Assembly (NCBI GenBank): GCA_028286585.1
Contig: JAQBRI010000008.1
Coordinates: 84,476 to 148,475, forward strand
Length of the DNA stretch: 64,000 nucleotides
Origin: Candidatus Kaiserbacteria bacterium
GTDB lineage: Bacteria > Patescibacteriota > Minisyncoccia > Phycocordibacterales > UBA2100
Direction: 5' to 3'
Of the stretch, positions 1 to 64,000 are shown piece by piece (positions within the stretch are counted from its first letter, which is position 1; each line of letters starts with the position of its first letter). The notes beneath the pieces were generated by a model, which had not been told where the DNA came from, did no database searches, and was given only the letters and a program-made list of their open reading frames with translations. Both the position numbers and the translations under genes were made by a program.

Positions 1-590
1 CAGAAGTTGCGACCATGGGATATTACATGAACGAAGTAATCGAAAAAAGTACGCTTCCAGAAAAATTCCTTTCGTTTTCACCATGTTACCGCCGCGAGGC
101 AGGAGCGCATGGCAAGGATACTCGTGGATTGATACGTGTACACGAATTTTATAAATGGGAACAGGTTATATTATGCGAAGCATCACACGAGGAATCGGTA
201 AAATGGCATGAATGGCTCAACAGAAATACCGAAGAGTTTATCGAGTCTCTCAAAATTCCGTATCATACTGTTGTTAATTGTGGCGGAGACCTGGGGCTAG
301 GTCAGGTAAAAAAGTACGACATCGAATTATGGGTGCCGGGCGAAAATACATACCGAGAAATTGCTTCCACTTCATACTTTCATGATTTCCAAACTCGTCG
401 TTTAAATATCAGATACAAAGATGATGCCGGTATTATGCGATTTGCACACTCGATGAATTCGACCGCCGTGCCTACTCCTCGCATTTTGGTTTCAATTATT
501 GAAAACTATCAGCGTGCCGACGGTTCGATCGAGATACCTGAAGTACTTCGATCATTTATGGGCAAATATGCGATCGAAAAACGTAATTGA
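1..590 (+). CDS. serS: Seryl-tRNA synthetase, C-terminal part. The 5' end lies outside the window.
   Basis: The frame is open from the window edge. It carries class II aaRS motif 2 'FSPCYRREAG' and the C-terminal SerRS core 'GLGQVKKYDIELWVPGENTYREIASTSYFHDFQTRRLNIRY'. Confidence 0.85.
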   Translation, partial: EVATMGYYMNEVIEKSTLPEKFLSFSPCYRREAGAHGKDTRGLIRVHEFYKWEQVILCEASHEESVKWHEWLNRNTEEFIESLKIPYHTVVNCGGDLGLGQVKKYDIELWVPGENTYREIASTSYFHDFQTRRLNIRYKDDAGIMRFAHSMNSTAVPTPRILVSIIENYQRADGSIEIPEVLRSFMGKYAIEKRN

Positions 591-1494
591 TTTACGCAAT
601 AGGCGTACCGATACAAGAGCCCCGCAGCCAGCTCATGCGGTACGACTCAAGGATATTCGTCGCGCCTCACCAACTCGTGCACGCCGAAGACGGTTTCGTG
701 TTGTCGCACTGTGCATCGTATTCGCATTACTTGTTGCTGGTACCTACAGCGTACATGTTGCCTCGTATGCAGAAAGATTAACGGTACAAGACGCTGTAGT
801 TACTGGTGGTACTCCCACATTGCAAACCCAGGTGCATGATTTTGCACTGCAACAACTACAGGCATCGAGTACATCCTTTTTGTCTAAAAAGAATATATTT
901 TTGTATAATGTTACGCCTCTTGCGACAGCACTCTTTGCAGCATATCCGCAAATAGCTTCAATAAAGATAGAACATACGAGTCTTTTCTCGAGAACACTTA
1001 CAATTACCATCGTTGAGCGAACTATTTATGGATGGTGGTGCGACAACTTTGTTGATTGCTATGCTATGGACGCAACTGGAAAGATATTTGCCCAAGCAAC
1101 TGCCACGAGTTCACTGCAGCATTTTATTTTTAGAGGAGGCATTTCTGCGACATCAAGCCCGATAGGGCAGATGTATTTGCCTACACATATTAAGGCTGTT
1201 AATGAAATGTTGCAGGCGTTTATAGCGGCAGGAGTAACACCGCTTGGCGCAACCGCAGTTAATGATCAGGATTTTAATATAAATTTGTCGGACGGCTCCT
1301 ACATCAAGGCGTCATTTTCTGAAAATCCGACGGATGTCGTAAAAAATGTACTTTTAGTACGTAATTCCAATGAATTGGCGCACGCTACAAGCAGTATCGA
1401 CTATATTGACGCGCGATTTGGCGACCGTATTTATTACAAACTCAAAGTTGGAGAACCTGCCACCTCGACCGCAACATCAAGTCCGTTGCACTAG
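568..1494 (+). CDS. FtsQ/DivIB-like cell-division protein (POTRA-type). The start is uncertain: the track ORF begins at 499 inside serS.
   Basis: A basic cytoplasmic tail (RRASPTRARRRRFR) is followed by one TM helix and then an extracytoplasmic domain. The architecture and size match FtsQ. Confidence 0.5.
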   Translation: MRSKNVIDLRNRRTDTRAPQPAHAVRLKDIRRASPTRARRRRFRVVALCIVFALLVAGTYSVHVASYAERLTVQDAVVTGGTPTLQTQVHDFALQQLQASSTSFLSKKNIFLYNVTPLATALFAAYPQIASIKIEHTSLFSRTLTITIVERTIYGWWCDNFVDCYAMDATGKIFAQATATSSLQHFIFRGGISATSSPIGQMYLPTHIKAVNEMLQAFIAAGVTPLGATAVNDQDFNINLSDGSYIKASFSENPTDVVKNVLLVRNSNELAHATSSIDYIDARFGDRIYYKLKVGEPATSTATSSPLH

Positions 1495-1534
1495 CGATTA
1501 CTCAATTCTGCGCAAAATATGCTAGTGTATCTCC

Positions 1535-2497
1535 ATGGAATCGTTTTGGAACAAACTAGAAAAGCCTTTCTTTGTATTAGCGCCAATGGAAGACGTGACT
1601 GATGCCGCATTCCGCAAACTTATTGCAGAATACGGAAAGCCCGACGTTACCTGGACTGAATTTACATCTGCCGATGGCCTCGTACGTGCAAACGAAAAAG
1701 GCATGCGCCGGCTCAAACAAAAATTGCTGTACCAAGAGGGCGAGCGACCAATCGTGGCCCAGCTGTTTTCTGCTAATCCAGATAATATGGAAGTTGCGAG
1801 CAGACTGTGTGCAGAACTTGGGTTTGATGGGATAGACATCAATATGGGCTGCCCCGACAAGACTGTCGAAAAACAAATGTGCGGCTCGGGAATGATCAAA
1901 CACCCAGAACGGGCTATCGAAATTATCCGTGCTGCAAAAAGGGGAGCGGGCAGTGTGCCCGTAAGTGTTAAGACCCGCATCGGGTACGCAGGGGATGAAA
2001 TAGATACATGGATAGCGACTTTGCTTCGTGAAGACTTGGCCGCACTTACGGTGCATTTGCGTACTCGTAACGAAATGTCAGATGTGCCAGCACATTGGGA
2101 TCTTATGCCGCGCATCGTTGCCTTGCGAAATAATATTGCACCGCATACGCGCATAATAGGGAACGGTGATGTTCAAAACATTGCAGATGCAAAAAATAAA
2201 ATAGAAGAGAGCGGCTGTGATGGCGCAATGTTTGGTCGCGCAATATTTGGCAACCCATGGCTGTTCACAGGTGTCGACAAAGACACAATTTCACCAGACG
2301 AAAAAGTAAAGACCCTTATAAAGCACATTTCATATTTTCAGGAATTGCTTACAGGAATAGTAAGCGAAGCCGTGATGAAGCGGCATTTTAAGGCGTATGT
2401 GTATGGATGGCCAGGAGCGGTCGAATTGCGAAGCAAACTCATGGAAACAAATAATCTGGACGAAGCAAAAGAGATATTGAGTACGGTCACTTTGTAG
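1535..2497 (+). CDS. dusB: tRNA-dihydrouridine synthase (Dus family)
   Basis: It has the N-terminal Dus signature 'LAPMEDVTD', the 'INMGCP' motif and a catalytic Cys context; 320 aa. Confidence 0.85.
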   Translation: MESFWNKLEKPFFVLAPMEDVTDAAFRKLIAEYGKPDVTWTEFTSADGLVRANEKGMRRLKQKLLYQEGERPIVAQLFSANPDNMEVASRLCAELGFDGIDINMGCPDKTVEKQMCGSGMIKHPERAIEIIRAAKRGAGSVPVSVKTRIGYAGDEIDTWIATLLREDLAALTVHLRTRNEMSDVPAHWDLMPRIVALRNNIAPHTRIIGNGDVQNIADAKNKIEESGCDGAMFGRAIFGNPWLFTGVDKDTISPDEKVKTLIKHISYFQELLTGIVSEAVMKRHFKAYVYGWPGAVELRSKLMETNNLDEAKEILSTVTL

Positions 2498-2510
2498 TAT
2501 AATCATCATC

Positions 2511-3551
2511 ATGACAGAAACAGAGCATTCGACGCTTTATCGAACATACCGCCCGGGTACCTTCGAGGAAATGAAAGGGCAAGAGCATATCGTTACTGCT
2601 CTTACGCAGTCGATCAAGTCTGGCAAAATTGCTCATGCATATTTATTTTCAGGTGGACGAGGTACCGGCAAAACGACTGCAGCCCGAATCTTGGCCAAGT
2701 CGCTGGGTGTTTCGAATAAAGATATTATCGAAATGGACGCTGCAAGTAATCGCGGCATTGATGACATTCGCGAATTGCGCGAAGGTGTTTGGGTCATGCC
2801 TTTTGAATCTCCCTACAATCTATACATTATCGACGAAGCACACATGCTCACCAAAGAGGCATGGAATGCACTTTTGAAAACGCTTGAGGAACCGCCATCG
2901 CATGTGATATTTGTTTTAGCAACAACCGAGCGTGACAAAGTGCCCGAAACTATACAATCGAGATGCGAAATTCATACCTTTAGACAGCCTTCACGAGAAC
3001 TGCTTTTTGAAACCGTTACGCGTGTTGCAAAAGAAGAAGGCTTTGCGCTTGAACCAGCGGGAGCAGAGCTTGTTGCGTTACTTGCCGAAGGGTCTTTTCG
3101 TGATGCACTTTCGATTTTGCAAAAGGTGCTTGGTTCGGCATCCGGCAAAAAAATCGATATCGCACATGTTGAGCAAATGTCAGGAGCTCCACGTGGAGAA
3201 ATAGTGAGAACTTTTGTGCGAGCTATAGGCGAAAGAAATACGGCACAGGCACTTACTGCAATAGGGATAGCAGTCAAGGAAAATATCGATATGCGTACGT
3301 TCACAAAACTGATTATCAATCGATTGCGAATCGTCCTTCTCACACGTTTTGCACCGGATTTGGCAAATGACCTATCGGCTGAACTAACAGAAGCCGATGC
3401 AACGTTAATAACCGAATTGAGTAAGAACAAAAACGTTACCTCGGACACGCTCCGAACTATCCTAGAAGCCTATTCACAAATGGCATATGCCGCCGTCCCG
3501 CACTTACCGCTTGAGCTAGCAGTGGTCGATATGGCAAAAGAACCTTTGTAA
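2511..3551 (+). CDS. dnaX: DNA polymerase III subunit gamma/tau (short form)
   Basis: The N-terminus 'YRPGTFEEMKGQEHIV' is followed by Walker A 'GGRGTGKTT' and Walker B 'YIIDEAHML', then 'SRC' sensor motifs typical of clamp-loader subunits. Confidence 0.8.
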   Translation: MTETEHSTLYRTYRPGTFEEMKGQEHIVTALTQSIKSGKIAHAYLFSGGRGTGKTTAARILAKSLGVSNKDIIEMDAASNRGIDDIRELREGVWVMPFESPYNLYIIDEAHMLTKEAWNALLKTLEEPPSHVIFVLATTERDKVPETIQSRCEIHTFRQPSRELLFETVTRVAKEEGFALEPAGAELVALLAEGSFRDALSILQKVLGSASGKKIDIAHVEQMSGAPRGEIVRTFVRAIGERNTAQALTAIGIAVKENIDMRTFTKLIINRLRIVLLTRFAPDLANDLSAELTEADATLITELSKNKNVTSDTLRTILEAYSQMAYAAVPHLPLELAVVDMAKEPL

Positions 3552-3596
3552 TTCGGGCAAATTTAGGCTAAGATATTACTGTTTCAGTAAAAATAT

Positions 3597-3670
3597 TGGG
3601 AGATCGTCTAATGGTAGGACAGCAGCCTTTGAAGCTGTGAATCTTGGTTCGATCCCAAGTCTCCCAGCCA
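3597..3670 (+). tRNA. tRNA-Gln (anticodon UUG), with encoded CCA
   Basis: Manual fold: acceptor TGGGAGA/TCTCCCA, D-arm GTC-TAATGGTAG-GAC, anticodon stem GCAGC/GCTGT with loop CTTTGAA (UUG), T-arm CTTGG-TTCGATC-CCAAG, discriminator G, then CCA. Confidence 0.9.
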
Positions 3671-5359
3671 AGTTGGAACTCGATGAGGGAACGTGCCTGC
3701 AAGTCTTTCATTGAAGCCATCATTTGTAGGTTCGAGCGTCGAATGCAGTTTACGCTGCGTTTGTAATTCATTTTCTATCAATAAATACGGATGGAGCTTA
3801 TTAATCATAAGTTTTTTGTCTTTTAAGGTTAGGTTCGAGCCGATTGTCGAAAAAATACTTCGCCTCGTCTTTGTATCGCCGTTCATAAATTTCACTCGTG
3901 CCAAGTGGCAGAAATCGACGACTCGCACCGTTTCTTCAAGGGATTGCTCAAAATGATCACCTATTTCTATGATGCGCTTTTCCAGATTTCTTCGCTCTAT
4001 GGAAAGTTCATTTTTCTTAAATAGAAATTCATCAGGTGAAAATATCTCATGATTAGAATTGTGAGCAGATGTATATTCTCGCTCGAGGTTCTTAAAACGC
4101 GTTTGGCAATCTGCTAGGGCAGCATTTAGTGAATCTCGAATTTTCTTCTCATCGTTTCCATCATGTTTGCGTTTCTCTTGCAGATATTCCAGAGCAAGGT
4201 TCAGATAATCGTCGTCGATAGTAATGTCACCAAGAATGATATCAATTTGTCGTACTAGCTCGCTCTCCAGTATGCTACCTTGAGTACATTTCAAATTCTT
4301 TTTCTTTGTGCAATGGTAATACACATAATGCAAAGTCTTTGGCTCTTCCATTTTGTTTATCTTTTTACCACATTTTGGGCACTCAGTTTTATTTTTGTAT
4401 GAAAACTTGTTTTTGCAGTTCGTGCAGATCAGTTGATTTTTTATATCCACCGTGACAGATGAATCACATTCGCCACATCTTATGAGGCCTGTATATGAAG
4501 ATTCGTGTACGCGGCCTCTATGCTTTGATTTATTGCCAAGTAAGATTTGGATACGCAGAAACTCAGCTTCGGTAATCATTGGCATATGGTTACCTTTGTG
4601 AAGTTCACGCACGCTAGTTTCAGAATTTTTCCATTCGAAGTAGCCGTAATAGAACGGATTATTTAAAATTTGATATAAGTTGCTGAATACCAGTGGGCGA
4701 CCGCCAGATTTTTTCTTGTGCATAGTTCGGTACCCCCATTGGTTATTCATGATATCCAAAAGTTTAATGCCAGAGTATTCCCCAGTGAGATATAAACTAA
4801 ACATGCTACGAATTAAATCGAAACGCTCAGGATCGGGAATAATGGTGCGATTACCTTGCTCTCCGGTAAGTAAGTAGCCCGGAGCTGTTATACCAGGTCG
4901 CCAGCCATGCATAACACGGCTCTGTAGGCCACGTTTAACATTCTTCGACAGTCTCATCACATAATCCGTCGCACGACCTCCTTCGATGCTCATTAGTAAG
5001 CCTGCGTCCTCTGGGTAATATGCACGCCCTGGAGTCTTAATAACTTTAATCACACTTTTCTGTAGCATCCACTGGAGTTGTCCGTTGTCTATCGGATTAC
5101 GAGATAAACGATCGATGTCCCAGCATATTAATGCATTTGCTTCTCCTTTCTCAATACGACGTAACATTTCATTGAATATAGGTCGCCCTGGATCTTTTGC
5201 GCTGCGCACCTCAGTAAATGGAGTATTGACTAATGTGATACATTCACGCTCTGCCAGTGTTTGCAGAGCATGCACCTGGTCGCCAATGGATGCTATTTGT
5301 CGTTGTGAATCCTCGGAACTTTTTCGACAGTATGCAAAGTATTTTAATGAGGATTCCAT
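3608..5359 (-). CDS. Large serine recombinase (integrase). Its C-terminal ~20 codons are read antisense through tRNA-Gln.
   Basis: The resolvase-type catalytic domain has 'YCRKSSEDS' and 'DRLSRN'. A recombinase domain, a Cys-rich zinc ribbon (CGECDSS...CTNCKNK...CPKCGKK) and a coiled-coil tail follow; 583 aa. Confidence 0.85.
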   Translation of the reverse strand: MESSLKYFAYCRKSSEDSQRQIASIGDQVHALQTLAERECITLVNTPFTEVRSAKDPGRPIFNEMLRRIEKGEANALICWDIDRLSRNPIDNGQLQWMLQKSVIKVIKTPGRAYYPEDAGLLMSIEGGRATDYVMRLSKNVKRGLQSRVMHGWRPGITAPGYLLTGEQGNRTIIPDPERFDLIRSMFSLYLTGEYSGIKLLDIMNNQWGYRTMHKKKSGGRPLVFSNLYQILNNPFYYGYFEWKNSETSVRELHKGNHMPMITEAEFLRIQILLGNKSKHRGRVHESSYTGLIRCGECDSSVTVDIKNQLICTNCKNKFSYKNKTECPKCGKKINKMEEPKTLHYVYYHCTKKKNLKCTQGSILESELVRQIDIILGDITIDDDYLNLALEYLQEKRKHDGNDEKKIRDSLNAALADCQTRFKNLEREYTSAHNSNHEIFSPDEFLFKKNELSIERRNLEKRIIEIGDHFEQSLEETVRVVDFCHLARVKFMNGDTKTRRSIFSTIGSNLTLKDKKLMINKLHPYLLIENELQTQRKLHSTLEPTNDGFNERLAGTFPHRVPTWLGDLGSNQDSQLQRLLSYH

Positions 5360-5491
5360 AAAGGGTATATATTGATAATAACATTACTTATAAATGGGCT
5401 CAGTTGATCGGCAGAAAACGTACATTACTAATGTATTGCAATTTTGCTGAATTAATACCAGAAAGAGATAAGCAAAGTGGCAACACATATA

Positions 5492-7543
5492 CTAAAAGTC
5501 ATCTAATAGTTTTTGCAATTCATCAGGCTCTACAAGCTCGGGTCGTGGTGATACTTCATTTTGCATAAAGTATTCATCTCTTTTCCCTTTTTTTCTTTTT
5601 CCAATGATATTGGAAGTAAGTAAGCTTTTTAAGGCGTCCTGAACATTACGTTGCCCAATTTGCTTATTGGATTGACAAATACGTTTAATATCCGGAGTCG
5701 TTTGTGGTCCTTCAATAAGAATACTTGGAATGTATTCAATCGCCTCACTAATTTTAGATTCCTTTTCTTCAATTTCTCCATTGTAAATCAACGAAGTCTT
5801 TCGCTGAATTTGGCTTTCATCATCAACCATATCGACCTTAAAAGGTTCAATTTCCTTGTCTAAACGATTTTTTCGTTGATAGATAGTAATGCTGTCATTT
5901 GTTTTCTTCATCATTAACAATATATCTACGCTTGCTGCTTTATCTTGACTACCCAGGAGGTGTTCCTTTTTCGGGACGCCCCCATCGAATCTTTCCGGTT
6001 TGCGTAAATGGTCAAGCCAAATGAAGCACACATTATTTTCTCTCATCTTTTTATAACGGTTAAAGAATTTTCTGATTTCTTCGGCTTTTTGTTCTTCCAA
6101 ACCACCTGCAACAGCACGAAATGTATCAATTATGACAACATCTATTTTTTGATTATGTATCGTCTCAATCAATTCTTTTGCCCAGGCATCATCATTTAGA
6201 TTAATATCATCGGCAGGTAGAAAGATTAGGTTGTCTGAGTCTGTCATACCAAGCTGTCTGCCGCGACTTTGAATTTGCCGTTTGCCGTTTTCTGCATCTA
6301 CGTACAGCACTCGACCTTGCTGGGTTGGATATTTTTCTTCACCAAATAAAGGGGCACCGCTTGATATACATTTTGCAAATTCCATAGCCATCCAGGTCTT
6401 ACCTTCACCTGAGATTGAGGCGAGAATCACTATACCTGCTTTTGGAATAAGGTTCGGGATGCGCCATCGATTTGAAGGGAATTCAAGGGCATCGAGCTCA
6501 CTCCATCGCATCGTGCATATTTTTTTCGTTTTTTCTTCAATATCTGGCTTTTTTTCAGCAAAATTATTTCTTTTCGACTGATCTGGATACTTATTGCATA
6601 ACCACTTATAGGCCTCCTTGTTATCAATTTTAAGTGTTTCGGCAACATAAGTAATGGCATTACCTTTTGCCGGAAAGTCACTACTCGTTGTTGCAATGTA
6701 ATTTCCATCACCTTGGCGGCCTTTAAATGTAGCAGTAGTAACACCATCTATAACAAGATGCCCCTGTTTATTAAACTCGGCCTTTTTCCCAAGTTCTGCC
6801 CATACATCAATTGCGGTTTGTTGAATATCGAAACCCTCACGATCCGCGCTAGCTTCAGTGTTCTTCTGACTAACAGGCTCTTCTGCTTTAGATTGCGATG
6901 GAGTATAGGGAAAGTATTGTTCGAGTTCAGTAATCGTATATGTTTTCCCGTTACCATTTTCCTCAGTGATTAAATAAGGTTCAGATTTGTTGTGATAATA
7001 TCCTGGTTTTCTCAACACACGCGTTACGTCCTTTACAGGATCGCCTTTTGAACCATATTTTATTGACCATTGTATTACACCATTTACCACGTTCTTATAT
7101 CGCTCCTGAGTATGTGTATCAATTTTGTCTTCGTTCAACCACCAGAGTGGTTGTAGGCCATTTTTAGTTATAATCCACACTGAAGGTGAGCAGTGAGCTG
7201 TAAATGCCATTTTAAGGTCAGTCTTGCGACTTTCACGATCCGACTCACTAATTTTTTCGTCGTCCTTGCATACATCAAGATCAGCAAAAACTGCATTCAA
7301 TTTCGTTAAAAATTCTTTGTTACGCTTTGTTTTAGCACCAGATTCTCTTAATTGCTCATGTGTAGCAAAAAAAGAATTTGCTGTCTCAAAGATTCCATAA
7401 CCCTGTGCATTTATGGCCTTAAGTTTATCTTCATGAGGATTTTCAAGTGTAATAGGTATTTTTACCTTGTCTTTATCACTGAAACAAACGACTAGTCGTA
7501 TACCTTGGGTCTCGATTGCTTGAATCGAGCTATTAGTTTCCAT
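5492..7543 (-). CDS. Replication protein of the element: an N-terminal primase-like domain fused to a RepA/DnaB-family P-loop ATPase (helicase-like)
   Basis: The C-terminal half has Walker A 'ASISGEGKTWMAMEFA', Walker B 'VVIIDTF' and 'LDHLRK', as in AAA_25/RepA-like replicative ATPases. The N-terminal ~320 aa resemble phage/plasmid primase N-domains. Total 683 aa. Confidence 0.65.
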   Translation of the reverse strand: METNSSIQAIETQGIRLVVCFSDKDKVKIPITLENPHEDKLKAINAQGYGIFETANSFFATHEQLRESGAKTKRNKEFLTKLNAVFADLDVCKDDEKISESDRESRKTDLKMAFTAHCSPSVWIITKNGLQPLWWLNEDKIDTHTQERYKNVVNGVIQWSIKYGSKGDPVKDVTRVLRKPGYYHNKSEPYLITEENGNGKTYTITELEQYFPYTPSQSKAEEPVSQKNTEASADREGFDIQQTAIDVWAELGKKAEFNKQGHLVIDGVTTATFKGRQGDGNYIATTSSDFPAKGNAITYVAETLKIDNKEAYKWLCNKYPDQSKRNNFAEKKPDIEEKTKKICTMRWSELDALEFPSNRWRIPNLIPKAGIVILASISGEGKTWMAMEFAKCISSGAPLFGEEKYPTQQGRVLYVDAENGKRQIQSRGRQLGMTDSDNLIFLPADDINLNDDAWAKELIETIHNQKIDVVIIDTFRAVAGGLEEQKAEEIRKFFNRYKKMRENNVCFIWLDHLRKPERFDGGVPKKEHLLGSQDKAASVDILLMMKKTNDSITIYQRKNRLDKEIEPFKVDMVDDESQIQRKTSLIYNGEIEEKESKISEAIEYIPSILIEGPQTTPDIKRICQSNKQIGQRNVQDALKSLLTSNIIGKRKKGKRDEYFMQNEVSPRPELVEPDELQKLLDDF

Positions 7544-7819
7544 ATTTTTGAACAGCTAGAGGAACTGCATCCACAAGCGTCACCAATTTCTCAAAAAGCA
7601 GAAGAGTATCATCTTCAGATAAGATTTTGCCAGTCTTAATTTCGTGGAGATCTCTGAATTGGTTCAGATATTTTGCTTTATCTAGCATACATCCGCTCAA
7701 GGTTATGCAGGCTCAATCGTGGTGGACCTGCACACCCTTAAAAGGACGTACCCACGATTGATGGAACTCTTTTTTGCGGTGGATGAAGAATAGACTTCAA
7801 TCATTTCTAAACGCAAATA

Positions 7820-7883
7820 AGATAACAAACCAAAAGGTTTATCTTTAAAATTTATCTTATTTTTTATCTATGAAATTATCTTT
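7820..7883. repeat. Cluster of five TTATC(T) heptamer repeats (iteron-like or DnaA-box-core-like) upstream of the replication gene
   Basis: TTATCTT at 7839, 7852 and 7877, TTATCTA at 7864, and an inverted GATAAC at 7820, all in an AT-rich non-coding stretch. Confidence 0.4.
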
Positions 7884-8233
7884 TCTTCGAGAAGTCGGGT
7901 TTGGCATAAATGCCGCCGCCTGTATTCTCTGCTTTCCTAATAACAATATCACATAATATAAGTATGTAAAATTTGATACGTGTATAAGTAAAAAAATGTG
8001 CTTTTGTCATAAATTGTGTAAAATGTATATACACAACCAATATCGAGCCGAAAGGCAAGTGCCTAAACTATCGAGTAATCGATGGCATGGTGCAAAATCG
8101 CGACAAATGTAGAAAACCCGTTATCAGGGCGTTTGTCGCGTTATGCAGGGAAACTTGCATAGGGCCGCAAGGCCTCCTGGTAGCGGGCTTTATGTTGCCC
8201 AGCTATCAGCATTATCAGTAATGCAAAAAAGCT

Positions 8234-9394
8234 ATGAGCAAAATACTTTCATTTCTAAATTTGATCGGCGCTTTTTTAATTTTTTTAGTATATATCGCAA
8301 TAGCACTTACGCTACTTCTTTTTATACCCACATTACTCTTTGGAGGAGGAGTTTGGTTTTATACAGATTATCTTGCGCCTCTCTTAAAATATGTAGATTA
8401 CATAGCAGCCCTACTTTCTATAATCTTTTTGTTTCTTTGCATTTTTCGCAAGTACAGAATATTCGCTGGGTCGGCTCTAGTCTATTGCTCATATGCGATC
8501 GGTGTTGACCTGTGGTTTCAGTCACTCATTAACACCTACATTTCTTTCGGTCCTGTCGGTACTATATTAGGAGTGTTTTTTCTAGGAGTTGGTGTTTTCT
8601 TTACGGGACTTGTTGCACTATTATGGGCTCACTTATTCACCGCATTTTGGTCACTTCTTGGTTCGGGCTTATACATGATTGGAATACGATGGTTTGGTTT
8701 ATATATCGCACAAAATGAGACTGATAGTCAATATGATCCAAATTTGGACGAACCCGATGAGGATGGAATTACAGAGCGAATGATTCAGAAAATGATAAGT
8801 AAAAATGGGAGCAATAAAAATGTAATAGAAGATATTAGCACGGAATATATAGAGCCAAGGCAAGAGATTGTGAAATTCGACGCAGAAGAGTATCTCTCTC
8901 TGCTGAAAATTACAGAAACATTTATTAATAGAGGGAGATCGGACGATCCACCAAGATTTGTTATTTTTATGGGAGGAGTGGGTAGCGGAAAAACGACATC
9001 ACGCAGGGTGAATTTTTCTATCAACTACGTTAATTTTGATTTTGGAGAAATCCATCTCTCGCTAGAAAAAGCATTTGGTGTGAAATTTCCTCGAATTTCG
9101 GAGTATGCCTCTTATGTAAGTGATCTTGTCTTGCGGCAAGCTCTGCAAGAAAGAAAAAAAATCGTCATTGAAATTATAGGTGATAGCTACGCTCTGATTT
9201 CTCCGGTAATTAATGCAATGAAGGGAATCGGATATGACGTCTCTATAGAAGGTATCATAGATGACACTGTTGCAAGTTACGGAAGATATATGTATGCAGT
9301 GGATAAAGATCCTGACTATATCTCGGCAGCCGATACTCAGGAATTAACACTAAGTTTTTTCCATCACTATTTCGGACTGGTACCAGCGCCATGA
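8234..9394 (+). CDS. Membrane-anchored P-loop NTPase (kinase- or zeta-toxin-like C-terminal domain)
   Basis: About five predicted TM helices in the first 160 aa. The soluble C-terminal domain has Walker A 'FMGGVGSGKTTSRR'. Confidence 0.5.
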   Translation: MSKILSFLNLIGAFLIFLVYIAIALTLLLFIPTLLFGGGVWFYTDYLAPLLKYVDYIAALLSIIFLFLCIFRKYRIFAGSALVYCSYAIGVDLWFQSLINTYISFGPVGTILGVFFLGVGVFFTGLVALLWAHLFTAFWSLLGSGLYMIGIRWFGLYIAQNETDSQYDPNLDEPDEDGITERMIQKMISKNGSNKNVIEDISTEYIEPRQEIVKFDAEEYLSLLKITETFINRGRSDDPPRFVIFMGGVGSGKTTSRRVNFSINYVNFDFGEIHLSLEKAFGVKFPRISEYASYVSDLVLRQALQERKKIVIEIIGDSYALISPVINAMKGIGYDVSIEGIIDDTVASYGRYMYAVDKDPDYISAADTQELTLSFFHHYFGLVPAP

Positions 9395-9449
9395 ACCGAA
9401 TGTCTCAGAGGGCAATAGAGTTGCGGTATTAGCGAGACAAGTAGTATAG

Positions 9450-10508
9450 TTGCCTTCATGGAACTATTGGAACAGGAGAAAAATACTGCTTATACAGTCT
9501 AGACAGAATAAAGCCCGCATGAAACTATTCTCTGAACATTTTGCAGAATTAAAAAGCGACGAACAGCTCGAGGCGCTGCATATGGAATTTCCCCAATACG
9601 ATATTGCATACTTAGTACAAGGTGCGTATGGGCTCCGAAGACACACAAAGGAGTGGATGGAAAGCATGTGGACGCTGTATGAGCCATATGCTGATCCACA
9701 TTTCCTCAAGGAGTTCAAAAGGCATTTTACGCAGCGTTCCTGGGAATTGTATTTGGGCGTGACGCTTCTCAATCATGGTTTCAAGTTAGGCGAACATAAG
9801 AGTGCCGGCGCAGACTTTGATGTGCAGGACGTAAATGGTGAACGTATTATGTGGATAGAGGCAATTGCTGTAAACCCGGGAGATGGGGCAGACAGGGTAC
9901 CAGACCATGCGTATGAAGTTGTAAGAAGTATACCTGTGGATGAAATGCTTTTGCGCGTTGCAGCTGCCTTGGACACAAAGCATAAGAAATATCTTTCTGA
10001 TGTAAAAAATGACTTTGTTGCGAAGACGGAGGCATATGTCATAGCAATCGACCGTTCTGAATTGGGTCATGTGGAAATTCCCCCATCACTCATTTTAAAA
10101 GCTCTTTTTGGTGTCGGTCACCAAACGTTGAGTTTTCCAGTACCTGCCATGGACGAGCCTTCAAGAAGCGTCGAACCAAAAAGATCTTGGGGGGCACTAC
10201 CCGAAATTTCAAAGAAAAGTGGTAATCCAGTATCTATGCGTTTTTTCGAGAATCCCGCACATGCTGGTATAAGTGCTGTAATTTATTCCGTGCCGCATGT
10301 AATTAATAGTCCGCGTCTGCCGGATGAGATGGGTGAGCATTTCTACGTTGTCCATAATCCGCACGCTATAAATCCAATCCCCTTTGGCGTATTGCCATTT
10401 GGTGAAGAGTATCGAGTTGATGAGGATGTAATAAACATTATACGAGAAAGGATGGCATATCAATCACCTGATCCTTTTGAATACCTTGCGACTTCCAACG
10501 AAGAATAA
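9450..10508 (+). CDS. Hypothetical protein
   Basis: 352-aa ORF with no recognisable motif. It may contain a PD-(D/E)xK-like 'DFDVQD...IMWIEAIAV' segment, which is weak. Confidence 0.4.
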   Translation: MPSWNYWNRRKILLIQSRQNKARMKLFSEHFAELKSDEQLEALHMEFPQYDIAYLVQGAYGLRRHTKEWMESMWTLYEPYADPHFLKEFKRHFTQRSWELYLGVTLLNHGFKLGEHKSAGADFDVQDVNGERIMWIEAIAVNPGDGADRVPDHAYEVVRSIPVDEMLLRVAAALDTKHKKYLSDVKNDFVAKTEAYVIAIDRSELGHVEIPPSLILKALFGVGHQTLSFPVPAMDEPSRSVEPKRSWGALPEISKKSGNPVSMRFFENPAHAGISAVIYSVPHVINSPRLPDEMGEHFYVVHNPHAINPIPFGVLPFGEEYRVDEDVINIIRERMAYQSPDPFEYLATSNEE

Positions 10509-10509
10509 C

Positions 10510-11316
10510 TTACTTTGTAGGGTGTGCTTTCGTGATTTCACCTTTGTAGCCCAGAGAAGCAAATATTGCTTTCCAGCTCAGAAAAAGAATCTCACTCGGC
10601 GTTAAGTTCATATGCATCTGTATAACCGGATGACCAGTTGAATTTTTGATGACACTTGATTTCAAAACGATTGTGGAAGTTACTATGGAATCGAGTCCAG
10701 CAGCATGCAAAAAACCATTTCGTATTTTATCGTACAAGTCTTTAATGACATCATCTAGGTTATTTATTCTCAGATCGTCTCGCTCAGATGGTCTATAACA
10801 ACTTACAACCCTCTGCACTTCTTCTGGAGTTAGAAAGGTTGAATAAAACCATATTAGTCTTGCTCTCATGGATGGTGGGTGTTGAGCAGCATGCTCAGCA
10901 GCAAGTTTTTCAAGCGAATCGACGTTTTTAATTTCGTCAAATTTGTTTTTTAGAAAATCCACAAAACTTACACGAGGTTCCGCATGTTCTTTGGTAAATT
11001 TATCCACGATGGAAAACATCACGGCGATTGCTATGTTTGACCAGGCCATGTCCGCAAACATTTCGGGAAGGGTGCGACGTTTTCCTTCTTCTTCAACCAA
11101 TAGAACAGAAACGGACTCCATAATAACCTTGAAAAAAATAAGTAACATCCCAAGTGAGATGATTTCTTCAGATTTCAATTGTGATAGAAAAATATGTAGT
11201 TCTTTCTCGTTTTTGAAATCCATGGCCCAGCCATTTCCAAAACATTTGCTTCCTGGACCTAAAATTTCTAAGATTTGAGCAACCCGCTCTTTAATTGTTG
11301 GTACATCACCTATCAT
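10510..11316 (-). CDS. Hypothetical protein with a HEPN-like Rx4H motif (Abi-like candidate)
   Basis: The 268-aa alpha-helical protein carries 'RNGFLHAAG' (R-x4-H) in its C-terminal third, as in HEPN/AbiD-F-type RNases. Confidence 0.4.
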   Translation of the reverse strand: MIGDVPTIKERVAQILEILGPGSKCFGNGWAMDFKNEKELHIFLSQLKSEEIISLGMLLIFFKVIMESVSVLLVEEEGKRRTLPEMFADMAWSNIAIAVMFSIVDKFTKEHAEPRVSFVDFLKNKFDEIKNVDSLEKLAAEHAAQHPPSMRARLIWFYSTFLTPEEVQRVVSCYRPSERDDLRINNLDDVIKDLYDKIRNGFLHAAGLDSIVTSTIVLKSSVIKNSTGHPVIQMHMNLTPSEILFLSWKAIFASLGYKGEITKAHPTK

Positions 11317-11396
11317 AAATTCACATTATATAGACTATTAATCAAGTTAGAAGTACGCCATTTTGAACCTGATTAATTGATTTAATCATACTTTAG

Positions 11397-11810
11397 TTGT
11401 TATTCATGAGAGTAGCGTTACAATATTCACATATGAAAGCAAGAGGAGGATCACGGCCAAACGCAGGACGTAAAAGGGGCTTAGCAAGCATAACAGCTGA
11501 ACAGGCTAGAAACTATGCCATACAACGCATTACAGCCGAATTAGAACCAATTCTTACTGGGCAGATAGAGGCTGCAAAGGGAATGTATTACGAAGTCATC
11601 GATGACCAAGGTGAAAAAGTTGTTTACCAGCAGAAACCAAATGCACGGGTTGCAGAGTATCTTATCAGTCAGGTAATAGGAAAAGCAAAAGAAACTACGG
11701 ATCTAAATATTAAAGTACCATTTTCTCTATATGAGCTCGCAAAAATGAGGGATGCGGAGAGATTAAAAATGACTGATGGACAACACTATAGAGTTGTAAA
11801 TAATAAGTGA
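11397..11810 (+). CDS. Hypothetical small basic protein, possibly DNA-binding
   Basis: N-terminal 'GGSRPNAGRKRG' basic stretch (AT-hook or terminase-small-subunit-like); 137 aa. Confidence 0.35.
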   Translation: MLFMRVALQYSHMKARGGSRPNAGRKRGLASITAEQARNYAIQRITAELEPILTGQIEAAKGMYYEVIDDQGEKVVYQQKPNARVAEYLISQVIGKAKETTDLNIKVPFSLYELAKMRDAERLKMTDGQHYRVVNNK

Positions 11811-11819
11811 AAATACACA

Positions 11820-12440
11820 ATGAGCTGGATATCAAACAATATTATTGGAATTATAGGAATTGTCGTAGGCGGTTTTATTGCATACCATGTATATTTTTTG
11901 TCTCTGCAGCTCAACTTGAAGGACAAACTCGTATACAAAGACAGTGTGCGAAAGAAAGTTGAACCCTTATTGGCCAGAATAAATAATGGTATTAGTAGTA
12001 AATGCGAACTAGTCAACGTTAAGAAGTATTTGAAATACTATCCGCACAATAATGACTTGAATAAAGATGGCTACACATATCTGGGTGCAGAATTGAAAGC
12101 ATTGCAGTTTGATGGTGTTGAATTTTTTTGTGGCGTGAGAGAGCTCTTCAAAAAACCGGATGGCAGCTATACACTCAAAAAAGAGGAAAGTACAGTGCGT
12201 GAAGAGTATAATGCTCTAGAGGCGGGTGTAATCCCTTATGAGTGGATTGAATATATAGATGGCAGAGGTGATGAGTATAGTTATCGTCCGCAGTTTTTCA
12301 CCCAATTTAAGGGTGAAAGGAAGTCGCCATATAAACACCTGTCATATTACATTCAGAGTGATACGTATTACGAAGGTAGAGATCCAATGGATTTTAAGTG
12401 GCGTAGAATAGAAGTAGAACAAAATAAGTCACTAGTTTGA
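11820..12440 (+). CDS. Hypothetical membrane-anchored protein
   Basis: N-terminal TM helix followed by a 206-aa ORF. It sits 10 nt after the upstream gene. Confidence 0.4.
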   Translation: MSWISNNIIGIIGIVVGGFIAYHVYFLSLQLNLKDKLVYKDSVRKKVEPLLARINNGISSKCELVNVKKYLKYYPHNNDLNKDGYTYLGAELKALQFDGVEFFCGVRELFKKPDGSYTLKKEESTVREEYNALEAGVIPYEWIEYIDGRGDEYSYRPQFFTQFKGERKSPYKHLSYYIQSDTYYEGRDPMDFKWRRIEVEQNKSLV

Positions 12441-12465
12441 ATATGAAGCAGTTTTATGAACAAAA

Positions 12466-12495
12466 AAGGTTCGAATAGCCTCTACAGTGTCCAGC
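12466..12495 (+). repeat. Degenerate copy (copy 0) of the cassette-boundary repeat
   Basis: AAGGTTCGAATAGCCTCTACAGTGTCCAGC against the consensus GGTTCCAACATCGTCCCAGACTGCCAGC. Confidence 0.4.
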
Positions 12496-12549
12496 AAAAT
12501 TAAAAACGGTATCTGACATCGTTTCCACTACATTCACACTACATAAAAC

Positions 12550-12580
12550 AAATCGCCCGAGAACATCGGGCGATTGTGGC
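12550..12580 (-). terminator. Rho-independent terminator for the minus-strand receiver-domain gene
   Basis: Hairpin AATCGCCCGA-GAACA-TCGGGCGATT, followed on the minus strand by a TTGTTTTAT run. Confidence 0.5.
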
Positions 12581-12596
12581 ATTAATTTCCGGCATG

Positions 12597-12938
12597 TTAC
12601 GCCAGCAACTTTCGTAAGTAGTCTGGCACATCATCTTTGTTTACCGAGTGGTCGCAGCCATAGTGCATAAGACGTCTCCTGAGATCCTCGTCAGAAGACG
12701 TTGCTAGCATCGGACCTCTATAGCCTTGTTCACGGAATGATGCAGCCAAGGCATGCCCATATTCGTACCGAGAAAGTTTGCCGTCGAGTACGATTGCTGC
12801 GAGTTCATTCTGGTGAGCGTGGAAGTGTTCCGAGGCTTCCTTGAAGTTAAACGCTTGGAGAAGCTCGAAATTTGGCATGTTTTCCGCATACCGATCTTGT
12901 TCGTGTATCAAATCTTCGACAATCAAAATTTTAAACAT
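12597..12938 (-). CDS. Stand-alone response-regulator receiver (REC) domain protein
   Basis: 'KILIVEDL' acidic pocket, phospho-acceptor Asp in 'AIVLDGK', and conserved Ser/Thr and Lys positions; 113 aa. Confidence 0.5.
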   Translation of the reverse strand: MFKILIVEDLIHEQDRYAENMPNFELLQAFNFKEASEHFHAHQNELAAIVLDGKLSRYEYGHALAASFREQGYRGPMLATSSDEDLRRRLMHYGCDHSVNKDDVPDYLRKLLA

Positions 12939-12986
12939 GGTGACCTCCTTGATGATCTGGAGAGAACTCTAACATAGTTGTAAAAA

Positions 12987-13014
12987 GGTTCCAACCTCGT
13001 CCCAGGCAGCGAGC
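12987..13014 (+). repeat. Cassette-boundary repeat, copy 1
   Basis: GGTTCCAACCTCGTCCCAGGCAGCGAGC, 20 nt upstream of the ATG at 13034. Confidence 0.6.
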
Positions 13015-13033
13015 AATCTGATATAGTTATGTC

Positions 13034-13432
13034 ATGAATCCCGATCCACGCCTACATCACACAGCAAAGCGTATACAACGAGGAAGCCTAGGGAATGTAA
13101 TCGAAATGTTTGCATTACTTGGTTGTAAAGTGTCGTATCGCCCAGAAGGCAATGGTTGGGCAATGATTGGCCAAGAGGGACTTAATTTTGATATCCAGCT
13201 CATTGAGGTAGATGGTATACCGTTAGAAGGTGAGACTCGAAGAGATTCACAAATCTCCTTTGTTTCTGAAAATCCTACTGATCATATTAATAAAGTCCAT
13301 ATATGGGCTGAAGAAAAAAACCTTACATTTATTCAAAAGTCATGGAACGAACGTGAGCATTACTTTGATTTGCCTGATCTCTTTGTTGACTGGGTTGTAG
13401 AAGTAATGCATATATCGGTTGTTGAAAGCTAA
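13034..13432 (+). CDS. Hypothetical protein (cassette gene)
   Basis: 132-aa ORF bounded by repeat copies 1 and 2. Confidence 0.4.
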   Translation: MNPDPRLHHTAKRIQRGSLGNVIEMFALLGCKVSYRPEGNGWAMIGQEGLNFDIQLIEVDGIPLEGETRRDSQISFVSENPTDHINKVHIWAEEKNLTFIQKSWNEREHYFDLPDLFVDWVVEVMHISVVES

Positions 13433-13433
13433 A

Positions 13434-13461
13434 ATTCTAACATCGTCCCATACAGCCAGCC
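13434..13461 (+). repeat. Cassette-boundary repeat, copy 2
   Basis: ATTCTAACATCGTCCCATACAGCCAGCC, starting 2 nt after the stop at 13432. Confidence 0.6.
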
Positions 13462-13485
13462 AATATTGTTTTTTTAATGTAAACT

Positions 13486-14004
13486 ATGTCGATGACACTT
13501 ATTATTATCCTGTTAATCATCATAGGGTTAGCAGTTGTATTTTCTTTAATTCAAAAGGGCGAGAATGTGGAAGTCGAGCATCCGGAAGTACATTCTATTC
13601 AAGAGCAGAAAGATCCCATGCCCTATGTAAGGAAGCAGTATTTTATGACAAATTCAGAGTTAAATTTTTTTAGAAATCTTGAAAAAATAAACCAAAATAA
13701 ATATTTTATTGTTCCTCAAGTATCGTTATCCGGACTAGTTTCAGTTGCTGATAATGAATTGATGAGAAAAACATATAACAATAAAATCGATAGAAAGTCA
13801 GTAGATTTTGTTCTATTTGATAAAGCTACTTTCCTTCCAAAATTGGTAATCGAATTAGATGATAGATCTCATGATAGATATGATAGAAAAATAAGAGATG
13901 AATGGGTCGATGATGTAATGAAGAAGGTGGGTATAAGGATAGTTCACGTCAAGGCTTCTTATTCCTACAATTTGGTGCCAATCGAAGGTCTTTTAGCTGG
14001 TTAA
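13486..14004 (+). CDS. Membrane-anchored DUF2726-like protein (PD-(D/E)xK nuclease-like fold)
   Basis: N-terminal TM helix, then 'FMTNSELNFFRNLE...FIVPQVSL...VDFVLFDK...LVIELDD', which matches the DUF2726 / restriction-endonuclease-like core. Confidence 0.5.
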   Translation: MSMTLIIILLIIIGLAVVFSLIQKGENVEVEHPEVHSIQEQKDPMPYVRKQYFMTNSELNFFRNLEKINQNKYFIVPQVSLSGLVSVADNELMRKTYNNKIDRKSVDFVLFDKATFLPKLVIELDDRSHDRYDRKIRDEWVDDVMKKVGIRIVHVKASYSYNLVPIEGLLAG

Positions 14005-14016
14005 GTATTTTAAAAT

Positions 14017-14045
14017 AGTTCCAACGTGGTCCCAGACTGTCAGCC
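14017..14045 (+). repeat. Cassette-boundary repeat, copy 3
   Basis: AGTTCCAACGTGGTCCCAGACTGTCAGCC. Confidence 0.6.
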
Positions 14046-14114
14046 CTTGACTTAAGTATTTTTGAATGGTAATTTCTTGAAAGAAGTTTCCACTCCCATA
14101 AGGAGCAATTAAAG

Positions 14115-14459
14115 ATGAAGTTCGTTTTCATAGCACATCCAATGTCGGGAGACATAGAAGGAAATATGCAGAAAGTTGTTGCTATCTGTAGAAGTATTCA
14201 TTCCGAAGAAATTATTCCCGTCTTTCCAAGTGCACTGACAAGGAGATATCTCACGCCAGATCCACGAGACCGCGCACTCGCCCAGACGATGATCGAAGAA
14301 TACTTTCGTCGAAGGATCATCGATGAAGTCTGGCTCTATGGCACTGATTTAACAGATGGCATGAAGAGAGAGGTGCGTTTTGCGGTTACCTACAACATTC
14401 CTGTTGTGGCACAGACACCTCAAATGCAACTTTCCCTCGACACATACTTAAAAGTTTGA
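14115..14459 (+). CDS. DUF4406-like (nucleoside 2-deoxyribosyltransferase-like fold) small protein
   Basis: 'MKFVFIAHPMSGD' N-terminus and 'DEVWLYG', typical of the DUF4406/NDT-like family; 114 aa. Confidence 0.4.
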   Translation: MKFVFIAHPMSGDIEGNMQKVVAICRSIHSEEIIPVFPSALTRRYLTPDPRDRALAQTMIEEYFRRRIIDEVWLYGTDLTDGMKREVRFAVTYNIPVVAQTPQMQLSLDTYLKV

Positions 14460-14526
14460 CATCACCTTCGTTTGTATTAAAAACCCTCCGGTCTACATTG
14501 ACGGCGGGTTTTCATTTATCCAAAAA

Positions 14527-14554
14527 GGTTCCAACATCGTCCCAGATTGCAAGC
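14527..14554 (+). repeat. Cassette-boundary repeat, copy 4
   Basis: GGTTCCAACATCGTCCCAGATTGCAAGC. Confidence 0.6.
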
Positions 14555-14612
14555 TAGACGTGTTATTGCAAACGTGGTATTGTTTTGTTCAGAACACAGG
14601 AGGAGAGAGATT

Positions 14613-15032
14613 ATGTCTCAAAATGTTCGCTCGTACTGCGACGCGATTTTCGCGTCAATTCCGACGACCACGATCGAAGTCAAGACTATCGAAGGCACCA
14701 AACGCTTTGTCTTTGGTTTGGTTCAAAGTCAAACGTTGTGCGGCGACGATCTGGGAACATACAACAACTACCAAATCGTCGAGATACGAAGAAGGGGCGA
14801 GGCATCGACGGCAATACTCTCTCTTCAAATGGACACGCGACAATGTGGGCCGACACAAGTCTACATTCGCGGTGAGGCTGCCAAAGATTGGTTTGCTGCG
14901 TCTTCAAAGTGGTTTCCAATCCTTGAAATAACAGCAGATATGTTCGAGGAAGGTGATACACTGATCGTTCCTGTTGCGATCGAGTTTCTCGCACGACTGG
15001 TTCTTTATCGCATCCGAAAACAGGCCTCATAA
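14613..15032 (+). CDS. Hypothetical protein (cassette gene)
   Basis: 'AGGAGGAGAGAGATT' RBS precedes the ATG at 14613. The track ORF starts upstream at 14547 without an RBS. Confidence 0.45.
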   Translation: MSQNVRSYCDAIFASIPTTTIEVKTIEGTKRFVFGLVQSQTLCGDDLGTYNNYQIVEIRRRGEASTAILSLQMDTRQCGPTQVYIRGEAAKDWFAASSKWFPILEITADMFEEGDTLIVPVAIEFLARLVLYRIRKQAS

Positions 15033-15053
15033 ACTTGAGTACACGAAAATCAA

Positions 15054-15092
15054 AAAGGCCGCCTCACCAGTATTGGTTTGGGCGGCTTTTCA
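15054..15092 (+). terminator. Rho-independent terminator after the 14613-15032 gene
   Basis: GGCCGCC...GGCGGC stem followed by TTTTC. Confidence 0.4.
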
Positions 15093-15102
15093 TATGGCAA
15101 AA

Positions 15103-15129
15103 ATTCCAACATCGTCCCAGACTGCCAGC
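15103..15129 (+). repeat. Cassette-boundary repeat, copy 5
   Basis: ATTCCAACATCGTCCCAGACTGCCAGC, the closest match to the consensus. Confidence 0.6.
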
Positions 15130-15190
15130 AGGCATTTTTTAAAAAGAAAACGCCCCCGAAAGAGAGCGTCTCCGTCGGCGGGCAGTTTAG

Positions 15191-15559
15191 TTAGGGTCGT
15201 AAGTACAAATTTCTGTCCTTGAGTCGTTTACATATTGCGCCAATAATATATGAGCTAAAACCGGCTGCGTGTAGGTCAGACCGGGTCTTTTTCAACAGGT
15301 CGCTCACAGTCACAATATTGTTTTGTTCAAGCTTATTGGTTGTAGTTATGCTCAGATCAAGTACATGCACTCCTTCATTGGTCATCGCATCTTCAACATG
15401 CTCGTCAGGAAGAATATCACTGGCCTCGCTTAGTAGTGCTTGGTAGACTTGAAATGCTTCAAGCGTCATTGAATTGCGAAGATGGCCGACTAACCGGCAT
15501 GCTATACACGGCTCAAGCGGCATACAGCCTGCTCGATGGTCAAGAACTAGCACTTTCAT
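15191..15559 (-). CDS. Small protein with an RNA polymerase alpha-subunit C-terminal-domain-like (HhH) domain
   Basis: The C-terminus 'LDLSITTTNKLEQNNIVTVSDLLKKTRSDLHAAGFSSYIIGAICKRLKD' aligns with alpha-CTD '[48 protein letters not shown]'. Start taken at MKVLVLD. Confidence 0.45.
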   Translation of the reverse strand: MKVLVLDHRAGCMPLEPCIACRLVGHLRNSMTLEAFQVYQALLSEASDILPDEHVEDAMTNEGVHVLDLSITTTNKLEQNNIVTVSDLLKKTRSDLHAAGFSSYIIGAICKRLKDRNLYLRP

Positions 15560-15620
15560 GTCATGACTCCCTAAAGGTTCTTTTATATTTATTGCATGAT
15601 AAAAACATTTTGTCAAATAA

Positions 15621-15647
15621 ATTCCAACATTGTCCCATGTTGTAGCC
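15621..15647 (+). repeat. Cassette-boundary repeat, copy 6
   Basis: ATTCCAACATTGTCCCATGTTGTAGCC, lying between two minus-strand genes but still in + orientation. Confidence 0.55.
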
Positions 15648-15759
15648 AACAGCAAAATGAAAACCTCGGTCTGGATATAGATCTAGTCCGGAAGCGATTA
15701 TGTAAAAAAATAAACGGCACCCAAAATTAATCGGGTGCCGTCAGTTTATAGCAAAGAAC

Positions 15760-16290
15760 TTAGATTCTGTAGGTGACCTCTCGCGGGCCGTTGTCCCGAA
15801 GGAAATTCGAAATCCCTTTGAGGTTAGGTCGACTATCTTCCTTGGAGCTTGCAATGTGGCGTAAGAAGCTACGAACGAAATGGAATGCCTGGCGCCCGGG
15901 CCAATATTCGACGTACACTTCCATACTCTCGACTTCCCAGAGATAAAATCCGGAAGTCTGGCTGACGAGTGTCATTAGGACCACGGCACGAGGAAGATTG
16001 GGAAGCTGGTTCTCGCGCCCAAAGGGAGTGCGAACCGACGGCGAGGCAAAAAGAACCTCCGCTTGCACCTTCCTTACCGCTTTGACAGCCCACAATTCTT
16101 CTGCAGGAGGAAGAGCAATATTGAACGCCGCGGAGTTGTCGCGAGAGATGATGGATTCATAGTCGAGTCGGTACTGTGTGAGGAAAATCTCTGTATTGAG
16201 ATTATCCTTAAGCACCTGGGCGATCATGTTCAGCACGTACAGATCGGTCGCGCTGCCAGTCTGTGGCTTGGCTTTCTTTCTTCCAAACAT
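15760..16290 (-). CDS. Hypothetical protein
   Basis: 176-aa ORF with no recognisable motif. Confidence 0.4.
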   Translation of the reverse strand: MFGRKKAKPQTGSATDLYVLNMIAQVLKDNLNTEIFLTQYRLDYESIISRDNSAAFNIALPPAEELWAVKAVRKVQAEVLFASPSVRTPFGRENQLPNLPRAVVLMTLVSQTSGFYLWEVESMEVYVEYWPGRQAFHFVRSFLRHIASSKEDSRPNLKGISNFLRDNGPREVTYRI

Positions 16291-16461
16291 TTTATACCTC
16301 TTTCAGGTATATAGAGCCATATTGCTCCATACCTGCCCTTTCGGCAGTGAATATATTCTACGACTATAATGCTATTTAGTCAATGATTCCTGTAAGCGGG
16401 TCAGTATCGATATTGTTCAAGGAATAAGCAAATTGTTTCAAAAATTTGCTATAATCTCTAT

Positions 16462-17031
16462 ATGAGAAAAGTTGTACTATTTTTGCATCAGTCACTTGAT
16501 GGCTATTGTGGCACCAAAGAGGGAGGATTAGATTGGATTCCTTTTACTCCGGCACTTGAAAAGTATGCTGAACGACTCGTGCAAACAGTCGGATCTCCAA
16601 TGTATGGACGTGTCACATATGAACTAATGAAAAGCTGGTGGCCGACTCTTTTAAATGATGCCTCAGCATCAAAGCATGATAAAAAACATGCTGAATGGAT
16701 TGAAAATGTAGAGAAAATCGTTTTCTCTACTACACTTGGCGAACAAGACTGGAATAATACAAGAGTAATAAGTAGCAATGTAGAAGAAGAGGTTAAGAAA
16801 CTTAAAATGGGTGAAGGGAAAGACTTGGTAATATTTGGCAGTCCAACACTTGCTCGTTCATTAATGGAAATGGATCTTATCGACGAGTTTCAATTTACCA
16901 TTAGTCCAGTTATTCTTGGAGACGGAATAACCTTTATGAGAAGTATTACAAATCGAGTGAATCTTGAGCTTTTGAATTCCGAATCACTAGACGGTGGAAT
17001 CGAAGCACTTCACTACAAGATTGTTAGATAA
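16462..17031 (+). CDS. Dihydrofolate-reductase-like protein (RibD C-terminal domain family)
   Basis: 'LDGYCGTKEGGLDWIP...DLVIFGSPTLARSL', as in YwjB/RibD_C reductases. Confidence 0.65.
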   Translation: MRKVVLFLHQSLDGYCGTKEGGLDWIPFTPALEKYAERLVQTVGSPMYGRVTYELMKSWWPTLLNDASASKHDKKHAEWIENVEKIVFSTTLGEQDWNNTRVISSNVEEEVKKLKMGEGKDLVIFGSPTLARSLMEMDLIDEFQFTISPVILGDGITFMRSITNRVNLELLNSESLDGGIEALHYKIVR

Positions 17032-17089
17032 TAAATTTAAACTATCTTAATGATGGTCAAGGTTTCAAAATAATCGTATAATTATATAT

Positions 17090-17515
17090 ATGACAACAAT
17101 AAGTCCTTGGATTAATTTTAATGGTAATGCAGAAGAAGCATTTACTTTTTATAAATCTGTTTTTGGTGGAGACTTTACAAAGTTGGTTCGTTTTAGTGAT
17201 CTTGCCGGTCCGGAATTTCCGGTTGCAGAAGAAGAGGCGGACAAAATCATGCAAATTGTTTTGCCTATTGGTGGCGCGATGCTTATAGGAAATGATGTAC
17301 CTGCAATTATGGGAAAAGTAAGTGAAAATGAAAATAGAAGTAAAATTCATCATGCAGTAGAAAGCAAAGAGGAGGCTGAAAGAATATTTAATGAGCTTTC
17401 TGTCGGAGGACAAGTAGAGGGGGCAATGGGGGAAAGTCCTTGGGGCACAGACGCCGGTATGTTTAGAGATACATATGGTATTGAGTGGATTATAGAATTT
17501 AATCCGAACAAATAA
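17090..17515 (+). CDS. PhnB-like / VOC (glyoxalase) superfamily protein
   Basis: 'WINFNGNAEEAFTFYKSVFGG' N-terminus, typical of PhnB/3-demethylubiquinone-9 3-methyltransferase-like VOC proteins. Confidence 0.65.
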   Translation: MTTISPWINFNGNAEEAFTFYKSVFGGDFTKLVRFSDLAGPEFPVAEEEADKIMQIVLPIGGAMLIGNDVPAIMGKVSENENRSKIHHAVESKEEAERIFNELSVGGQVEGAMGESPWGTDAGMFRDTYGIEWIIEFNPNK

Positions 17516-17552
17516 ACCAATATAGAACCGGATTTTTACATAAAAAAATCGC

Positions 17553-17813
17553 TTACTGAATGCGATCATCAGTAAGCGATACATTTTCTCCCCAATGTAC
17601 GTATTCAGGATTTTCGGGTCCAGAATATATCATGTATTGTTCGATGTCACAGCACGGACAGTTGTGAGCATCATCAAGCAATTCATTCTTGGAATTATGC
17701 TCCCAGATACACTCGCAAAAGCTACATTTATGCTTATGCGAGCCTTTTAGTAGCTCTATCAGCAGTTGGAAAAGCACAACAACTATGTAGCATATGAGAA
17801 AAATAATATCCAT
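17553..17813 (-). CDS. Small membrane-anchored Cys-rich protein
   Basis: A TM helix, then the CxxC...CPCC cluster 'CSFCECIWEH...HNCPCCD'. Confidence 0.3.
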   Translation of the reverse strand: MDIIFLICYIVVVLFQLLIELLKGSHKHKCSFCECIWEHNSKNELLDDAHNCPCCDIEQYMIYSGPENPEYVHWGENVSLTDDRIQ

Positions 17814-17834
17814 GGCTTGCCACTCCCTGGTTAT

Positions 17835-18218
17835 TCATTCCGATATATTCAGGCCCACAATTCTTGAAGGATCCAGCGTACTGCCGCCTTGCGGAAACAG
17901 TGTGACCGCCTCTCCCGAGATCGGTGAGAGTAAGAAGAGGCGTCCTTCTTCGGCATCCGAAACATTGTAGATAAGCAGGCTTGCGGAGTAGTCGAGGCGG
18001 TCACTGACATTCCATTCACCACCGTCCTCCATCTTGGCGACCCATTTGAGTGTGATATTGAGATCCCCGCAGTTGTCGGATGGAAAACCGGGGACTGGTT
18101 TACCTTCGGTTACCTCGACGGCGGCGATTTCTCCACGGTAGAGATAGTCTTCACCCTCATTTCGAACTTCGAGCTGACCACCTTTATAACGCTGAAGGTC
18201 TTGGGTAGTTAACTTCAT
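17835..18218 (-). CDS. Hypothetical protein
   Basis: 127-aa ORF. Confidence 0.4.
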   Translation of the reverse strand: MKLTTQDLQRYKGGQLEVRNEGEDYLYRGEIAAVEVTEGKPVPGFPSDNCGDLNITLKWVAKMEDGGEWNVSDRLDYSASLLIYNVSDAEEGRLFLLSPISGEAVTLFPQGGSTLDPSRIVGLNISE

Positions 18219-18330
18219 GACGGAATCCTTCTTTCGCCCAGAACAGGCTGGACAGAATGTAGCATATGTTGCACAAAAATTCCACTACTATTCCATGCTG
18301 CCATTGGCTACAGTTTGGTATACTTTGTAT

Positions 18331-18966
18331 ATGAAGTTACTACTTACATCTGCGGGAATAACAAATCAGTCAATTGCCGATTCGTTGATTGATCTTGTTG
18401 GTAAAAAAGTCGAAGATATAAAAATTGGTTTTATTCCAACAGCAGCAAATATTGAAAAGGGAAATAAGGATTGGTTCATTCGGCAATTTATAGATCTCTA
18501 TGCGTATGGATTTACTTGGATCGATATTGTTGATATTTCGATTCCAGAAATTGATTGGAAGAATCGCTTTGCCGAGACGGACGTAATTATGGTAAGCGGA
18601 GGTAATACTTTTTACTTACTCGAGCAAATTCGTAAAGCCGGATTTGCCGAATGGCTTAAAACGATACAGGATACAAAAGTATATGTGGGAATTAGTGCAG
18701 GAAGTATTGTTGCCACCCCTTCAATTGCGATAGCCGCTGTAGATAATGGTGATATCAATTATTCGAATCTAACAGATCTGAATGGTTTTGGATTAGTAGA
18801 TTTTGAAGTTTCGCCTCACACTCCTGAACAGGTAAGTAACGAAGGGAATCTGAATTATATAAAATCTTCGGGAGCAAAGCTATATGGAATAGACAATCAG
18901 AGTGCTATTAGGGTTGTGGATGGGGAAGTAGGCGCTGTCTCCGAAGGTGTCTGGATTGAGTACTAA
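18331..18966 (+). CDS. Peptidase E-like (S51 family, class I glutamine amidotransferase-like fold)
   Basis: 'MKLLLTSAGI' N-terminus and 'SGGNTFYLL...GISAGSIV' catalytic Ser context. Confidence 0.65.
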   Translation: MKLLLTSAGITNQSIADSLIDLVGKKVEDIKIGFIPTAANIEKGNKDWFIRQFIDLYAYGFTWIDIVDISIPEIDWKNRFAETDVIMVSGGNTFYLLEQIRKAGFAEWLKTIQDTKVYVGISAGSIVATPSIAIAAVDNGDINYSNLTDLNGFGLVDFEVSPHTPEQVSNEGNLNYIKSSGAKLYGIDNQSAIRVVDGEVGAVSEGVWIEY

Positions 18967-18989
18967 AAAAGTGTAGCATTATCATAATT

Positions 18990-19013
18990 AAAAAAGCCGC
19001 TCGGAGGAGCGGC
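18990..19013 (-). terminator. Hairpin terminator (GCCGCTC-GGAG-GAGCGGC) with a T-run on the minus strand
   Basis: It lies downstream of the small minus-strand ORF 19056-19208. Confidence 0.4.
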
Positions 19014-19055
19014 AGAGAAATATTCCTCCGAGCTACTTCGAGCGGTACAATTGCA

Positions 19056-19208
19056 TCAGGCTTCCCGTCTCATTCTAATGAGAAAAGGAAGCGCGATGAG
19101 GATCAATACGATGATCGACAGAACAATGCTAGCGACTTGCGATCCGTGATGTGCCGTGCCTGTGGCGCTCACAATTGACCAGCCAAAAAAACCTGCCATT
19201 CCCATGAA
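19056..19208 (-). CDS. Small hydrophobic protein (~50 aa)
   Basis: 'MFMGMAGFFGWSIVSA...VLSIIVLILIALPF' forms two TM helices. It has its own terminator. Confidence 0.3.
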   Translation of the reverse strand, partial: FMGMAGFFGWSIVSATGTAHHGSQVASIVLSIIVLILIALPFLIRMRREA

Positions 19209-19228
19209 CATACTCCTTCTTGCTGCGG

Positions 19229-19612
19229 TTAGATATGGGGACCGTCTGGATCTTGGTATTTGATCCAAACCAGAGGCTGAGCAGGATCGAGTTTGACGCC
19301 GTTCGGATCGTCGGCCAACACATCAATGATGTCAAACTTGAGCTGACGAACCACGCTCTTGGTCAGTTTGGCCTTGCGATCAGGATAGCCAATGGTCTCG
19401 ACTTCGAATGAGAAAAGCGCCGACAATTGTGCACCGGGCGGATACATGAGTGGCAAAAAGTCGATGTCTTCGATTCCGAGGGTTGTGGCCTCGGTGCTGG
19501 CTGCATTAGCAACAAGTTTGCGGATAGCGAGGCCGGCCCTTTTGTGATCGAATTTGAGCATAAACATACTGGGCGCCAGATTGACGTCAATGTTCATAAA
19601 AACCTTAAGCAT
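19229..19612 (-). CDS. Hypothetical protein in the GC-rich block
   Basis: A good RBS (AAGGGAGATTT) precedes the ATG; 127 aa. Confidence 0.45.
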   Translation of the reverse strand: MLKVFMNIDVNLAPSMFMLKFDHKRAGLAIRKLVANAASTEATTLGIEDIDFLPLMYPPGAQLSALFSFEVETIGYPDRKAKLTKSVVRQLKFDIIDVLADDPNGVKLDPAQPLVWIKYQDPDGPHI

Positions 19613-19763
19613 CTAAATCTCCCTTGTTTGAACACGTTGAACTGCGTGCGTTATAATACCAATTTACCTATAAGTCAAGTCTTATGATTTCGATCCCCAC
19701 TAACTTTAATAGTCAGACGCGGGCACTGGCAGTACGTTTTCTAACGCCATAACACTTTTATAT

Positions 19764-19792
19764 TTGACATATGTATAATTAATATGTAATAT
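19764..19792 (+). promoter_or_regulatory. Sigma-70-type promoter TTGACA-N17-TAATAT
   Basis: Exact -35 element with 17-nt spacer, about 45 nt upstream of the ATG at 19838. Confidence 0.45.
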
Positions 19793-19837
19793 AAATTCGG
19801 AGCTAATTGAGGCTTGGAACCAAGAAGGGATTCTAAA

Positions 19838-20323
19838 ATGAGCGACACAAGGACCCGATTGAAAATTCGCAAAATTGCTATTCCAGTCATCGTCGACATT
19901 GGTCGCGACTGGAAACAACTTGTTCGTGCTATGGCACCTGAAACTGGCTCAGAAGTGCCGCAGGAACTCATCTCAAAAGATATTGTTCCTGCACGAAAAG
20001 TCCTACTCGTCAATTTTGGCGAAGATACTTTTAACAATATCGGAGAAGATCATTATCAATCCTGGCATGTCGCCTGGGGTCGCAAAAACGGTCTGCGTCC
20101 AGCAACAGACCGCGAAGTCATGTCGACTGGTTCTGCCGATCTGGAAAGTGATCTCGGCTCGGAACCGGTCGCAATCGTCTTGTTTCAAGTCGAGACGTGG
20201 GGCAATATGCCTTTTGGGCGAACCTTCCAGTTCGCAGGCGGTAGACGCCGTCTCCATTCAGAACTTTTGCTTCTTGGGATGTACCCCAGCTCTTGGTGGT
20301 TTCCGTATGTTCGTGAAGCCTAG
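19838..20323 (+). CDS. Hypothetical protein in the GC-rich block
   Basis: 161 aa from 'MSDTRTRLKI'. Other frames in this GC-rich region are also open. Confidence 0.35.
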   Translation: MSDTRTRLKIRKIAIPVIVDIGRDWKQLVRAMAPETGSEVPQELISKDIVPARKVLLVNFGEDTFNNIGEDHYQSWHVAWGRKNGLRPATDREVMSTGSADLESDLGSEPVAIVLFQVETWGNMPFGRTFQFAGGRRRLHSELLLLGMYPSSWWFPYVREA

Positions 20324-20450
20324 CATCACACCGCCACTTCAAAAGCCACCCTCCGGGGTTCGCTCTGGAGTGGTGGCTTTTTTGTATAATGCACCCTTCA
20401 TTTAAATAAGAATTCGCAAGGATCTTAGCTCTGTACCCGTGTCGCAAGTA

Positions 20451-20479
20451 TTGACAAATAATACATATAATCCTATAAT
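20451..20479 (+). promoter_or_regulatory. Consensus sigma-70 promoter TTGACA-N17-TATAAT
   Basis: Perfect -35 and -10 hexamers with a 17-nt spacer. It reads into the GC-rich unit. Confidence 0.55.
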
Positions 20480-20625
20480 ACTAGCGGGAAATGGGAACTT
20501 CGCATCATGGTAAGCATAGGCATACTTGAATAAAGTTTCTACGGTTACTCCAACAGGAAGGTGAAAGCCAAACTTGTTAGCTAGAAGTCACAACATAGTG
20601 TTGTGATTCTCGCGGAGCCGCCCCC

Positions 20626-20877
20626 ATGACCCAGCATGCAATCGTGGTAGTCCACGCCGCTTCCAACACGGTCATAGTTGGAACCCACTCGTTTACCGAT
20701 GGATTCAAAGTCTCTCGCAGGCAATGGATCATTAGGACAGACGAAGACGCTGTTGCGTATTGTTCATGGCTTACAAACCATGGATTTGCACATCAAAGCG
20801 ACGATTTCCTCGATCGTTGGGTTGAGCGAGGAAGCATTCCGACAATTGGTCTCCCTCGATCAGCGTTTGCGACGTAG
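20626..20877 (+). CDS. Possible small ORF (83 aa) inside the promoter-to-terminator unit. Coding status is uncertain.
   Basis: The region is GC-rich (~50%) with several overlapping frames, and there is no clear RBS. Confidence 0.25.
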   Translation: MTQHAIVVVHAASNTVIVGTHSFTDGFKVSRRQWIIRTDEDAVAYCSWLTNHGFAHQSDDFLDRWVERGSIPTIGLPRSAFAT

Positions 20878-20888
20878 GGGGATCGAAC

Positions 20889-20926
20889 AAAGCCGAACAC
20901 CCCTCTCGGGTAAGTAGGCTTTTTTC
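20889..20926 (+). terminator. Terminator-like repeat element, copy 1 (AAAGCCGAACACCCCTCTCGGGTAAGTAGGCTTTTTT)
   Basis: Outer stem AAAGCC/GGCTTT enclosing inner stem ACCC/GGGT, followed by a T-run. Confidence 0.5.
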
Positions 20927-20961
20927 ATTTTAAATATTATTTATACTGATATACTTACTAG

Positions 20962-21342
20962 ATGAAACTCGATGCAATTGGGGTTGTGAGCAAAGATATT
21001 AAAAAGTCGGTAGCGTTTTATAAGCTGCTTGGTTTTGAATTTGGCGAAGTACCAGACGATGCAATGCATATTGAGGCCAAGCGCCAAAATGATTCTGTAC
21101 GATTCATGATTGATAATTATGAAATGATTAAGGAACATACGGGTATCGATACAGAGCCGTCAAACATGTCTTCGTTTGCAATCTTGTGCGACAATCCAGC
21201 AGATGTTGATTCTGCGGTACAAAAAATAAAAGACGCAGGCTACACAATTGCCAAGGAGCCATGGGATGCGATGTGGGGTCAGCGATATGCCGTTGTGATT
21301 GACCCGGACGGCTACGGAGTCGACTTGTTTGCCACACTCTAA
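20962..21342 (+). CDS. VOC / glyoxalase-bleomycin-resistance family protein
   Basis: The 126-aa protein has a 'MKLDAIGVVSKDIKKSVAFYKLLGF' beta-alpha-beta-beta-beta module. Confidence 0.65.
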   Translation: MKLDAIGVVSKDIKKSVAFYKLLGFEFGEVPDDAMHIEAKRQNDSVRFMIDNYEMIKEHTGIDTEPSNMSSFAILCDNPADVDSAVQKIKDAGYTIAKEPWDAMWGQRYAVVIDPDGYGVDLFATL

Positions 21343-21408
21343 AATATAAAAATACCCAGGCCTTTAAACTCGTTTTACAAACGACACAGGGCACTGTAGA
21401 GTTTAAAA

Positions 21409-22269
21409 ATGAACAGTCTACTAAAGAAATGCCACTCTTTAATAGCCTCTATTGCTGCAATAAAATGGCAGTCACTCGATTTAAAGTTTCTCATAGAGGA
21501 ACTTTTTTTCTTTACTCTTAAAGAATTGCGTGCCGTTTTATTTCCCGGGCTATTTCTTTTGCTGCTACTTATATCAAATTATGTTTTGGTAGGTAACATT
21601 TATAGATATGATTTTCTCTTTGTGGGTGCAGTGCTAATACAAGTTGTGCTACTTGTTTTAAAACTTGAAACCGTAGACGAGGCAAAAACTATATTTTTAT
21701 TTCACATAGTCGGCCTGTGTCTCGAAATCTATAAGACAAATCCAGCAATAGGTTCATGGTCGTATCCAGAACCAGGCTATCTTAAAATTGCCGGCGTGCC
21801 CTTGTATAGCGGATTTATGTACGCGGCAGTTGGTAGTTATATTGCTCAAGCATGGAAGTCTCTACATCTAAGACTTTCTGTTCATCCATCATATTCGATA
21901 AGTATTATTTTATGTATTTTGATATATCTTAATTTTTTTACTAATCATTTTATATATGACTATAGAATGTTTCTTTTTGCAGCCATATTTGTACTCTATT
22001 ATCGAACGAATATTTATTTCACTCCGCGCAAGAGGGAATACAGAATGCCTTTAATTGTCGGCTTCTTACTCATTGCTTTTTTTGTTTGGATCGCAGAAAA
22101 TATTGCTACTTTTTATGGAGCGTGGAAGTATCCAAGCCAAATTCATGCGTGGGAAGTCGTGGGCTTTCAAAAGATTACTTCTTGGTTTTTGCTGGTAATA
22201 ATATGCTTTATCATCGTTGCATATCTCAAACATTTTAAACAAAGTCGTGCTATAAAAGTAAAAGAATGA
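21409..22269 (+). CDS. Polytopic integral membrane protein (DUF817-like)
   Basis: About 8 TM helices; 286 aa. Confidence 0.5.
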   Translation: MNSLLKKCHSLIASIAAIKWQSLDLKFLIEELFFFTLKELRAVLFPGLFLLLLLISNYVLVGNIYRYDFLFVGAVLIQVVLLVLKLETVDEAKTIFLFHIVGLCLEIYKTNPAIGSWSYPEPGYLKIAGVPLYSGFMYAAVGSYIAQAWKSLHLRLSVHPSYSISIILCILIYLNFFTNHFIYDYRMFLFAAIFVLYYRTNIYFTPRKREYRMPLIVGFLLIAFFVWIAENIATFYGAWKYPSQIHAWEVVGFQKITSWFLLVIICFIIVAYLKHFKQSRAIKVKE

Positions 22270-22281
22270 CAAATCGCTGTT

Positions 22282-22313
22282 CAATAGACAGGAGGTAAAA
22301 TAGTGGTAAGCTG
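22282..22313 (+). repeat. Conserved leader CAATAGACAGGAGGTAAAATAGTGGTAAGCTG, copy A
   Basis: Identical 32-mer also present at 22767-22798. Confidence 0.5.
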
Positions 22314-22345
22314 TTTTTAGCTGCTGATAACGTGGGAAGATAGAA

Positions 22346-22684
22346 ATGCAAATCGATCCAAAAGCTGCACTAATGGCAATCGCCATATGCATACTAATGT
22401 ATATTCTGTCATCTTCTTTAGGCTTCAGGGAGGCAAGGCAAGAACTTAAAATCTTGAGAGTGTTATCAAAAAAAGGGCGGGCAAAGAGTCATGAGATTAT
22501 AAACATCGACCGTAAGATTGGATCTATTGCAATTTATGCTCGTCTCACAAGAATGGAGCAATACGGATTTATAGCTGGAGAAGGTCCATCCAAACCCACG
22601 CAATCTCGCGATCCTACAAAAATATGGTGGATCACAATGCGCGGAGCTACGAGACTAAAATATCTGGAAAAGAATTATAGATAG
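22346..22684 (+). CDS. Membrane-anchored winged-helix (PadR/MarR-like) small protein, paralog A
   Basis: TM helix, then 'QELKILRVLSKKG...W.ITM.G..RLKYLE'. Paralogous to 22831-23172. Confidence 0.5.
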   Translation: MQIDPKAALMAIAICILMYILSSSLGFREARQELKILRVLSKKGRAKSHEIINIDRKIGSIAIYARLTRMEQYGFIAGEGPSKPTQSRDPTKIWWITMRGATRLKYLEKNYR

Positions 22685-22729
22685 CATTCGCTGATACTTA
22701 TCATATATGTGATCGTCAAGAGTTCATTT

Positions 22730-22766
22730 AAAGCCGAACACCCGCTCTGGGTAAGTAGGCTTTTTT
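22730..22766 (+). terminator. Terminator-like repeat element, copy 2
   Basis: AAAGCCGAACACCCGCTCTGGGTAAGTAGGCTTTTTT. Confidence 0.5.
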
Positions 22767-22798
22767 CAATAGACAGGAGGTAAAATAGTGGTAAGCTG
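22767..22798 (+). repeat. Conserved leader, copy B
   Basis: Identical to the 32-mer at 22282. Confidence 0.5.
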
Positions 22799-22830
22799 CC
22801 CTCAGTCGCCAATAACTCAGGGAGATAGAA

Positions 22831-23172
22831 ATGTCATTTTATCTTGGAATGGGATTCGTGATGATTGTAATAGTCGTCGCGATACTTGTTTGGCTTTCCT
22901 TGTTACATTCTCGGGAGCAAAAGCAGGAACTCAAGATTCTGGCATTGTTGTCAGACCTTGGTCGGCTTAACGGCCTCGAAATGTTTGAGTATGACAACTC
23001 CATTAGTCCTTCGAATCTCTACAAACGTTTATTAAGATTAGAGCAGGACGGAGTTATTTGCGGAGAGAATTTTGTCCACTTACCGGGAACTGCTCTGCCT
23101 GTTAAAAGGAAATTCTGGATTACTATGAAGGGAAACTCCAGGCTTAAGTATCTGGAACTGAACTTTAAGTGA
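22831..23172 (+). CDS. Membrane-anchored winged-helix small protein, paralog B
   Basis: TM helix, then 'QELKILALLSDLG...FWITMKGNSRLKYLE'. Confidence 0.5.
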   Translation: MSFYLGMGFVMIVIVVAILVWLSLLHSREQKQELKILALLSDLGRLNGLEMFEYDNSISPSNLYKRLLRLEQDGVICGENFVHLPGTALPVKRKFWITMKGNSRLKYLELNFK

Positions 23173-23213
23173 CATACGCAGTATACTTATCGCGAATAGG
23201 CGATAAGCTGATT

Positions 23214-23255
23214 GAAAGCCGAACACCCCTCTCGGGTAAGTAGGCTTTTTCTTTT
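23214..23255 (+). terminator. Terminator-like repeat element, copy 3
   Basis: AAAGCCGAACACCCCTCTCGGGTAAGTAGGCTTTTTC. Confidence 0.5.
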
Positions 23256-23310
23256 TATAATTTAAACATGGCCTACCTGTATAAAATTTAATTCATGCTA
23301 CAATTTTGGC

Positions 23311-23643
23311 ATGACTTTTTTTACAATACTTCCGTTATGGGTATGGATCACAATTTCGGCATTATTCTTTGCTGCTGGTGAATTTCTTTCAAAAAAGTTT
23401 GCGCTAAATCCTGGTTGGGTCTTGTTTACACTTTTTATTCTTGTCGACATCGTTAGTGCAGCGTCGTGGCTCCCGGCAATTTACGAAAAGAATCAGCTTT
23501 CGACCACTGGCGTTATCTGGTCAATTGTTTCTCTTGTTGCAACGATAGGTATCGGGGTTTTTGCGTTCAATGAAAGGCTGACACTTGTACAATCTATAGG
23601 AGTTGCCCTGGGAGGTGTTTCAATTATCCTTTTGAGTTTATAA
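23311..23643 (+). CDS. Small 4-TM membrane protein (SMR/EamA-like)
   Basis: 110 aa with four hydrophobic helices. Confidence 0.45.
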   Translation: MTFFTILPLWVWITISALFFAAGEFLSKKFALNPGWVLFTLFILVDIVSAASWLPAIYEKNQLSTTGVIWSIVSLVATIGIGVFAFNERLTLVQSIGVALGGVSIILLSL

Positions 23644-23650
23644 TGCTGCA

Positions 23651-24289
23651 ATGAATTCCGAAATACAACTCGTCTGTTTTGATCTTGATGACACGCTGAT
23701 TACTCATAATAGCTGGAAGGAATTAGGAGTAGCGCTCGGCGTAACTCTAGAGCAAGATCAGCAATATTTTCAAGAATATATGGACGGTCATATCAACAAT
23801 GATCAGTGGAACGAAAAATTGCTACAAATATATAAACTGCACGATGATGCCAGTCGAGATGGAATTAGCCACATTCTTTCAAAATATACATATGCACCGC
23901 ATGCGCGACAAGCTGTAGCCTATGTTCAGTCGCAGGGATACAAAGTTGCACTAGTATCAGGCTCGATAGACATTTTGGTTTCGATGGTAGCAAAGGAATT
24001 GGGCATAGAAGACCATAAAGCAAATCACACGATGGTTTTTGGGGAAGACGGCAGACTTTCAACCATTCTTTCTGGCGGTAACGACACTTTGGCAAAGTTA
24101 GGATATTTGGAGGCAATAGCAGAAGAACTTTCTGTACCCTTGAGTGCCTGCGCCTGTATTGGAGATGGTGCAAACGACATTGAGATGTTTAAAAAAACTA
24201 ATAGGGGAATTACATTTACCGGCTCTCCAATAGAAAAATGCGCGTGGAAAGTCATTGATACATTGTCAGACATAGAGTCTATTCTTTGA
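23651..24289 (+). CDS. HAD-IB family hydrolase (SerB-like phosphatase)
   Basis: Motif I 'FDLDDTL' and motif IV 'GDGANDIEM'. Confidence 0.75.
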   Translation: MNSEIQLVCFDLDDTLITHNSWKELGVALGVTLEQDQQYFQEYMDGHINNDQWNEKLLQIYKLHDDASRDGISHILSKYTYAPHARQAVAYVQSQGYKVALVSGSIDILVSMVAKELGIEDHKANHTMVFGEDGRLSTILSGGNDTLAKLGYLEAIAEELSVPLSACACIGDGANDIEMFKKTNRGITFTGSPIEKCAWKVIDTLSDIESIL

Positions 24290-24320
24290 GCAGTAGCTCA
24301 TATTCAATACACGTTCAGCG

Positions 24321-25262
24321 TTACTGTAAGCGACACACACGATCAAGCTCTGCAATATCTTGGGATGACGCAACAAGACTTGTACTCGTATTGATTTTAT
24401 ACATGATCGACTTTGAATTATCCACGTGCTCGAGGCCAAGTGCATGACCCAATTCGTGGGCAAGTACGCGTACCAGCTGAATATGATTTGAATATTCATA
24501 AATATTGATTGTCTGTATGTAATTTTTTTCTTCGTAGACGCCCTCTTCAAAGGTTCCGCCTGATGATCCTGTTTGGTTGTACTGATCAACGTTCAAATTG
24601 AGCTGCACAATCTGTTGATTCAACACAGTAGCCTCGGCGTTAAGGGTATCGATGTCAGAATTTAATTTTGATTGAAGAGCCTTAAGATGTGCGTATTTAG
24701 CTTGGAGAGCAATTTTTTGCTGCTGAAGTTGTGCGTAGGCAGATCCAGGCGCACCACCTTTTTGGTTCCATTGTTCGACTTCGGCGTTGTAGGCTGCCTC
24801 CTCGTCTGAGTAGTCCGAGGTCTCACTATCATATGTTTTTTGTTCGTTCGCTACCTGCGCATGCAGGGCTGCATACTTTTGTTTAATCTCGTTATAGTTA
24901 GCTAGGCTCGAATCTACCTCAAGACCAATGTTTTTTAAAGCGTCCGTAGATGCTTGCCTGTTGTCGTATATCAGATTTACCGTCACGTCGCCACCGGTTG
25001 CGACATATGTAAAAAGCTCTTTTTTAGCAGGTGTTTCCCAAACGTCTTCAGCTTCTGCCAGATCTTTGATTAACATATCTTTTTTAATCCCAAAATGTGA
25101 ATCCACCGTACCAATAGAATATGTGAGCGGTGTCGAACATGGAGCAACGCTCGAGCGAGCCTCGCGCAGCATTGCCCATGCCTGATTCTTGTGTGTAGAG
25201 TAGAGATATACTCCGATACCGAGAACTACGACCAAGATAAGTATGTCGTACATTCGACGCAT
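24321..25262 (-). CDS. Membrane-anchored matrixin-like zinc metalloprotease
   Basis: 'HELGHALGLEH' (HExxHxxGxxH) near the C-terminus, an N-terminal TM helix and a Q-rich coiled-coil middle. Confidence 0.7.
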   Translation of the reverse strand: MRRMYDILILVVVLGIGVYLYSTHKNQAWAMLREARSSVAPCSTPLTYSIGTVDSHFGIKKDMLIKDLAEAEDVWETPAKKELFTYVATGGDVTVNLIYDNRQASTDALKNIGLEVDSSLANYNEIKQKYAALHAQVANEQKTYDSETSDYSDEEAAYNAEVEQWNQKGGAPGSAYAQLQQQKIALQAKYAHLKALQSKLNSDIDTLNAEATVLNQQIVQLNLNVDQYNQTGSSGGTFEEGVYEEKNYIQTINIYEYSNHIQLVRVLAHELGHALGLEHVDNSKSIMYKINTSTSLVASSQDIAELDRVCRLQ

Positions 25263-25316
25263 CTATACAGTATAACGGTATCTATAAAACCAACAACAGT
25301 ATGCTAGTATCAATAC

Positions 25317-25862
25317 ATGAACATTCAGAAAATCTTGATCGCACTGGTCGCTATTATCGTTCTTGCGGCACTTTGGTTTTTTGTTACTAAACAAGAAACT
25401 TTAGCTCCAGCTACTGATACAAGTAAAATTGCAACAACAACTTCCGAACAGCCAACGGCGTGCTTTGCTGATGCAAAAATCTGTCCCGACGGTAGCGCAG
25501 TTGGTCGTGTTGGTCCAAACTGTGAATTTGCAGCATGTCCTTCAGTAAATGCAACTTCTTCAACTGTTCACACAACCGTTGGACAAAAAGTTACTGGCCT
25601 CGGTGTCACTATTACACCAATTGAGGTAGTCGAAGACAGTCGATGTCCTGCAAATGTAAATTGTATCTGGGCAGGTACTGTAAAGGTTCGCACCAAAATA
25701 ACCAGTGCAATGGGAACGTCCGAAATGGTATTGGAGCTTGGCGTTCCTACTACAACAGAAGCAGAGATTGTCACTCTTACCGAAGTTACTCCACAAAAAG
25801 TTCCGCAAGAGACAATACCAATATCTTCATATCGTTTTGTTTTTACAATAACGAAAAAATAA
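25317..25862 (+). CDS. Secreted/anchored hypothetical protein
   Basis: Signal/TM helix followed by a Cys pattern; 181 aa. Confidence 0.4.
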   Translation: MNIQKILIALVAIIVLAALWFFVTKQETLAPATDTSKIATTTSEQPTACFADAKICPDGSAVGRVGPNCEFAACPSVNATSSTVHTTVGQKVTGLGVTITPIEVVEDSRCPANVNCIWAGTVKVRTKITSAMGTSEMVLELGVPTTTEAEIVTLTEVTPQKVPQETIPISSYRFVFTITKK

Positions 25863-25914
25863 TTAATAAAAAAGCGCTCGCGTCGAGCGCTTTTTTATTT
25901 GAATTCGCTACAAG

Positions 25915-27312
25915 TTAGTAAAGCGGTGTAACATTTACTGTCGCCGAAACTGTTGCTGAACGACCGTTGTCATCAGTAACTGTAAACATTGGTGTGTAAA
26001 TGCCAGACCGGCTATACGCATGAGTAAATGTCGCACTTGTCTGGACAGTGGTAGGGGCAGGAGCCATTATCTGACTCGCCGCCATATTGTTTTCGTCACC
26101 CCATACGACTGAGTAGTGCAAGTTACTGGTTGCGTTTGACATGGTTGCTGTATGCACTGTCCATGTGCCCTGAGTACCGAGAGCGAGTGTTGTTGGTGCG
26201 TCTATTCCGCTAATCGAAGGACCAGTGTTTGAAGTACTACCGCCTGTCACGGTAAATGTAACCGAGTTACTGGTACCGTTTTCGTTTTGGACGTAGATAG
26301 TGTAGGTTCCCGGAGTAATCAACTGCATGTACATTGCACACATGGAGTTTGGAGGGCAGTACGGACCAATGGATGAAGGAACTGTAATCGTAAGTGTCTG
26401 ATTAATTCCGCCATGGCAGGTTGGGTCGGTTGTACATGCAATCGCTATACTCGATGTTATCGGAATATTTCCAAACGCACCGGCTCCAAAGTGGACGGTA
26501 TTATTTGAAGTAAATCCAAAACCTCGAATGTTGATCGTTGTACCAACTGGGCCTTGTGTTGGAGTTATTGAGTAAATTGTTACGGGAGTCTGAGTAGTTG
26601 TATCGTTGGTCACCGTAAAGCTTACTGCATTACTGGTGCCGTTGGCGTTTTGAACTGACACTTGGTAATCGCCTGGTGTTGTTTGTCGGGAAAGAACAGC
26701 GCACATTGGTGAGGTAAATCTACAAGCTGGGTCAAGAGAACTTGGAACAGTAAATGTAAGAGTGCTTCCATCGTTTGATACAGCGTGCACTATTGCTCCG
26801 CCACCAAAGAGAATCGTATTGTCAGATGTAAACCCTGAACCATGTATGGTTACAGTTGCACCAACTGGTCCTGTATTTGGAGAAACATACTGTAGCTGCA
26901 CGACTCCTGCTTGAGGATAGTTACAATATTTTGCTGCCATATGCGCACGTGTCTGTACGCCAACATATCCGGTTGAACTTACTCCGTTGTCACGCTGAAA
27001 GTTCATGACTGCACGCATGGTAAGTGCACCAAAGTATCCGGTTGCACCTTGAGAGAAGTATCCTTGTGACGCAAGAAAGTTCTGCAAGTTTGTTACTTCT
27101 CCTGCGGTTGACTGATCACGAGTGCCTACGTAAAGGTTACGTGTGAAATTGAAACATCGTTGCTGCTGTGGGGCAATAAGAGTCCCTACGGAGGATGACG
27201 TTTGAGAACCAATGACCTGAGCGCCAACCGATGTTGCGAATACAAGTCCTAATAATGCAAAAAGCGTTGCAAGAAACAAGCTCGCGATATAGGTGTTTTT
27301 TGAAATAGTCAT
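25915..27312 (-). CDS. Secreted protein with a peptidoglycan-binding domain and two IPT/TIG-like Ig repeats
   Basis: Signal peptide, then PG_binding_1-like 'NLQNFLASQGYFSQGATGYFGALTMRAVMNFQRDNG'. Two 'SPNTGPVGATVTIHGSGFTS' / 'TPTQGPVGTTINIRGFGFTS' repeats follow. Start taken at MTISKN. Confidence 0.6.
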   Translation of the reverse strand: MTISKNTYIASLFLATLFALLGLVFATSVGAQVIGSQTSSSVGTLIAPQQQRCFNFTRNLYVGTRDQSTAGEVTNLQNFLASQGYFSQGATGYFGALTMRAVMNFQRDNGVSSTGYVGVQTRAHMAAKYCNYPQAGVVQLQYVSPNTGPVGATVTIHGSGFTSDNTILFGGGAIVHAVSNDGSTLTFTVPSSLDPACRFTSPMCAVLSRQTTPGDYQVSVQNANGTSNAVSFTVTNDTTTQTPVTIYSITPTQGPVGTTINIRGFGFTSNNTVHFGAGAFGNIPITSSIAIACTTDPTCHGGINQTLTITVPSSIGPYCPPNSMCAMYMQLITPGTYTIYVQNENGTSNSVTFTVTGGSTSNTGPSISGIDAPTTLALGTQGTWTVHTATMSNATSNLHYSVVWGDENNMAASQIMAPAPTTVQTSATFTHAYSRSGIYTPMFTVTDDNGRSATVSATVNVTPLY

Positions 27313-27502
27313 ATAAGTATAAGTAAATTGATAATTAGTCATGATGCATAAAGGGTATGTAAGTATGACGTCTGTGTACACTATATCTTACGAAACGGTG
27401 CTGATAATGGATAACCACATACCTGCACTTTTTTGCTTACTATTGACAAAAACGTCTCAACGTTATAGGTTGAAATAGGGGTAATAACTATGGAGATGCG
27501 TA

Positions 27503-27988
27503 GTGAAGTCAATGCATATCGTTAAGCTGGTCGTACTGTTCGCTCTCGGACAAGTATGGCTGACTCAAGTAGCACAAGCAGATCTTCTGACAAAGATTGG
27601 TATGTGTGAATCGCATGGTCAGCAATTTGCCGGTAACGGCCGTGTGTTGCGCAATCGGCAAAATCCGCACGTCGTTGGTATATTCCAGATCAACGAAAAG
27701 TACCACGCACGAAAAGCATTTAGCCTGGGGATGAATATCTATACCCCAACAGGTAACAGGGCATTTGCGCAGCATCTGTTTGCCACCCAAGGTGCACGTC
27801 CGTGGCTCGCATCTGCTGGCTGCTGGAATCATCGCGGCGGCTCTACGATAGTCGGGCATAGATCTCGCACTCGCGCGCGAACTGCCACCTACATGCCGAC
27901 GTACACGTCGGGTGACGGTTCTTATTGGCCAACATATGATCGGAGACAGCGTGTGTCGGCGGCTGGAAGTTATTTGCCGCGACAGTAA
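27503..27988 (+). CDS. Secreted transglycosylase-like (Rpf/SLT-like) domain protein
   Basis: Signal peptide, then 'IGMCESHGQQF...GIFQINEKYH', resembling the transglycosylase-like domain. Confidence 0.5.
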   Translation: MKSMHIVKLVVLFALGQVWLTQVAQADLLTKIGMCESHGQQFAGNGRVLRNRQNPHVVGIFQINEKYHARKAFSLGMNIYTPTGNRAFAQHLFATQGARPWLASAGCWNHRGGSTIVGHRSRTRARTATYMPTYTSGDGSYWPTYDRRQRVSAAGSYLPRQ

Positions 27989-28082
27989 TCTAGTTCTTTA
28001 GATCTTTGAAATGAAAACCTGCCGGGTAATACTCGGCAGGTTTTTTGTTTTTAGCGTCCCTTGTCGGTATACTTCTGTTTAT

Positions 28083-28544
28083 ATGAATTATTGGCTTATT
28101 AAGTCCGAAGCAGAGATGTATTCCATCGATGATCTTGAGCGAGACAAGATAATATCTTGGGAAGAGATACGCAACTACCAAGCGCGAAATTATATGCGAC
28201 AAATGAAAACAGGTGATTTGTTGCTTTTTTATCATTCGATGAGCAATCCAACTGGGGTCGCAGGAATAGCAAAGGTTGCCTCACCTATACATGCCGATCA
28301 GTCTCAATTTGATACCGCGAGTGAATATTTTGATCCGAAAGCAACTTCGGACTCTCCAATATGGGAATGTGTCGATGTACAGTTTGTAGAAAAATTTGCA
28401 CACACTGTTTCTTTGGAAAGTATCAAGGCGGACGCACTACTTGATGGAATGCTTGTGCGTGCACGCGGTTCACGACTCTCTGTACAGCCGGTCTCTCATG
28501 CTCACTTTGAGCATATTGTTGGACTGGGTCAAAAAAAGAACTAA
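28083..28544 (+). CDS. EVE (PUA-like) domain protein
   Basis: Canonical EVE N-terminus 'MNYWLIKSEAEMYSIDDL'. Confidence 0.7.
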   Translation: MNYWLIKSEAEMYSIDDLERDKIISWEEIRNYQARNYMRQMKTGDLLLFYHSMSNPTGVAGIAKVASPIHADQSQFDTASEYFDPKATSDSPIWECVDVQFVEKFAHTVSLESIKADALLDGMLVRARGSRLSVQPVSHAHFEHIVGLGQKKN

Positions 28545-28580
28545 GAAGCCATTTGGTCCAAGTTGGTGTACACTCTCAGC

Positions 28581-29162
28581 ATGGAAATCAAATCAGCTAC
28601 ATTCATCAAAGGTGTTCGGGGTACAGATGATGTTGTTACCGACGGAATACCGCAAGTTGCCTTTGTGGGACGATCGAATGTTGGCAAATCCAGCGTTATC
28701 AATAGCCTGTGTAATAACGGTGGATTGGCAAAGACGGGCAAAAAACCAGGTAAAACAACCGAAATAAACTTTTTTTCAATAAACAAAGACGAGCTATACA
28801 TTGTGGATCTTCCTGGGTATGGTTATGCAAAAGTAGGACCCAAGGAAAAAGAAATGCTCAAAAAGTTAATCTATTGGTACGTTGCAGACGCTGGTGTTAA
28901 GCCGCGTGTCATTGTAGTCGTGATTGATACAAAAGTGGGAATCACACGCTATGACACTGAAATGATAGATCTTTTGAAAGAGTGTGGGCAAAACTATGTC
29001 ATTGCGGCTAACAAATCAGACAAGCTTACACAAAAGGGGCTTGCAGATCAGCTAAAGATTATCAAGCCGCTCGCACAAGGCGCACCGGTTATTCCATGCA
29101 CCACAACAAAACAAAACGGCACCAAGCAGTTATTTGAAAAAGTATTTAACGAAAACGTATAA
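28581..29162 (+). CDS. engB: Ribosome-biogenesis GTPase EngB/YsxC
   Basis: G1 'GRSNVGKSS', G3 'DLPGYGY' and G4 'NKSDK'. The alignment with YsxC starts at 'MEIKS'. Confidence 0.85.
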   Translation: MEIKSATFIKGVRGTDDVVTDGIPQVAFVGRSNVGKSSVINSLCNNGGLAKTGKKPGKTTEINFFSINKDELYIVDLPGYGYAKVGPKEKEMLKKLIYWYVADAGVKPRVIVVVIDTKVGITRYDTEMIDLLKECGQNYVIAANKSDKLTQKGLADQLKIIKPLAQGAPVIPCTTTKQNGTKQLFEKVFNENV

Positions 29163-29165
29163 AAT

Positions 29166-30275
29166 TTAACGGATCGATTGGTATCCACCAATGGTTCCAT
29201 GTTTTGAAAGTACAATCTGCCACAATTCAATCTGTCCGCAGCGAAATCCTCCCGCACAAGAGAGTAGATAATACTTCCACATACGATAAAAACGATCGTC
29301 ATATTTGTCGCGCAGCTCTGGCCAGTGTGTATCAAAATTCTTAAACCACTGCATTAGGGTCAAATCATAATACGGTCCAAAATTATGCCAGTCTTCCATG
29401 ATGAAAAGTTTCTCAATCGCGGTACCAATCTGCGCAATTGACGGAAGCATTCCGTTTGGAAATATATATTTGTCGATCCATGGGTCAGCATGCGTTGTGG
29501 TCACATAGCTGCCAATAGTGTGTAGCAAAAAATAACCGTCGTCTGAAAGTACGTCATATACCTTTTGCATATAACTCCGATAGTTTTTGTAGCCGACGTG
29601 TTCGAACATGCCAATGGAGACAACGTGATCAAACGTACCTTGTACATCATGATAATCCATAAGACGGCTTTCAACCTTGTCTGAGACTCGCACACTATTT
29701 GCATATGCCACCTGCTCTTTTGAGACCGAAACACCAATACCGCGTGCATCGTATTTTTCACCTGCAAAATTAAGAAAACTACCCCAGCCGGATCCAATAT
29801 CCAGTATATTTTGCCCAGGTTTTAATCCAATCTTGCGGCATACCAGGTCGAGCTTGGCCTCTTGTGCTTCATCGAGGGTGTTGGCGTCTTTCCAATATCC
29901 ACAGGTATACGTCATCCGTCTATCCAGCATTGCCTTGTATAAATCGTTGCCGGCATCATAGTGTTTTTCTCCAACCTCGAACGCACGCGTGAGCTGTAAA
30001 TTTGTTATGCGCGCCTTTAACGCTGTCCAAACTAGTACCGGATTATACATAAATCGTGAAGGAATCTTGGCCGACATAAGATGAACAAAAAACTGATCAA
30101 GCTCGATCGCGTCCCACCAGCCATCCATATACGCTTCTCCAAGCCCAAGAGAACCCTTTGCCAGTACTTTATCGTAGAGTTTCTCATTATGTACCTGTAT
30201 ATCCCAGGGCCGTGTACCATTAATTGTGATATCTGCCGTCGTTAAAAAGTCTTGTATAAAACCCTTTGAACTCAT
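29166..30275 (-). CDS. cfa: Cyclopropane-fatty-acyl-phospholipid synthase
   Basis: N-terminus 'GSLGLGEAYMDGWW', SAM-binding motif 'VLDIGSGWG' and a conserved C-terminal Cys. Start set at 'MSSKG'; alternative ATGs lie at 30284 and 30344. Confidence 0.85.
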   Translation of the reverse strand: MSSKGFIQDFLTTADITINGTRPWDIQVHNEKLYDKVLAKGSLGLGEAYMDGWWDAIELDQFFVHLMSAKIPSRFMYNPVLVWTALKARITNLQLTRAFEVGEKHYDAGNDLYKAMLDRRMTYTCGYWKDANTLDEAQEAKLDLVCRKIGLKPGQNILDIGSGWGSFLNFAGEKYDARGIGVSVSKEQVAYANSVRVSDKVESRLMDYHDVQGTFDHVVSIGMFEHVGYKNYRSYMQKVYDVLSDDGYFLLHTIGSYVTTTHADPWIDKYIFPNGMLPSIAQIGTAIEKLFIMEDWHNFGPYYDLTLMQWFKNFDTHWPELRDKYDDRFYRMWKYYLLSCAGGFRCGQIELWQIVLSKHGTIGGYQSIR

Positions 30276-30323
30276 ATATGTCATTTCTATCAGGAATCTG
30301 TAGAAAGTAAACAGGGATGTAGT

Positions 30324-30800
30324 ATGATCAATACCATGAAGCAAGCGACGCTAGCATACTGCATCCGTGAAAATGAAGTTCTTTTGGGTATGAAAAAGCG
30401 CGGTTTTGGTGTTGGTAAATGGAACGGCTATGGTGGCAAGGTCAACGAAAATGAATCGATTCTCGATGCATTGGTGCGCGAGGTCAAAGAAGAAAGCGGA
30501 CTTGTTATTTCGGAGAGTAATACCAAACAAATTGCACATCTAAAATTTTTCTTTGAAGATGTTCCTATATTTGAATGTCATACTTTTTTAATTACCGAAT
30601 GGAGTGGTATTCCAAAAGAGACCGATGAAATGAAACCACAGTGGTTTGCAGTCGATACACTTCCGTATGAAGACATGTGGTCATCTGATATACATTGGCT
30701 GCCGCAGGCGCTTTCGGGTAACAAAGTTTCAGCCACCATACGATTTGATGCAAAAGGGGACACAGTACAAGAATATATTGAGAACGATGTCGATTTTTAA
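30324..30800 (+). CDS. NUDIX hydrolase (MutT-like)
   Basis: Nudix box 'GKWNGYGGKVNENESILDALVREVKEESGL'. Confidence 0.8.
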   Translation: MINTMKQATLAYCIRENEVLLGMKKRGFGVGKWNGYGGKVNENESILDALVREVKEESGLVISESNTKQIAHLKFFFEDVPIFECHTFLITEWSGIPKETDEMKPQWFAVDTLPYEDMWSSDIHWLPQALSGNKVSATIRFDAKGDTVQEYIENDVDF

Positions 30801-30836
30801 ATGATACCTATTTTTGAGTGTTACTATATATGCATG

Positions 30837-32312
30837 CAACACATACTTTCAAAACAGGGGATATTATTCGTGTATTTTTTTATATCAATAATTATACTTT
30901 TACCGATCTCATTTGCGCATGCAGATGGAACAGTATCAATTCAAGGGCTTAATCCTGGAACAGTCGTAACACCCGGAACAACCGTCTCATTTTTTGCTGC
31001 AATAACGGGCTTCACAAGACCATCATTTACTGTTGTTGATTCCGCATCAAGCACTTTGCGCGCAGATGATATTTTTAATTCGGGGACTTTTTACTGGACC
31101 CCGGCGATGAGCGATGTGGGGCCACATACTCTGACGGTCTCGGTGAGTGACTTTTATGGTAACGCAGCTTCTGCAAGTCAAGTAATAACCGTCAGCGCCA
31201 CATCTTCATTAAGCGTTCCCTCGACTATCCCGGGCAGTTCTATAACGACTGGTCAGCCGTTTACATTTTCTGTAACGCCGCAGGGAATACTTAATCCAAA
31301 CTATACAATTAAGGATTCATTTGGTAACTCTTCAATCTCGAGCACGAATATTAATGTATCGGGTACTGTTGTTTGGACACCTGCAAATTCAGACGTTGGA
31401 CAGCATACTTTGCAAATTATTGGTACCGACTATCATGGAGTAATTGCATCAGTTTCCATTCCTATTACGGTAGTTGGAATATCAGCAACTGTCCAAAATG
31501 AGAGCGCAAGCAGTACCGTAGTTGGAATACCGTTTACATTTCAAATAGACACAACCGGATTTACCACTCCAACCTATCTTGCATATGATTCTACCTTCGG
31601 ATCATCGTTTAATGGATCAAACATTGACGTCTCAGGTAAGGTGACATGGACACCAACTTCAATTGATTCAGGAACACATACATTAAATATTATAGTGAGT
31701 GATTTGTTAGGTCATTCAACAACAGTCAGAAAGGTAATAATTGTAGGACAGCCAAGTCTCACTATCGGATCATTGTCACCAGGCGCGGTTGTTGCTGTTG
31801 GTACTCCAGTTACCTTTAATTTATTGCAAAATAGTCTTGCCTCACCAACATATGTGATAAGCGATAGTATGTACAACACATCAATTGCAAGTACGAGTAT
31901 AAATAGTCTGGGTATCTTCAACTGGACACCGGTTGTTACAGACATTGGTACACATGTTTTGAACATTACCTTCTCTGACGTTCCAGGGCATTATGTTGCA
32001 ACCTCACTTGGTCTTCGGGTTGTTGCAAGCGGCACGCCTATTTCTATTACAGCTCCGGCTGCTCCACAAACAGGAACTCCTCATTCGTCTACCAAATATG
32101 TATTTACAAAGGTTCTGTCATTGGGATCGAGCGGCGCCGCCGTAACAGCGCTACAAAATCTACTAACAGTTGATGGCGTGTATTCCGGTCCTATTATTGG
32201 AACATTTGGACCTCGTACACAAGTAGCGGTAAAACTTTTTCAAAAGAAACATGGTCTTTCACAAGTGGGTAGTGTAGGCCCGGCAACGCGCGCTCTACTT
32301 AACCAGCTTTAA
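30837..32312 (+). CDS. Secreted protein with five tandem Ig-like repeats and a C-terminal peptidoglycan-binding domain
   Basis: Signal peptide, then a ~90-aa repeat ending in 'WTP..SDVG.HTL' five times, then PG_binding_1-like 'LQNLLTVDGVYSGPIIGTFGPRTQVAVKLFQKKHGL'. Confidence 0.6.
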   Translation, partial: QHILSKQGILFVYFFISIIILLPISFAHADGTVSIQGLNPGTVVTPGTTVSFFAAITGFTRPSFTVVDSASSTLRADDIFNSGTFYWTPAMSDVGPHTLTVSVSDFYGNAASASQVITVSATSSLSVPSTIPGSSITTGQPFTFSVTPQGILNPNYTIKDSFGNSSISSTNINVSGTVVWTPANSDVGQHTLQIIGTDYHGVIASVSIPITVVGISATVQNESASSTVVGIPFTFQIDTTGFTTPTYLAYDSTFGSSFNGSNIDVSGKVTWTPTSIDSGTHTLNIIVSDLLGHSTTVRKVIIVGQPSLTIGSLSPGAVVAVGTPVTFNLLQNSLASPTYVISDSMYNTSIASTSINSLGIFNWTPVVTDIGTHVLNITFSDVPGHYVATSLGLRVVASGTPISITAPAAPQTGTPHSSTKYVFTKVLSLGSSGAAVTALQNLLTVDGVYSGPIIGTFGPRTQVAVKLFQKKHGLSQVGSVGPATRALLNQL

Positions 32313-32410
32313 AATCTGCGTGAGTAGGGCAGGCTTTTAGCAGAATATATTTGGAATGAGGTGTAAATACCCGCATGCTGTGCTACTATGCAAGTGACAA
32401 ATCACATGGT

Positions 32411-33244
32411 ATGAACAGACATCCTAAAAAAACCAATAAAAACGCGCCTAAAACGACAATTTCTCGTACCGGCAGGCGCGTATCACGTACGCAGCGTGCG
32501 ATGAAGCCTGCACCGGTGCAATCAAGCACCGAGGCCACCTTTCCAATGCGCGTCAATAAATATTTGGCATTTACCAATCACAGTACTCGCAAAGGGGGTG
32601 ACGAACTTGTCGAAAAGGGTATGGTCTTCATAAATGACCGAAAGGCTGTTCTTGGCGACATGGTGCAAGAGACCGATCGTGTAGAAGTGCGGAGAAAAGG
32701 AAAGCAGCCAACATATCATTACTTGGCACTCAACAAACCACCGGGTGTAAACACACACAAAGAATCGATAGACGACACCGACGTGCTTGATCTTGTTCCA
32801 AAGGAGATGCGCATGCATAAGTTTTTCCCTATAGGAAGACTCGACAAGGCCTCGGAAGGGTTGATTATTCTCACCGACGACGGCCGCGTAACCGACAGAC
32901 TGCTCAATCCAAAATATGATCATGATAAAACGTACGAAGTAAAAGTTAAGATGTCGCTCCGTACAAACTTTAAAGAAAAGATGGAAGGTGGCGTTGATAT
33001 CGAAGGATACGAAACCAAACCGTGTGAAGTTACAATTACGGGTGAAAAATCATTTCGCGTTGTACTTACTGAAGGAAAGACGCATCAAATTCGCCGCATG
33101 GTTGCAGCACTCTTTAATGAAGTTGTCTCTCTCAAGCGGTCAAGAATTCTAAATGTAAAACTCGGCACAATGCCGGCGGGAGGACACCGAATAATCCAGG
33201 GTGACGAATTGCAACTTTTCCTAAAAAACTTGAGTCTTGTGTAA
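32411..33244 (+). CDS. Pseudouridine synthase (RsuA/RluB family) with an S4 domain
   Basis: S4 segment 'RVNKYLAFTNHSTRKGGDELVEKGMVFIND' and catalytic 'GRLDKASEGLIILTDDG'. Confidence 0.8.
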   Translation: MNRHPKKTNKNAPKTTISRTGRRVSRTQRAMKPAPVQSSTEATFPMRVNKYLAFTNHSTRKGGDELVEKGMVFINDRKAVLGDMVQETDRVEVRRKGKQPTYHYLALNKPPGVNTHKESIDDTDVLDLVPKEMRMHKFFPIGRLDKASEGLIILTDDGRVTDRLLNPKYDHDKTYEVKVKMSLRTNFKEKMEGGVDIEGYETKPCEVTITGEKSFRVVLTEGKTHQIRRMVAALFNEVVSLKRSRILNVKLGTMPAGGHRIIQGDELQLFLKNLSLV

Positions 33245-33257
33245 TATACTAGTAGGT

Positions 33258-34373
33258 ATGCCTCGATTGTACGTGATTCTAATCTTTGTATGCATCATAT
33301 TGTGCATATTGAGTTTCGGCATCTTATCTATATTTGAATTTTTGCTGCACTCATTTTCAAATGCGTCGCCCTTTTTCTTTGTACTGTTATTGTCATTGCT
33401 TTGTTTTTGTACATTTGGTTTTATTGCAATGTCGGTAGTGTCACAATACTATTACAATACAGTAAGCCGAGCACTCTACACACTCTCTGCAATATGGATG
33501 GGACTCTTTGCGTATCTCCTTATGGGTTCGGCATTGGGAAGTGTTGGTGAAATGATTTTTGGAATATATGGGCAACAGGCCAGAGAAGTTATTGGAGTAG
33601 TAGTGGTCCTGGGGGCATGCATTGTCACTTGGTACGGAGTGAGGCGAGCAAAGCAAATATATACTCACTCGGTATCAGTTACGATACCCAACTTGCCCGC
33701 GGCATGGAAAGGGAAAAAAGCGGTATGGGTGAGCGATCTTCATCTGGGTCAAATATATGGTTCGAAGCATGCACAAAAGGTGGTTTCGTCCATTCAAAGT
33801 CTTTCTCCGGATATCGTATTTGTGGGTGGAGATGTGTTTGATGGGACAAAAGCGCCGGACTTACATGTACTTGTCGCACCGTTTAAAACTGTTAAGCCAT
33901 CGGAAGGTATTTATTATATAACCGGCAATCATGAAGAGTTTGGAGATAAAACCATTTTTCTTGATGCTATTAGGGGTTCTGGTATGCAGGTATTGATGGA
34001 TGAATGCCGCACAATAAATGGCATGCAAATCATTGGTGTGGATTATGCGCACGCATCCAAGGAAAAGGATTTTAGAATGCTGCTCAAGAATATTGCATAT
34101 GATCCTGCACTCCCATCGATATTACTTAAACATGAACCAAAACATTTAGATGTTGCCGAGGACGCGGGAATATCCCTTCAGATATCGGGTCATACACATC
34201 GCGCACAAATGTGGCCGCTTGAATACATTGCACGCCTTGCCTACAAGGGATATTCATACGGTTTAAAATCATATGGCAAGATGCATGTACTTGTATCAAG
34301 TGGGGCGGGAACATGGGGGCCGCCATTGCGCGTTGGTACCGAATCAGAAGTTGTACTGATAACGTTTACGTAG
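33258..34373 (+). CDS. Membrane-anchored calcineurin-like metallophosphoesterase
   Basis: TM helices followed by 'VSDLHLG', 'GGDVFDG', 'GNHE' and 'GHTHR' motifs. Confidence 0.75.
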   Translation: MPRLYVILIFVCIILCILSFGILSIFEFLLHSFSNASPFFFVLLLSLLCFCTFGFIAMSVVSQYYYNTVSRALYTLSAIWMGLFAYLLMGSALGSVGEMIFGIYGQQAREVIGVVVVLGACIVTWYGVRRAKQIYTHSVSVTIPNLPAAWKGKKAVWVSDLHLGQIYGSKHAQKVVSSIQSLSPDIVFVGGDVFDGTKAPDLHVLVAPFKTVKPSEGIYYITGNHEEFGDKTIFLDAIRGSGMQVLMDECRTINGMQIIGVDYAHASKEKDFRMLLKNIAYDPALPSILLKHEPKHLDVAEDAGISLQISGHTHRAQMWPLEYIARLAYKGYSYGLKSYGKMHVLVSSGAGTWGPPLRVGTESEVVLITFT

Positions 34374-34376
34374 GAT

Positions 34377-34637
34377 ATGTATTACGTCTATATTGTTCAG
34401 TGTCGTGACGAAAGTCTCTATACTGGCATCACGACCGATACCAAACGGCGCGTACACGAACATAATACGTCCAAAAAAGCAGCGCAATATACCAAGTCAC
34501 GCCGCCCGGTGACACTTGTATTTGCCAAAAAATGTTCAACACGATCGGTCGCTCAAAAGTATGAATATCGTATAAAAAACCTTACCCGAGAGGAAAAAAT
34601 GATTCTTATTGCAAAAAAACGAATTTCCGCTGTATGA
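34377..34637 (+). CDS. GIY-YIG nuclease-family small protein
   Basis: 'MYYVYIVQCRDESLYTGITTDTKRRVHEHN' is a GIY-YIG signature. Confidence 0.7.
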   Translation: MYYVYIVQCRDESLYTGITTDTKRRVHEHNTSKKAAQYTKSRRPVTLVFAKKCSTRSVAQKYEYRIKNLTREEKMILIAKKRISAV

Positions 34638-35227
34638 TGGGGTATATGACAAACATCGACCTTTCTTTATTTTATTCGTTACATAATCTCGCCGGACAAT
34701 CAAAGTTCATGGACTATGTAATAGTTTTCTTTGGACAATACGCGCTCTACCTCTATATTCTCTGTCTTGCGTATGTGTTGTACCGACACTATTCGTCAAA
34801 AGGTACAGGGGATATTGTACTGTATATACTTGCGATTATTAGTGCACTTTTTGCTCGTTTTGGTGTTGCAAGTTTAGTACGCTATTTTTACCATCACGCG
34901 CGACCCTATACCGCACTGCAAATTCCACATCTTTTGACTGATACGTCCAGCTCTTTTCCTTCGGGACATACGATATTTTTCTTTGCGCTTGCAACGGGTC
35001 TCTTGTTTGTAAACAAGCATCTTGCGTATGCTACGTATGCTCTTGGACTTATTGTGGGAATTGCACGCGTCATGGGCGGTGTTCATTATCCTTCTGATAT
35101 TGCTGGAGGAATCATACTCGGACTCATATCTGGATATCTCGTTTTTCAGGGGTTGTATTACGCGCTCTTTGGAAAAACGACATCAATCAACGTTGGCGCT
35201 GCAAACTCTATTGCAAGACGCTCTTAA
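34634..35227 (+). CDS. PAP2-family phosphatase (undecaprenyl-diphosphatase-like)
   Basis: 'SFPSGHT' and 'GVHYPSDIAGG' motifs; multi-TM. Confidence 0.75.
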   Translation: MMGYMTNIDLSLFYSLHNLAGQSKFMDYVIVFFGQYALYLYILCLAYVLYRHYSSKGTGDIVLYILAIISALFARFGVASLVRYFYHHARPYTALQIPHLLTDTSSSFPSGHTIFFFALATGLLFVNKHLAYATYALGLIVGIARVMGGVHYPSDIAGGIILGLISGYLVFQGLYYALFGKTTSINVGAANSIARRS

Positions 35228-35831
35228 GTACCGGATACACTTTGTCTGCTATTCGTGCATAGCCAATATCATTTGGATGCACTTCATCGCTCATCAGGTC
35301 TTTGTGGCCAATAAGTCCGTCGAGTACATCAGACACGTATGCACTTTTGGTCTGACTCGCAAGATCAGCAAAGGGGGACGCAAAATGATCAACGAGCACT
35401 CCGCCGCGAACTCCAAGTAATACAACGATGATCCCTTCTTTTTGAAAGGTCGAGATTATCGTCTTTAGATTTGCAAATGTAGTGTCCATTGGTACCCGCT
35501 GCAAATAGTCATTGCCCCCTAAAAGAAGTATGACTATCCGAGGGTGAAGCGCTTGTACTTCAGGTATTCGGGCAATGCCTTGTGCGGTTGTGTCTCCGGG
35601 CCTACCCATGTTTGTAATTGGCTGCTGTACCTTTTGCGAAAGGACGGAAACAAAGTCGTGTCCTTGCGTTGACCCTGTCCCGTATACCAAACTATCCCCA
35701 AATGCCACAATAGGGCCGGTTTGTGCTGTTGGGTAGTTCGTTATTTTTGAATTTCTTGGAAAAACAAAATATACACCAGCAATTACAACAATCATTATGG
35801 TACCTGCGACTATACATGTTCTTTTTTGCAT
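35208..35831 (-). CDS. SGNH/GDSL hydrolase (arylesterase-like)
   Basis: 'IVAFGDSLVYG', 'LLLGGNDY' and 'DEVHPN' blocks. Confidence 0.75.
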   Translation of the reverse strand: MQKRTCIVAGTIMIVVIAGVYFVFPRNSKITNYPTAQTGPIVAFGDSLVYGTGSTQGHDFVSVLSQKVQQPITNMGRPGDTTAQGIARIPEVQALHPRIVILLLGGNDYLQRVPMDTTFANLKTIISTFQKEGIIVVLLGVRGGVLVDHFASPFADLASQTKSAYVSDVLDGLIGHKDLMSDEVHPNDIGYARIADKVYPVLKSVLQ

Positions 35832-35837
35832 AGAATA

Positions 35838-36479
35838 TTATTTTCGTACAACAAGCTTTTTTACCGGCTTATGTTCGTCGGCAATGCGCCATAAATACCA
35901 TGATGCGAGGGACGCATGCGGGCGCCATTTTTTTGCCATTAGCTCCATTTCTTCGTGCGTAGGCAATGCCTCTAACTTATACATAATCTGAAATCCTTTT
36001 TTAATTCCCAGATCCAGCGTTGGAAGCACATCCTCTCGATGGAGAGTCGACATAAGAAACATTTGGGCTGTCCATACACCGATCCCTTTTACTTTTGTTA
36101 AGTGTTCAACAATTTGCTCATTAGTCATTTTGGCAAATGCTCGCGGCTTGATGGTACCATCGTTTATCTTGGTCGAAAGATCTAAAATATAAGAAACTTT
36201 TTGAGACGAGAGACCAGCCGTACGAAGTGTTGCTACTGGGGTTTGTAAAACTTGCTGCGGAGTGGGAAATTTTGTACCAAAGATACTTATAAACTTTTTC
36301 AAAATACTGGCGGCGGCTTTGCCAGAGACTTGTTGGTAAACAATTGAACGCACTAAGGATTGATACACGGTTCCTCGATTTTCCCAGCTGGGGACGCCAT
36401 GCTTCTTAATGACATGCTTAAAATACCTATTTTTTGCCAACAAATCAGGCAATGTTCTTACAGTTGTGTTTGCACGCAT
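35838..36479 (-). CDS. HhH-GPD DNA glycosylase (AlkA-like, 3-methyladenine)
   Basis: The HhH-GPD region has 'LTKVKGIGVWTAQMFL' and a catalytic Asp 'VLPTLDLGI'. Confidence 0.7.
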   Translation of the reverse strand: MRANTTVRTLPDLLAKNRYFKHVIKKHGVPSWENRGTVYQSLVRSIVYQQVSGKAAASILKKFISIFGTKFPTPQQVLQTPVATLRTAGLSSQKVSYILDLSTKINDGTIKPRAFAKMTNEQIVEHLTKVKGIGVWTAQMFLMSTLHREDVLPTLDLGIKKGFQIMYKLEALPTHEEMELMAKKWRPHASLASWYLWRIADEHKPVKKLVVRK

Positions 36480-36536
36480 AGTTTAAATGTAGCATTTTTT
36501 ACTTGGTTTTATAGCTTTTTTTGCTAGTATGGTTAT

Positions 36537-37037
36537 ATGACACCGGATACTCAGAATCGTCAACTCCATGAACTCTTCGAAATATCGCTTATTTTAAAGG
36601 GTGCTTTTGCGTTTCTTGAAACCGTATCCGGTATTTTCATATATATGATTAGCGGTGCATTTTTATCGAGGATGATCATTGCACTTACTCAGGATGACCT
36701 TTCACAGGACTCAAATGATTTTATCGCGCAGCATTTGGTCCAGTTTGGGCATAGTATATCGATAGGTTCAAAACACTTTGTCGGCATCTACCTGATGACG
36801 CACGGTATCATTAAATTGCTTATTATTATTGGATTGATGCGCAAGTATCTATGGTGTTATCCGCTTGCATTGGTCACATTTGGACTGTTTATCGTATACC
36901 AACTGTACCGGTATACATTTACGCATTCCATTTGGCTTCTTGTACTCACAGTCTTTGATCTCATCATCATGTACCTCATTTGGAGGGAATACTCTCAGCT
37001 CCGAAAGCTGGCATTATCTGTTACAATAGCAGAGTGA
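36537..37037 (+). CDS. DUF2127-like membrane protein
   Basis: Four TM helices; 166 aa; 'LHELFEISLILKG'. Confidence 0.45.
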   Translation: MTPDTQNRQLHELFEISLILKGAFAFLETVSGIFIYMISGAFLSRMIIALTQDDLSQDSNDFIAQHLVQFGHSISIGSKHFVGIYLMTHGIIKLLIIIGLMRKYLWCYPLALVTFGLFIVYQLYRYTFTHSIWLLVLTVFDLIIMYLIWREYSQLRKLALSVTIAE

Positions 37038-38305
37038 ATCCCGACACATTGCAAACATTAGTGCGAGAGACCGGAGTTTTGGCACAGGCTCGTGATTTTC
37101 CAATATTTGTCGGCGTTTTTTTCTTTTTTCTCGGGTTCATTTGGTTTGCAACGGCTCGCACTCGTGCCCGCAGACATTTGGATTATCTTCTAAGGACGTT
37201 TAATACTGTTACCGAAAAACTAAACGAAGCCGAAAAGATAGGACATTTTGGTAGCTTCAACTGGGACTTCGAAAAGAATTTTAAATACTGGTCTCAGGAA
37301 GTGTACAACTTGTTTGGTATTTATGGAGGTCAAAAAGTACCCGAAATTGGCTGGATTACATCAACCGTGCCCGAAAAAGAGCGCTCCTTGGCAGAAGAAA
37401 AATGGAATTATATTCAAAAAACTGTGGGACCGTTTGATATTACGATGCATATTATTCGACCAAGCGGAGAAGAAGCATACTTGCAGTTCATTGGAAAAAC
37501 CAAGATGACCACTGCTCATATGCTAGGAACAGTCGAAGGAATTGTACATGATGTGACTCATGAGGTGTCCGTCGATCGTGCAAAGACCGAATTTGTGTCA
37601 CTGGCGTCGCATCAACTTAAAGCACCGCTCACCTCTATTGCGTGGCTTGCCGAAGCACTGCTTACAAAAAAGCAGGGTGCTTTGACGCCCGATCAAGAAA
37701 AGTATATCGATACAATGCGGCAAACAAGTCACCAAATGATGGAAATGGTTAACGACCTTCTCAATGTTTCTCGAATCGAACTTGGTGTTCTCGCAATTCG
37801 TCCTGAAGATATAGACATTAGTGCGATGGTATTGAGCGTGAGTGCCGAGCAGCGCAAGATTGTAGAGGATAAACATATAACACTAACTATTGATTGTAGT
37901 CCAGAGATTCCGCATATGGTGGCAGATAAAAGCTTTTTGCGTATGATATTTCAAAACCTTCTTTCTAATGCAGTTAAATATACTCCGCCAAATGGAATCG
38001 TCAGATTTGAGGTCTCACTTGCGCCAACGCAAAAACAAACCATCATGCTGCACGTATCCGATACCGGCATCGGTATCCCTCATAAGGAGCAGATAAATGT
38101 TTTCAAAAAACTGTATCGTGCGACTAATGCTCAGAACACCGTTGCAGATGGAACCGGTTTGGGGCTGTATGTTATCAAATCAATTCTTGAGCGGGTTGGC
38201 GGAAAAATAACCTTTGAATCAATAGAAGGTAAAGGAACAACCTTCAATGTTACGATGCCTGTTGTGTGGCAATCTACAATTCCAACGTCCTTAGCGGAAA
38301 AGTAA
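36980..38305 (+). CDS. Sensor histidine kinase (TM + PAS-like + HisKA + HATPase_c). The start may be the in-frame TTG at 37079.
   Basis: H-box 'LASHQLKAPL', N-box 'LLSNAVKYT' and G-boxes 'DTGIGI'/'GTGLGL'. The first ATG overlaps the upstream gene by 58 nt. Confidence 0.75.
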   Translation: MEGILSAPKAGIICYNSRVNPDTLQTLVRETGVLAQARDFPIFVGVFFFFLGFIWFATARTRARRHLDYLLRTFNTVTEKLNEAEKIGHFGSFNWDFEKNFKYWSQEVYNLFGIYGGQKVPEIGWITSTVPEKERSLAEEKWNYIQKTVGPFDITMHIIRPSGEEAYLQFIGKTKMTTAHMLGTVEGIVHDVTHEVSVDRAKTEFVSLASHQLKAPLTSIAWLAEALLTKKQGALTPDQEKYIDTMRQTSHQMMEMVNDLLNVSRIELGVLAIRPEDIDISAMVLSVSAEQRKIVEDKHITLTIDCSPEIPHMVADKSFLRMIFQNLLSNAVKYTPPNGIVRFEVSLAPTQKQTIMLHVSDTGIGIPHKEQINVFKKLYRATNAQNTVADGTGLGLYVIKSILERVGGKITFESIEGKGTTFNVTMPVVWQSTIPTSLAEK

Positions 38306-38343
38306 ATTGTTATGTGTTTCAAACTGCAGTATACTAAGGACAT

Positions 38344-38739
38344 ATGACACACGATACTAAAAAAACGATACTCGTCGTTGAGGATGATCACTCGATGCAA
38401 ATGGCAGTCGTTGATATGCTTGCCAGTGAGGGATATACGGTACTCAAGGCAGGTGACGGAGAAGAAGGCCTTGGAATTGCACTTAACACGCACCCGGATT
38501 TGATATTTGCTGACGTACAGATGCCAAAAATGAGCGGCATAGACATGATTAAAGAACTTCATAAGGATGAATGGGGGAAAACTGCACAAGTTGTTATACT
38601 TTCGAATGTCTCGGATATTCACACGATTCAGGATGCAATGGTAGAAGGTTCGTTTTTTTACATGATTAAAGGTGATTCATCGATGCAGGATATTCTTGCA
38701 ATGGCGCAGACAAGACTACAGGAGCACAAAGAGGAATAG
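38344..38739 (+). CDS. Single-domain response regulator (CheY-like receiver)
   Basis: 'ILVVEDD...DLIFADVQMP' has the acidic pocket and a phospho-acceptor Asp. Confidence 0.8.
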   Translation: MTHDTKKTILVVEDDHSMQMAVVDMLASEGYTVLKAGDGEEGLGIALNTHPDLIFADVQMPKMSGIDMIKELHKDEWGKTAQVVILSNVSDIHTIQDAMVEGSFFYMIKGDSSMQDILAMAQTRLQEHKEE

Positions 38740-38792
38740 TTTCTAAAAGGATATTGTATATATCCACGCAAGATTGATCTAAGAATGTACGT

Positions 38793-39860
38793 ATGAATTT
38801 TAAACAAATACAGCATTTTTTATTTCCTTCAAGCGCTAATCAACGGCATCCAAAGTTGTTTCGATACGAGGCACTCGCGGTACTTTTACTTGTTGTATCT
38901 GTTTGTGAATTGGGCGCCATGGTAAGCACGACCCAAATGGGTCATGGTATTTTTGCTTCGGTCTTGCCGGCTACCCTTACTGATTTGACCAATAGTGAAC
39001 GCGTCCAAAACAGCGAGCCGACTCTTGTACTTAATGATGTGCTTACTCGCGCAGCGCAGGCGAAAGCCGATGATATGGCTCTGCACCAATATTTTGCACA
39101 TAATTCTCCTGATGGCCGCGAACCGTGGTGGTGGTTCGGGCAGGCGGGCTACGCCTATTCCTATGCAGGTGAAAACTTAGCAATTGATTTTAGTGATAGT
39201 CGTGAGGTTGTGGATGCATGGATGAATTCTCCAAAGCACCGCGAAAATATTTTGAAAGGGCAATATACGCAAATTGGAATAGGTATAGCGCAAGGCATGT
39301 ATGAAGGTCATTCCACGGTATATGTTGTTCAGTTTTTTGGAACTCCGGCACCAGTCGCAGCAGCACCAGCAAAAGCATCATTAACCGTCGCTACTTCATC
39401 ACTTCGTGCCGCAGTTAAACAATCTGCCGCTGCATCATCTACCATCGTTACTCATTCTGTTTCTGCGGCAAAAATTCCCGTAACTATTGCTACGACTGTA
39501 AAGACTCTTCAAATACCGGCTGTTCAAACAGCATCCACTACTGCTTCTGGCCAGGTTCTCGGAGCTGAGTCTTATGGCGTGAAAGGTTGGGCGTATGATA
39601 CTTTTTTGAACGAAATTATGGTTTCTCCTTTAACCTTTGTTAACAATATTTTCTATGTTATGACTGCACTTTTGTTGCTGTTGCTACTTGTAGGATTGTT
39701 ACCAATTCATGCGGAATGGATACATCGCTATGCGTTTGCAAACGGCATAAGTGCAATTGCAGTACTTGTATTTTGTATATTCATTAACACAAGTTACGCC
39801 TTATCTGTCCGTGTAGATGGAGTATCCTCCGAGCGCATAGCAATAGACACCACCTTGTAA
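38793..39860 (+). CDS. CAP/SCP (PR-1-like) domain protein with TM anchors
   Basis: 'HQYFAHNSPDG...AGENLA...WMNSPKHRENIL' are CAP-domain signatures. Confidence 0.65.
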   Translation: MNFKQIQHFLFPSSANQRHPKLFRYEALAVLLLVVSVCELGAMVSTTQMGHGIFASVLPATLTDLTNSERVQNSEPTLVLNDVLTRAAQAKADDMALHQYFAHNSPDGREPWWWFGQAGYAYSYAGENLAIDFSDSREVVDAWMNSPKHRENILKGQYTQIGIGIAQGMYEGHSTVYVVQFFGTPAPVAAAPAKASLTVATSSLRAAVKQSAAASSTIVTHSVSAAKIPVTIATTVKTLQIPAVQTASTTASGQVLGAESYGVKGWAYDTFLNEIMVSPLTFVNNIFYVMTALLLLLLLVGLLPIHAEWIHRYAFANGISAIAVLVFCIFINTSYALSVRVDGVSSERIAIDTTL

Positions 39861-39870
39861 TGATTGGGTG

Positions 39871-41679
39871 TTAGCCGAAAGTAAAGGTAAATGCCTGTAA
39901 TCCAGCTTGAGGAATTATGAGTTTAAGCGTATGACTACTCGCCGAACTCGCATCGATTAACTTATACAGTCTGTTCGTTTGAACGGTGACGTAGGATTTT
40001 CCATTCTTATAGATAATATCAGCGCCTTTCATGTTTGAAGGCATTGGAGATCCATCGAGCTGCACTTCCACAGTTATCGGATTATTAGCTCCAGCAACCA
40101 AATAGACGCCTTTTGCAGTGTATTTGTACGCAACCGAACTGTTTGCAATCGACTCAGCATATTCGTCCAAAATATTCCATGTGCCGCCGAGATAGAGCGT
40201 GTTATCGGCAATTGAATCTTGAATCGTAAATGTGTTTTTACCGCTTGTTCCAGGAATGCCATTTCCAAAAAACTCATTACGGCTTGCTCCAAAATATGTT
40301 TCGGGACTACCGGCCTCGATGGATACCGGAGGGGGAGTAGCAACTGTGCCAGATGGTATCGGTGCGGTTTGTCCCAATATTTGTGCACGTTCAGCAAGCG
40401 CTTTTTGGATGGCTTTTTCGGTTACATCGTAATTACCTTCGCCTGCGTGGTCGTACACAATAAAACCATCGCTATCAATAAGATACTTACGCGGCCAAAA
40501 CTGATTACCAAACGCATTCCAAGTTCCGTATTCATTATCCAGAACGACCGGCCACAAAATGCCAAAACTCTTTACGGCTTGTTCGACATTTGACTGCACT
40601 TTCTCAAATGCGAACTCGGGTGTATGGATTCCAATTATTTCAAGTCCCTGATCATGATATTTCGCATACCATTCCTTGAGGTAGGGAATTGTCCGTTGGC
40701 AGTTGATACAGCTGTAGGTCCAGATATCTACGAGAACGACTTTCTTGCCCTTGAATTCATTAATAGTTATGGGCTGCCCGTTGGTGTTGATATACCCGCT
40801 CGGGTTTGTGATTTCGGGTGCACGATTGTAATGCAAAGATTTTGCTGCAATGCGCGCTGCAGTTGAAAGCATATTTGTGGGTGAGGACGTTGCAGTTGAT
40901 GTGTCAGTCAAATAATCAGTCTGAACGGTGCCAGAAGCTGTTGTGGGCTGCGAAGGTATAAATCGAGGCAAAAGTGTTTGTTCTAACTGTGTCACATCAT
41001 AAATGTGTGAGGCGACTGCAAGTTCAACTGTTTTGTCGTATCCAAAAAATATTGCTATACCAACTGCAAGGAATACAACTCCGATCGCCCGTTTAAACCA
41101 GCCCCTGGGGTCAGACGCAACACCAAGGGATCCCATTATCCTTTGACCAATGATTGTAACGAGCAATAGCATGCCACAGAGTCCGACCGCGTATGCAAGT
41201 AAGTAAATAAATCCTTCAGCAAGGCTTCGTGGAAGAACAGTCGCCAAGATCAAGAAATATGTTGGACTGCAGGATGAAAAAACAGGACCAAGCGCCGCTC
41301 CAACCAAAATATCGCCTACGACATTTTGTTTATTATATCCAGTTGCAAGTATTCGATTTGAATCCTTATTGATGGTATTGAGGAAGGGTATGCTGTCCCA
41401 GAGTTTTGGAAATATCATCGTAACTCCAAGAACAATGATAATAATTCCCGAAACCTCTTCCCAAAAAGTCTGAGGAACGTTTACGAGTGTCGTACTTACT
41501 TTTAGCAAAATGGTAAAAGCAATAACAGAAATACCTAATGAAATGGTTACAACGAGGGCCCGCTTGAGGCTCGTCTCGCCCGAAAGGGAACCACCGACAA
41601 TGACAGGCAAAAGTGAAATCGTACAGGGGGCGAGCACCGTTAATATGCCTGCTAATAGAGAGAGCAAAAATAATATCAT
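39871..41679 (-). CDS. DsbD/CcdA-like thiol-disulfide transporter fused to a TlpA-like thioredoxin domain and an extra C-terminal domain
   Basis: N-terminal CcdA-type TM domain ('LAPCTISLLP'), then a thioredoxin fold with 'YSCINC' (CxxC). About 250 aa of beta-rich sequence follow. Confidence 0.65.
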   Translation of the reverse strand: MILFLLSLLAGILTVLAPCTISLLPVIVGGSLSGETSLKRALVVTISLGISVIAFTILLKVSTTLVNVPQTFWEEVSGIIIIVLGVTMIFPKLWDSIPFLNTINKDSNRILATGYNKQNVVGDILVGAALGPVFSSCSPTYFLILATVLPRSLAEGFIYLLAYAVGLCGMLLLVTIIGQRIMGSLGVASDPRGWFKRAIGVVFLAVGIAIFFGYDKTVELAVASHIYDVTQLEQTLLPRFIPSQPTTASGTVQTDYLTDTSTATSSPTNMLSTAARIAAKSLHYNRAPEITNPSGYINTNGQPITINEFKGKKVVLVDIWTYSCINCQRTIPYLKEWYAKYHDQGLEIIGIHTPEFAFEKVQSNVEQAVKSFGILWPVVLDNEYGTWNAFGNQFWPRKYLIDSDGFIVYDHAGEGNYDVTEKAIQKALAERAQILGQTAPIPSGTVATPPPVSIEAGSPETYFGASRNEFFGNGIPGTSGKNTFTIQDSIADNTLYLGGTWNILDEYAESIANSSVAYKYTAKGVYLVAGANNPITVEVQLDGSPMPSNMKGADIIYKNGKSYVTVQTNRLYKLIDASSASSHTLKLIIPQAGLQAFTFTFG

Positions 41680-41729
41680 ATACTAAGAAGTATAGGCCCA
41701 ACCAAATATATGTACAGTGCGAGAAGTGG

Positions 41730-42095
41730 CTATGTCCAGCTTTCTGCCCAACCAAAGTACAGCAGGATTCCACCAAGTAGGATAAAAATCACACTGAATA
41801 CCTTTATCAAAATCAAAAAGATTGAAAAATCACGATTGAATGCAATGTCATAGAAAAGAGGGTACGAAACCCAGATCGTATACAATCCCACAAGAATATA
41901 TACTATTCCAAAGAGAAACATCTTTCCGATGTAAAAACCATGTGATTGATCTCCGTCTGATTTGAACTTAGAGGTAAGGTACGCGTATCCAACTCCAAAA
42001 ATAATAAACACGCTTAAAAAGCCAATAATATAAATGAAGTTTTCTCCCGAGGAAAAATAGGTACCGATGGTTTGTATGAATGGCATATGACTCAC
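41730..42095 (-). CDS. Small membrane protein
   Basis: Three to four TM helices; 121 aa. Confidence 0.35.
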   Translation of the reverse strand: MSHMPFIQTIGTYFSSGENFIYIIGFLSVFIIFGVGYAYLTSKFKSDGDQSHGFYIGKMFLFGIVYILVGLYTIWVSYPLFYDIAFNRDFSIFLILIKVFSVIFILLGGILLYFGWAESWT

Positions 42096-42246
42096 TAACT
42101 CGTTCTCTAATGGCTAATACTCAAATGGAAGCTACAGGAATAGTATCATCTATCCTTTAAAAGAACACAATTATCCACATACTGGACAACCCCCTGTATC
42201 TGTAATACAGGGGGTTGTCTTAGGCAGGTGCTAGGTCACTCTAGAT

Positions 42247-42795
42247 TTACAATCCAAGGTTAATGCCAGATTGTACCGATGTATTGCTGCGAATCTTCGA
42301 TGACGAGGTGGATTGATTCTCTCCGGAAGATTCGTAATTCTCGGTTCCTACCGAGGTAGAACTTTCTATGAGAGAGTTTTTTCCGTTGTTTTCTGCCTGA
42401 ATCTTGGTAATGAGATTCTGATTGTTGGTAAGTATGTTCTTAAACTGAGCAGATATCTTTGCGGCTGTAGTTGCGTTTCCACTTTGCTGCAAGGCTGAAA
42501 TTTCTGCGGCTATATTTTGCGCATGCTCGTTAAGATTTGCTGTAATTTGCGCCCCAGTATCGGCTGTCAGTTTTCCGTCTGATGCAAGCTGTTCAGCTTC
42601 TGTAAGGCGCGTTTCTGCAGAAGTCATGTCCCACTGTGCACGAGATTCACTAGATAGAAAAAGTGCACCGTGCAACTTTTCTTCTACATTTACTTTGTAA
42701 CCATATAATGCATCTCCAGGAACTGTATTATGGGCTGCAATAGAAACACCTCCGAGTGATGCTGCTAGAACTAATGCTATGGCAATAAATGGCAT
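42247..42795 (-). CDS. Secreted DUF5667-like protein, paralog of the anti-sigma-like protein
   Basis: Signal peptide plus 'PGDALYGYKVNVEEKL...RLTEAEQLASDGKL', similar to the 42884-44002 protein. Confidence 0.5.
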   Translation of the reverse strand: MPFIAIALVLAASLGGVSIAAHNTVPGDALYGYKVNVEEKLHGALFLSSESRAQWDMTSAETRLTEAEQLASDGKLTADTGAQITANLNEHAQNIAAEISALQQSGNATTAAKISAQFKNILTNNQNLITKIQAENNGKNSLIESSTSVGTENYESSGENQSTSSSKIRSNTSVQSGINLGL

Positions 42796-42883
42796 ATGTT
42801 TGTTTTGTGAGGAATAAAGACATAGTGCGAAAATAAATTCCGCTCTATGCTGTTGGTAAGACGAGTTTAAAACCGTATTCTTA

Positions 42884-44002
42884 CTACTTTAACAGTGATT
42901 TTATTGCAGTTGGTGGTTGCACAGGAGAAATCGTAGTATTTAATTTCTTTTGGGTGTCTGAATTAACGTTTGATTGTGTGTCGTGATCCTCAACCTGAAT
43001 TGTGTCAGAAGCATGGATGGTGGTATTGGTTGATGTAGAACTTGTAGAAGTAACTGTAGTCGAAGCGCCCAAAGAAGTTAAGATTTGACCAATCGAATGA
43101 CTAACATCCTTAATTCCTTCTGATGATGAACTCGTACTCGCCGTGCCGGAAGAAGATATAGTAGAAGTTGATGATGAGGTTCGGACAGTTATGCCCCAGT
43201 GACGACTTCGGCTTGCAATATTGTCTGTGGTTTTTTCTGTGTTATTTTCTTGATCGGTATGACTTCGAAGCGCAATCACTGACTGCACATAATTAGAAAG
43301 TAAATTGGCGTTGTTCTTTGTCGCAGCATCCGTACTATCATCGCCAACCGTTGCGAGTACTGATGCCTTGGTAATAAGTGAAGAAAGTCCAGAGTCTCCA
43401 TTGTGCATAGGTTGACCTCGTTTCGCTTGGACAGAAAAAGCGGTAGCAATTTTTGAAGTGGTTGTTCCGGATGCTCCCGTATCGGAAGATGTTGTTCCTA
43501 CCGCAACATTCGAAGGATTGTTGCCGGATGTATTTGAATCAGACATATCAGCGGCAAATTGTGCAGCAAGTGCATGTTCGTCAAAGTTCGATTGTATTTC
43601 GGCTGTGGTTGTTGCGTCGAGTCTGCCTTCTGAAGCGAGAACTCGTGCTTCATCAAGACGTTCAGCAGCCAACTGGGTATGTACCTGTTCCTTTGCCTTT
43701 GGTCCAACGGCAAGCGCCACTTTGATGTTTTCGACAACATTAATTTTGACCTTATAGAGCGCGTCACCAGGAAGCGCCATTTCTGCCGCATATGTGGTGC
43801 CGCTGCCAACTACTGTCAAAAGGAGTACTAATGCAGCAGGTATTGCAAACTGAGGCATCGCCCACCATTGCAGCGGACTTTTTACCAAACGACCTGCCGG
43901 TGTCGCATATTTAAAAACCATTGCACGCATTGTTGCTTTTTCTTCGGTTGAAAGCGTATGTATGTTGGTTTGTGTTTTTAGTTTTTCTTCAAAATTGTTC
44001 AT
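42884..44002 (-). CDS. Putative anti-sigma factor. It has a single TM helix and an extracytoplasmic DUF5667-like domain with a Ser/Thr-rich tail.
   Basis: It overlaps the ECF sigma stop (ATGA). A ~50-aa cytoplasmic N-domain precedes the TM helix and 'PGDALYKVKINVVENI...'. Confidence 0.55.
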   Translation of the reverse strand: MNNFEEKLKTQTNIHTLSTEEKATMRAMVFKYATPAGRLVKSPLQWWAMPQFAIPAALVLLLTVVGSGTTYAAEMALPGDALYKVKINVVENIKVALAVGPKAKEQVHTQLAAERLDEARVLASEGRLDATTTAEIQSNFDEHALAAQFAADMSDSNTSGNNPSNVAVGTTSSDTGASGTTTSKIATAFSVQAKRGQPMHNGDSGLSSLITKASVLATVGDDSTDAATKNNANLLSNYVQSVIALRSHTDQENNTEKTTDNIASRSRHWGITVRTSSSTSTISSSGTASTSSSSEGIKDVSHSIGQILTSLGASTTVTSTSSTSTNTTIHASDTIQVEDHDTQSNVNSDTQKKLNTTISPVQPPTAIKSLLK

Positions 44003-44532
44003 ATGGTTTTGGTTTCTTCTTCGAGGATAGCACGTAATTTTTTGAGTCCCCGGTGTATTCGTACTGAAACTGCATTTTCTGTTTCGTTTGTGATTTTTGC
44101 TATTTCTTCTAATGTCAGACTATTAATATACCGATACATCAGTGTTTCTTTATACAATTCTGGCAATTTTTGCAAAGCCTCCAAGGTTCGAGCGCCATCA
44201 AATCTGTCCATGGCTTCTTCCATTTCGTCATGCTCGCTTTGAGGAATGTGCGACTCTATAACTGAATCTGTATCATCAGTAATCATCGCGTCCAAAGACA
44301 CGCTTTTTTTCTTCCGATACTCATCAATAATAAGTCGACGCAAAATTTGATAAAGAAAGGGCCTATATTCACGTACGGGTTCACCTTTCTGCAGATATTC
44401 CCAAGCACGTAAATATGTTTCCTGAGTAAGGTCGCGAGCCCGCTCGCGGTCGGAGATTCTTAGTGAACAATACCGAAAAAGCTCATCTACATGCTGTTCA
44501 AAAGCTATTTCAAATGTATTATTATCTCCCAT
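43999..44532 (-). CDS. ECF (group IV) sigma-70 family sigma factor
   Basis: The region 2 motif 'DLTQETYLRAW' and the region 4 HTH 'LTLEEIAKITNETENAVSVRIHRGLKKL' are both present. Confidence 0.85.
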   Translation of the reverse strand: MGDNNTFEIAFEQHVDELFRYCSLRISDRERARDLTQETYLRAWEYLQKGEPVREYRPFLYQILRRLIIDEYRKKKSVSLDAMITDDTDSVIESHIPQSEHDEMEEAMDRFDGARTLEALQKLPELYKETLMYRYINSLTLEEIAKITNETENAVSVRIHRGLKKLRAILEEETKTI

Positions 44533-44669
44533 ACTCTATGACGGTTTACCCTGTTAATTCTTTCACAGAATGCGTAAGTGGACAACAGTTGAGAAGGGGA
44601 GAGTGCATATGAAGAATATTCTGGACTAATCAATAAATATAGCATATTTTTCCTGTTATACTACGCACC

Positions 44670-44993
44670 ATGGCAGGTCTCTTTCATATACATAAACGCA
44701 AGCGGAGTGGGCTATACCCAGCACGGCAATGGAATATGAGACTACTCGACAGAGTGGTATATGTGGCAGGCATAATTGGTCCACTTTCAACAATCCCTCA
44801 AATATACAAAATTTTTGCCTTCCACAATGCAAGTGGTGTTTCTATTAGCACATGGGCGATATGCGCAGTCCTTGATATTCCCTGGATATTCTATGCCATA
44901 GCCCACAAATCCCGTCCGCTGTTTGTGTGTTATATGCTTTGGCTTATCTGTAACACGATAATAGCCGTTGGTGCCATACTGTACTCAATGTAA
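44670..44993 (+). CDS. SemiSWEET / PQ-loop family small transporter
   Basis: The 107-aa protein has three TM helices and the PQ motif 'IPQIYKIF'. Confidence 0.5.
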   Translation: MAGLFHIHKRKRSGLYPARQWNMRLLDRVVYVAGIIGPLSTIPQIYKIFAFHNASGVSISTWAICAVLDIPWIFYAIAHKSRPLFVCYMLWLICNTIIAVGAILYSM

Positions 44994-45030
44994 GTTAAAC
45001 CAAAATACTTGTCCTCAATAAGTATAAAAT

Positions 45031-46050
45031 TTATACTTTAGCTTTCTTTACCGTTTTTATTATCTGAGCTGCCACCTTGTATGGATCTGCTGCAGAATTT
45101 GGTCTACGATCTTCAAGCCAGCCCTTCCATCCGTGCTCGACAGTACTGATAGGTATTCTAATGGATGCACCCCGGTCCGAAATGCCATATGAGAATTGAT
45201 CGATAGACTGTGTTTCGTGATTACCCGTAAGTCGTAAATGGTTATCAGCGCCATATACAGCAATATGTTCTTTGACAACAGGAACAAAGGCCTCGCAAAT
45301 TGTTTCAAATGTCTTCTTTTTACCAGTTTTGCGCATAAGTCCGTTTGAAAAGTTTGCATGCATGCCTGAGCCATTCCAATCTGTGTTTCCAAGCGGTTTA
45401 CAGTGCCAATTAATCGCAACACCATATTTTTCTCCAACTCTTTCAAGCAGGTATCTTGCCATCCACGTTTGGTCCCCAGCATTTTTTGCACCTTTTGCAA
45501 AAACCTGAAATTCCCACTGGCCCGTTGCTACCTCGGCATTAATACCTTCTATATTGAGACCTGCATCTAAACACAAATCTAAATGCTCCTCGACAATATT
45601 TCTGCCATATGCATTATTTGCACCAACTGAACAATAATATTGACCTTGCGGGGCAGGGTAGCCTTGCGCTGGAAAACCGAGCGGTTTGTCTATTTTTGTG
45701 TCCCATAAAAAGTATTCTTGTTCAAAACCAAACCAAAAATCATTGTCATCATCTTGAATAGTTGCTCGACCATTACTTTCATGAGCTTTTCCATCTGCAG
45801 TTAAAACCTCACACATGACAAGATAGGAGTTCTTTCTCCCTGGATCAAGGCAGACAAATACTGGTTTCAAAATACAATCTGAAGAACCTCCCGGTGCTTG
45901 CTTGGTTGATGATCCATCAAATGACCATTTTGGGCAATTTTTTAACAAACCATCAAAATTTTCTACTATTTTTGTTTTAGAACGAAGGCTCTGGGTTGGT
46001 TTATAACCATCCAACCAAATATATTCAAGCTTTATTTTTGTATTTTTCAT
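45031..46050 (-). CDS. Glutamine synthetase type II (eukaryote-like GSII)
   Basis: GSII N-terminus 'LEYIWLDG', 'FGFEQEYF' and 'GSGMHANFS' catalytic motifs. About 340 aa from MKNTKIK. Confidence 0.75.
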   Translation of the reverse strand: MKNTKIKLEYIWLDGYKPTQSLRSKTKIVENFDGLLKNCPKWSFDGSSTKQAPGGSSDCILKPVFVCLDPGRKNSYLVMCEVLTADGKAHESNGRATIQDDDNDFWFGFEQEYFLWDTKIDKPLGFPAQGYPAPQGQYYCSVGANNAYGRNIVEEHLDLCLDAGLNIEGINAEVATGQWEFQVFAKGAKNAGDQTWMARYLLERVGEKYGVAINWHCKPLGNTDWNGSGMHANFSNGLMRKTGKKKTFETICEAFVPVVKEHIAVYGADNHLRLTGNHETQSIDQFSYGISDRGASIRIPISTVEHGWKGWLEDRRPNSAADPYKVAAQIIKTVKKAKV

Positions 46051-46303
46051 AATATATAAATTATAACCTAATTTCTGCCTCATTCGTACGCTCCTCATAG
46101 GACTTGATAGTATATTTAGTCGTACTACAATGTACGTATTACGACGAAGAAGGCTCCAAGCGGCTAATTACCTAAGGAGCCTTCTTCTTTTGTATCTTTT
46201 TCCTAGTATCCGTTAGCAGCATTGTAATAAATATTGCTCTAATACGACTCTATATGATGTAGTTAGGTAAACCGACGTATTTTATAATAAACAATACATA
46301 CAT

Positions 46304-46513
46304 ATGAAAACAATGACTTGTAATGAACTTGGCGGGGCATGTGATGAAAAGTTAACTGCTGAATCGTGGGATGAAATGGTAACAAAAATGACAAAGCATG
46401 TCATGGATAATCACCCAGATGTGGCTGAAGAAATGGAAAAAATGCACAACGAAGATCCTAAGAAATGGGGTTCCATCATGAAGCCAAAATGGGAAGCCGC
46501 TGATAGTAATTAA
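46304..46513 (+). CDS. DUF1059-family small protein
   Basis: 'MKTMTCNELGGACDEKLTA' matches the DUF1059 N-terminus. Confidence 0.55.
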   Translation: MKTMTCNELGGACDEKLTAESWDEMVTKMTKHVMDNHPDVAEEMEKMHNEDPKKWGSIMKPKWEAADSN

Positions 46514-46557
46514 ATCTCATTATCGGTGAGTTTAAATTCAAACACGAATCATAAAAA

Positions 46558-46586
46558 AGAACCATGTAAATATGGTTCTTTTTTTG
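46558..46586 (+). terminator. Rho-independent terminator (AGAACCAT-GTAAAT-ATGGTTCT followed by T7)
   Basis: Perfect 8-bp stem and a TTTTTTT run after the DUF1059 gene. Confidence 0.6.
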
Positions 46587-46590
46587 GGTG

Positions 46591-46664
46591 CGCGACCGGC
46601 CGGAATTGAACCGGTAACCTCCCGCGTGACAGGCGGGTGCTCTAACCAATTGAGCTACGGTCGC
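46591..46664 (-). tRNA. tRNA-Asp (anticodon GUC)
   Basis: Manual fold of the reverse complement: acceptor GCGACCG/CGGTCGC, anticodon stem CCCGC/GCGGG with loop CTGTCAC, T-loop TTCAATT. CCA is not encoded. Confidence 0.85.
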
Positions 46665-46738
46665 AATGTGGCATAGTATACGATAAATTTGCCTTTTTCG
46701 CAAAAAAAGAAATATGTCTCATTAGTTGTGCTAGAATA

Positions 46739-48016
46739 TTGCCAATGACAGAAATACAGGATCGCCTCATGCGCTATTGGAAAATTCTCGGTCCAGGTCT
46801 GATAACAGGAGCAGCGGATGATGATCCTTCAGGTATTGCTACTTATTCTCAAACTGGTGCGGCATATGGTTTTCAACTTCTGTGGCTCACGATTTTTACT
46901 TTTCCGCTCATGGGAGTGGTACAAGAAATGTGCGCACGCATAGGAATGGTTACCGGCCGAGGGCTTGCCAGTAATATTCGTCAAGAATACTCAAAAACAG
47001 TACTGTTGATTGTTGTAATACTTTTGGTCGCAGCAAACACTTTTAATATTGCGGCAGACATTGGTGCGATGGCACAAGCAGTGCAGCTCTTGGCTCCAAG
47101 GTTATCGTTTGGCTTTTTGGTAAGTTTTATTGTTGTCGGAAGCATTGCGCTCGAACTTTTTATAACCTATAAGATCTATTCAAAATATCTCAAATACCTT
47201 GCAATCGTACTTTTGGTCTATGTTGCAACCGGTTTTCTTATTAAGCCCGACTGGCATGCAGTCATGATAAACACATTGGTTCCCACAATTACATTTACAC
47301 GTGATCAATTGATTCTTATATGTGCGATTTTGGGAACAACTATTTCGCCCTACCTTTTCTTTTGGCAGGCATCGCAGGAAATCGAAGAAGAGATCGCAGA
47401 AGGCCGCGACTCAGAAGCGCAACGCCTCGACGCTACAAAAGACGAAATCCATTTTATGCGTGTCGATGTATGGAGCGGCATGCTTTTTTCTAATTTGGGA
47501 ATGTTTTTTATCATCCTTACTTGCGGAGCTGTCTTGTTTTCGCACGGAGTTACTAATATCCAAAGTGCATCGGACGCTGCAGAGGCATTGCGGCCTATCG
47601 TTGGTGATTGGGCGTACGTGCTCTTCTCTGTTGGAGTAGTCGGAGTTGGTTTGTTGTCGATTCCGGTTTTGGCAGGATCGAGCGCATATGCAATTGCCGA
47701 AATGATGGATTGGAAGGAAGGTCTCTCAAAAAAGCCGACACAAGCCTATGGCTTTTATGCTGTTATCGTATTTTCGATGCTGGTTGCACTTTTACTTAAC
47801 TTTATTGGACTCAATCCTATTAAAGCGTTGATTTATGCTGCAGTCGGTAACGGCGTCGTGGCACCTATTATGCTCTTTTTTGTGGTGATACTTAGTTCAG
47901 ACACAAGTCTTATGGGCGCATGGGTTAACGGAGTATGGCTCAAGACAATAGGATGGATTACAGTGGGCGTCATGGGTATTGTTGGCGTTGCAACAATTGC
48001 ATCAATCTTCATCTAA
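46739..48016 (+). CDS. mntH: NRAMP-family divalent metal (Mn2+/Fe2+) transporter
   Basis: 'GPGLITGAADDDPSGIATYSQTGAAYGFQLLW' is the NRAMP signature; about 11 TM helices. Confidence 0.8.
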   Translation: MPMTEIQDRLMRYWKILGPGLITGAADDDPSGIATYSQTGAAYGFQLLWLTIFTFPLMGVVQEMCARIGMVTGRGLASNIRQEYSKTVLLIVVILLVAANTFNIAADIGAMAQAVQLLAPRLSFGFLVSFIVVGSIALELFITYKIYSKYLKYLAIVLLVYVATGFLIKPDWHAVMINTLVPTITFTRDQLILICAILGTTISPYLFFWQASQEIEEEIAEGRDSEAQRLDATKDEIHFMRVDVWSGMLFSNLGMFFIILTCGAVLFSHGVTNIQSASDAAEALRPIVGDWAYVLFSVGVVGVGLLSIPVLAGSSAYAIAEMMDWKEGLSKKPTQAYGFYAVIVFSMLVALLLNFIGLNPIKALIYAAVGNGVVAPIMLFFVVILSSDTSLMGAWVNGVWLKTIGWITVGVMGIVGVATIASIFI

Positions 48017-48025
48017 TATATTTGT

Positions 48026-48472
48026 ATGGACACAATTGAACACTCTGCAGGTGTAATACTATTTCATTTTGATGGGTCAGAAAATCCACTGGTGTTATTG
48101 GTGCAACACACCGATGGACACTGGGGCATGCCAAAAGGTCATGTCGAATCAAACGAATCACTTTTGCAAACGGCAGTAAGAGAGCTGCGTGAAGAAACGG
48201 GAGTTGATAAAATTGAGATGATCTCTGGAATAACGCTTACCGAATCCTACAGTTATGAAAGAGAGGGGATACAATATGACAAACAGGTTGTCTATTTTGT
48301 TGCAGTTGCAAACACACGATCACTTCCAGAGCGAGAGAATGTATTCAAACAAGAGATACCCGACGTGTTGTGGGTACCGTTTCAGGAAGCACTTATAATC
48401 CTTTCGCACGAAGAATCGAGGGAGGTGCTGCGACAAGCGCAGCAGTATGCAGTCGATCAACTTCAAAAGTAA
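48026..48472 (+). CDS. NUDIX hydrolase
   Basis: Nudix box 'GHWGMPKGHVESNESLLQTAVRELREETGV'. Confidence 0.75.
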   Translation: MDTIEHSAGVILFHFDGSENPLVLLVQHTDGHWGMPKGHVESNESLLQTAVRELREETGVDKIEMISGITLTESYSYEREGIQYDKQVVYFVAVANTRSLPERENVFKQEIPDVLWVPFQEALIILSHEESREVLRQAQQYAVDQLQK

Positions 48473-48542
48473 GTTTCTTTGTGGTATTCTCACAAAGTTC
48501 TCGTGAGTGATGTACTACGCAATTTCGTAGTGAGTAAAAGAA

Positions 48543-48615
48543 GCCGATGTAGCTCAGCTGGTAGAGCGTCTCCATGGTAAGGAGGAGGTCGCCGGTTCGA
48601 TTCCGGCCATCGGCT
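48543..48615 (+). tRNA. tRNA-Thr (anticodon GGU)
   Basis: Acceptor GCCGATG/CATCGGC, anticodon stem TCTCC/GGAGG with loop ATGGTAA, T-loop TTCGATT. Confidence 0.85.
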
Positions 48616-48727
48616 CAACATGTTTAAATAGTGCAGTTAATTGACATACTGCATGATTTGATTTATAATCCGGCCGGTTAGTTCTGGATGCGCAGCAGCA
48701 TCCTTTCTCTTTTAGGGGGCAATTGCA

Positions 48728-49495
48728 ATGAATATTGTTGCGACAATTCGGGCACTTTTGGCACTCGTTGGTCTGCTTACCGTTTCAACCTACGTACGTG
48801 CAGGTGAAGCTCCACAATTTACTTGTGCAGCTTCGGAGTCAATCTGGTCACGCTATCTGGCAGGGCAAGGAGGATTCTGGAATACGCGATCGCCGACAAG
48901 TGTTACGTTCGGGGAATGCAGTCACGTGGAAAGCGGACTTTTCGCCAACTTCACGGTGCTCAAATCGCTCAATGTGACAAAGAAGGAGCCATGGGAAAGC
49001 GAAGTCGATTTTGCAATCGGAAAACGCGGTGCCCTCGGCGCATTTGATTACACTGCCATGGTGCAGTGGTATCGCGTAGACTTGGGTTCCAAATTCCATC
49101 TCGTCAACATTCTCAATGGGAATACCAGTTTGGGCTGGACAACAGCACTAAACGAGCGAACAAAATTGCGCTTGTACGCGGTGGCAGACATCATGTCGCC
49201 ACAGTCGGGACTGGCTGGAGGTGTTGCAACAAGCTTTGCGCTTGGCTCAACACTTACGTTCCAACTCTCGGAGCGCTGGTCGACGTCGACAACGGTCGAG
49301 GCGTGGAAATTCGTCAGCCACGGATTTCTGCAGAACACGAATTGGAATATCAAGGCCATCCAGGGCGTGAAATTCCAAATCAACGATGACTGGTCACTCA
49401 ATGTTTCAGCAATGCTGATGCACGGCAACATCACCGATCGACTTGATCATTCAACCAAGGGCGTAGTGAAGGTAGGATTCACAGCGAAGTTTTGA
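48728..49495 (+). CDS. Secreted hypothetical protein (possibly beta-rich; ends in Phe)
   Basis: Signal peptide; 255 aa; C-terminal '...VKVGFTAKF'. Confidence 0.4.
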   Translation: MNIVATIRALLALVGLLTVSTYVRAGEAPQFTCAASESIWSRYLAGQGGFWNTRSPTSVTFGECSHVESGLFANFTVLKSLNVTKKEPWESEVDFAIGKRGALGAFDYTAMVQWYRVDLGSKFHLVNILNGNTSLGWTTALNERTKLRLYAVADIMSPQSGLAGGVATSFALGSTLTFQLSERWSTSTTVEAWKFVSHGFLQNTNWNIKAIQGVKFQINDDWSLNVSAMLMHGNITDRLDHSTKGVVKVGFTAKF

Positions 49496-49614
49496 ATTAC
49501 GCTCGCAACAAACATGGGCCCCGACGAACATACACGTCGGGGCCCATACTTATTCTTATTTTGAATAAATCCATACATACAGGTAGAATGGTCACAATGT
49601 TTAAAGTGCTGTTC

Positions 49615-49685
49615 GCCGAAGTAGCTCAAGCAGGTAGAACTATGCTTTTGTAAATCGTTTGTGCGCCTTGTTGTTCGTATATTGT
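49615..49685 (+). pseudogene. Decayed tRNA-Thr-like remnant (UGU-type anticodon loop), in tandem upstream of tRNA-Thr(CGU)
   Basis: The 5' part GCCGAAGTAGCTCA is identical to the downstream tRNA. The anticodon arm is recognisable (TATGCT-TTTGTAA-ATCGT), but the D-stem has a mismatch and no T-arm remains. Confidence 0.4.
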
Positions 49686-49687
49686 TT

Positions 49688-49761
49688 GCCGAAGTAGCTC
49701 AGTTGGTAGAGCGACGCTTTCGTAAAGCGTAGGTCGCCGGTTCAATCCCGGCCTTCGGCTC
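49688..49761 (+). tRNA. tRNA-Thr (anticodon CGU)
   Basis: Acceptor GCCGAAG/CTTCGGC, anticodon stem ACGCT/AGCGT with loop TTCGTAA, T-loop TTCAATC. Confidence 0.9.
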
Positions 49762-49772
49762 AAAAAACTAGA

Positions 49773-49800
49773 TAAAATTAATGCCACACTTTTACATTTA
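49773..49800 (-). terminator. Hairpin GCCACACTTTTA-CATTT-AAAAGTGTGGC downstream of the minus-strand Nudix gene
   Basis: 11-bp perfect stem with a T-rich run on the minus strand. Confidence 0.45.
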
Positions 49801-49824
49801 AAAGTGTGGCTGGCGGTCCTAGGT

Positions 49825-50343
49825 TTAGCTAGACGGAACTGTTATTGGAGGACAGGGCAAAATAACTGAGAACTCGATAAGCTTGCGAAAATGTTCCGAC
49901 ATAAATTTGCCTTCTCTCACAAGCTCGTAAAATTGGTCGTAGGTGATGAATGATGCCTCCTCGCCCTCATTATAACTATGGTGCGGTCCCATCCACTTAA
50001 GTTCGCTATACTCGATGTTTCCAACAAAAATGTACTTTTCAAAACGAACACCATTCCTTTGGGCGACCCAATGACAAACATACGTCGTGTCTTTTTCTTT
50101 GACTGACAGTCCTGTCTCTTCGAGTACTTCCCGAATAGCCGTCTTTATGGGCCTCTCGTTATTTTTTCTTCCGCCTCCAGGTAATTTGAAAAGGGGATCT
50201 CTAGTGGCTCTTTCAATGACGACAACAATTCCAAGCGGAGGGGGAGGTGCTCGGTTGCCATCTTCATCGACAGCATTGCTGTATCCATCGGGGTACACTC
50301 GTATAAACATGAGTGCAGCGTGCTTGACACTAATAGTTGCCAT
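49825..50343 (-). CDS. NUDIX hydrolase
   Basis: Nudix box 'GGGRKNNERPIKTAIREVLEETGL'. Start taken at MATISV. Confidence 0.7.
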   Translation of the reverse strand: MATISVKHAALMFIRVYPDGYSNAVDEDGNRAPPPPLGIVVVIERATRDPLFKLPGGGRKNNERPIKTAIREVLEETGLSVKEKDTTYVCHWVAQRNGVRFEKYIFVGNIEYSELKWMGPHHSYNEGEEASFITYDQFYELVREGKFMSEHFRKLIEFSVILPCPPITVPSS

Positions 50344-50455
50344 TTTTGAACTCCTATACAGCATAGGTGCTATCAATTTTGCATCTGTTTTGCACTATGT
50401 ATTTTAAATCTCTCGGTGTCAAGGAATATCTCTACATGATATACTTGTCGCATCT

Positions 50456-51352
50456 ATGCAGAAAGCTGATATTGAGGCGCGATTGGCGCAAATTGAACAA
50501 GAAATGGGTGAGGCAATTTTTTGGACCGATAAAGAAAAGGCCCAGCAAACACTCAAAGAATATCAGGATCTAAAACAAAAACGCGATGGTGCAGGCGCAT
50601 ACGACAAGAGCGATGCAATAGTCACTATTATCTCAGGCGCTGGAGGCGACGACGCCGAAGACTTTACTCGGATGCTTTTTTCGATGTACTCAAATTTTGC
50701 ATCTTCTAAAGGCTGGTCGACCGCGCTGATTTCTGAAAACAAAAACACAATGGGTGGGTATAGAAGCGTTTCTTTTGAAATAAGCGGCTCAAACGCATAC
50801 GGAATGCTCAAACATGAAGCCGGCGTGCACAGACTGGTGCGAATGTCTCCATTTAATTCTGCAGGCAAACGACAAACATCATTTTGTTTGGTCGAAGTAC
50901 TACCGCGCCTTCCAGAGGGTGGCGACATCGTTATAGAAGACAAAGATCTTGATATATCAATAGCGCGATCCGGAGGCCCAGGTGGTCAAAACGTAAACAA
51001 GCGTGATACGGCTGTACGCATGACGCATATTCCAAGTAATTTTTCTGTGCACGTTACAAGTGAACGCAGCCAAGCTCAAAACAGAGAAAAAGCACTCGAA
51101 ATGCTGCGAGGTAAGCTCTTTCAGCAGCGCGAAGAAGCAGCAAAACTAGAGAGCCGAGGACTTTCTGTTGCATCTTCGACTAAGATTGAATGGGGAAGCC
51201 AGATACGTAGTTATACACTGCATCCATACCAACTTGTAAAGGATCATCGTACAGAACACGAGCGCCGTGACATCGAACAAGTACTTGATGGAGATATACA
51301 ATCTTTCATCACTGCGGAAAAGTCACTGGACATCTCAATTGAGGGAGTATAA
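50456..51352 (+). CDS. prfB: Peptide chain release factor 2. It is N-terminally short and has no programmed +1 frameshift site.
   Basis: The RF2-specific 'SPF' motif (MSPFNSAGKR) and the 'GGQ' motif (SGGPGGQNVNK) are both present. The 298-aa alignment starts near E. coli residue ~40. Confidence 0.85.
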   Translation: MQKADIEARLAQIEQEMGEAIFWTDKEKAQQTLKEYQDLKQKRDGAGAYDKSDAIVTIISGAGGDDAEDFTRMLFSMYSNFASSKGWSTALISENKNTMGGYRSVSFEISGSNAYGMLKHEAGVHRLVRMSPFNSAGKRQTSFCLVEVLPRLPEGGDIVIEDKDLDISIARSGGPGGQNVNKRDTAVRMTHIPSNFSVHVTSERSQAQNREKALEMLRGKLFQQREEAAKLESRGLSVASSTKIEWGSQIRSYTLHPYQLVKDHRTEHERRDIEQVLDGDIQSFITAEKSLDISIEGV

Positions 51353-52050
51353 TGGTTGAAAGACATATGATTTATTTCGATAAAGTTACAAAAATATATT
51401 CCTCAGGTTCAGCACCCGCAGTAGAAGACATTACTTTGGGCATTGAACCAGGAGAGTTTGTTTCGATCGTAGGACATTCGGGTGCAGGCAAAAGTACACT
51501 TCTCAAAATGCTATTTGCAGAAGTGTTTCCAACCGAGGGATCGGTCTTTTTTGGTTCTCGAGATATTAATGCACTCTCACAAAAGGATCTTCGTATTTTG
51601 CGTCGCAACATTGGAACGGTTTTCCAAGACTTTCGACTTCTTCAAACCAAGAACATTTTCGAAAATATTGCATTTGCCCTAGAGGTTGCAGGCAAAAGTG
51701 ATGCCGATATCGAAGCAGATGTACCACACGTGCTTGATCTTGTGGGACTTTCTGACAAAATCTGGAATTTTCCAAATCAGCTTTCGGGTGGAGAACAACA
51801 GCGAGTTGCTATCGCGCGTGCGATCGTTAACCAGCCAGACGTACTTATTGCCGACGAGCCAACCGGTAACCTTGATCCGGTAAACGCACACGATATTGTC
51901 GAGATCCTCAAAAAAATTAATGATCTTGGAACAACTATCCTTCTTACAACACACAACAAATCCATCGTTGATTCTGTCGGAAGGCGAGTAGTAACTATGG
52001 ATCGCGGACGTATTATTCGAGACGATTCTTCGGGTAAATACGTTCTTTAA
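51352..52050 (+). CDS. ftsE: Cell-division ABC ATPase FtsE
   Basis: Walker A 'GHSGAGKST', ABC signature 'LSGGEQQR' and Walker B '[11 protein letters not shown]'. The start overlaps the prfB stop (TAATG). Confidence 0.9.
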
Positions 52051-52070
52051 ACTTAAATTAATATATTCTT

Positions 52071-52991
52071 ATGACATTTTGGGTAACAATTAAACGGGTG
52101 ACACGATACGGACTTTTGGGCTTCTTCCGAAATGGTTTTGTATCGCTTTCGGCAATTTTTATCATGACGATTACGCTCTTTGTTGCTTCTGCACTGATTA
52201 TTTTTGGTGCAGCACTCAATTCAGTGCTTAAAGATCTTACTACCAAGGTTGATATCACCGTGTACATGATGGTTGATGCTACCGACGACCAAATTCAATC
52301 ATTGCAGCAGTCGGTAAAGACGCTCTCACAAGTCTCTTCTGTTGAATATATTTCTCGAGAATCCGCTCTTGCTACATTTGAAGAGCGTCACAAGAACGAT
52401 CAGCTTACATTGCAGGCACTTCAGAGTCTTCCTGACAATCCGCTGGGCGCATCGCTCGAAATTAGAGCGAAGGATCCAAGTCAGTACGCTGCTATTTCAA
52501 AATATCTTGAGGATTATCAAAATTCCAACAGCAGCAGCGGTATCGATCGCATCAACTTTGTGCAAAATCAGGTTGCTATCGATCGCCTTACCTACATAAT
52601 CGACGCTTCACATAAGACCGCTCTCACTATCGCTATCATTTTGGGCATCGCATCACTTCTTATTGCATTCAACACTATTCGATTGGCAATTTACATTGCT
52701 CGCGACGAAATAAGTGTCATGAATATTGTCGGTGCATCACATTGGTTTGTCCGAGGCCCGTTTGTTGTTTCTGGATTTATGTACGGAGTTTTGTCGGCAA
52801 TAATAGTGCTTGTCATACTCTATCCACTTACTGTATGGCTCGGTCCGCCTTCGGAGCACTTCTTTGGTACGTTTAATGTGTATTCATACTATGTGAGTAC
52901 GTTCCCACTGCTTGCTCTCATACTTTTGGGCACCGGTGCAATTCTTGGGTCAGCATCGAGTTACTTGGCAGTTCGTCGGTATTTGCAATAA
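52071..52991 (+). CDS. ftsX: Cell-division permease-like protein FtsX
   Basis: FtsX topology: TM1, a large periplasmic loop, then 3 TM helices. It is adjacent to ftsE. Confidence 0.85.
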   Translation: MTFWVTIKRVTRYGLLGFFRNGFVSLSAIFIMTITLFVASALIIFGAALNSVLKDLTTKVDITVYMMVDATDDQIQSLQQSVKTLSQVSSVEYISRESALATFEERHKNDQLTLQALQSLPDNPLGASLEIRAKDPSQYAAISKYLEDYQNSNSSSGIDRINFVQNQVAIDRLTYIIDASHKTALTIAIILGIASLLIAFNTIRLAIYIARDEISVMNIVGASHWFVRGPFVVSGFMYGVLSAIIVLVILYPLTVWLGPPSEHFFGTFNVYSYYVSTFPLLALILLGTGAILGSASSYLAVRRYLQ

Positions 52992-53019
52992 ATTATATAA
53001 CTAGTATCTTTACACAATC

Positions 53020-54675
53020 ATGTCGCGCGCGCTGAAAAGTAATCATAAATATATCTTTGTAGTTGGAGGGGTGATGTCAGGAGTCGGTAAGGGAATTTCG
53101 GTCGCTTCATTGGGCAAAATATTAAGTGCACGTGGCCTATCAGTCAACGTGATGAAAATCGACCCGTATCTTAACGTAGACGCGGGCACCATGAACCCAA
53201 CCGAGCATGGCGAGGTATTCGTACTCGACTCTGGGCTCGAGACCGATCAAGACATGGGTAACTATGAACGCTTTCTCAATATTGATATCGGAGCAAACGA
53301 CTACATGACCAGTGGCATGGTGTACAAGGCAGTGATCGAGCGTGAACGAGCTCTGGGCTATGGCGGTAAGTGTGTTGAGGCAATCCCGCATGTGCGCGAC
53401 GAAATAATAGGCCGCATCAAAAGTGCTGCAAAGGAATCCAAGTCCGACATAACTATTGTCGAAATTGGAGGAACTATCGGTGACTTTCAGAACGAACTTT
53501 TTATCGAAGCTGCCCGCGTATTGCACCTCGAGAACCCAGACAACGTTGTGTTTATCATGGTGTCATATTTGCCAGTTCCAAGTACCTTGGGCGAAATGAA
53601 GACCAAGCCAACACAAACTGCAGTGCGAGCTCTTAACTCGTATGGTGTACAGCCCGACATCATCATTGCCCGATCAAACCAGCCTATCGACCAGCGACGC
53701 AAAGAAAAGCTTGCTATTTGGTGTAATGTTCAGGCGGATCACATTATCTCGGCACCGGATGTTAGTTCTATTTATGATGTACCGCTCAACTTTGAGCGTG
53801 ATAAGTTCTCAGAAATTGTCCTCAAGCGACTCAAGAAGCGAGGCAAGCAAACTTCCGACCTTGAAAGCTGGAAAAGATTTGCAGCGCACGCGAGCAATGG
53901 CCACAAACAGGTCAAAATTGGCATCGTAGGCAAATATTTTGATACAGGGGACTTTGTCCTCTCGGATGCATATCTCTCGGTTATCGAGGCGCTCAAGTTT
54001 TCTTCGTACGAACTTGGAGTCAAACCAACTATTAGCTGGATCAATGCAAAGCACATTCAGGATGGCACTGTACCAATCAAGTCACTTTCTGAATACGACG
54101 GAATTATTGTGCCGGGTGGATTTGGCGAAAGTGGTATTGAAGGCAAAATCATGACTGCAAAATATTGCCGTGAACAAAAGATTCCATACTTTGGATTGTG
54201 CTACGGACTTCATATGCTTGTGATTGAGTTCGCACGACATGTTGCGGGCCTAACAGGCGCCAACACAACCGAAATCAATCCTAAAACTGCCTATCCTGTT
54301 ATCGATATTTTGAAAGAACAAAAAGAAAAGCTTGCTCATAAGGATTACGGTGGATCGATGCGCTTGGGAGCATATCCATGTGAATTGCTCGAAGGCAGTA
54401 TCGTACGAAGTGCATATGGCGAGGCTGTTGTATCGGAGCGTCATCGACATCGATACGAAGTAAATCCAATCTATGTAGAACAGCTCGAAAAGGCTGGCCT
54501 GGTATTTTCTGGCATTTGGAAAGGAGGTCAACTTAAAGAAATTGCAGAGCTTCCAAAGAAAGTGCATCCATTTATGGTAGGTACGCAATTCCACCCAGAA
54601 CTCAAGGCACGACCACTGAGCCCACACCCATTATTTACCGCTTTTATCAAAGCTGCTCTTTCGGGCAAGAAATAG
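53020..54675 (+). CDS. pyrG: CTP synthase
   Basis: N-terminus 'KYIFVVGGVMSGVGKGISVASLG', a glutamine-amidotransferase domain 'GGFGESGIEGK' and a Cys 'GLCYGLH'. Confidence 0.9.
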   Translation: MSRALKSNHKYIFVVGGVMSGVGKGISVASLGKILSARGLSVNVMKIDPYLNVDAGTMNPTEHGEVFVLDSGLETDQDMGNYERFLNIDIGANDYMTSGMVYKAVIERERALGYGGKCVEAIPHVRDEIIGRIKSAAKESKSDITIVEIGGTIGDFQNELFIEAARVLHLENPDNVVFIMVSYLPVPSTLGEMKTKPTQTAVRALNSYGVQPDIIIARSNQPIDQRRKEKLAIWCNVQADHIISAPDVSSIYDVPLNFERDKFSEIVLKRLKKRGKQTSDLESWKRFAAHASNGHKQVKIGIVGKYFDTGDFVLSDAYLSVIEALKFSSYELGVKPTISWINAKHIQDGTVPIKSLSEYDGIIVPGGFGESGIEGKIMTAKYCREQKIPYFGLCYGLHMLVIEFARHVAGLTGANTTEINPKTAYPVIDILKEQKEKLAHKDYGGSMRLGAYPCELLEGSIVRSAYGEAVVSERHRHRYEVNPIYVEQLEKAGLVFSGIWKGGQLKEIAELPKKVHPFMVGTQFHPELKARPLSPHPLFTAFIKAALSGKK

Positions 54676-54681
54676 GTGGTG

Positions 54682-54706
54682 CGGGTTTGTATAAAGCCCG
54701 ATTTTC
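54682..54706 (+). terminator. Rho-independent terminator after pyrG (CGGGTTT-GTATA-AAGCCCG then ATTTTC)
   Basis: 7-bp stem with one G-U pair. Confidence 0.5.
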
Positions 54707-54757
54707 ATATATTCTACTGATTAACAGGGGATTTATCCCGCTGAAATTGTGTAAATC

Positions 54758-54775
54758 TTGCGGGATCGTCTAATG
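54758..54775 (+). repeat. 18-nt partial copy of the tRNA-Gln(CUG) 5' end (TGCGGGATCGTCTAATGG)
   Basis: Exact 18/18 match to 54888-54905, 112 nt upstream of the intact tRNA. Confidence 0.6.
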
Positions 54776-54887
54776 GCGCCATTTTTCAAGAAGTACACGA
54801 CTATGAAAAATGAGTGTCTCTAGGTAATCCTAGAGGAAGGAAGTTTGTTCGCGTGAAGAAAGTAATGGCCTTGGAAAATATATAATT

Positions 54888-54958
54888 TGCGGGATCGTCT
54901 AATGGTAGGACATCTGCCTCTGAAGCAGAGTATCTTGGTTCGAGTCCAAGTCCCGCAG
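54888..54958 (+). tRNA. tRNA-Gln (anticodon CUG)
   Basis: Acceptor TGCGGGA/TCCCGCA, D-arm GTC-TAATGGTAG-GAC, anticodon stem TCTGC/GCAGA with loop CTCTGAA, T-arm CTTGG-TTCGAGT-CCAAG. Confidence 0.85.
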
Positions 54959-54999
54959 CAAGTCAGTTTCTAATTTATGAAATGTTTTCTAAATAAATT

Positions 55000-55722
55000 A
55001 TGGATTATACAAAACTCAGTTCAGAACATCAGATTAAAGAGCTTTTATCTGCAATCACTCATGTACTTGGAAAATACCAAGATTTGCGAGCAATAATTTC
55101 CTTACCTAATGAAGATGGTCGTAATGTTGGTATATACGGAATCCAAACCACAATATTTTCTTTAGGTCTAACATACCATGCGATAATCGGTGCTGGACTT
55201 ACTCCACAAAGAACAAAAGATGAAGTACTTGCGTCATTTAAGCATTATCACACATTCGAAGGAAAGACTGATGATCAAATGATTGATTTAGCGGCAGATT
55301 TCTGGAAGAACAGCGTGCTAAGTCTGACACATTTTAGACTAGATTCGCTGTTTAGAAATCTCATAAAAGCTCTGGGAGGAAATCCTGGATCTCAAGGATT
55401 TGGCCCGAACACAACATTGCTATTTAACTTAATCACTCTTCGTGACCGGACTACGAATGAAAATATTCTAGATATATTTAGTGCGATGAGAAATTCCCTT
55501 CACAATAATGGAATTCATATAAAAAACCCAATACCACTGACTATTTTTTACGGTATGCAATATGAATTTCAACCAGAAATAGACATCAAATGTGCGTCCT
55601 TCGGACATATTTTTGCCATATTGGAGGCAACTGCCGATGTTCTGACTGATGTGTTAACATCACCCGAAATTATCGCTTTGCCGAAAGTGGAAGATTTGTA
55701 CGCTGATCTTAATCCGGAATAA
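55000..55722 (+). CDS. Hypothetical protein
   Basis: 240-aa ORF, the first gene after tRNA-Gln(CUG). Confidence 0.4.
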   Translation: MDYTKLSSEHQIKELLSAITHVLGKYQDLRAIISLPNEDGRNVGIYGIQTTIFSLGLTYHAIIGAGLTPQRTKDEVLASFKHYHTFEGKTDDQMIDLAADFWKNSVLSLTHFRLDSLFRNLIKALGGNPGSQGFGPNTTLLFNLITLRDRTTNENILDIFSAMRNSLHNNGIHIKNPIPLTIFYGMQYEFQPEIDIKCASFGHIFAILEATADVLTDVLTSPEIIALPKVEDLYADLNPE

Positions 55723-55735
55723 GTCTATACAATAA

Positions 55736-55764
55736 AGTTCTAACATTGTCCCACACTCCCAGCC
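55736..55764 (+). repeat. Cassette-boundary repeat, copy 7 (island 2)
   Basis: AGTTCTAACATTGTCCCACACTCCCAGCC. Confidence 0.55.
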
Positions 55765-55808
55765 ATCTTAAGTGCAGTTTCGAGTCGAGGGGACTATATA
55801 ATGAAATT

Positions 55809-56090
55809 ATGGACGAACAGAAAATAATTGATAATTTTAAATCAGAAGGGTACCAAAAGATATACATATGGGATGCAGAACCCGGAGAAATAGACGAGGA
55901 ACATCAGCATGACTTTGATACTTGTTTAATTATTCTTAAAGGAAAAATTAATATTACTTCTTTAATAGACGCTGTTGTTACTAATACGGCTCATCAGGCT
56001 GGGGCACATATTTTTATTGAAAAGAATAATCCTCATTCTGCAAAAGTCGGTCCAGATGGCTGTCGATACCTAGTTGCTGAAAAACATTAA
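55809..56090 (+). CDS. Cupin-fold small protein
   Basis: 'EHQHDFDTCLIILKGKINI' is a cupin motif. Start taken at MDEQKII. Confidence 0.45.
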   Translation: MDEQKIIDNFKSEGYQKIYIWDAEPGEIDEEHQHDFDTCLIILKGKINITSLIDAVVTNTAHQAGAHIFIEKNNPHSAKVGPDGCRYLVAEKH

Positions 56091-56094
56091 TGTA

Positions 56095-56120
56095 AAAATG
56101 GGGTCTGACCCCATTTTCTA
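56095..56120 (+). terminator. Hairpin terminator AAAATGGGGTC-T-GACCCCATTTT (family copy 1)
   Basis: 11-bp perfect stem followed by TTTTC. Confidence 0.55.
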
Positions 56121-56195
56121 TTTAGAAACTCAAAACTTTTTCCTGAATATAAATCTCACGAAAGATTTAGTATTTCTGACTTAACGGAGGCGGTT

Positions 56196-56414
56196 ATGTC
56201 TGGATATTCCAGAGGACACCAAGAAGATGCGAGAATTAGTTGCATTATTGATTTTATTGATTCTTTCAGAGATAGCAGAGAGGCGCAATCGGATATTCTT
56301 TCTCACGAGAAAGGAACTCGATTGCTCGCTGCCGTGTATGAATCAGAAATCAAGCGGTCACAGGGAGAAAATCCTGTTGTAAATATAAAATTCAATAATC
56401 CGTCTGCAAGTTAA
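56196..56414 (+). CDS. Hypothetical small protein
   Basis: 72-aa ORF preceded by an 'ACGGAGG' RBS. Confidence 0.35.
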   Translation: MSGYSRGHQEDARISCIIDFIDSFRDSREAQSDILSHEKGTRLLAAVYESEIKRSQGENPVVNIKFNNPSAS

Positions 56415-56585
56415 TTTCTCCGAGCTCCGTCAATTATATGTGCCCAAAGATCTCTCGTTAAATTATAAAAAAGTACAAAATGGGTCAAGGAATAATGGGA
56501 TCATGTCCCAATTTATCTATTGACAAACTACGTATAAGATGTACTCTGTATACCAGAAAGAACTGCAGCTCTCGAGGAAAACGCC

Positions 56586-56888
56586 ATGCCCAAACAACGA
56601 ACTGTTGTATCGGATGAGCAATATATCTCAAATGGACTCCTGACTCCTAAAGAGATCCAGGAGCTAAGATGTAGACTCAATCTCACGCGCCTGCAACTTG
56701 CAGAATTAACAGGATGTGGCTCCTCCTCTATCCAACGATGGGAAGCCGGTACATCACTCCAAAATCTGCAAGCTGATAGATTTCTACGACTTTTGGAAAA
56801 GCCGGGGATACTCAAAGAACTGATCCTACTAAACTTTGAACATACAATGCGCTTGTCCCACAAGCAGCAAAGAAGGAGAAAAGGGTGA
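56586..56888 (+). CDS. XRE-family HTH DNA-binding protein
   Basis: 'LTPKEIQELRCRLNLTRLQLAELTGCGSSSIQRWEAG' is a helix-turn-helix. Confidence 0.6.
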   Translation: MPKQRTVVSDEQYISNGLLTPKEIQELRCRLNLTRLQLAELTGCGSSSIQRWEAGTSLQNLQADRFLRLLEKPGILKELILLNFEHTMRLSHKQQRRRKG

Positions 56889-57280
56889 ATCAGATAGAAA
56901 TAGCGGCCGGCAATTTAGTGGCAAAAATCGTCCAAGCGAGCGTGCCAATAGGCGAGTGGTATGCAGACTACTACACGATGCTCACTAATGCCCTCAATAG
57001 ACCCTGGAGTAACAATGTAACAGGGCAAGAAAGTAACATCGAGTTCTTTGCTATGTCTCTCGTGTGGGAGATCTCTGAAGTAGCAAAGGATCCGATCCAT
57101 CAACTCGAAGAGTACAACATCCTGGCTGCGCTTTTTGAAGAGAAAGGCTTCACTGTCGATGCCAGAAAAATGAGCTCTACGGAATATAGCGACTTCGTTC
57201 TCGAAATCTCCTGCACTTGCCCATCAGCTATCAGCGTGCAAATATTCGAAGCAATCGCCAAAAAAAGTCGGCTCCACTAA
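56885..57280 (+). CDS. Hypothetical protein. Its GTG start overlaps the XRE gene stop (GTGA).
   Basis: 131 aa; translationally coupled to the XRE gene. Confidence 0.4.
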   Translation: MNQIEIAAGNLVAKIVQASVPIGEWYADYYTMLTNALNRPWSNNVTGQESNIEFFAMSLVWEISEVAKDPIHQLEEYNILAALFEEKGFTVDARKMSSTEYSDFVLEISCTCPSAISVQIFEAIAKKSRLH

Positions 57281-57406
57281 GCAGATTACTGGAGAGAATA
57301 AATCAAGCGTCTCATTACGAGACGCTTTACCCTTTTATGTACATGGATGAAAATGTAAACTGATCAAATCATTTCTTTTTTCCAGTGCCTGCTGTACTAT
57401 AAAGTT

Positions 57407-57970
57407 ATGGAAATAGGAATTTGGGGTGACAGTATAACCTACGGGGAATGTGATAGTGAAGGACTTGGATGGGTCGGGAGATTTCGTAATTCTTTTTCTC
57501 TTGAAGAATACGTCGGCGTATATAACCGCGGTATTTGTGGAGACACTACTAAAGACTTACTAAAACGCTTTTCAACTGAAGCTGAGTCTATAAAGCCGAA
57601 CAAAATAGTCTTTGCTATCGGTATCAATGACTCAAAGTATCCTATGGAACAGACTTCCAACAACGTTCCACTTCATGAGTTTAAAGAAAATATGCGTTCA
57701 CTTATCGAGCAGGCAAAAGCCTACACCAAAGATATTTATATTGTTGGTGCTACCAAAGTTGATGACGCATTTGCCCTTCAAAGTGGTACTTGTTTTGTAA
57801 ACAAGGATATTCAACTTTACAACGATTGTCTGAAAGAACTTTCCAGCAGATTGAATTTTATAGATGTATTCGACGTTCTTGACCCCGTTACTGATTTACA
57901 TGACGGTTTACATCCAAATGCAGGCGGATATCAAAAGCTTTTTATAGAGATTGCTCCAAAAATTAAATGA
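57407..57970 (+). CDS. SGNH/GDSL-family hydrolase
   Basis: 'IWGDSITYG', 'GINDS' and 'DGLHPN' blocks. Confidence 0.65.
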   Translation: MEIGIWGDSITYGECDSEGLGWVGRFRNSFSLEEYVGVYNRGICGDTTKDLLKRFSTEAESIKPNKIVFAIGINDSKYPMEQTSNNVPLHEFKENMRSLIEQAKAYTKDIYIVGATKVDDAFALQSGTCFVNKDIQLYNDCLKELSSRLNFIDVFDVLDPVTDLHDGLHPNAGGYQKLFIEIAPKIK

Positions 57971-57974
57971 TATA

Positions 57975-58145
57975 TGAAAAAAATCCAAATCCTTATGGTT
58001 CATGGAGGCATGACCTTCAAAAACGAGAAGGACTATTTGCACTACCTAAAAACTAAAAAGGTCACAACAGCCAAAAAGATATACTGGGATGTAGACTTTG
58101 AAGAAAAATTGGGAAAAGGATTTGTAAGAAATGGGGGCTGACCCC
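57975..58145 (+). pseudogene. 56-aa ORF 'MKKIQILMVHGG...' ending inside a terminator hairpin. It may be a truncated hydrolase N-terminus.
   Basis: It resembles the start of an alpha/beta-hydrolase-type esterase but stops after 56 codons within AATGGGGGCTGACCCCATT. Confidence 0.25.
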
Positions 58146-58148
58146 ATT
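58130..58148 (+). terminator. Hairpin AATGGGG-GCTGA-CCCCATT (family copy 2)
   Basis: Same family as the hairpins at 56095 and 59472. Confidence 0.4.
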
Positions 58149-58209
58149 ATCTTGAGTAAGCAAAAAGTGCAGCTGTCTGCAAAATAAACACATATGCTAC
58201 ACTTTTTGA

Positions 58210-58674
58210 ATGACTGAGCGGAAATGTTTGGAATGCGGTTCACCACTTGAGAGCGTAGCTGGGTGCCGTGATTATTTGAACGAGATGATCAAATGGGATT
58301 TTGAGGATTTTACTGGTGTTGGAAAGGTACATCATCTAACAGTACTTTCTTATAATCTCCAGCATCCAAGTTTATATTCTCCCAAGGGCTTGGAGGATGC
58401 AAAAGCTTCATTGCAAGAGTTTTTCAGACATCCAGAATCCTTTAATAGGCATAATGAATGGAACAAGAAAAAGCTTGCATCAAACGTGCGGGATTGGAAA
58501 ATAACTGGTACATCTGAAAATCATGGTGTCTATGTATCAGTGCCCACCTGGAAGATTACTGCTTCTGATGTGGTAAGAGCCGGTCTGCCGCACTATGTCG
58601 AAAATGTAAAAGCTTGGACAGATTCTGTTCTTAAATCTCTTATAGAATCGGGAAATATTGATTCGACTTCCTAG
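58210..58674 (+). CDS. Hypothetical protein with an N-terminal CxxC pair
   Basis: 'CLECGSPL...GC' then a 154-aa ORF. Confidence 0.4.
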   Translation: MTERKCLECGSPLESVAGCRDYLNEMIKWDFEDFTGVGKVHHLTVLSYNLQHPSLYSPKGLEDAKASLQEFFRHPESFNRHNEWNKKKLASNVRDWKITGTSENHGVYVSVPTWKITASDVVRAGLPHYVENVKAWTDSVLKSLIESGNIDSTS

Positions 58675-58691
58675 CGTGTATAATCTTTGAT

Positions 58692-58955
58692 ATGAAAGCA
58701 GTCTTAATTGGGGAACCATCAGGCGTGTCCATGGAAACTATAATGGCTGTGTATCCTCGCCATAAAGAAGTTGTTGATATGTTTATTAAGCGTGGCGAGG
58801 TAATAGGAATAGGCCCTTTCACAGACTTGGGCAATATGGCAATTTTTAGAAGCCGAGAGGCTGCTGAAGAATTTGCGACACTCGATCCATTTATTCTTGA
58901 GGGGATGGTGAAATCATTCACAATTCGAGATTGGAATGATGCAATACTCACATAG
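58692..58955 (+). CDS. YciI-like small protein
   Basis: 'GIGPFTDLGNMAIFRSREAAEEFATLDPFILEGMVKSFTIRDW' matches the YciI-family pattern. Confidence 0.55.
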   Translation: MKAVLIGEPSGVSMETIMAVYPRHKEVVDMFIKRGEVIGIGPFTDLGNMAIFRSREAAEEFATLDPFILEGMVKSFTIRDWNDAILT

Positions 58956-58999
58956 ATTCCTTAAAAAATGTAGTTCGAAAAAAACTGTATACTATTTGT

Positions 59000-59470
59000 A
59001 TGAAATATGTTGCATTGTTGCGCGGCATAATGCCAACAAATCCAAACATGCGCGGCGAAAAGTTGAGAGCCGTATTTGAGGGACTGAAATTTAAAAACGT
59101 GCACACGGTAATTGCAAGTGGGAATGTGGTGTTTGATTCATCTAGCAAAAATACTACCGAGCTTGAAACAAAGATAGAAAAGGAACTTCTCAAAAAGCTT
59201 GGTTTTACAAGTACTACCATGATTCGAAACCACGCAGAATTCGAAGCGTTGGTTAACAAAAAACCATTTAAAGGCGTGAAAGATGAAAAGCCAAACTATC
59301 TTGTTGTGACATTTTTTAAAGACCGACGCAAAGATCTCTGCACAGTTATTGACCTTGGCGCGAGTAAAACACCCAAGTTTATGGCCTATATTGAACGAAA
59401 GCACGGCAAGGCCATGACTACCCGCACGTGGAAGACTGTCAATCGCATACTTAAACAGATGGAAACATAA
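59000..59470 (+). CDS. DUF1697-family protein
   Basis: 'MKYVALLRGIMPTNPNMRGEKLRAVFEGLKFKNVHTVIASGNVVF' is the canonical DUF1697 N-terminus. Confidence 0.65.
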   Translation: MKYVALLRGIMPTNPNMRGEKLRAVFEGLKFKNVHTVIASGNVVFDSSSKNTTELETKIEKELLKKLGFTSTTMIRNHAEFEALVNKKPFKGVKDEKPNYLVVTFFKDRRKDLCTVIDLGASKTPKFMAYIERKHGKAMTTRTWKTVNRILKQMET

Positions 59471-59471
59471 G

Positions 59472-59492
59472 AAATGGGGTCAGGGCCCATTA
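59472..59492 (+). terminator. Hairpin AAATGGGGTCAGGGCCCATT (family copy 3, imperfect)
   Basis: It immediately follows the TAA stop of the DUF1697 gene. Confidence 0.35.
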
Positions 59493-59524
59493 TCGTGTGT
59501 CGATATTTAGAATATACTTACTAT

Positions 59525-60574
59525 ATGCGTCTCTCTACTCAATCAAAATACAAGATATTTGTTCTAGCCTTTTGCTTTCTGGCCATCCTTGCCCTGGTCG
59601 CAGTTGCATACGCGGTGTGGTATTCGTACGAACGTCACGAGAAGCTTGTTCAATCAGAAGTGTGTAAAGAAACACTCGCGAATCCTGCCAAGCCAACTAT
59701 GGTCAAGGGTCCTGACGGCAATCCTGCACCGCTGTACACAATAAATGGATGCACTACCGTAGTGGTACCGCCAACTTTATGGAATCTCATTCGTGGCCGA
59801 ATGGTGTTTGATAACGTACCTAACCGCATGAAGGTAAACCCGTATTCATTTTCAGACATTCTGCGAGGCAGCTATACGTTTGGACCAACTGATATTGTTT
59901 GTGATCAATCTGCGACAACGACTGATTGTTCACAATTTGGGGTAACCTTGAAACCACCTATTGATAGGGCAGCGCTCGCTCAGGAAGCACTAACGCGACT
60001 ACAGGCAAATATCAAAAACGTTACGCCTCATTTTGTCGATGTCAGCAGACTAAACTCACAATCCCTTACCCCCGAAGAATCCGAAATAAAAGACGACATA
60101 ATAGGGGTTTTCATTACAGAAAATCCTGGAGAGAGTGAAGACTATTACTCGACCATCTGGCTCATTGCTGTTGGAAAACGATACATACTTGCATCAAAGC
60201 CAATGGCCGAAAGTTCGTACGATGAAATAATCGATTCACAAACAGGAAAGGTCACCATTATTCCTGGTGAATCGCGATACTATCTTGCATCGAGTGGAAG
60301 AAACACTGCTCTCTATATCGATTATCAAGCTATTCGTACGTATGCACTCGACGCGGCCGACGCTGTGATTGTGCCTGGTTCACAACTTTCTGGAAACGAA
60401 ACGTATCACTCGGGTACTTCTGACGCATATCTTGCCTCTATTCAAACGCATACTAAAAATTCTATAGATATTTCCATTTTTGATTCTTCGCAGATCGTTC
60501 AGAATCCCGATGCACAACCAAATGCCATGCAGACGATGAATAAGAAAATACGGACAGCTACTTTCTTATTTTGA
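59525..60574 (+). CDS. Secreted/anchored hypothetical protein
   Basis: N-terminal TM/signal helix from 'MRLSTQSKYKIFVLAF'; about 350 aa. Confidence 0.4.
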   Translation: MRLSTQSKYKIFVLAFCFLAILALVAVAYAVWYSYERHEKLVQSEVCKETLANPAKPTMVKGPDGNPAPLYTINGCTTVVVPPTLWNLIRGRMVFDNVPNRMKVNPYSFSDILRGSYTFGPTDIVCDQSATTTDCSQFGVTLKPPIDRAALAQEALTRLQANIKNVTPHFVDVSRLNSQSLTPEESEIKDDIIGVFITENPGESEDYYSTIWLIAVGKRYILASKPMAESSYDEIIDSQTGKVTIIPGESRYYLASSGRNTALYIDYQAIRTYALDAADAVIVPGSQLSGNETYHSGTSDAYLASIQTHTKNSIDISIFDSSQIVQNPDAQPNAMQTMNKKIRTATFLF

Positions 60575-60578
60575 GTGG

Positions 60579-60598
60579 TGTTTCAACATCGTCCTAGG
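60579..60598 (+). repeat. Cassette-boundary repeat, copy 8 (island 2, partial)
   Basis: GTTTCAACATCGTCCTAGG. Confidence 0.45.
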
Positions 60599-60658
60599 AA
60601 ATAATAAGGTACCATCAATATAGGTAGTCTTTTTGATATTTTCGGCTATAGTTCCCAT

Positions 60659-61249
60659 ATGATAAAAGCAGTCATATTCGATTTGAATGGAGTCTTTATT
60701 CATAGTCCTAAATTAAGTGATCGTTTTGAGAAAGACTTTGGAATTCCGACAACCATATTCCTTCCCAAGCTTGGAGAAATAATGGACAAAGTCCGCAAGA
60801 CAAACGCTGGAAACGCATTTACGTACTGGGAACCTGTTCTTAAAGAATGGAATATTCAAATGTCAGAGAAAGAATTTTGGGACTATTGGTTTAGTGCAGA
60901 AACTCCTTCGGAAGAAATGATTGCCCTCGCAAAAGAATTAAAAGGAAGGGGAATCAAAATAGTTACACTCTCGAATAACTTTAAGGAGCGGACGGAATAC
61001 TACGGCCACTATCCATGGATGAATGATGTCATGGATAAAACATACTTTTCTTGGCAAACAGGATTGGTAAAACCAGATGTTGAGGCTTGGAATCTGGTCT
61101 TGAAAGATTTGTCACTTGATGCAAGTGAATGCATTTATTTTGATGATCAAGAGAAAAATCTTAAAGCTGCCGAAAGTATTGCAATCAAAGCATATATGTT
61201 TACAAATCCAAAGGACACAAAAGTTCAAATAGAGTCTCTTTTGGAATAA
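60659..61249 (+). CDS. HAD-superfamily hydrolase
   Basis: Motif I 'VIFDLNGV' and C-terminal 'YFDDQEKNL'. Confidence 0.7.
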   Translation: MIKAVIFDLNGVFIHSPKLSDRFEKDFGIPTTIFLPKLGEIMDKVRKTNAGNAFTYWEPVLKEWNIQMSEKEFWDYWFSAETPSEEMIALAKELKGRGIKIVTLSNNFKERTEYYGHYPWMNDVMDKTYFSWQTGLVKPDVEAWNLVLKDLSLDASECIYFDDQEKNLKAAESIAIKAYMFTNPKDTKVQIESLLE

Positions 61250-61296
61250 TAGTTGTGAAAATGGTGCCTGATTGGTAATTCTGTTTAATTCCTAAC

Positions 61297-61325
61297 AAAG
61301 AAAAAGACCCGGCTGTATGCCGGGT
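61297..61325 (-). terminator. Hairpin GACCCGGC-TGTAT-GCCGGGTC with TTTTTCTTT on the minus strand. It is the terminator of the GcrA-like gene and the left copy of a 30-bp direct repeat.
   Basis: 29/31 identical to 63480-63510. Confidence 0.55.
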
Positions 61326-61338
61326 CGGAAGTTATTAT

Positions 61339-62127
61339 TCAGCCATTTATGTAAGAACTATTTGCTTGCCACCTTGTCAGATTTTTACTTTCTTCTAGAG
61401 GTAGGGGCCGGTGCAGTAAGCCTGCGTGGTATGCGCAGTACTGATCGCGCTTTCCCGACGTTGCATTACCGCAGTATAAAGCGCTCGCTCCGCTACCAGC
61501 AACCACTGTTCGGCATGCTCCAGTTTCAGGCATGCCGAAGAATGAGAAATTTTTGAACTTGGGCTTTGTTAGCACAAGAACAGTTTTTTGCACTTGAGCG
61601 GGCACAAATGTTTCCAGAATAATTTCAGGAGCCAGCTGAGGCTTTTTTGCTTTTGGTCGTGATCTTCTTCTTTTCGAGTTATTTCGCGCAGCACTTTGTG
61701 GCTTTTTCCTTGCGCTATCATCTAGTTCACCCGCTTCACGCATTCTGTTAATCCGACCTATAACCGCAGACCGGGTTAGATCAGGTATACCAAGAAGCCG
61801 CTCTTCCAAAACGGCACTCTGTGCCTTGGCTTGAAAGTGTTTTGCAATAACCTCTCCGCTTAGTCCTTGCATCCAAAGCGTTTTTGCTAATTCACTATGT
61901 TCTGGGGTCCAGATTGTATCCCTATTCGTACCCTGAGTCGACGGGTGGGTTCTCCCTCTGTCGTGCAGTCTCCCTTTCTTTCGCATTGTTCGAAGGCGAC
62001 CAAGAATTGTATTCCTGATTACAGTAAGGTAGCCCATACTTCGAAAGTAGCCTGCAATATCTTCCGCACTCATCCCTCCCAGCCAGAGCTTAACTAGAAG
62101 TTCTTCTCGCTTTATAGTCCAATTCAT
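61339..62127 (-). CDS. GcrA-family cell-cycle-regulator-like protein with a tandemly duplicated N-terminal DNA-binding domain
   Basis: Two repeats, 'WTIKREELLVKLWLGGMSAEDIAGYF...TVIRNTILGRLRTM' and 'WTPEHSELAKTLWMQGLSGEVIAKHF...RSAVIGRINRM'. A GcrA-type C-terminus '...YCGNATSGKRDQYCAYHAGLLH' follows. Confidence 0.6.
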   Translation of the reverse strand: MNWTIKREELLVKLWLGGMSAEDIAGYFRSMGYLTVIRNTILGRLRTMRKKGRLHDRGRTHPSTQGTNRDTIWTPEHSELAKTLWMQGLSGEVIAKHFQAKAQSAVLEERLLGIPDLTRSAVIGRINRMREAGELDDSARKKPQSAARNNSKRRRSRPKAKKPQLAPEIILETFVPAQVQKTVLVLTKPKFKNFSFFGMPETGACRTVVAGSGASALYCGNATSGKRDQYCAYHAGLLHRPLPLEESKNLTRWQANSSYING

Positions 62128-62286
62128 CAGAACCCCCTAATCATTTCAGAGAGCAAGAGTAGTCTGCCAGAACTCTACAACAAGAATATAGTTTTTGCTA
62201 CTCAGCCTCGACGTATTGGTTTTTTTACTGTAGATTGCTGGCAGAGATGATCTCTTGTTTTAATCTAACCCGTAAGGAGTGGAACG

Positions 62287-63417
62287 ATGTCAAATACGCA
62301 AGTTATCAAGCCAGGTTCAACCCTGGGCATTTTGGGTGACGGCCAGCTTGGCCGAATGCTCGCAATGGCTGCTGCGCAGCTGGGATATAAAGTTGCGGTA
62401 CTTGGGCCTGGCGGGCGTGAGAGCCCCACAGGTCATGTGTCCTATTGGGCAAAAGCATGGGGCCCAAATGTCGAAGTGAGCGAAGAGCTGCTCGATGAAT
62501 TTTGCGCACTTGTGTCGGTAGTGATGATTGAATGGGAAAATATTCCCATTGCACTCGTCGAGCGCATCAAGAATAAAGGCATACCAGTGAGGCCCGATAG
62601 TTCGGTACTGGCTGTCGCGCAAGATAGAATGCTCGAGAAAGCTGCTGCGCAGTCAGTAGGCATTAAGACACCTCATTATAAGCATTTGGAATGGGGGCTT
62701 GGTATATTGACTGCAAAAAGCCTCGCCTTGGAAGATGGTATTCTGAAGACTTGCCGCGACGGCTACGATGGCAAGGGCCAGGTACGCGTCAAGGCAGGCG
62801 AGAAGCTTGAAAAAGCATGGGCACAACTTAAAAATGTGCCTTGCGTTCTCGAGGAGCTAGTTGACTTTGCATGTGAAATTTCGATCATCGTTGCTCGTGC
62901 GCCTGGTCAGGTTCCAAAAACATATGGCCCGTTCCAGAACGAGCACGTGAACGGAATTTTAAAAAATGCCACCAAATATGCAAAGGGGACTTCGCTACTC
63001 GGATATTTTTGGAAAGAGAAAAGCGAACAAATTGTCCAGAATGCAATTAAGGCCACCACTTCGCTAGCAGCTCACCTCGATGTGCATGGGCTCCTCGCTG
63101 TTGAGTTCTTTGTTCTTCATGACGGCACGGTCCTTTTCAACGAGATGGCGCCCCGGCCTCACAACTCGGGGCATCTCACCATGGAATGCTGCTACACGAG
63201 CCAATTCGAGCAGTACGTCCGAGCAGTATGTAACTTGCCGTTCGGATCAAGCGAGTTTCACTCTTGGGGAACTATGCACAATCTCCTTGGAGACGAAGAA
63301 GGGGAATTGCAAAGCCTCTATCATTCAGAGAGAACCTCCTTTCATCTCTATGGTAAGAAGGGAGAGAAGACTGGGCGCAAGACGGGTCATGTGGTTTACT
63401 ATCGAATCGATACCTAG
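62287..63417 (+). CDS. purK: N5-carboxyaminoimidazole ribonucleotide synthase-like ATP-grasp enzyme (PurK family)
   Basis: 'LGILGDGQLGRMLAMAAAQLGYKV' N-terminus and an ATP-grasp core; 376 aa. Confidence 0.75.
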   Translation: MSNTQVIKPGSTLGILGDGQLGRMLAMAAAQLGYKVAVLGPGGRESPTGHVSYWAKAWGPNVEVSEELLDEFCALVSVVMIEWENIPIALVERIKNKGIPVRPDSSVLAVAQDRMLEKAAAQSVGIKTPHYKHLEWGLGILTAKSLALEDGILKTCRDGYDGKGQVRVKAGEKLEKAWAQLKNVPCVLEELVDFACEISIIVARAPGQVPKTYGPFQNEHVNGILKNATKYAKGTSLLGYFWKEKSEQIVQNAIKATTSLAAHLDVHGLLAVEFFVLHDGTVLFNEMAPRPHNSGHLTMECCYTSQFEQYVRAVCNLPFGSSEFHSWGTMHNLLGDEEGELQSLYHSERTSFHLYGKKGEKTGRKTGHVVYYRIDT

Positions 63418-63435
63418 TTATGTTCACTTGTTAGA

Positions 63436-63477
63436 ACTCGTCTGTAATGTATACAGACGAGTTTTTCTGTTTTTTTA
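63436..63477 (+). terminator. Rho-independent terminator after purK
   Basis: Stem ACTCGTCTGTA/TACAGACGAGT (11 bp) followed by TTTTTCTGTTTTTTT. Confidence 0.65.
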
Positions 63478-63479
63478 AA

Positions 63480-63510
63480 GAAAAAGACCCGGGCGTATGC
63501 CGGGTCTCTA
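63480..63510. repeat. Right copy of the 30-bp hairpin repeat AAAGAAAAAGACCCGGGCGTATGCCGGGTC
   Basis: Near-identical to 61297-61325. No minus-strand gene lies to its right, so it is not obviously a functional terminator here. Confidence 0.5.
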
Positions 63511-63597
63511 TAGTAAAGGAATTTATCTGCAAAGTATCCATACACTTCTTCGCTCAAAATTGAAGGGACCAGGTATAGAGGTGATATAATTTCATTC

Positions 63598-64000
63598 ATG
63601 ATACTAAATAGGCAAATTCTTTTTGGTCAAAGAATTCTGTTTGTAGCTGCCGCTCTATTTTTTGTAAATGCTAGTTTTGCTTTTGCTCACGAAAGAGAAG
63701 TGATAAATGTAGGCGGTACAGACTATCTTTTTGTGGTTGGATCACTTAACGAGCCGGTTGTTGTCGGAGATAAAACAGGTATTGATTTGCGGGTGTATAT
63801 ACCAGACCCAAAAGACATTGGAAATTCATCGGCAACAAACACAAAGCCGGTACTTGGACTTGAAAAAACATTAAAAATAGAAAATATTTCGGGTAGTAAG
63901 AGTAAAGAATTTCCACTCGAGGCCTCGTGGGGAAAGGAGGGAAGTTATCAGACTGTATTTTATCCCAGTAGTGCGGATGATTTTTCGTACAGAATATTTG
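63598..64000 (+). CDS. Secreted hypothetical protein. The 3' end lies outside the window.
   Basis: ATG at 63598 with the signal peptide 'MILNRQILFGQRILFVAAALFFVNASFAFA'. The frame is open to the window edge and is not in the ORF track because no stop is present. Confidence 0.4.
   Translation, partial: MILNRQILFGQRILFVAAALFFVNASFAFAHEREVINVGGTDYLFVVGSLNEPVVVGDKTGIDLRVYIPDPKDIGNSSATNTKPVLGLEKTLKIENISGSKSKEFPLEASWGKEGSYQTVFYPSSADDFSYRIF

Follow-up and report, generated by a model that had tools for sequence, protein, structure and literature searches.

The window analysed here, the whole 64,000-nt stretch of Candidatus Kaiserbacteria DNA, carries on its minus strand (positions 3608-5359) an open reading frame for a 583-aa protein that the initial annotation of this locus had named a large serine recombinase (LSR), and the Pfam Resolvase, Recombinase and Zn_ribbon_recom domains are all present. 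The catalytic domain (PF00239, E=4.6e-17) retains Y10, R12, S14, Q21, R84 and R87, which are invariant across 31 homologues, and the C-terminal domains (PF07508, E=4.3e-9; PF13408, E=7.4e-6) are accompanied by invariant cysteines at positions 295, 298, 312, 315, 327, 330, 350 and 358. The protein also matches a PHROG integrase family (9e-60), its residues 8-461 match structures of SPbeta integrases (2e-7), and its homologues number more than 2,400. Its domains and conserved residues identify it as a large serine recombinase, that is, a serine integrase. A degraded or frameshifted recombinase, which the initial annotation had named as telling against an integrative element, was not found: the reading frame is intact and the catalytic residues are conserved.

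The 3′ end of this gene overlaps an intact gene for tRNA-Gln(UUG) on the opposite strand (3597-3670, plus strand; identified by ARAGORN and by the Rfam tRNA model at 62 bits). The overlap is 63 nt long, comprising 20 sense codons and the stop, so that the recombinase is indeed read antisense through the tRNA; the TGG codon for Trp565, for example, is the antisense of the tRNA-encoded CCA. Among 80 homologous loci, 48 exhibit the same antisense overlap between an LSR gene and a tRNA 3′ end, involving tRNAs for Asn, Gln, Trp, His, Ser, Lys, Leu and Ile. This frequency is far beyond chance, and the overlap is a property of the family. The C-terminal tails of these proteins, such as DSNP or DSNQ, correspond to antisense T-arms.

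Upstream of the recombinase, and on the same strand, lies a gene for a 683-aa replication protein (5492-7543). Its reported combination of a primase-like region with a RepA/DnaB-family ATPase is borne out by an AAA_25 helicase domain at residues 344-516 (E=1.8e-30) and an N-terminal match to a primase/polymerase PHROG at residues 39-210 (E=1.3e-15); the primase assignment comes from the PHROG match, the Pfam RepB_primase model giving E=0.14, and a comparison of the protein with the PDB returned no match. The helicase half is conserved beside the LSR in nine related loci. The first gene of the operon is a small ORF (7533-7700, minus strand) of about 51 aa, counted from MLDKAKYL..., which is conserved in eight loci, gave no match in Pfam and PHROG searches, and is a candidate regulator or directionality factor. 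Directly upstream of it is an inverted repeat (7713-7761), recorded initially at 7714-7760 with 9-bp arms, whose arms are perfect over 10 nt (7713-7722 and 7752-7761) and which is a candidate operator; a large palindrome occupies the equivalent position in all five close loci checked. Beyond it, in an AT-rich region, is an iteron-like cluster of TTATCT repeats (7815-7889). The five TTATC(T) heptamers originally described here are truly clustered, but they are not five direct copies: four are direct (7838, 7851, 7863 with one mismatch, and 7875; spacing 12-13 nt) and one is inverted (7818-7825). Because WTTATCTT is not over-represented in the window as a whole (12 found versus 9 expected), it is only the local clustering that is notable. 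In the equivalent region of one related locus (L009), TTATCTT forms a 15-nt perfect inverted repeat; the motif is not clear in the other loci. The primase/helicase and this short repeat cluster thus adjoin the LSR at the tRNA gene as first noted, with the cluster a putative replication origin. Scans for promoter and terminator consensus sequences did not exceed shuffled expectation.

Also within the range that had been flagged as the element core, and missed there, is a LOOT RNA (Rfam RF03000) on the plus strand at 8060-8175, which scores 84.4 bits against a gathering threshold of 46.4 and covers model positions 1-121. The structure can be extended to 8050-8204 by a 12-bp closing helix (8117-8128 paired with 8176-8187) that shows covariation and is followed by a U-run (8189-8196). 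LOOT RNA, the transcription of which is directed away from the rep/int operon, also scores above threshold in six of seven close loci. The conserved module of these elements consists of the small ORF, the helicase, the LSR and LOOT, and the RNA is a conserved core component, located between the replication region and a variable cargo. In the window, the cargo comprises ORFs spanning 8234-12440 (8234-9394, 9450-10508, 11397-11810 and 11820-12440 on the plus strand, and 10510-11316 on the minus strand), among which that at 9450-10508 is a PD-T7-5/PD-T7-1-like defence candidate; the cargo ORFs are not conserved in related elements. The element belongs to a large and apparently undescribed family whose members insert at the 3′ ends of tRNAs and bear this orphan RNA.

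Comparison of related loci delimits the element at both ends. On the left, the tRNA-Gln sequence is identical in the window, in a relative whose site is empty (L085) and in another that carries a different LSR element (L082), and the three diverge immediately after ...TCTCCCAGC. On the right, the element ends in an attR site at 12468-12495, consisting of a P arm, GGTTCGAATAGCCTCTACAGTGT, and the core CCAGC, and an ungapped alignment of this site can be made with those of 13 other elements. The attR arm is 27 nt long and ends in CCAGC; the 13 other sites share GTTCTAAYAGCCTCNAC and then finish with the final 5-8 nt of the tRNA that each element targets (CGGAGC for Asn, CTCCGC or CCCGC for Ser and CTGGAC for Lys, as compared with TCCAGC in the window). 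A scan for the attR pattern yielded 11 matches on the expected strand versus 2 on the control strand. As the arm is 5 nt longer than the tRNA 3′ end and is conserved among elements residing at different tRNAs, it represents element DNA. The element thus spans 3669-12495 (8,827 bp) and has a GC content of 39.3%, compared with 44.9% in its left flank. The range of 3597-8230 (4.6 kb) first assigned to the element core does hold that core, but covers only the left half of the element.

The identity between attL and attR is confined to CCAGC, which in attL lies at 3664-3668 and corresponds to tRNA positions 70-74; equivalent cores of 5-9 nt are found in the 13 other elements. Because only these five nucleotides are shared, the crossover dinucleotide must fall within them, and the junction sequences place the strand exchange carried out by the recombinase in this terminal core, which is why the tRNA remains intact. 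The host gene serves as the B arm of attL, and its 3′ half, earlier regarded as part of the overlap with the element, is read antisense as described but is host sequence, with only the terminal CCAGC common to both junctions. The final two tRNA bases (CA of CCA) derive from the element side. We considered whether provision of the CCA end by the element might be a rule of the family, and rejected it: CCA is encoded in 30 of 60 LSR-adjacent tRNAs versus 19 of 54 others (p=0.13). We likewise rejected a right boundary just past LOOT, where a shared hexamer, CCCAGC, occurs at 8203-8208, as the conserved arm is missing there and related loci have no matching core after LOOT.

The P′ arm of the att site (3669-3695) sits in the last codons of the recombinase, its opposite strand encoding residues ...FPHRVPTW, and the reading frame therefore passes through attL and continues along the antisense strand of the tRNA to the first in-frame stop. 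Junctions of the same P, core and P′ arrangement adjoin the LSR 3′ end in L004, L052 and more than 30 loci of a sister subfamily. The predicted attP of an excised circle would be GGTTCGAATAGCCTCTACAGTGT-CCAGC-CAAGTTGGAACTCGATGAGGGAACG, with the junction ACAGTGTCCAGCCAAGTTGG (in longer form, ...CTCTACAGTGTCCAGCCAAGTTGGAAC...), and the predicted attB junction would be GTCTCCCAGCAAAATTAAAA (in longer form, ...CCAAGTCTCCCAGCAAAATTAAAAACGG...). The right arm of attB (AAAATTAAAAACGG...) is strictly a predicted reconstruction, since relatives fix the left junction and not the right flank: in the closest relatives, either the site holds another element (L081-L084) or the right flank is rearranged or unrelated (L085, L088 and L089). 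The right arms of attB differ between hosts and are not conserved, which is unusual for LSRs.

The initial annotation had suggested looking for strains with an empty site, and such sites exist. Among related genomes, tRNA-Gln(UUG) is occupied by three different LSR elements, including those in L082 and L017, and is empty in three cases (L085, L088 and L089). The occurrence of a different element at the same tRNA in a strain with 89% relatedness implies recent turnover of the site. Taken together, we consider it likely that the window holds an integrative element of 8,827 bp inserted at the very 3′ terminus of the host gene for tRNA-Gln(UUG), one that is probably self-replicating and lacks detectable phage genes.

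The att sites also suggest how the target might be recognized. The distance from the start of GTTC to the end of the core is 27 nt in all 14 P arms versus 22 nt in the tRNAs, and the T-loop GGTTCGA of tRNA-Gln begins 22-23 nt from the junction, so that the T-loop-like GTTC of the attR arm is placed 5 bp further out than the T-loop of the tRNA itself. In serine integrases, attB has the outer ZD motif 5 bp nearer to the centre than attP does (PMC3783163), and the shift observed here, as read from the aligned sites, matches this geometry. A GAAC in the P′ arm, about 22-26 nt from the core, appears to mirror the GTTC of the P arm. We therefore propose that the recombinase would read two sequences as one and the same outer, zinc-ribbon-domain motif: the tRNA T-loop GGTTCGA in attB and, placed 5 bp further out, the T-loop-like GTTCKAAY in attP. 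The choice of tRNA would be set by the terminal 5-9 nt of the acceptor end. Excision would yield a circle whose recombinase gene encodes 584 aa and has a different tail of 19 residues, and this circle would replicate by means of its own primase/helicase from the TTATCT repeat region under the control of the small ORF, the LOOT RNA or both.

Other readings of the locus can be weighed against this proposal. Tyrosine integrases classically target tRNA genes, and a crossover deep in the tRNA is the usual situation there, with the element supplying the whole tRNA 3′ half and the original one pushed to the opposite end of the element. The 63-nt overlap would suit element-borne sequence of this kind, and two loci (L002 and L098) have only a tRNA 3′ fragment of approximately 23 nt beside the LSR. 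However, no second copy of the tRNA 3′ half, which as a direct repeat would have marked the far boundary, was found elsewhere in the window, the conserved attR arm is element DNA, and attL and attR share only 5-9 nt. A serine recombinase, moreover, requires an overlap of just 2 bp, and we therefore regard a displaced 3′ half as highly improbable. The antisense read-through might instead be functional, with the host-encoded tail marking the integrated recombinase or antisense transcription regulating the tRNA. Consistent with this idea, the integrated terminus, ...WLGDLGSNQDSQLQRLLSYH, differs from that predicted for the excised form, ...WLDTVEAIRTFFVHKTASYSN, and family members keep the same reading frame, W-L-R/G, where the gene passes the junction. 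Yet the overlap can be as short as 13 nt or exceed 250 nt, its length depending simply on where each tRNA presents its first in-frame antisense stop. In most of the family the protein ends 1-4 codons past WLR, and the tails exhibit no conservation beyond that imposed by the tRNA sequence. A function of this type thus seems quite unlikely, and the last ~17 residues of the recombinase, read from the host tRNA, are most likely an accidental by-product.

Whether the element still moves, and whether it is viral in origin, can be judged from its gene content and its relatives. A decayed remnant that has kept its LSR and Rep genes but lost mobility would account for our failure to find circular forms: the exact attL/attP junction sequence had no match in the metagenome and viral contig collections searched, nor did we recover a clean circular contig for an element of this type. 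In the only circular assembly (L098), 165 nt separate an attR-like site from an attL-like tRNA fragment, an arrangement that is not a simple attP. Genomes of this phylum also accumulate hypothetical genes, and the array downstream of the element (see below) shows old insertions decaying in place. Against this, the three core ORFs are full length, all family-invariant residues are present, both att arms fit the family consensus, and the site has turned over recently, making an immobile remnant unlikely. An alternative in which the LSR serves the lysogeny of a small prophage or phage satellite would be in keeping with the status of LSRs as classic phage integrases, with the PHROG matches of LSR and Rep, and with a defence gene in the cargo, as in satellites. 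But capsid, terminase, portal and tail genes were not detectable in the 8.8 kb by Pfam and PHROG searches, the LSR family has no relative among the 2.9 million viral contigs of IMG/VR, and related elements are 6-12 kb in length; we regard a prophage or phage satellite as highly improbable. The preferred reading thus remains that of an integrative element for which excision and replication are predicted.

Outside the element, at 12983-15647 on the plus strand, is an array of att-like arms of a second type, designated type-B (GGTTCCAACATCGTCCCAGACTGCCAGC), with copies at 12983, 13429, 14013, 14523 and 15098, a degenerate copy at 15616 and a further degenerate copy beyond the array at 18274. These arms, which are related to the att arms of the element and are 28-30-nt direct mimics of the tRNA 3′ end, separate single small ORFs into units of ~450-580 bp in one orientation. 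Searches of the array revealed no LSR or Rep pseudogene remnants, and no tyrosine recombinase was found beside it. With regard to cassette mobility, a homologue search with a single-gene unit at tRNA-Gln(CTG) found none, this unit being an ORFan.

The mobile elements of Patescibacteria are poorly known. We offer as a tentative and rather speculative generalization that Patescibacteria (the Candidate Phyla Radiation) and other uncultured bacteria might harbour a large clade of serine integrases that use the universal tRNA T-loop as a fixed motif and are retargeted between tRNA species through changes confined to the last 5-14 nt of the attP arm, that their elements might depend on LOOT RNA for control of replication or directionality, and that these elements, or relatives with the second arm type, might load LSR-less single-gene cassettes in trans into arrays downstream of tRNA genes. 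If true, this would represent a naturally modular, re-addressable integrase platform and a serine-recombinase analogue of the integron that generates hypervariable regions in these tiny genomes. Serine integrases are widely used in genome engineering, and the combination of near-identical attP arms with a short tRNA-specific end suggests how their target choice may be re-addressed. The orphan LOOT motif gains a genomic home, making its function testable. The elements and adjoining att-site arrays may also account for the hypervariable region that follows dnaX/tRNA-Gln in Kaiserbacteria, as well as for the movement of defence genes between reduced Patescibacteria genomes. Even an inert element would still serve as a clean and exactly bounded instance of an element of known kind.

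Several known systems share parts of this organization. pSAM2-type actinomycete elements and PICI/SaPI satellites, which mostly employ tyrosine integrases and carry conjugation or phage-packaging genes, resemble the present element in joining Int, Rep/primase and an origin at a tRNA or other fixed site, with replication after excision; unlike them, the window element was not found to contain conjugation or packaging genes. The SSV1-type archaeal integrase is a tyrosine recombinase with attP inside the int gene, which is split by integration. In both cases the attachment site overlaps integrase coding sequence and integration alters the gene, but the LSR reading frame described here, that of a serine enzyme, stays intact and has only its last ~17 residues swapped. 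The downstream array, and not the element, recalls integron cassette arrays in its ~500-bp single-ORF units, uniform orientation and repeated separators that resemble recombination sites, although these separators are 28-30-nt mimics of tRNA 3′ ends rather than attC hairpins and the array has no IntI tyrosine integrase. The tycheposons of Prochlorococcus, in which 910 of 937 elements use tyrosine recombinases and the rest LSRs (Hackl et al., bioRxiv 10.1101/2020.12.28.424599), are similar in architecture, which does not imply homology: they integrate site-specifically beside tRNAs, combine an integrase and a primase/helicase module with variable cargo, and build variable islands from tandem arrays or remnants with partial tRNA-like repeats. 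They reside in another host phylum, have no reported LOOT RNA, and generate true partial tRNA duplications, whereas the repeat here is an element-encoded arm. Finally, the phage serine integrases (Listeria A118/LI, SPbeta, phiC31 and Bxb1) share with the window LSR the Resolvase-Recombinase-zinc ribbon architecture, short att sites and the 5-bp motif shift (PMC3783163), but the latter targets tRNA 3′ ends, has an attP that overlaps the last codons of its own gene and a non-conserved attB right arm, and resides in a small element without recognizable phage genes.

Profile and sequence comparisons identify the enzyme encoded beside tRNA-Gln(UUG) in this Candidatus Kaiserbacteria bacterium (Patescibacteria) as a genuine large serine recombinase (LSR). 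Its 583-aa ORF (3608..5359, minus strand) contains Resolvase, Recombinase and recombinase zinc-ribbon domains, matches a PHROG integrase family in a profile search (9e-60), and aligns with SPbeta integrase structures across residues 8-461. The ORF is read antisense into the tRNA gene, as the initial annotation had proposed: it shares 63 nt with the intact tRNA (3597-3670, plus strand; ARAGORN and Rfam), and Trp565 of the recombinase (TGG) is the antisense of the CCA encoded by the tRNA.

This arrangement recurs among the more than 2,400 homologues returned by a protein search. In an alignment of 31 of these, the C-termini run to W-L-R/G and then continue into tails (DSNP, DSNQ and DQGSNLG among them) that are translated antisense tRNA T-arms. 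In 48 of 80 loci from species-representative genomes, the LSR ORF terminates within a tRNA gene of opposite orientation, the overlapped tRNAs being Asn (the commonest, with group I introns in some genes), Gln, Trp, His, Ser, Lys, Leu and Ile. Because the length of the overlap, which ranges from 13 to more than 250 nt, merely tracks the first in-frame antisense stop, the tail is regarded as a probable by-product. Group I introns have been documented in tRNA-Asn genes of Patescibacteria (PMC13011429). Many target tRNA genes of these recombinases are interrupted by group I introns and are missed or mis-assigned by standard tRNA scans, including those of the compared loci L006 (11744-11995) and L016 (3917-4201), as well as L010, L030, L034, L045, L046, L059, L066 and L069.

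The comparison with strains lacking the island that had been suggested at the outset revealed empty tRNA-Gln sites in three related loci, L085 (dnaX 79% identical, with an identical tRNA-Gln), L088 and L089. In L082 (dnaX 89% identical), an identical tRNA-Gln is occupied by a different element with a 551-aa LSR, and in L017 the dus-dnaX-tRNA-Gln synteny is conserved and a further, different LSR is present. The three identical tRNAs (window, L085 and L082) read ...TCTCCCAGC and the sequences diverge immediately thereafter, which puts the junction at the tRNA's final bases and marks the tRNA itself as host DNA. Among Kaiserbacteria, the stretch that follows dnaX/tRNA-Gln is hypervariable and has been rearranged (L081-L090 compared with 3551-26000), and synteny with L085 returns only at 25909-32309. 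The different element at the same tRNA-Gln in the closest relative (L081-L084, 11801-21041) encodes, besides its LSR, a Toprim primase, DUF5659, an HTH_17 gene and an N6/N4 methyltransferase; a ParE-type toxin pair is located between dnaX and the tRNA.

No second copy of the tRNA 3′ half occurs in the 64-kb window. The final 7-8 nt of the target tRNA are found again 6.7 and 7.4 kb away in the related loci L009 and L007, preceded by a near-identical arm, AAGTTCTAAYAGCCTCARC. A pattern scan of further loci gave 11 matches on the expected strand versus 2 on the control strand, and later scans added more. The attR site of the window (12468-12495) comprises the arm GGTTCGAATAGCCTCTACAGTGT and the core CCAGC, followed by aaaatt. 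Fourteen attR-type sites, including this one, align without gaps and show conservation as far as the tRNA-specific 5-8 nt, beyond which they are unrelated. On this basis, the element spans 3669-12495 (8,827 bp). Its GC content is 39.3%, versus 44.9% in the left flank, and related elements measure 6-12 kb.

Measured from the end of the core, GTTC starts at 27 nt in every P arm (the element-side arm at attR), and the T-loop GTTC at 22 nt in the tRNAs. This 5-bp offset exactly matches the established shift of serine integrases, whose zinc-ribbon-domain motif lies 5 bp further inward in attB than in attP (PMC3783163). The deduced attP contains GAAC at the mirror position within the P′ arm, on the attL side. 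The tRNA T-loop would then act as the outer motif of attB, with the choice of tRNA presumably set by the acceptor end, which the core matches.

The predicted replication gene, Rep, is the next ORF after that of the LSR (5492..7543, minus strand; 683 aa). Of its initial description as a primase-like protein joined to a RepA/DnaB-family ATPase, the ATPase is borne out by an AAA_25 RepA/DnaB-like domain (1.8e-30); the N-terminal part matches a primase/polymerase PHROG (1.3e-15), but Pfam (RepB_primase, E=0.14) and a PDB search lend the primase no support. The inverted repeat noted earlier is present with arms of 10 nt rather than 9 (7713-7722 and 7752-7761), and the five reported TTATC(T) heptamers correspond to a cluster of TTATCT copies (7815-7889), four of them direct and one inverted. 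A large palindrome lies just upstream of the small ORF (7533..7700, minus strand) in all five close loci checked. Only the small ORF, the helicase half of Rep and the LSR are proteins common to the element and its closest loci; the five cargo ORFs (8234-12440) are not conserved between elements. One of these (9450-10508) matches the defence candidates PD-T7-5 (1.9e-17) and PD-T7-1 (4e-13) and PHROG 8571.

A LOOT RNA (RF03000; 8060-8175, 84 bits, Rfam) is conserved as a component of these LSR elements (window 8050-8204; L001, L002, L004-L007, L009, L012-L015 and others). It is found in six of seven close loci, on the opposite strand and 2-3 kb upstream of the LSR. When seven copies were aligned, an extra covarying 12-bp helix (8117-8128 with 8176-8187) followed by a U-run became apparent, both outside the Rfam model. 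The helix is 95% paired, with six pairs changed on both sides, and sliding the partner lowers pairing to about 40%. A covariance model built from the seven copies matched 23 of the 80 genome loci, 10 same-clade metagenome loci and none of the host-only loci.

Junctions of the form P-core-P′ adjoin the LSR 3′ end in L004 and L052, and a sister subfamily (39-44% identical) shows them at more than 30 loci; such junctions represent either free forms or tandem insertions. The arm of this subfamily, type B, consists of GGTTCGAACATCGTCC and a 12-14-nt stretch that mimics a tRNA end. Type-B arms also lie outside the element, all on the tRNA strand, at 12983, 13429, 14013, 14523 and 15098, and in degenerate form at 15616 and 18274. 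These 5-7 copies (12983-15647, 18274-18303) are 28-30-nt mimics of the tRNA-Gln 3′ end, GGTTCCAACATCGTCCCAGACTGCCAGC, and between them lie lone small ORFs (DUF2726 and DUF7768 among them) at intervals of 446-584 bp. The array, which looks cassette-like, holds no LSR or Rep remnants. At 54888-55765, tRNA-Gln(CTG) is immediately followed by a unit of one 240-aa ORF (55000-55722), which ends in a further type-B arm (55736-55765); the core of that arm, CTCCCAGC, fits tRNA-Gln(UUG), not the adjoining tRNA-Gln(CTG). No homologues of this unit, the only one checked, were found, and its ORF is an ORFan. Six type-B arms also lie downstream of the resident element in L007 (about 90-3400, minus strand). 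Such arrays have the appearance of LSR-less units inserted one after another, or of heavily decayed elements. For four of the six L007 arms, TTGAC(A/G/T) comes no more than about 10 nt after the arm (TTGACA in two cases), as though a promoter arrived with each unit. Elsewhere in the window, a 47-nt hairpin and T-run repeat (AAAGCCGAACACCC...GGCTTTTTT) occurs three times at 20889-23261, and together with a 69-nt repeat (22280 and 22765) flanks paralogous ORFs of ~110 aa (22346-23643).

The predicted junction sequence had no match in the metagenome and viral contigs searched. The only circular assembly, L098, is a related element on an 11,434-nt contig with a 63-nt terminal repeat, and is ambiguous as a free form: an attR-like arm is followed 165 nt further on by a 23-nt tRNA-Ser 3′ fragment adjoining the LSR end. 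The assembly may represent a tandem copy or, alternatively, a circle of non-canonical form. The absence of the LSR family from IMG/VR, together with the lack of detectable phage structural genes in the element, argues against a prophage. In the literature searched, we found no functional description of LOOT, no link between LOOT and mobile elements, and no account of elements that use a serine recombinase at tRNA genes in Patescibacteria. In architecture the element resembles tycheposons, which likewise are tRNA-targeted and pair an integrase with a primase/helicase, cargo and tandem remnants; these are overwhelmingly tyrosine-recombinase elements (10.1101/2020.12.28.424599), whereas the element described here encodes an LSR.

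What the first reader, a model, noticed from the sequence alone, without database searches (positions are those of the whole stretch)
8234..11316. Three-gene cargo block in island 1: a membrane-anchored P-loop NTPase, an unknown 352-aa protein and a HEPN-like Rx4H protein. It is a candidate defence or abortive-infection module.
Seen in sequence: 8234-9394 encodes about 5 TM helices fused to a Walker A (GGVGSGKTT) domain. 10510-11316 (minus strand) carries 'RNGFLHAAG', an R-x4-H motif placed like the catalytic motif of HEPN RNases (AbiD/F, LsoA and similar). Established knowledge: HEPN and P-loop/membrane effectors are common in defence islands of mobile elements. The assignment rests on short motifs only.
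Basis: inference. Interest (0 to 1): 0.5.

Follow-up and report, generated by a model that had tools for sequence, protein, structure and literature searches.

The report
Nuclease and toxin cargo in CPR island
Three neighbouring genes in a mobile island of a tiny uncultured bacterium (Candidatus Kaiserbacteria) encode a membrane-anchored zeta-toxin-like kinase, a DNA-nuclease-type protein related to two known E. coli anti-phage proteins, and a member of a previously unnamed HEPN (RNase-type) family. They look like defence or conflict cargo, but not like one conserved three-gene machine.

Summary
In detail: all three ORFs, the Walker A motif and RNGFLH are where stated. The middle gene most likely starts at ATG 9519 (329 aa, not 352).

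- B, the "unknown" gene, has a PD-(D/E)xK nuclease fold. It and all 46 relatives tested match the PADLOC models PD-T7-5 and PD-T7-1.
- A joins a 5-segment membrane module, shared with proteins that have other C-termini, to a zeta/PezT-like P-loop kinase. Soluble relatives of that kinase pair with or are fused to an HD_4 hydrolase.

The trio is not a conserved module. A is never found with B or C elsewhere. B's tightly coupled neighbours vary (HNH, MutH-like plus methylase, several unrelated RNxxxH proteins). B-C adjacency recurs only once, with B degraded.

Outside the stated coordinates, an Rfam LOOT RNA lies 58 nt upstream of A and recurs in related islands.

Verdict: plausible defence/conflict cargo of a serine-recombinase island; new variants of known kinds; no function was tested.

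The parts
3597..3670 (+). tRNA-Gln (UUG), the probable integration site at the left edge of the island.
   Evidence: Found by ARAGORN and Rfam tRNA at 62.4 bits. The 3' end of the recombinase ORF overlaps it in antisense.
3608..5359 (-). Large serine recombinase (583 aa), the island's integrase.
   Evidence: Pfam Resolvase 4.6e-17, Recombinase 4.3e-9 and Zn_ribbon_recom. Homologous recombinases lie next to B relatives in L004, L008, L012 and other loci.
5492..7543 (-). AAA_25 (RepA/DnaB-like) ATPase of 683 aa, the probable replication or mobilisation protein of the island.
   Evidence: Pfam AAA_25 1.8e-30.
8060..8175 (+). LOOT RNA (Rfam RF03000), 58 nt upstream of the ATG of gene A; probably a leader of the rightward cargo transcript.
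   Evidence: Full-length match at 84.4 bits against a gathering score of 46.4. The 8030-8235 region folds with z = -6.3. The same RNA lies 48 nt upstream of P0080, a homologue of A's membrane module, in L096.
8234..9394 (+). Gene A (386 aa). Residues 1 to about 170 form an N-terminal membrane module with 4-6 hydrophobic segments. After a linker, residues from about 205 to 386 form a zeta/PezT-like P-loop kinase domain. Key motifs: Walker A 247-255 (nt 8972-8998), FDFGE 268-272, Walker B-like VIEIIGD 311-317.
   Evidence: Translation and hydropathy. P0079, P0080 and P0084 share only the membrane module; P0081-P0091 share only the kinase domain. Ten of 14 family members hit Pfam Zeta_toxin, best E 9.3e-10. 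The domain profile hits PezT 2p5t_B at E 1.1e-3 and zeta 1gvn_B at E 0.09. A itself has no Pfam or PADLOC hit.
9519..10508 (+). Gene B (329 aa), a PD-(D/E)xK-fold nuclease-type protein of the PD-T7-5/PD-T7-1 superfamily. Conserved E76 (invariant), D99 in GADF/GPDF (at least 90% conserved), E114 in WIEA (invariant) and K154 (invariant). The motif region spans nt 9807-9869.
10510..11316 (-). Gene C (268 aa), a member of an unannotated HEPN-like family. R199-x4-H204 lies at nt 10705-10722. C is convergent with B, and their stop codons are 1 nt apart.

Best explanation
The block is accessory 'conflict' cargo at the recombinase-proximal end of an integrative island. The island carries a large serine recombinase and an AAA_25 ATPase and sits at tRNA-Gln in a Candidatus Kaiserbacteria (Patescibacteria) genome. 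It holds three separately evolving effector-type genes, not one three-gene machine.

Gene B
- Shown: B has a PD-(D/E)xK fold and is homologous to the PADLOC families built on the E. coli anti-phage proteins PD-T7-5 and PD-T7-1.
- Inferred: B cuts DNA, either invading DNA or the cell's own DNA after infection, using E76, D99 and E114 for metal binding and K154 in place of the canonical lysine.

Gene C
- Shown: C belongs to a new HEPN-like family.
- Inferred: like other HEPN RNases, it dimerises so that two R-x4-H motifs form one active site, and it cleaves RNA when activated, which stops growth (abortive infection or toxin-like action).

B and C together
- They may cooperate as a DNase plus RNase pair.
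- Shown: proteins carrying RNxxxH are over-represented directly next to B relatives, and the convergent B-C arrangement is kept in the only other close C locus.
- This link is not obligatory.

Gene A
- Shown: A is a polymorphic membrane protein. A conserved membrane module carries a zeta/PezT-like kinase domain.
- Inferred: the kinase phosphorylates a nucleotide-type metabolite such as a UDP-sugar or NAD-like compound, acting as a toxin or effector at the membrane.

LOOT RNA
- Shown by position only: a LOOT RNA sits just upstream of A.
- Inferred: it is a leader element of the A(-B) transcript.
For: Source organism and island setting.

Gene B:
- PADLOC hits for B and for all 47 aligned relatives.
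- Conserved E76, D99, E114, K154.
- A review lists PD-T7-1 and PD-T7-5 under PD(D/E)XK nucleases (PMC10952713). They were validated in E. coli (PMC9519451).
- B relatives sit beside serine recombinases, N6_N4 methylases, MutH-like and HNH nucleases, SLFN_AlbA_2 and DarT.

Gene C:
- 32 relatives and an invariant R-x4-H.
- Model pLDDT 89.9.

B-C link:
- L001 keeps a C homologue (64% identity) convergent to a 65-aa remnant of B's C-terminus.
- 7 of 66 gene families lying within 300 nt of B relatives carry RNxxxH, against 4 of 233 farther away (Fisher p = 0.003).
- These include a 324-aa family 4 nt downstream of B in about 10 loci.

Gene A:
- Domain dissection, Zeta_toxin hits in relatives and a PezT profile hit.
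- Relatives form Zeta plus HD_4 operons beside EcoRI_methylase and GmrSD.

LOOT RNA.
Against: - No activity of any of the three proteins was tested.
- PD-T7-5 and PD-T7-1 have no published mechanism that I could find.
- A itself does not reach any Pfam threshold, and no antitoxin or HD partner is present.
- With an odd number of membrane segments, the kinase domain could be predicted to lie outside the cell, which would be incompatible with ATP use. The topology is unresolved.
- The RNxxxH enrichment comes from metagenome loci. Among 20 loci from species-representative genomes, no neighbour of B carried RNxxxH.
- None of the other RNxxxH neighbour families could be shown to be HEPN. hhalign found no relation to C, and there is only a sub-threshold HEPN_Apea hit for one of them.
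- Patescibacteria phages and hosts are uncultured, so 'defence' rests on homology and context.
Confidence: 0.6

Rival explanations
1. One cooperative three-gene defence or abortive-infection system. The membrane kinase A senses or executes at the membrane, and B and C act as its nuclease effectors.
For: The three genes are contiguous in island cargo. A and B are on the same strand, 124 nt apart, with no predicted terminator between them. A zeta-like 483-aa protein also occurs about 5.4 kb from a B relative in L004-L006.
Against: In about 170 B-relative loci and in the A- and C-relative loci examined, the trio never recurs. HMM searches with the C and A-kinase profiles over loci L102-L122 gave no hits. 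A's kinase relatives have their own partner, HD_4. C is convergent to B rather than co-transcribed with it.
Confidence: 0.08
2. B and C form an obligatory two-gene DNase plus HEPN RNase system, and A is unrelated cargo.
For: The convergent B-C geometry, with stops 1-2 nt apart, is conserved in L001. RNxxxH proteins of at least 5 unrelated families are enriched directly next to B relatives. In L023 the order is methylase, MutH-like nuclease, B, then a 324-aa RNxxxH protein, with overlapping or abutting genes.
Against: In L001 the B copy is a 65-aa remnant while C is intact, so C appears to persist without B. Other C-family members (L013, L099, L100) have no B relative nearby. Most B relatives have a non-HEPN neighbour or no conserved neighbour. 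The HEPN nature of the other RNxxxH neighbours is unproven.
Confidence: 0.22
3. These are addiction or stabilisation modules (toxin-antitoxin-like) that keep the island in the genome, or weapons used between competing mobile elements, rather than anti-phage defence.
For: Zeta/PezT kinases and HEPN proteins are classical toxin-antitoxin toxins (established knowledge; PezT and HEPN-toxin hits). The block lies next to the island's recombinase and replication genes. A structured RNA (LOOT) lies just upstream of A and of small hydrophobic ORFs elsewhere, which resembles the structured 5' UTRs of type I toxin mRNAs (inference).
Against: No antitoxin-like partner (epsilon/PezA, MNT, HD_4) is visible beside A or C. 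B's only database matches are the PADLOC PD-T7-5 and PD-T7-1 models, which come from anti-phage proteins selected by phage challenge. Toxin-antitoxin and defence roles are not mutually exclusive.
Confidence: 0.15
4. These are ordinary housekeeping genes or annotation noise: B is a repair or restriction-modification nuclease, A is a metabolic kinase, and C is a helical protein with a chance R-x4-H.
For: A, B and C have no Pfam hit. R-x4-H alone is common by chance. Some distant B relatives lie within restriction-modification operons.
Against: R199 and H204 are two of the only three invariant residues in the C family, and the fold matches HEPN proteins. A's relatives are zeta-toxin-like, not metabolic kinases. 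All three families are patchy and occur in mobile, variable contexts.
Confidence: 0.04

Closest known systems
PD-T7-5 and PD-T7-1, E. coli anti-phage proteins (Vassallo et al. 2022, PMC9519451; PADLOC models PDLC04110 and PDLC04073)
   Same: B and all 46 relatives tested match both HMMs. The match covers B residues 59-258, which corresponds to profile positions 43-234 of 346 for PD-T7-5. Both are listed as PD-(D/E)xK nuclease proteins. Both occur in mobile-element or defence contexts. Distant B relatives (24-34% identity) occur in Proteus, Yersinia and Mixta, which bridges the Patescibacteria and enterobacterial groups.
   Different: The match covers only part of the profile, at about 60 bits. 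B comes from Patescibacteria and has its own N-terminal helical region and C-terminal beta-rich region. B relatives are usually tightly coupled to a second, variable gene. From memory, PD-T7-5 and PD-T7-1 are single-gene systems. Their mechanism is unknown, so 'works like' cannot be specified further.
HEPN superfamily RNases: HEPN toxins of HEPN-MNT systems, AbiV, AbiD/F, Csm6, Cas13 and Las1 (Anantharaman et al. 2013, cited)
   Same: C has a mainly helical fold whose best structural matches are HEPN proteins. It has an invariant R-x4-H with a small polar residue (N or S, rarely L) after the arginine. It sits in a mobile-island context.
Zeta/PezT toxin kinases of epsilon-zeta and PezAT toxin-antitoxin systems (Pfam PF06414)
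   Same: A has Walker A GGVGSGKTT. An Asp eleven residues after the end of the Walker A segment (FDFGE) aligns with the IIDGD motif of PezT. A has a Walker B-like hhhhE-hh-GD. The family profile hits PezT and zeta, and relatives hit PF06414.
   Different: A is fused to an N-terminal multi-span membrane module. It has no epsilon/PezA antitoxin. Soluble relatives are paired or fused with an HD_4 hydrolase instead. A itself is below every Pfam threshold. Its substrate is unknown.
HEPN or Abi genes embedded in restriction-modification loci (PrrC with EcoprrI, RloC; 'RM+Abi' PD-lambda-5 in Vassallo et al. 2022)
   Same: In several loci, B relatives sit in a run of methylase, restriction nuclease, B and an RNxxxH protein. 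This echoes the pairing of a DNA-targeting first line of defence with an RNase back-up.
   Different: No methylase was found next to B in this window. The partner proteins share nothing detectable with PrrC or RloC. The comparison rests on architecture only and on my recollection of those systems.
LOOT RNA motif (Rfam RF03000; Weinberg et al. 2017, PMC5737381)
   Same: Full-length match well above the gathering score.
   Different: Rfam types it as an sRNA gene. Here and in 9 related loci it lies in island DNA. In 8 of 10 cases it is 45-64 nt upstream of an ORF, which suggests a cis-acting leader. From memory, the motif had no assigned organism when it was described.

Membership tests
HEPN superfamily (gene C) | Conserved R-x4-6-H motif, usually with a polar residue after the arginine. 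| tested here: met
   R199 and H204 are invariant in 25 aligned members. The residue after R is N or S in all but one.
HEPN superfamily (gene C) | All-alpha helical-bundle HEPN fold. | tested here: met
HEPN superfamily (gene C) | Match to a curated HEPN sequence family (for example Abi_2/AbiD-F, HEPN_Apea, HEPN toxin). | tested here: not met
   No Pfam, NCBIfam, PADLOC or PDB sequence hit for C or for any of 25 family members.
HEPN superfamily (gene C) | Metal-independent RNase activity that depends on the R and H residues. | not testable with these tools
   Needs biochemistry.
HEPN-MNT type II/VII toxin-antitoxin (gene C) | Adjacent minimal nucleotidyltransferase (MNT) antitoxin. | tested here: not met
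   C's neighbours in the window are B (convergent) and ORFs of 137 and 206 aa with no Pfam hit. C-family neighbours elsewhere are GNAT, DUF4238 and unknown proteins.
PD-T7-5 / PD-T7-1 family (gene B) | Significant match to the PADLOC family HMMs. | tested here: met
   PD-T7-5 at E 1.5e-17 (61.8 bits) and PD-T7-1 at E 3.9e-13. All 47 relatives hit both models, with best values of 2.5e-27 and 1.5e-21. The match covers about 55% of the PD-T7-5 profile.
PD-T7-5 / PD-T7-1 family (gene B) | Confers phage resistance as a stand-alone gene. | not testable with these tools
   Needs expression and phage challenge. The context is ambiguous, because B relatives are usually tightly coupled to a second, variable gene.
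PD-(D/E)xK nuclease superfamily (gene B) | Restriction-endonuclease-like alpha-beta-beta-beta-alpha-beta core fold. | tested here: met
PD-(D/E)xK nuclease superfamily (gene B) | Catalytic signature (E)...PD...(D/E)-x-K. | tested here: inconclusive
   E76 and E114 (WIEA) are invariant, and D99 (G[PA]DF) is at least 90% conserved. The canonical lysine position is I or V. An invariant K154 on the next helix might substitute for it. I could not check the spatial clustering of these residues.
Zeta/PezT toxin kinases (gene A, C-terminal domain) | Walker A P-loop followed by a catalytic Asp, then a Walker B-like strand. | tested here: met
   GGVGSGKTT at 247-255, FDFGE at 268-272 (aligned to IIDGD of PezT) and VIEIIGD at 311-317.
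Zeta/PezT toxin kinases (gene A, C-terminal domain) | Match to Pfam Zeta_toxin (PF06414) at or above threshold. | tested here: inconclusive
   A itself gives no hit at E <= 1. Ten of 14 homologues (42-51% identity to A over the domain) do hit, best E 9.3e-10. The family profile hits PezT at E 1.1e-3.
Zeta/PezT toxin kinases (gene A, C-terminal domain) | Cognate epsilon/PezA-type antitoxin gene immediately upstream. | tested here: not met
   Upstream lies a 690-nt intergenic region carrying the LOOT RNA, with no antitoxin ORF. Relatives pair with HD_4 instead.
Zeta/PezT toxin kinases (gene A, C-terminal domain) | Phosphorylation of UDP-GlcNAc or another nucleotide substrate. | not testable with these tools
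   Needs biochemistry.
LOOT RNA (Rfam RF03000), upstream element | Covariance-model score at or above the gathering threshold over the full model. | tested here: met
   84.4 bits against 46.4, covering model positions 1-121 of 121.

The most novel reading that the evidence does not exclude
B-family PD-(D/E)xK proteins may be the constant half of a modular two-nuclease defence system, common in Patescibacteria islands. The second half would be interchangeable: at least five unrelated RNxxxH/HEPN-like families including C, two HNH families, and a MutH-like nuclease with a methylase. In addition, the orphan LOOT RNA may be a cis-acting leader that controls the membrane-protein or toxin genes (such as A) at the start of the cargo of these serine-recombinase islands.
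Probability: 0.2. Interest if true: 0.7.

Novelty: new variant of a known kind. Interest (0 to 1): 0.45.

Why it matters
Patescibacteria (CPR) are ultra-small, mostly uncultured episymbionts, and little is known about their immunity and mobile elements. This block gives three concrete, testable candidates:
- a PD-T7-5/PD-T7-1 relative, which extends that experimentally found but mechanistically unknown family far beyond Enterobacteria;
- a HEPN-like family absent from Pfam and PADLOC, so current defence finders would miss it;
- a membrane-anchored zeta-like kinase whose soluble relatives pair with an HD_4 hydrolase, which hints at a reversible nucleotide-phosphorylation toxin system.

The recurrent coupling of B relatives to varied second nucleases suggests a modular architecture worth testing.

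The side finding is that LOOT RNA, an orphan Rfam motif, sits in these islands at a fixed distance upstream of mostly membrane-protein ORFs. This gives the RNA a taxonomic home and a testable role.

Tried and rejected
- Pfam, NCBIfam and PDB sequence searches gave nothing useful for any of the three proteins. NCBIfam hits such as Ffh, FlhF and RegB were far below their cut-offs and I dismissed them.
- The word-index homologue search found only one relative of C. The exhaustive HMMER search was needed to find the family.
- Profile-profile comparison of the C family with the other RNxxxH neighbour families (324-aa, 188-202-aa, 261-aa) found no relationship. I therefore do not claim they are homologues of C, or that they are HEPN.
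- The search for related loci could not use the C alignment because it has no conserved 7-10-column stretch.
- tblastn of C and of A's kinase domain against phage records, and of C against plasmid records, found nothing. B found only distant hypothetical proteins on plasmids and none in phages.
- I found no direct repeat of the tRNA-Gln marking the far end of the island. Pfam on ORFs up to about 20 kb did not define the right boundary either.
- I considered AbiD/F and LsoA membership for C and rejected it for lack of any sequence match.
- I considered an SRP/FlhF-type GTPase for A and rejected it (14 bits against cut-offs of 174-473).
- I considered LOOT as an RNA antitoxin for A. I think this unlikely, because the genes downstream of LOOT differ widely between loci.
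Full report
OBSERVATION

The three ORFs are real and at the stated coordinates.
- A (8234-9394, +, 386 aa) starts with about 160 very hydrophobic residues, with Kyte-Doolittle 19-mer peaks of 2.4-3.0 in 4-6 segments. It carries GGVGSGKTT at residues 247-255.
- C (10510-11316, -, 268 aa) carries RNGFLH at residues 199-204.
- The middle ORF was read from a TTG at 9450 (352 aa). All 75 homologues are about 278-331 aa, and the identical deposited protein is 329 aa. The gene therefore most likely starts at ATG 9519.
- The deposited proteins name the source as a Candidatus Kaiserbacteria MAG (locus tags JWO50_576 to _578, on a 149-kb contig).

SETTING

To the left lie core genes (Dus and a DNA polymerase III clamp-loader subunit). 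Next come tRNA-Gln (3597-3670), a 583-aa large serine recombinase whose 3' end overlaps the tRNA in antisense, and a 683-aa AAA_25 ATPase. A 690-nt intergenic region follows, then A and B on the + strand, then C convergent to B.

The stop codons of B and C are 1 nt apart, with no terminator predicted between them. GC content dips to 0.36-0.43 across the region. This fits cargo of an integrative island. I could not define the island's right end.

GENE B

B has no Pfam hit, but PADLOC gives PD-T7-5 (E 1.5e-17, 61.8 bits) and PD-T7-1 (E 3.9e-13). All 47 aligned family members hit both models, with best values of 2.5e-27 and 1.5e-21. These models derive from E. coli proteins selected for phage resistance (PMC9519451). 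A review lists both under PD-(D/E)xK nucleases (PMC10952713).

The family alignment has invariant E76 and E114 (WIEA), D99 (G[PA]DF) conserved in at least 90% of members, and invariant R146 and K154. This is a PD...E-x-K signature without the canonical lysine.

Close relatives are mostly in Patescibacteria MAGs. Distant ones (24-34% identity) reach Alphaproteobacteria, Proteus, Yersinia and Mixta, plus a few plasmids and viral contigs. One of these lies next to DarT in a phage-plasmid.

GENE C

The word-index search found one relative (64% identity). The exhaustive HMMER search found 32. In 25 aligned members (21-62% identity) the only invariant columns are R199, H204 and W248. None of the 25 members hits Pfam or PADLOC meaningfully, and the profile finds nothing in PDB sequences.

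I conclude that C belongs to a new HEPN-like family. The fold evidence is moderate and the motif evidence is strong.

GENE A

The alignment of A's homologues shows that A is a fusion of two modules.
- Residues 1 to about 170 are shared with P0079, P0080 and P0084, which carry other or no C-terminal domains.
- Residues from about 205 to 386 are shared with soluble proteins P0081-P0091.

Ten of 14 family members hit Pfam Zeta_toxin (best E 9.3e-10), and three also carry HD_4. A profile of the domain hits PezT (E 1.1e-3) and zeta (E 0.09). In that alignment, the FDFGE Asp of A pairs with IIDGD of PezT.

The soluble relatives form a Zeta (268 aa) plus HD_4 (181 aa) operon. In L093 this operon lies beside an EcoRI-type methylase and a GmrSD/HNH protein. 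A itself has neither an HD partner nor an epsilon-type antitoxin.

IS IT ONE MODULE?

I examined about 170 B-relative loci.
- The closest B relatives (77-78% identity) have unrelated neighbours.
- Clustering the neighbours shows that B relatives are usually tightly coupled (overlapping or less than 12 nt apart) to one further gene, and that gene varies. The variants are:
  - a 324-aa protein with conserved ARNRLxHFG, immediately downstream (about 10 loci);
  - HNH_5 proteins of 203-221 or 340 aa, upstream (about 12 loci);
  - a 249-aa or a 274-aa unknown protein, upstream;
  - a MutH-like nuclease preceded by an N6_N4 methylase;
  - a 261-aa protein with IRNGLAH.
- Large serine recombinases lie convergent just downstream of B in 8 loci.
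- Seven of 66 gene families within 300 nt of B relatives carry RNxxxH, against a rough chance expectation of 0.8. Farther away the figure is 4 of 233 (Fisher p = 0.003).
- None of these RNxxxH families is detectably related to C.
- The enrichment was not seen in 20 loci from species-representative genomes.
- The C-family HMM finds a neighbour of B only in the window and in L001. In L001 the C homologue is convergent to a 65-aa remnant of B's C-terminus.
- Other C-family loci have no B relative and no constant partner.
- A relatives never adjoin B or C relatives.

I therefore read the block as three independent cargo genes, with a possible but non-obligatory functional link between B and C.

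MECHANISM (INFERRED)

- B probably acts as a metal-dependent DNase of the PD-T7-5/PD-T7-1 type.
- C probably acts as a dimeric HEPN RNase that causes growth arrest on activation.
- A probably acts as a membrane-tethered zeta-like kinase that modifies a nucleotide-type metabolite.

None of this was tested. A's topology is unresolved: an odd number of membrane spans would put the kinase domain outside the cell.

LOOT RNA

Rfam finds a full-length LOOT RNA (RF03000) at 8060-8175 (+), scoring 84.4 bits against a threshold of 46.4, 58 nt before A's ATG. Scanning about 393 kb of related loci found nine more. One lies 48 nt upstream of P0080, the homologue of A's membrane module, in L096.

In 8 of the 10 cases an ORF starts 45-64 nt downstream. 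Six of those eight ORFs encode proteins with a strongly hydrophobic segment. Serine recombinases are nearby in three loci.

LOOT is thus a recurrent feature of these islands, and its position suggests a leader element. I include it as a likely part of A's transcription unit. Its function is unknown.

NOVELTY AND SCORE

Each gene is a new variant of a known kind:
- B is a distant PD-T7-5/PD-T7-1 relative.
- C is an unannotated HEPN-like family.
- A is a new membrane-fused architecture of a zeta-like kinase.

The three-gene-module idea is not supported. Interest is moderate at 0.45. Defence-type cargo in a mobile island is expected, but the CPR host, the profile-less HEPN family, the modular partners of B and the LOOT context are all worth following up.

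Noticed in passing
window 8060-8175 (+); also L012 9194-9315, L096 4838-4952, L007 3406-3528, L099 7794-7914, L100 898-1015, L035 342-459, L018 7642-7768, L044 1243-1367, L102 4036-4153 (-): Full-length Rfam LOOT RNA (RF03000, 74-92 bits against a threshold of 46.4) recurs in these Patescibacteria-type island loci: 10 copies in about 457 kb scanned. In 8 of 10 cases an ORF starts 45-64 nt downstream, and 6 of those ORFs encode proteins with a transmembrane-like segment. These include gene A and P0080, the homologue of A's membrane module. A serine recombinase is nearby in 3 loci. This suggests a cis-acting leader rather than a free-standing sRNA.
   Followed up: partly
window 12982-15647: Six copies of a roughly 27-33-nt conserved box (consensus AAAAAGTTCCAACATCGTCCCAGACTGCCAGC) are spaced 446-584 nt apart. 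Each interval holds one small ORF (for example DUF2726 at 13486-14004 and DUF7768 at 14115-14459). Some boxes are preceded by a terminator-like hairpin. This looks like a cassette array or a repeated promoter or operator. Its function is unknown.
   Followed up: partly
window 20889-23261: Three copies of a 47-nt terminator-like repeat (AAAGCCGAACACCCCTCTCGGGTAAGTAGGCTTTTTT...) lie at 20889, 22730 and 23215. A 69-nt repeat lies at 22280 and 22765.
   Followed up: no
window 3597-3670 and 3608-5359: The last ~20 codons and the stop codon of the large serine recombinase gene are antisense to tRNA-Gln (63 nt of overlap). The island seems to supply most of the tRNA gene it is inserted in. I found no second partial tRNA copy or long direct repeat marking the other island end.
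   Followed up: partly
L092 1024-2377; L093 512-4187; L094; L095: Soluble relatives of A's kinase domain form a conserved two-gene operon: Zeta_toxin (268 aa) plus HD_4 hydrolase (181 aa), which are fused in P0090 and P0091. In L093 the operon lies directly after an HTH protein, an EcoRI-type methylase and a GmrSD_N/HNH protein. It may be an undescribed kinase/hydrolase toxin-antitoxin or defence pair.
   Followed up: partly
L023 439-3801; L020 380-2788; L027 4365-6942: Some B relatives are the third gene of abutting operons. One form is N6_N4 DNA methylase, MutH-like nuclease, B, then a 324-aa ARNRLxHFG protein. Another is methylase, a 274-aa unknown protein, then B. These are restriction-modification-like loci extended by B and sometimes by an RNxxxH protein.
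   Followed up: partly
L001 1211-1408 (-) and 1518-1592 (-): In the only close C-homologue locus, B is reduced to a 65-aa C-terminal remnant next to a tRNA-Glu, while C is intact. This looks like a decayed or truncated copy of a related island.
   Followed up: yes
window 8234-8740 (A residues 1 to about 170); P0079, P0080, P0084: A's membrane module (46-59% identical in three other proteins) carries different C-terminal ends: none, a Cys-rich zinc-ribbon-like tail, or an unknown 200-aa domain. This is a polymorphic 'membrane anchor plus variable head' family.
   Followed up: partly
window 11820-12440 (+): A 206-aa ORF just beyond C gives a weak PADLOC PtuB hit (E 0.0035) and no Pfam hit. It may be further defence-type cargo.
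   Followed up: no

Follow-up and report, generated by a model that had tools for sequence, protein, structure and literature searches.

What are the closely similar, directly oriented repeats that separate small, dissimilar genes in this DNA, and how did the genes come to lie between them? We addressed this question in the window, a 64-kb stretch of a Candidatus Kaiserbacteria chromosome, and in related loci collected from other genomes. The repeat arrays appear to be an undescribed integron-like cassette system that recurs across the ultra-small Patescibacteria (CPR), and we found no published description of such a system. They are probably best read as single-gene cassettes that are anchored at tRNA-Gln and mobilised in trans, with the repeat as their attachment site.

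The repeat and the units that it bounds

We scanned the window with a 37-nt weight matrix trained on 92 motif copies from other genomes only. Exactly seven matches exceeded 8 bits, all on the + strand (18.9-47.8 bits; Table 1); the best match in 20 shuffled versions of the window reached 7.1 bits. Six of them, with start-to-start distances of 446, 584, 510, 575, and 518 bp, were among seven copies listed in an earlier note on this DNA; the remaining entry, at 12466, has a score of -5.3 bits and in sequence falls outside the family. The seventh match, which the note had overlooked, lies one gene 3' of a second tRNA-Gln, and its 3' end (CTCCCAGCCA) shares a 10-nt identity with the 3' end of tRNA-Gln(ttg). 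The minus-strand genes at 12597-12938 and 15191-15559 are oriented as the note had described, each with its own terminator. Pfam agreed with its DUF2726 and RNAP alpha-CTD-like calls, assigned its DUF4406-like protein to DUF7768 instead, and gave its REC domain a sub-threshold match only (E = 0.009). Homologues of the DUF2726 cassette in L036 and L042 are the tRNA-proximal cassettes of their arrays. The region 15760..18966 is a probable decayed continuation of the window array; it contains a sub-threshold site at 18272 (matrix score -4.5 bits), and two of its stretches, 17835-18218 and 18217-18966, have homologues among the cassettes of L104, L072, and L067.

Table 1. Features of the window (scores are against the matrix trained on other genomes)
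Feature	Position	Strand	Remarks
tRNA-Gln(ttg)	3597..3670	+	3' part 3646-3668, GGTTCGATCCCAAGTCTCCCAGC
Integrative island	3608..12461	-	between tRNA-Gln(ttg) and array; Pfam
Large serine recombinase	3608-5359		island gene
AAA_25 primase-helicase	5492-7543		island gene
LOOT RNA	8060-8175	+	within island
Variant site AAAAAAGGTTCGAATAGCCTCTACAGTGTCCAGCAAA	12462..12498	+	A-rich leader, GGTTC-N18-CCAGC geometry, other core
Cassette with REC-like gene (12597-12938)	12499..12980	-	own terminator 12551-12575
Motif copy 1 (M site)	12981..13017	+	45.2 bits
Cassette gene, 132 aa	13034..13432	+	no Pfam family; stop codon touches next motif
Motif copy 2	13427..13463	+	34.2 bits
DUF2726 cassette gene	13486..14004	+	Pfam; homologues
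Motif copy 3	14011..14047	+	43.1 bits
DUF7768 cassette gene	14115..14459	+	Pfam
Motif copy 4	14521..14557	+	47.8 bits
Cassette gene, 139 aa, unknown	14613..15032	+	hairpin between gene and next motif
Motif copy 5	15096..15132	+	43.3 bits; nearest consensus
RNAP alpha-CTD-like cassette gene	15191..15559	-	Pfam; own terminator 15146-15173
Motif copy 6	15614..15650	+	18.9 bits; 3' end diverged
Decayed array remainder (probable)	15760..18966	.	five small genes, no intact sites
tRNA-Gln(ctg), second anchor	54888..54959	+	3' of FtsE-FtsX-CTP synthase
Lone cassette gene, 240 aa	55000..55722	+	no Pfam family; between tRNA-Gln(ctg) and copy 7
Motif copy 7	55730..55766	+	44.5 bits

Arrays of the ~35-nt motif, AAAAGGTTCCAACATCGTCCCAGACTGCCAGCAA, confined to a single strand, occur in 105 further Patescibacteria loci. 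Genome scans returned 438 matches across 189 loci (about 170 once roughly 20 high-GC single-hit loci, probably unrelated, are set aside), and in none of the 189 did matches occur on both strands. The conserved block spans positions -5 to +29, with sharp edges and unconserved flanks, and its 28-nt core, which is not a tRNA sequence, is nearly invariant in hosts of 28-55% GC from several phylum-level lineages. Rather than lacking conservation in relatives, the outcome that the earlier note had set against its own proposal, the motif is strongly conserved and almost exact across Patescibacteria.

The 235 inter-motif intervals have a median length of 544 bp (interquartile range 411-687 bp); 127 hold a lone + strand ORF and 71 a lone - strand ORF, i.e., the ORF runs opposite to the motif in 71 of 198 single-gene cassettes (about one third). 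The stop codon of the + strand ORF lies -8 to +6 nt from the next site in 75 of the 127, and the next + strand ATG follows the site within 40 nt in 76 of the 127. Hairpins precede some + strand cassettes. The cargo of the collected arrays is heterogeneous, as claimed for the window, and includes NUDIX, GNAT, and HAD proteins, methyltransferases, YafQ toxin, and similar small accessory genes.

These figures bear on the idea that the arrays are clusters of accessory genes co-controlled through the motif, as the dedicated promoter or operator of, say, a sigma or transcription factor specific to CPR. The block is promoter-sized and sharply bounded, the close ATGs leave no space for another promoter, and + strand cassettes behind hairpins need a fresh start site. 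However, about a third of the single-gene cassettes are reversed and the motif never flips, it has no hexamer pair of the sigma-70 type, and a promoter scan of the window array gave no more sites than shuffles did. In the matrix scan, no housekeeping gene of the 64-kb window had the motif 5' of it, the position that the earlier note would have expected of an ordinary promoter. Nor does a promoter account for the tRNA-Gln anchoring, the 4-nt covariation, the interchange of a motif and a tRNA-type site before an identical cassette, or the single-cassette indels described below. We consider a dedicated promoter unlikely and side with the note in its preference for a cassette-boundary or recombination site; the motif may have a promoter role besides recombination.

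The tRNA-Gln anchor and cassette polymorphism

Across the collected loci, each of the 34 tRNA-Gln genes has the same orientation as its motif array, and 27 of them lie at most 2.5 kb upstream of the first motif. Arrays start one cassette 3' of a co-oriented tRNA-Gln or of an orphan tRNA-Gln 3' end; at least 11 loci that lack a complete tRNA carry the orphan fragment GGTTCGATCCCTAGTCTGCCAGCAAT, which precedes the first motif by one cassette length. As at the second anchor of the window, FtsE/FtsX-like genes are found 5' of the arrays in L036, L056, and L072, all with tRNA-Gln(ctg). The motif reads GGTTC-N18-CCAGC versus GGTTC-N13-CCAGC in the tRNA 3' end, and the crossover-proximal ~13 nt of the motif and of the tRNA arm (CCAGACTGCCAGC versus CTAGTCTCCCAGC) are identical at 10 of 13 positions. 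The last 4 nt of the motif covary with nt 71-74 of the resident tRNA-Gln (identity 0.905, versus 0.773 ± 0.028 for shuffles), an identity reached in 0 of 2,000 shuffles. We propose that the 3' part of tRNA-Gln(ttg), 3646-3668, is the primary attB-type attachment site of the locus.

Comparison of related contigs yielded a handful of informative cassette polymorphisms. First, L168 and L242 are 95-96% identical in both flanks, and L168 has one additional cassette of ~950 bp with a second motif; this is a single-cassette gain or loss at the motif, of the kind that the earlier note had suggested seeking in the cassette order of relatives. The single site of L242 matches the distal and not the proximal copy of L168, a pattern that fits either a more leftward crossover or the loss of a cassette through homologous recombination. 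Second, L033 and L283 have one cassette in common between unrelated neighbours, and this cassette is accompanied by rare variants in the left and middle parts of the downstream motif and by rare variants at the 3' tip of the upstream one. Third, L238 and L273 have a 100% identical cassette, which follows a motif in one locus and a tRNA-type fragment in the other; homology begins directly after CCAGC. Meanwhile, divergence between L197 and L257 begins after a stretch ending in GACTGC, and L165 and L202 have homologous flanks with five versus one motifs. Breakpoints in related contigs lie near the CTGC/CAGC junction, at the 3' tip of the site. Circular intermediates and empty sites were not observed in the collected loci.

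The neighbouring island and the candidate enzyme

The integrative island next to tRNA-Gln(ttg) holds, besides the features in Table 1, several unknown genes. The earlier note had placed the array inside this island, a view that the SerRS-x-Dus-DnaX-tRNA-Gln-array synteny does not support. This synteny also occurs in genomes that have no such island. The array is a feature of the chromosomal tRNA-Gln locus; the island is an element of its own, which has inserted between the tRNA and an array that was already there. The variant site at 12462, with a core that agrees with that of the motif at 6 of 18 positions and differs at 12, is the probable right junction of the island (attR, P arm). The order tRNA-Gln, recombinase island, array recurs in L244 and L037. 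In L037, a canonical motif with a 3' end that matches the tRNA lies 2.5 kb 3' of a recombinase-remnant island, and we presume that it is the right end of that island.

The window recombinase has more than 2,400 homologues, mostly in Parcubacteria. Its relatives abut tRNA-Asn or tRNA-Gln, and no motif was found near them in seven other loci. Pfam revealed no recurrent recombinase family in or next to the arrays (114 flanking ORFs), and a XerD search of 1,332 ORFs gave one match. Known large serine recombinase sites consist of two half-sites and the motif of one; no conservation was found to the right of CCAGCAA(T) across 395 motif copies, and the conserved P' arm of the recombinase family, AGTTAGGAA, is not conserved 3' of the motifs. 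The leading candidate for the cassette catalyst is nevertheless a large serine recombinase, one of the options of the earlier note, and the geometry of the site favours such an enzyme. The GGTTC-N18-CCAGC layout of the island's right junction, the motif behind the L037 island, and the two adjoining islands of L286 point the same way.

The motifs might instead be inert att remnants of serial islands that targeted tRNA-Gln and have since decayed, with no active system today. Recombinase islands do target the same tRNA-Gln end, orphan tRNA 3' fragments occur, L286 has two adjoining islands of the window recombinase family, and a recombinase is absent in cis. Scars of this kind should be drifting copies of the end of the host tRNA, yet the 28-nt core, which is not a tRNA sequence, is almost invariant; the units are regular in length, with one ORF and stop codons fused to the site; and L168 and L242 differ by exactly one cassette. 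We regard this explanation as improbable.

It is very unlikely that the motif is an RNA-level signal, i.e., tRNA-like punctuation, processing, or termination in transcripts that begin at tRNA-Gln: motif and tRNA are invariably co-stranded, the site directly follows stop codons, and at its two ends it looks like the start of the T loop and the 3' end of the acceptor in tRNA-Gln, but the motif is predicted to fold no better than shuffled sequence (z -1.6 to +0.7) and has no shared hairpin, Rfam gave no match even at E ≤ 1, the acceptor-like strand has no partner, the terminators of minus-strand cassettes would stop read-through, and cassette indels and sharing at the site are left unexplained. 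We give hardly any credence to a mere homology patch at which cassettes are swapped by natural transformation and RecA without a site-specific enzyme; Patescibacteria are naturally competent and the L168/L242 pair fits a crossover anywhere along the long identical 5' part of the motif, but the motif and the tRNA-type site behind which the same cassette lies have no more than GGTTC and about 8 nt in common, too little for homologous recombination, 35 nt is at the lower limit for RecA, breakpoints concentrate at the 3' tip, and strict cross-phylum conservation suggests protein recognition.

A candidate mechanism and its relation to known systems

On the comparative sequence evidence, the repeat is the attachment site of single-gene cassettes, which insert serially at the tRNA-Gln 3' end and build up an integron-like chromosomal array. 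The 3' end of each cassette bears most of the 35-nt site, namely an A-rich leader, which often includes the stop codon of the ORF, and then GGTTCCAACATCGTCCCAGACTGC. Strand exchange takes place near the CTGC/CAGC junction; CAGCAA to its right is common to, or inherited from, the tRNA end, and the tRNA therefore remains intact. We suggest that the motif acts as an attP-type arm and the tRNA-Gln 3' end as the matching attB-type arm, with the distal GGTTC common to both but 5 bp further out in the motif; the attP and attB half-sites of large serine recombinases are reportedly related in this way, with an offset distal element. The recombinase would work in trans, and the best candidate resembles the large serine recombinase of the window. 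Plus-strand cassettes have hardly any promoter room and may be transcribed from upstream or from the site, and minus-strand cassettes probably rely on their own promoter region and terminator.

Like integrons, sedentary chromosomal integrons and CALINs included, the arrays consist mostly of single-ORF cassettes of ~0.5 kb that often have no promoter of their own. As in integrons, a recombination site ends each cassette in an orientation that is fixed regardless of ORF strand, strands cross over at one end of this site, gain and loss occur at the level of the cassette, and the cargo is mixed (GNAT, NUDIX, toxins); as in CALINs, an adjacent integrase is absent. Unlike integrons, the arrays have no IntI, their primary site is the tRNA-Gln 3' end rather than an attI beside intI, and their host range is Patescibacteria. 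The attC site is conserved in structure and not in sequence, whereas the motif is conserved as a sequence of ~35 nt and forms neither a palindrome nor a folded ssDNA structure; the absence of both attC-type sites and IntI had been noticed earlier.

SCC/SCCmec elements of staphylococci are moved by Ccr large serine recombinases, and many units without recombinase genes are mobilised in trans. There, as here, cassettes accrete serially at the 3' end of one conserved gene, and the direct repeats at their borders overlap the end of the target gene. SCC units are 3-60 kb long, target rlmH (orfX), have repeats that copy the target end, and normally carry ccr in the island; by contrast, the present units are single genes at a tRNA, with a candidate enzyme only and a repeat core that is no copy of the target.

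Tandem tRNA-targeting genomic islands and CIME/ICE accretion depend on tyrosine integrases encoded beside the tRNA, and their repeats exactly copy the tRNA 3' end. They have in common with the present arrays tRNA-oriented insertion at a tRNA 3' end that leaves the tRNA intact, att sites between tandem units, and integrase-less units that can be mobilised in trans. The repeat here differs in having a 28-nt core of its own, which exceeds the tRNA segment by 5 nt, and the arrays have no integrase beside them. The offset of the shared GGTTC in the element-borne site recalls the attP and attB of large serine recombinases, as does the recombinase island at the same tRNA, with an attR arm of equal geometry. 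Unlike such pairs, the motif is one conserved half-site, and the cassettes have no P' arm of the kind conserved in the window recombinase family; standard attP x attB products are inert, whereas insertion here seems to recur at one tRNA. Finally, the pdif modules of Acinetobacter plasmids, on which XerC/D act, have 28-bp sites that are 11-6-11 imperfect palindromes in alternating orientation. They likewise are small gene modules between sites, and the gene for their recombinase lies at another place in the genome, whereas the motif is asymmetric and always direct, and its breakpoints lie at the end of the site rather than at the centre.

Spread of the motif and anatomy of the cassettes

We scanned TTCYAACATYGTCCCA against one genome per species. 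Many single matches were returned, mostly at chance level for a pattern of such length, and the clustered, multi-copy matches on one strand came from Patescibacteria in every case (Parcubacteria/Paceibacterota, Saccharibacteria, and Nomura-, Wolfe-, Kaiser-, Berkel- and Moraniibacteria). A metagenome scan contributed 120 further stretches, bringing the totals to 438 matches in 189 loci, from which ~20 high-GC, single-match loci were set aside as probably unrelated, leaving about 170. The genome and metagenome search suggested in the earlier note recovered conserved same-strand arrays, and in none of the 189 loci did matches fall on both strands. The GC content of array-bearing CPR loci ranges from roughly 28 to 55%. 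With GGTTCC as the reference point, the conserved block spans positions -5 to +29 (consensus AAAAA/GGGTTCCAACATCGTCCCAGACTGCCAGCAA) and is sharply delimited, with no conservation beyond either side. Evidence throughout is comparative sequence analysis.

In the window, repeat finding and direct reading gave six + strand copies of the motif, with start-to-start spacings of 446, 584, 510, 575, and 518 bp. A 37-nt weight matrix, built from 92 copies of other genomes only and applied with a cut-off of 8 bits, matched the window exactly seven times, each time on the + strand, and the best score in 20 shuffles of the window was 7.1 bits. The repeat first noticed in the sequence is therefore borne out by repeat finding, direct reading, and an independent matrix, and the lone copy far downstream of the array is new. 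The copy at 12466, previously listed as degenerate, scored -5.3 bits and is outside the motif family by sequence; its layout is that of the motif, an A-rich leader followed by GGTTC-N18-CCAGC. The cassette genes have the strands and content described for them: Pfam identified DUF2726 and the RNAP alpha-CTD-like protein, the REC fold is weakly supported, and the supposed DUF4406-like protein is DUF7768 in Pfam. Minus-strand genes of the array each have their own terminators, and the window outside the island and array features is ordinary chromosome.

Five small genes lie past the last intact motif, where a continuation of the array would be expected. Homologues of three of them are found in or beside arrays of other genomes (L026, L104, L072, and L067), and a single site, below threshold, remains there. 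This arrangement suggests a distal part of the array whose sites would have been lost. Exact-protein look-ups with DnaX and two window cassette proteins returned the same sample only, on contigs broken at the tRNA, with no alternative contexts.

Among the 105 loci with at least two sites, we delimited 235 intervals with a median length of 544 bp (interquartile range 411-687 bp). One + strand ORF occupies 127 intervals, one - strand ORF 71, and other content the remaining 37, so that 36% of the cassettes with one gene run antisense to the motif. In 75 of 127 + strand ORFs, the stop codon lies -8 to +6 nt from the following site, often within the A-rich leader, and the ATG falls within 40 nt past the site in 76 of 127; - strand ORFs leave ~50 nt free at either side. 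Cargo is accessory and varied (NUDIX, GNAT, HAD, methyltransferases, Bro-N, YafQ toxin, aquaporin, AhpC, and others). Just upstream of some motifs (L069, L246, L190, L283, and L181) we noted ~25 conserved nucleotides, CTAGACAGAACCTAACATAGATTGCAT, which form the 5' region of minus-strand cassettes, with RBS and ATG on the opposite strand. They may be a shared outward promoter/leader module, which would draw on TTGGAA from the motif's reverse complement.

Coordinates of features in the window and in loci from other genomes or metagenome contigs
Locus	Feature	Position	Strand	Remark
Window	tRNA-Gln(ttg)	3597
Window	Island	3608 to about 12461		Between tRNA-Gln(ttg) and array
Window	Large serine recombinase gene	3608-5359
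Window	Conserved sequence right after tRNA end	3671-3690
Window	LOOT RNA (Rfam RF03000)	8060-8175	+	84.4 bits (gathering score 46.4); inside island, between primase-helicase gene and membrane/P-loop protein gene
Window	Candidate right junction of island	12462-12498
Window	Array	12981-15650
Window	Motif copies (starts)	12981, 13427, 14011, 14521, 15096, 15614, 55730	+	Above 8 bits
Window	Five small genes past last intact motif	15760-18966
Window	Genes with homologues in or beside other arrays	17090-17515, 17835-18218, 18217-18966
Window	Remaining sub-threshold site	18272
Window	Duplicate of tRNA-Gln(ctg) 5' end	54759-54776	+	18 nt, exact; 112 nt upstream of the tRNA
Window	tRNA-Gln(ctg)	54888
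L033	Orphan tRNA-Gln 3' fragment	3025-3126		Oriented coordinates
L035	Orphan tRNA-Gln 3' fragment	4399
L028	Orphan tRNA-Gln 3' fragment	754
L089	Orphan tRNA-Gln 3' fragments	1178 and 4262
L069	CTAGACAGAACCTAACATAGATTGCAT	2244-2267		Oriented coordinates
L076	Xer-like tyrosine recombinase gene	4195-5142	-

The tRNA-Gln anchor and probable cassette exchange

Comparison of the loci indicates that the motif is probably a cassette attachment site at tRNA-Gln. First, the loci contain 34 tRNA-Gln genes, every one on the same strand as the motif, and 27 of them precede the first motif by no more than 2.5 kb, usually by one cassette length. Two chromosomal contexts recur, SerRS-x-Dus-DnaX-tRNA-Gln(ttg)-array and FtsE-FtsX-...-tRNA-Gln(ctg)-array, and the window contains both. 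In at least 11 loci, arrays without a complete tRNA have an orphan 23-nt tRNA-Gln 3' fragment (GGTTCGATCCCTAGTCTGCCAGC-AAT) one cassette before the first motif, behind assorted housekeeping genes. Second, the motif (GGTTC-N18-CCAGC, 28 nt) and the tRNA end (GGTTC-N13-CCAGC, 23 nt) have both ends in common, and their proximal 13 nt are similar. Third, there is covariation between the final four bases of the motif and nucleotides 71-74 of the resident tRNA-Gln: GAAC in L265 and L037, GAGC in L217, and CAAC in L072, L105, and L166. Identity was 0.905, against 0.773 ± 0.028 when tRNAs were shuffled among loci (0 of 2000 shuffles reached the observed value; relatedness of loci uncorrected), and each variant class is found in several unrelated contigs. 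The seventh window copy ends in CTCCCAGCCA, identical to the end of tRNA-Gln(ttg).

Some orphan fragments start at GGTTC or within 5 nt of it, directly after unrelated genes (tRNA-Pro, YceG, an S1 protein, and an HI0933-like protein). A crossover at GGTTC predicts chimeras of the tRNA-Gln 5' part and the motif, and no such chimera was found. We favor decay, in which the useless 5' part of the tRNA would have eroded up to a site still under selection. At the second anchor, tRNA-Gln(ctg), the upstream duplicate of the tRNA 5' end (TGCGGGATCGTCTAATGG) may be a remnant of an older rearrangement.

Pairs of loci document the gain or loss of cassettes and bear on the point of exchange. L168 and L242 are 95-96% identical in both flanks, and L168 has in addition one ~950-bp cassette and a second motif; L165 and L202, with homologous flanks, have five sites and one site, respectively. 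L033 and L283 have one cassette in common (87% identity) between unrelated neighbors, and this cassette is accompanied by rare variants in the left and middle parts of the downstream motif (AGTTCTAxCGTCG) and, in the upstream motif, by a rare 3' tip (CCAyCCCT). One of the two loci L238 and L273 has a motif and the other a tRNA-type fragment in front of a cassette start that is 100% identical between them, with homology beginning just past CCAGC. In L197 and L257, similarity covers the left flank and continues into the motif as far as GACTGC, where the two diverge. Combined, these comparisons, in which informative cassette polymorphisms are few, locate the exchange near CTGC|CAGC; a cassette therefore consists of CAGCAA, a short leader, the ORF, the stop/A-leader, and most of a motif. 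L168/L242 is ambiguous, as the lone L242 site matches the distal and not the proximal L168 copy, a pattern that could reflect either a more leftward crossover or a deletion through homologous recombination. A left-end crossover is outweighed by four other comparisons, and we therefore ascribed the differences in this pair to SNPs or to such a deletion.

Other readings of the motif and known cassette systems

The motif may possibly serve as a promoter in a secondary role. A pure promoter cannot explain the evidence: the orientation of the motif is fixed though one third of the genes are antisense, and both the tRNA covariation and the cassette polymorphisms would be left unaccounted for. The motifs contained no site in a sigma-70 scan, which gave no more hits than shuffles did, and GG-N10-GC and GGAAC-N16-CGTC are absent from the motif on direct reading, in agreement with the initial statement that sigma-70, sigma-54, and ECF elements are lacking. 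Single-strand folding of seven + strand and three - strand copies gave z scores of -1.6 to +0.7 and no common hairpin, and no inverted repeat spans the sites. Since the copies fold no better than shuffles and share no hairpin, they are not attC sites, and the absence of attC symmetry claimed earlier holds. Rfam 15 had no match at E ≤ 1 in 12300-16000, and at the gathering threshold the window scan returned tRNAs and the LOOT RNA only. Inspection of the motif sequence disposed of a sigma-54, ECF, sigma-32, or dif site, and of tRNA-like folding, for which there is no T-stem or acceptor partner.

We place the system among site-specific cassette arrays. Integrons are closest in layout and behavior, with single-ORF cassettes, sites in one orientation, and cassette gain and loss at the site, but both of their defining features, IntI and attC (R''-L''/L'-R' imperfect palindromes that fold as ssDNA), fail here. 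SCC composite islands and tandem tRNA islands are analogous in their logic of accretion and probably in chemistry, whereas the arrays here are built of one-gene units and their repeat does not copy the target. In tRNA islands of tyrosine integrases, the repeats are copies of the tRNA 3' end and the integrase lies beside the tRNA. Neither applies to the arrays: compared with the tRNA segment, the motif has a different core and is 5 nt longer, with GGTTC and the last ~8 nt alone corresponding, and no recurrent tyrosine integrase was found near arrays (Pfam on 114 flanking ORFs; XerD search). Xer/pdif sites are 28-bp, 11-6-11 sites with inverted arms and alternating orientation, in contrast to the asymmetric, directly repeated motif with breakpoints at its 3' tip.

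We found no published description of the motif or the arrays, including by searching for the motif as a text string, in literature that excludes most subscription journals. BLAST of the array against plasmids and phages gave no match. Viral-contig matches to a 20-mer were rejected as arrays: all 33 belong to one contig family of 60-70% GC and lie inside a coding-looking conserved stretch. These contigs (L121-L153, IMG/VR) have the exact 20-mer GTTCCAACATCGTCCCAGAC, whose reverse strand would encode ...VWDDVGTFDG..., and the resemblance to the CPR motif looks like coincidence.

To our knowledge, integrons alone are well understood among systems that stockpile single-gene cassettes, and CPR bacteria essentially lack them. 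On the comparative data, we judge it an evenly balanced proposition that the arrays are a Patescibacteria-wide integron analogue independent of IntI and attC. Such a system would capture genes into the chromosome with the tRNA-Gln 3' end as landing pad and a sequence-defined, one-sided ~35-nt site, would use a recombinase in trans (possibly a large serine recombinase acting on half-sites), and would be a main route of accessory-gene acquisition and shuffling for symbionts with tiny genomes. If so, this second, independently evolved platform would make array-based gene capture a convergent solution; conservation across Saccharibacteria, Parcubacteria, and other Patescibacteria lineages would be almost base-for-base, and the platform would account for a flexible gene pool in genomes below 1 Mb. 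As a 20-28-nt probe, the motif could locate accessory-gene hotspots of uncultivated CPR bacteria in metagenomes, and genetic tools for Saccharibacteria could use the tRNA-Gln end with the motif as a defined landing pad.

The serine-recombinase island and a candidate enzyme

The window recombinase belongs to a family of more than 2400 homologues, mostly from Parcubacteria; it matches a Candidatus Kaiserbacteria MAG protein at 100% identity. In every examined context with a detected tRNA (Asn or Gln; His in one distant relative), the 3' end of the recombinase gene overlaps the tRNA 3' end, a primase gene (Prim-Pol, AAA_25, or D5) adjoins the recombinase gene, and a AGTTAGGAA-like conserved sequence follows the tRNA end; none of these examined loci has the motif. 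The DnaX-tRNA-Gln-array synteny is also found without any island. As the recombinase loci lack the motif and the array synteny occurs island-free, the island is an independent element, and the array cannot be said to lie inside it, as the earlier note had it. Judged from these comparisons, the island is inserted between the tRNA and an older array, and the site at 12462-12498 is most simply read as its right junction. The tRNA-Gln/island/array arrangement recurs in L244 and L037, with a family recombinase between tRNA-Gln and array in the window and L244 and a 125-aa remnant in L037. In L249 and L269, family members stand upstream of arrays, with no tRNA detected; in seven other loci with this family, the motif is absent. 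A search of viral contigs for further recombinase loci, as a larger sample for the association with the motif, gave one distant match only. The sequence right after the tRNA end, (C)A(A)GT(T/G)AGGAA(C/T), is found in L157, L160-L163, L285, L286, and the window, at tRNA-Asn and tRNA-Gln targets alike, and is probably the P' arm of elements of this family.

A large serine recombinase is the leading candidate for the enzyme that would move the cassettes, a tentative assignment that we hold to be somewhat doubtful. In its favor, the geometry of the candidate junction is GGTTC-N18-CCAGC, as in the motif, and GGTTC lies 5 bp further out in the motif than in the tRNA arm. For large serine recombinases, the distance between the crossover and the distal (zinc-ribbon-domain) motif is reportedly ~5 bp greater in attP than in attB half-sites, whose proximal sequences are similar, and the motif and tRNA arm agree with this rule. 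The remnant island of L037 has a canonical motif 2.5 kb downstream, presumably its right end. Against the candidate, the site is one-sided: att sites of these enzymes have two quasi-symmetric half-sites around a central dinucleotide, whereas among 395 sites, conservation stops at CCAGCAA(T) on the right and an inverted GGAAC at constant distance is lacking. The motif core is also unlike the island's own arm, and the products of a standard attP x attB reaction should not be reusable; despite this expectation, two islands of the family stand side by side in L286. If such an enzyme is responsible, repeated recombination on one-sided sites would widen the known repertoire of large serine recombinases.

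Each locus is a fragment of 1-15 kb from a MAG or metagenome contig, and the recombinase survey is therefore limited to these fragments. The cassettes encode no recombinase, Pfam found no recurrent recombinase among the 114 ORFs flanking arrays, and the serine recombinase is the only recombinase among the larger ORFs of the window. ORF clustering across loci, Pfam, and XerD searches together revealed nothing recurrent beyond the recombinase island in a few loci. The absence of IntI, asserted from the sequence at the outset, stands after Pfam on the window and flanking ORFs and a XerD search of 1332 ORFs, which had a single Xer-like match. This sole tyrosine recombinase, in L076, has E = 7e-41 against E. 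coli XerD; the 3' end of its gene adjoins the final motif of the array there, a position that may be due to chance.
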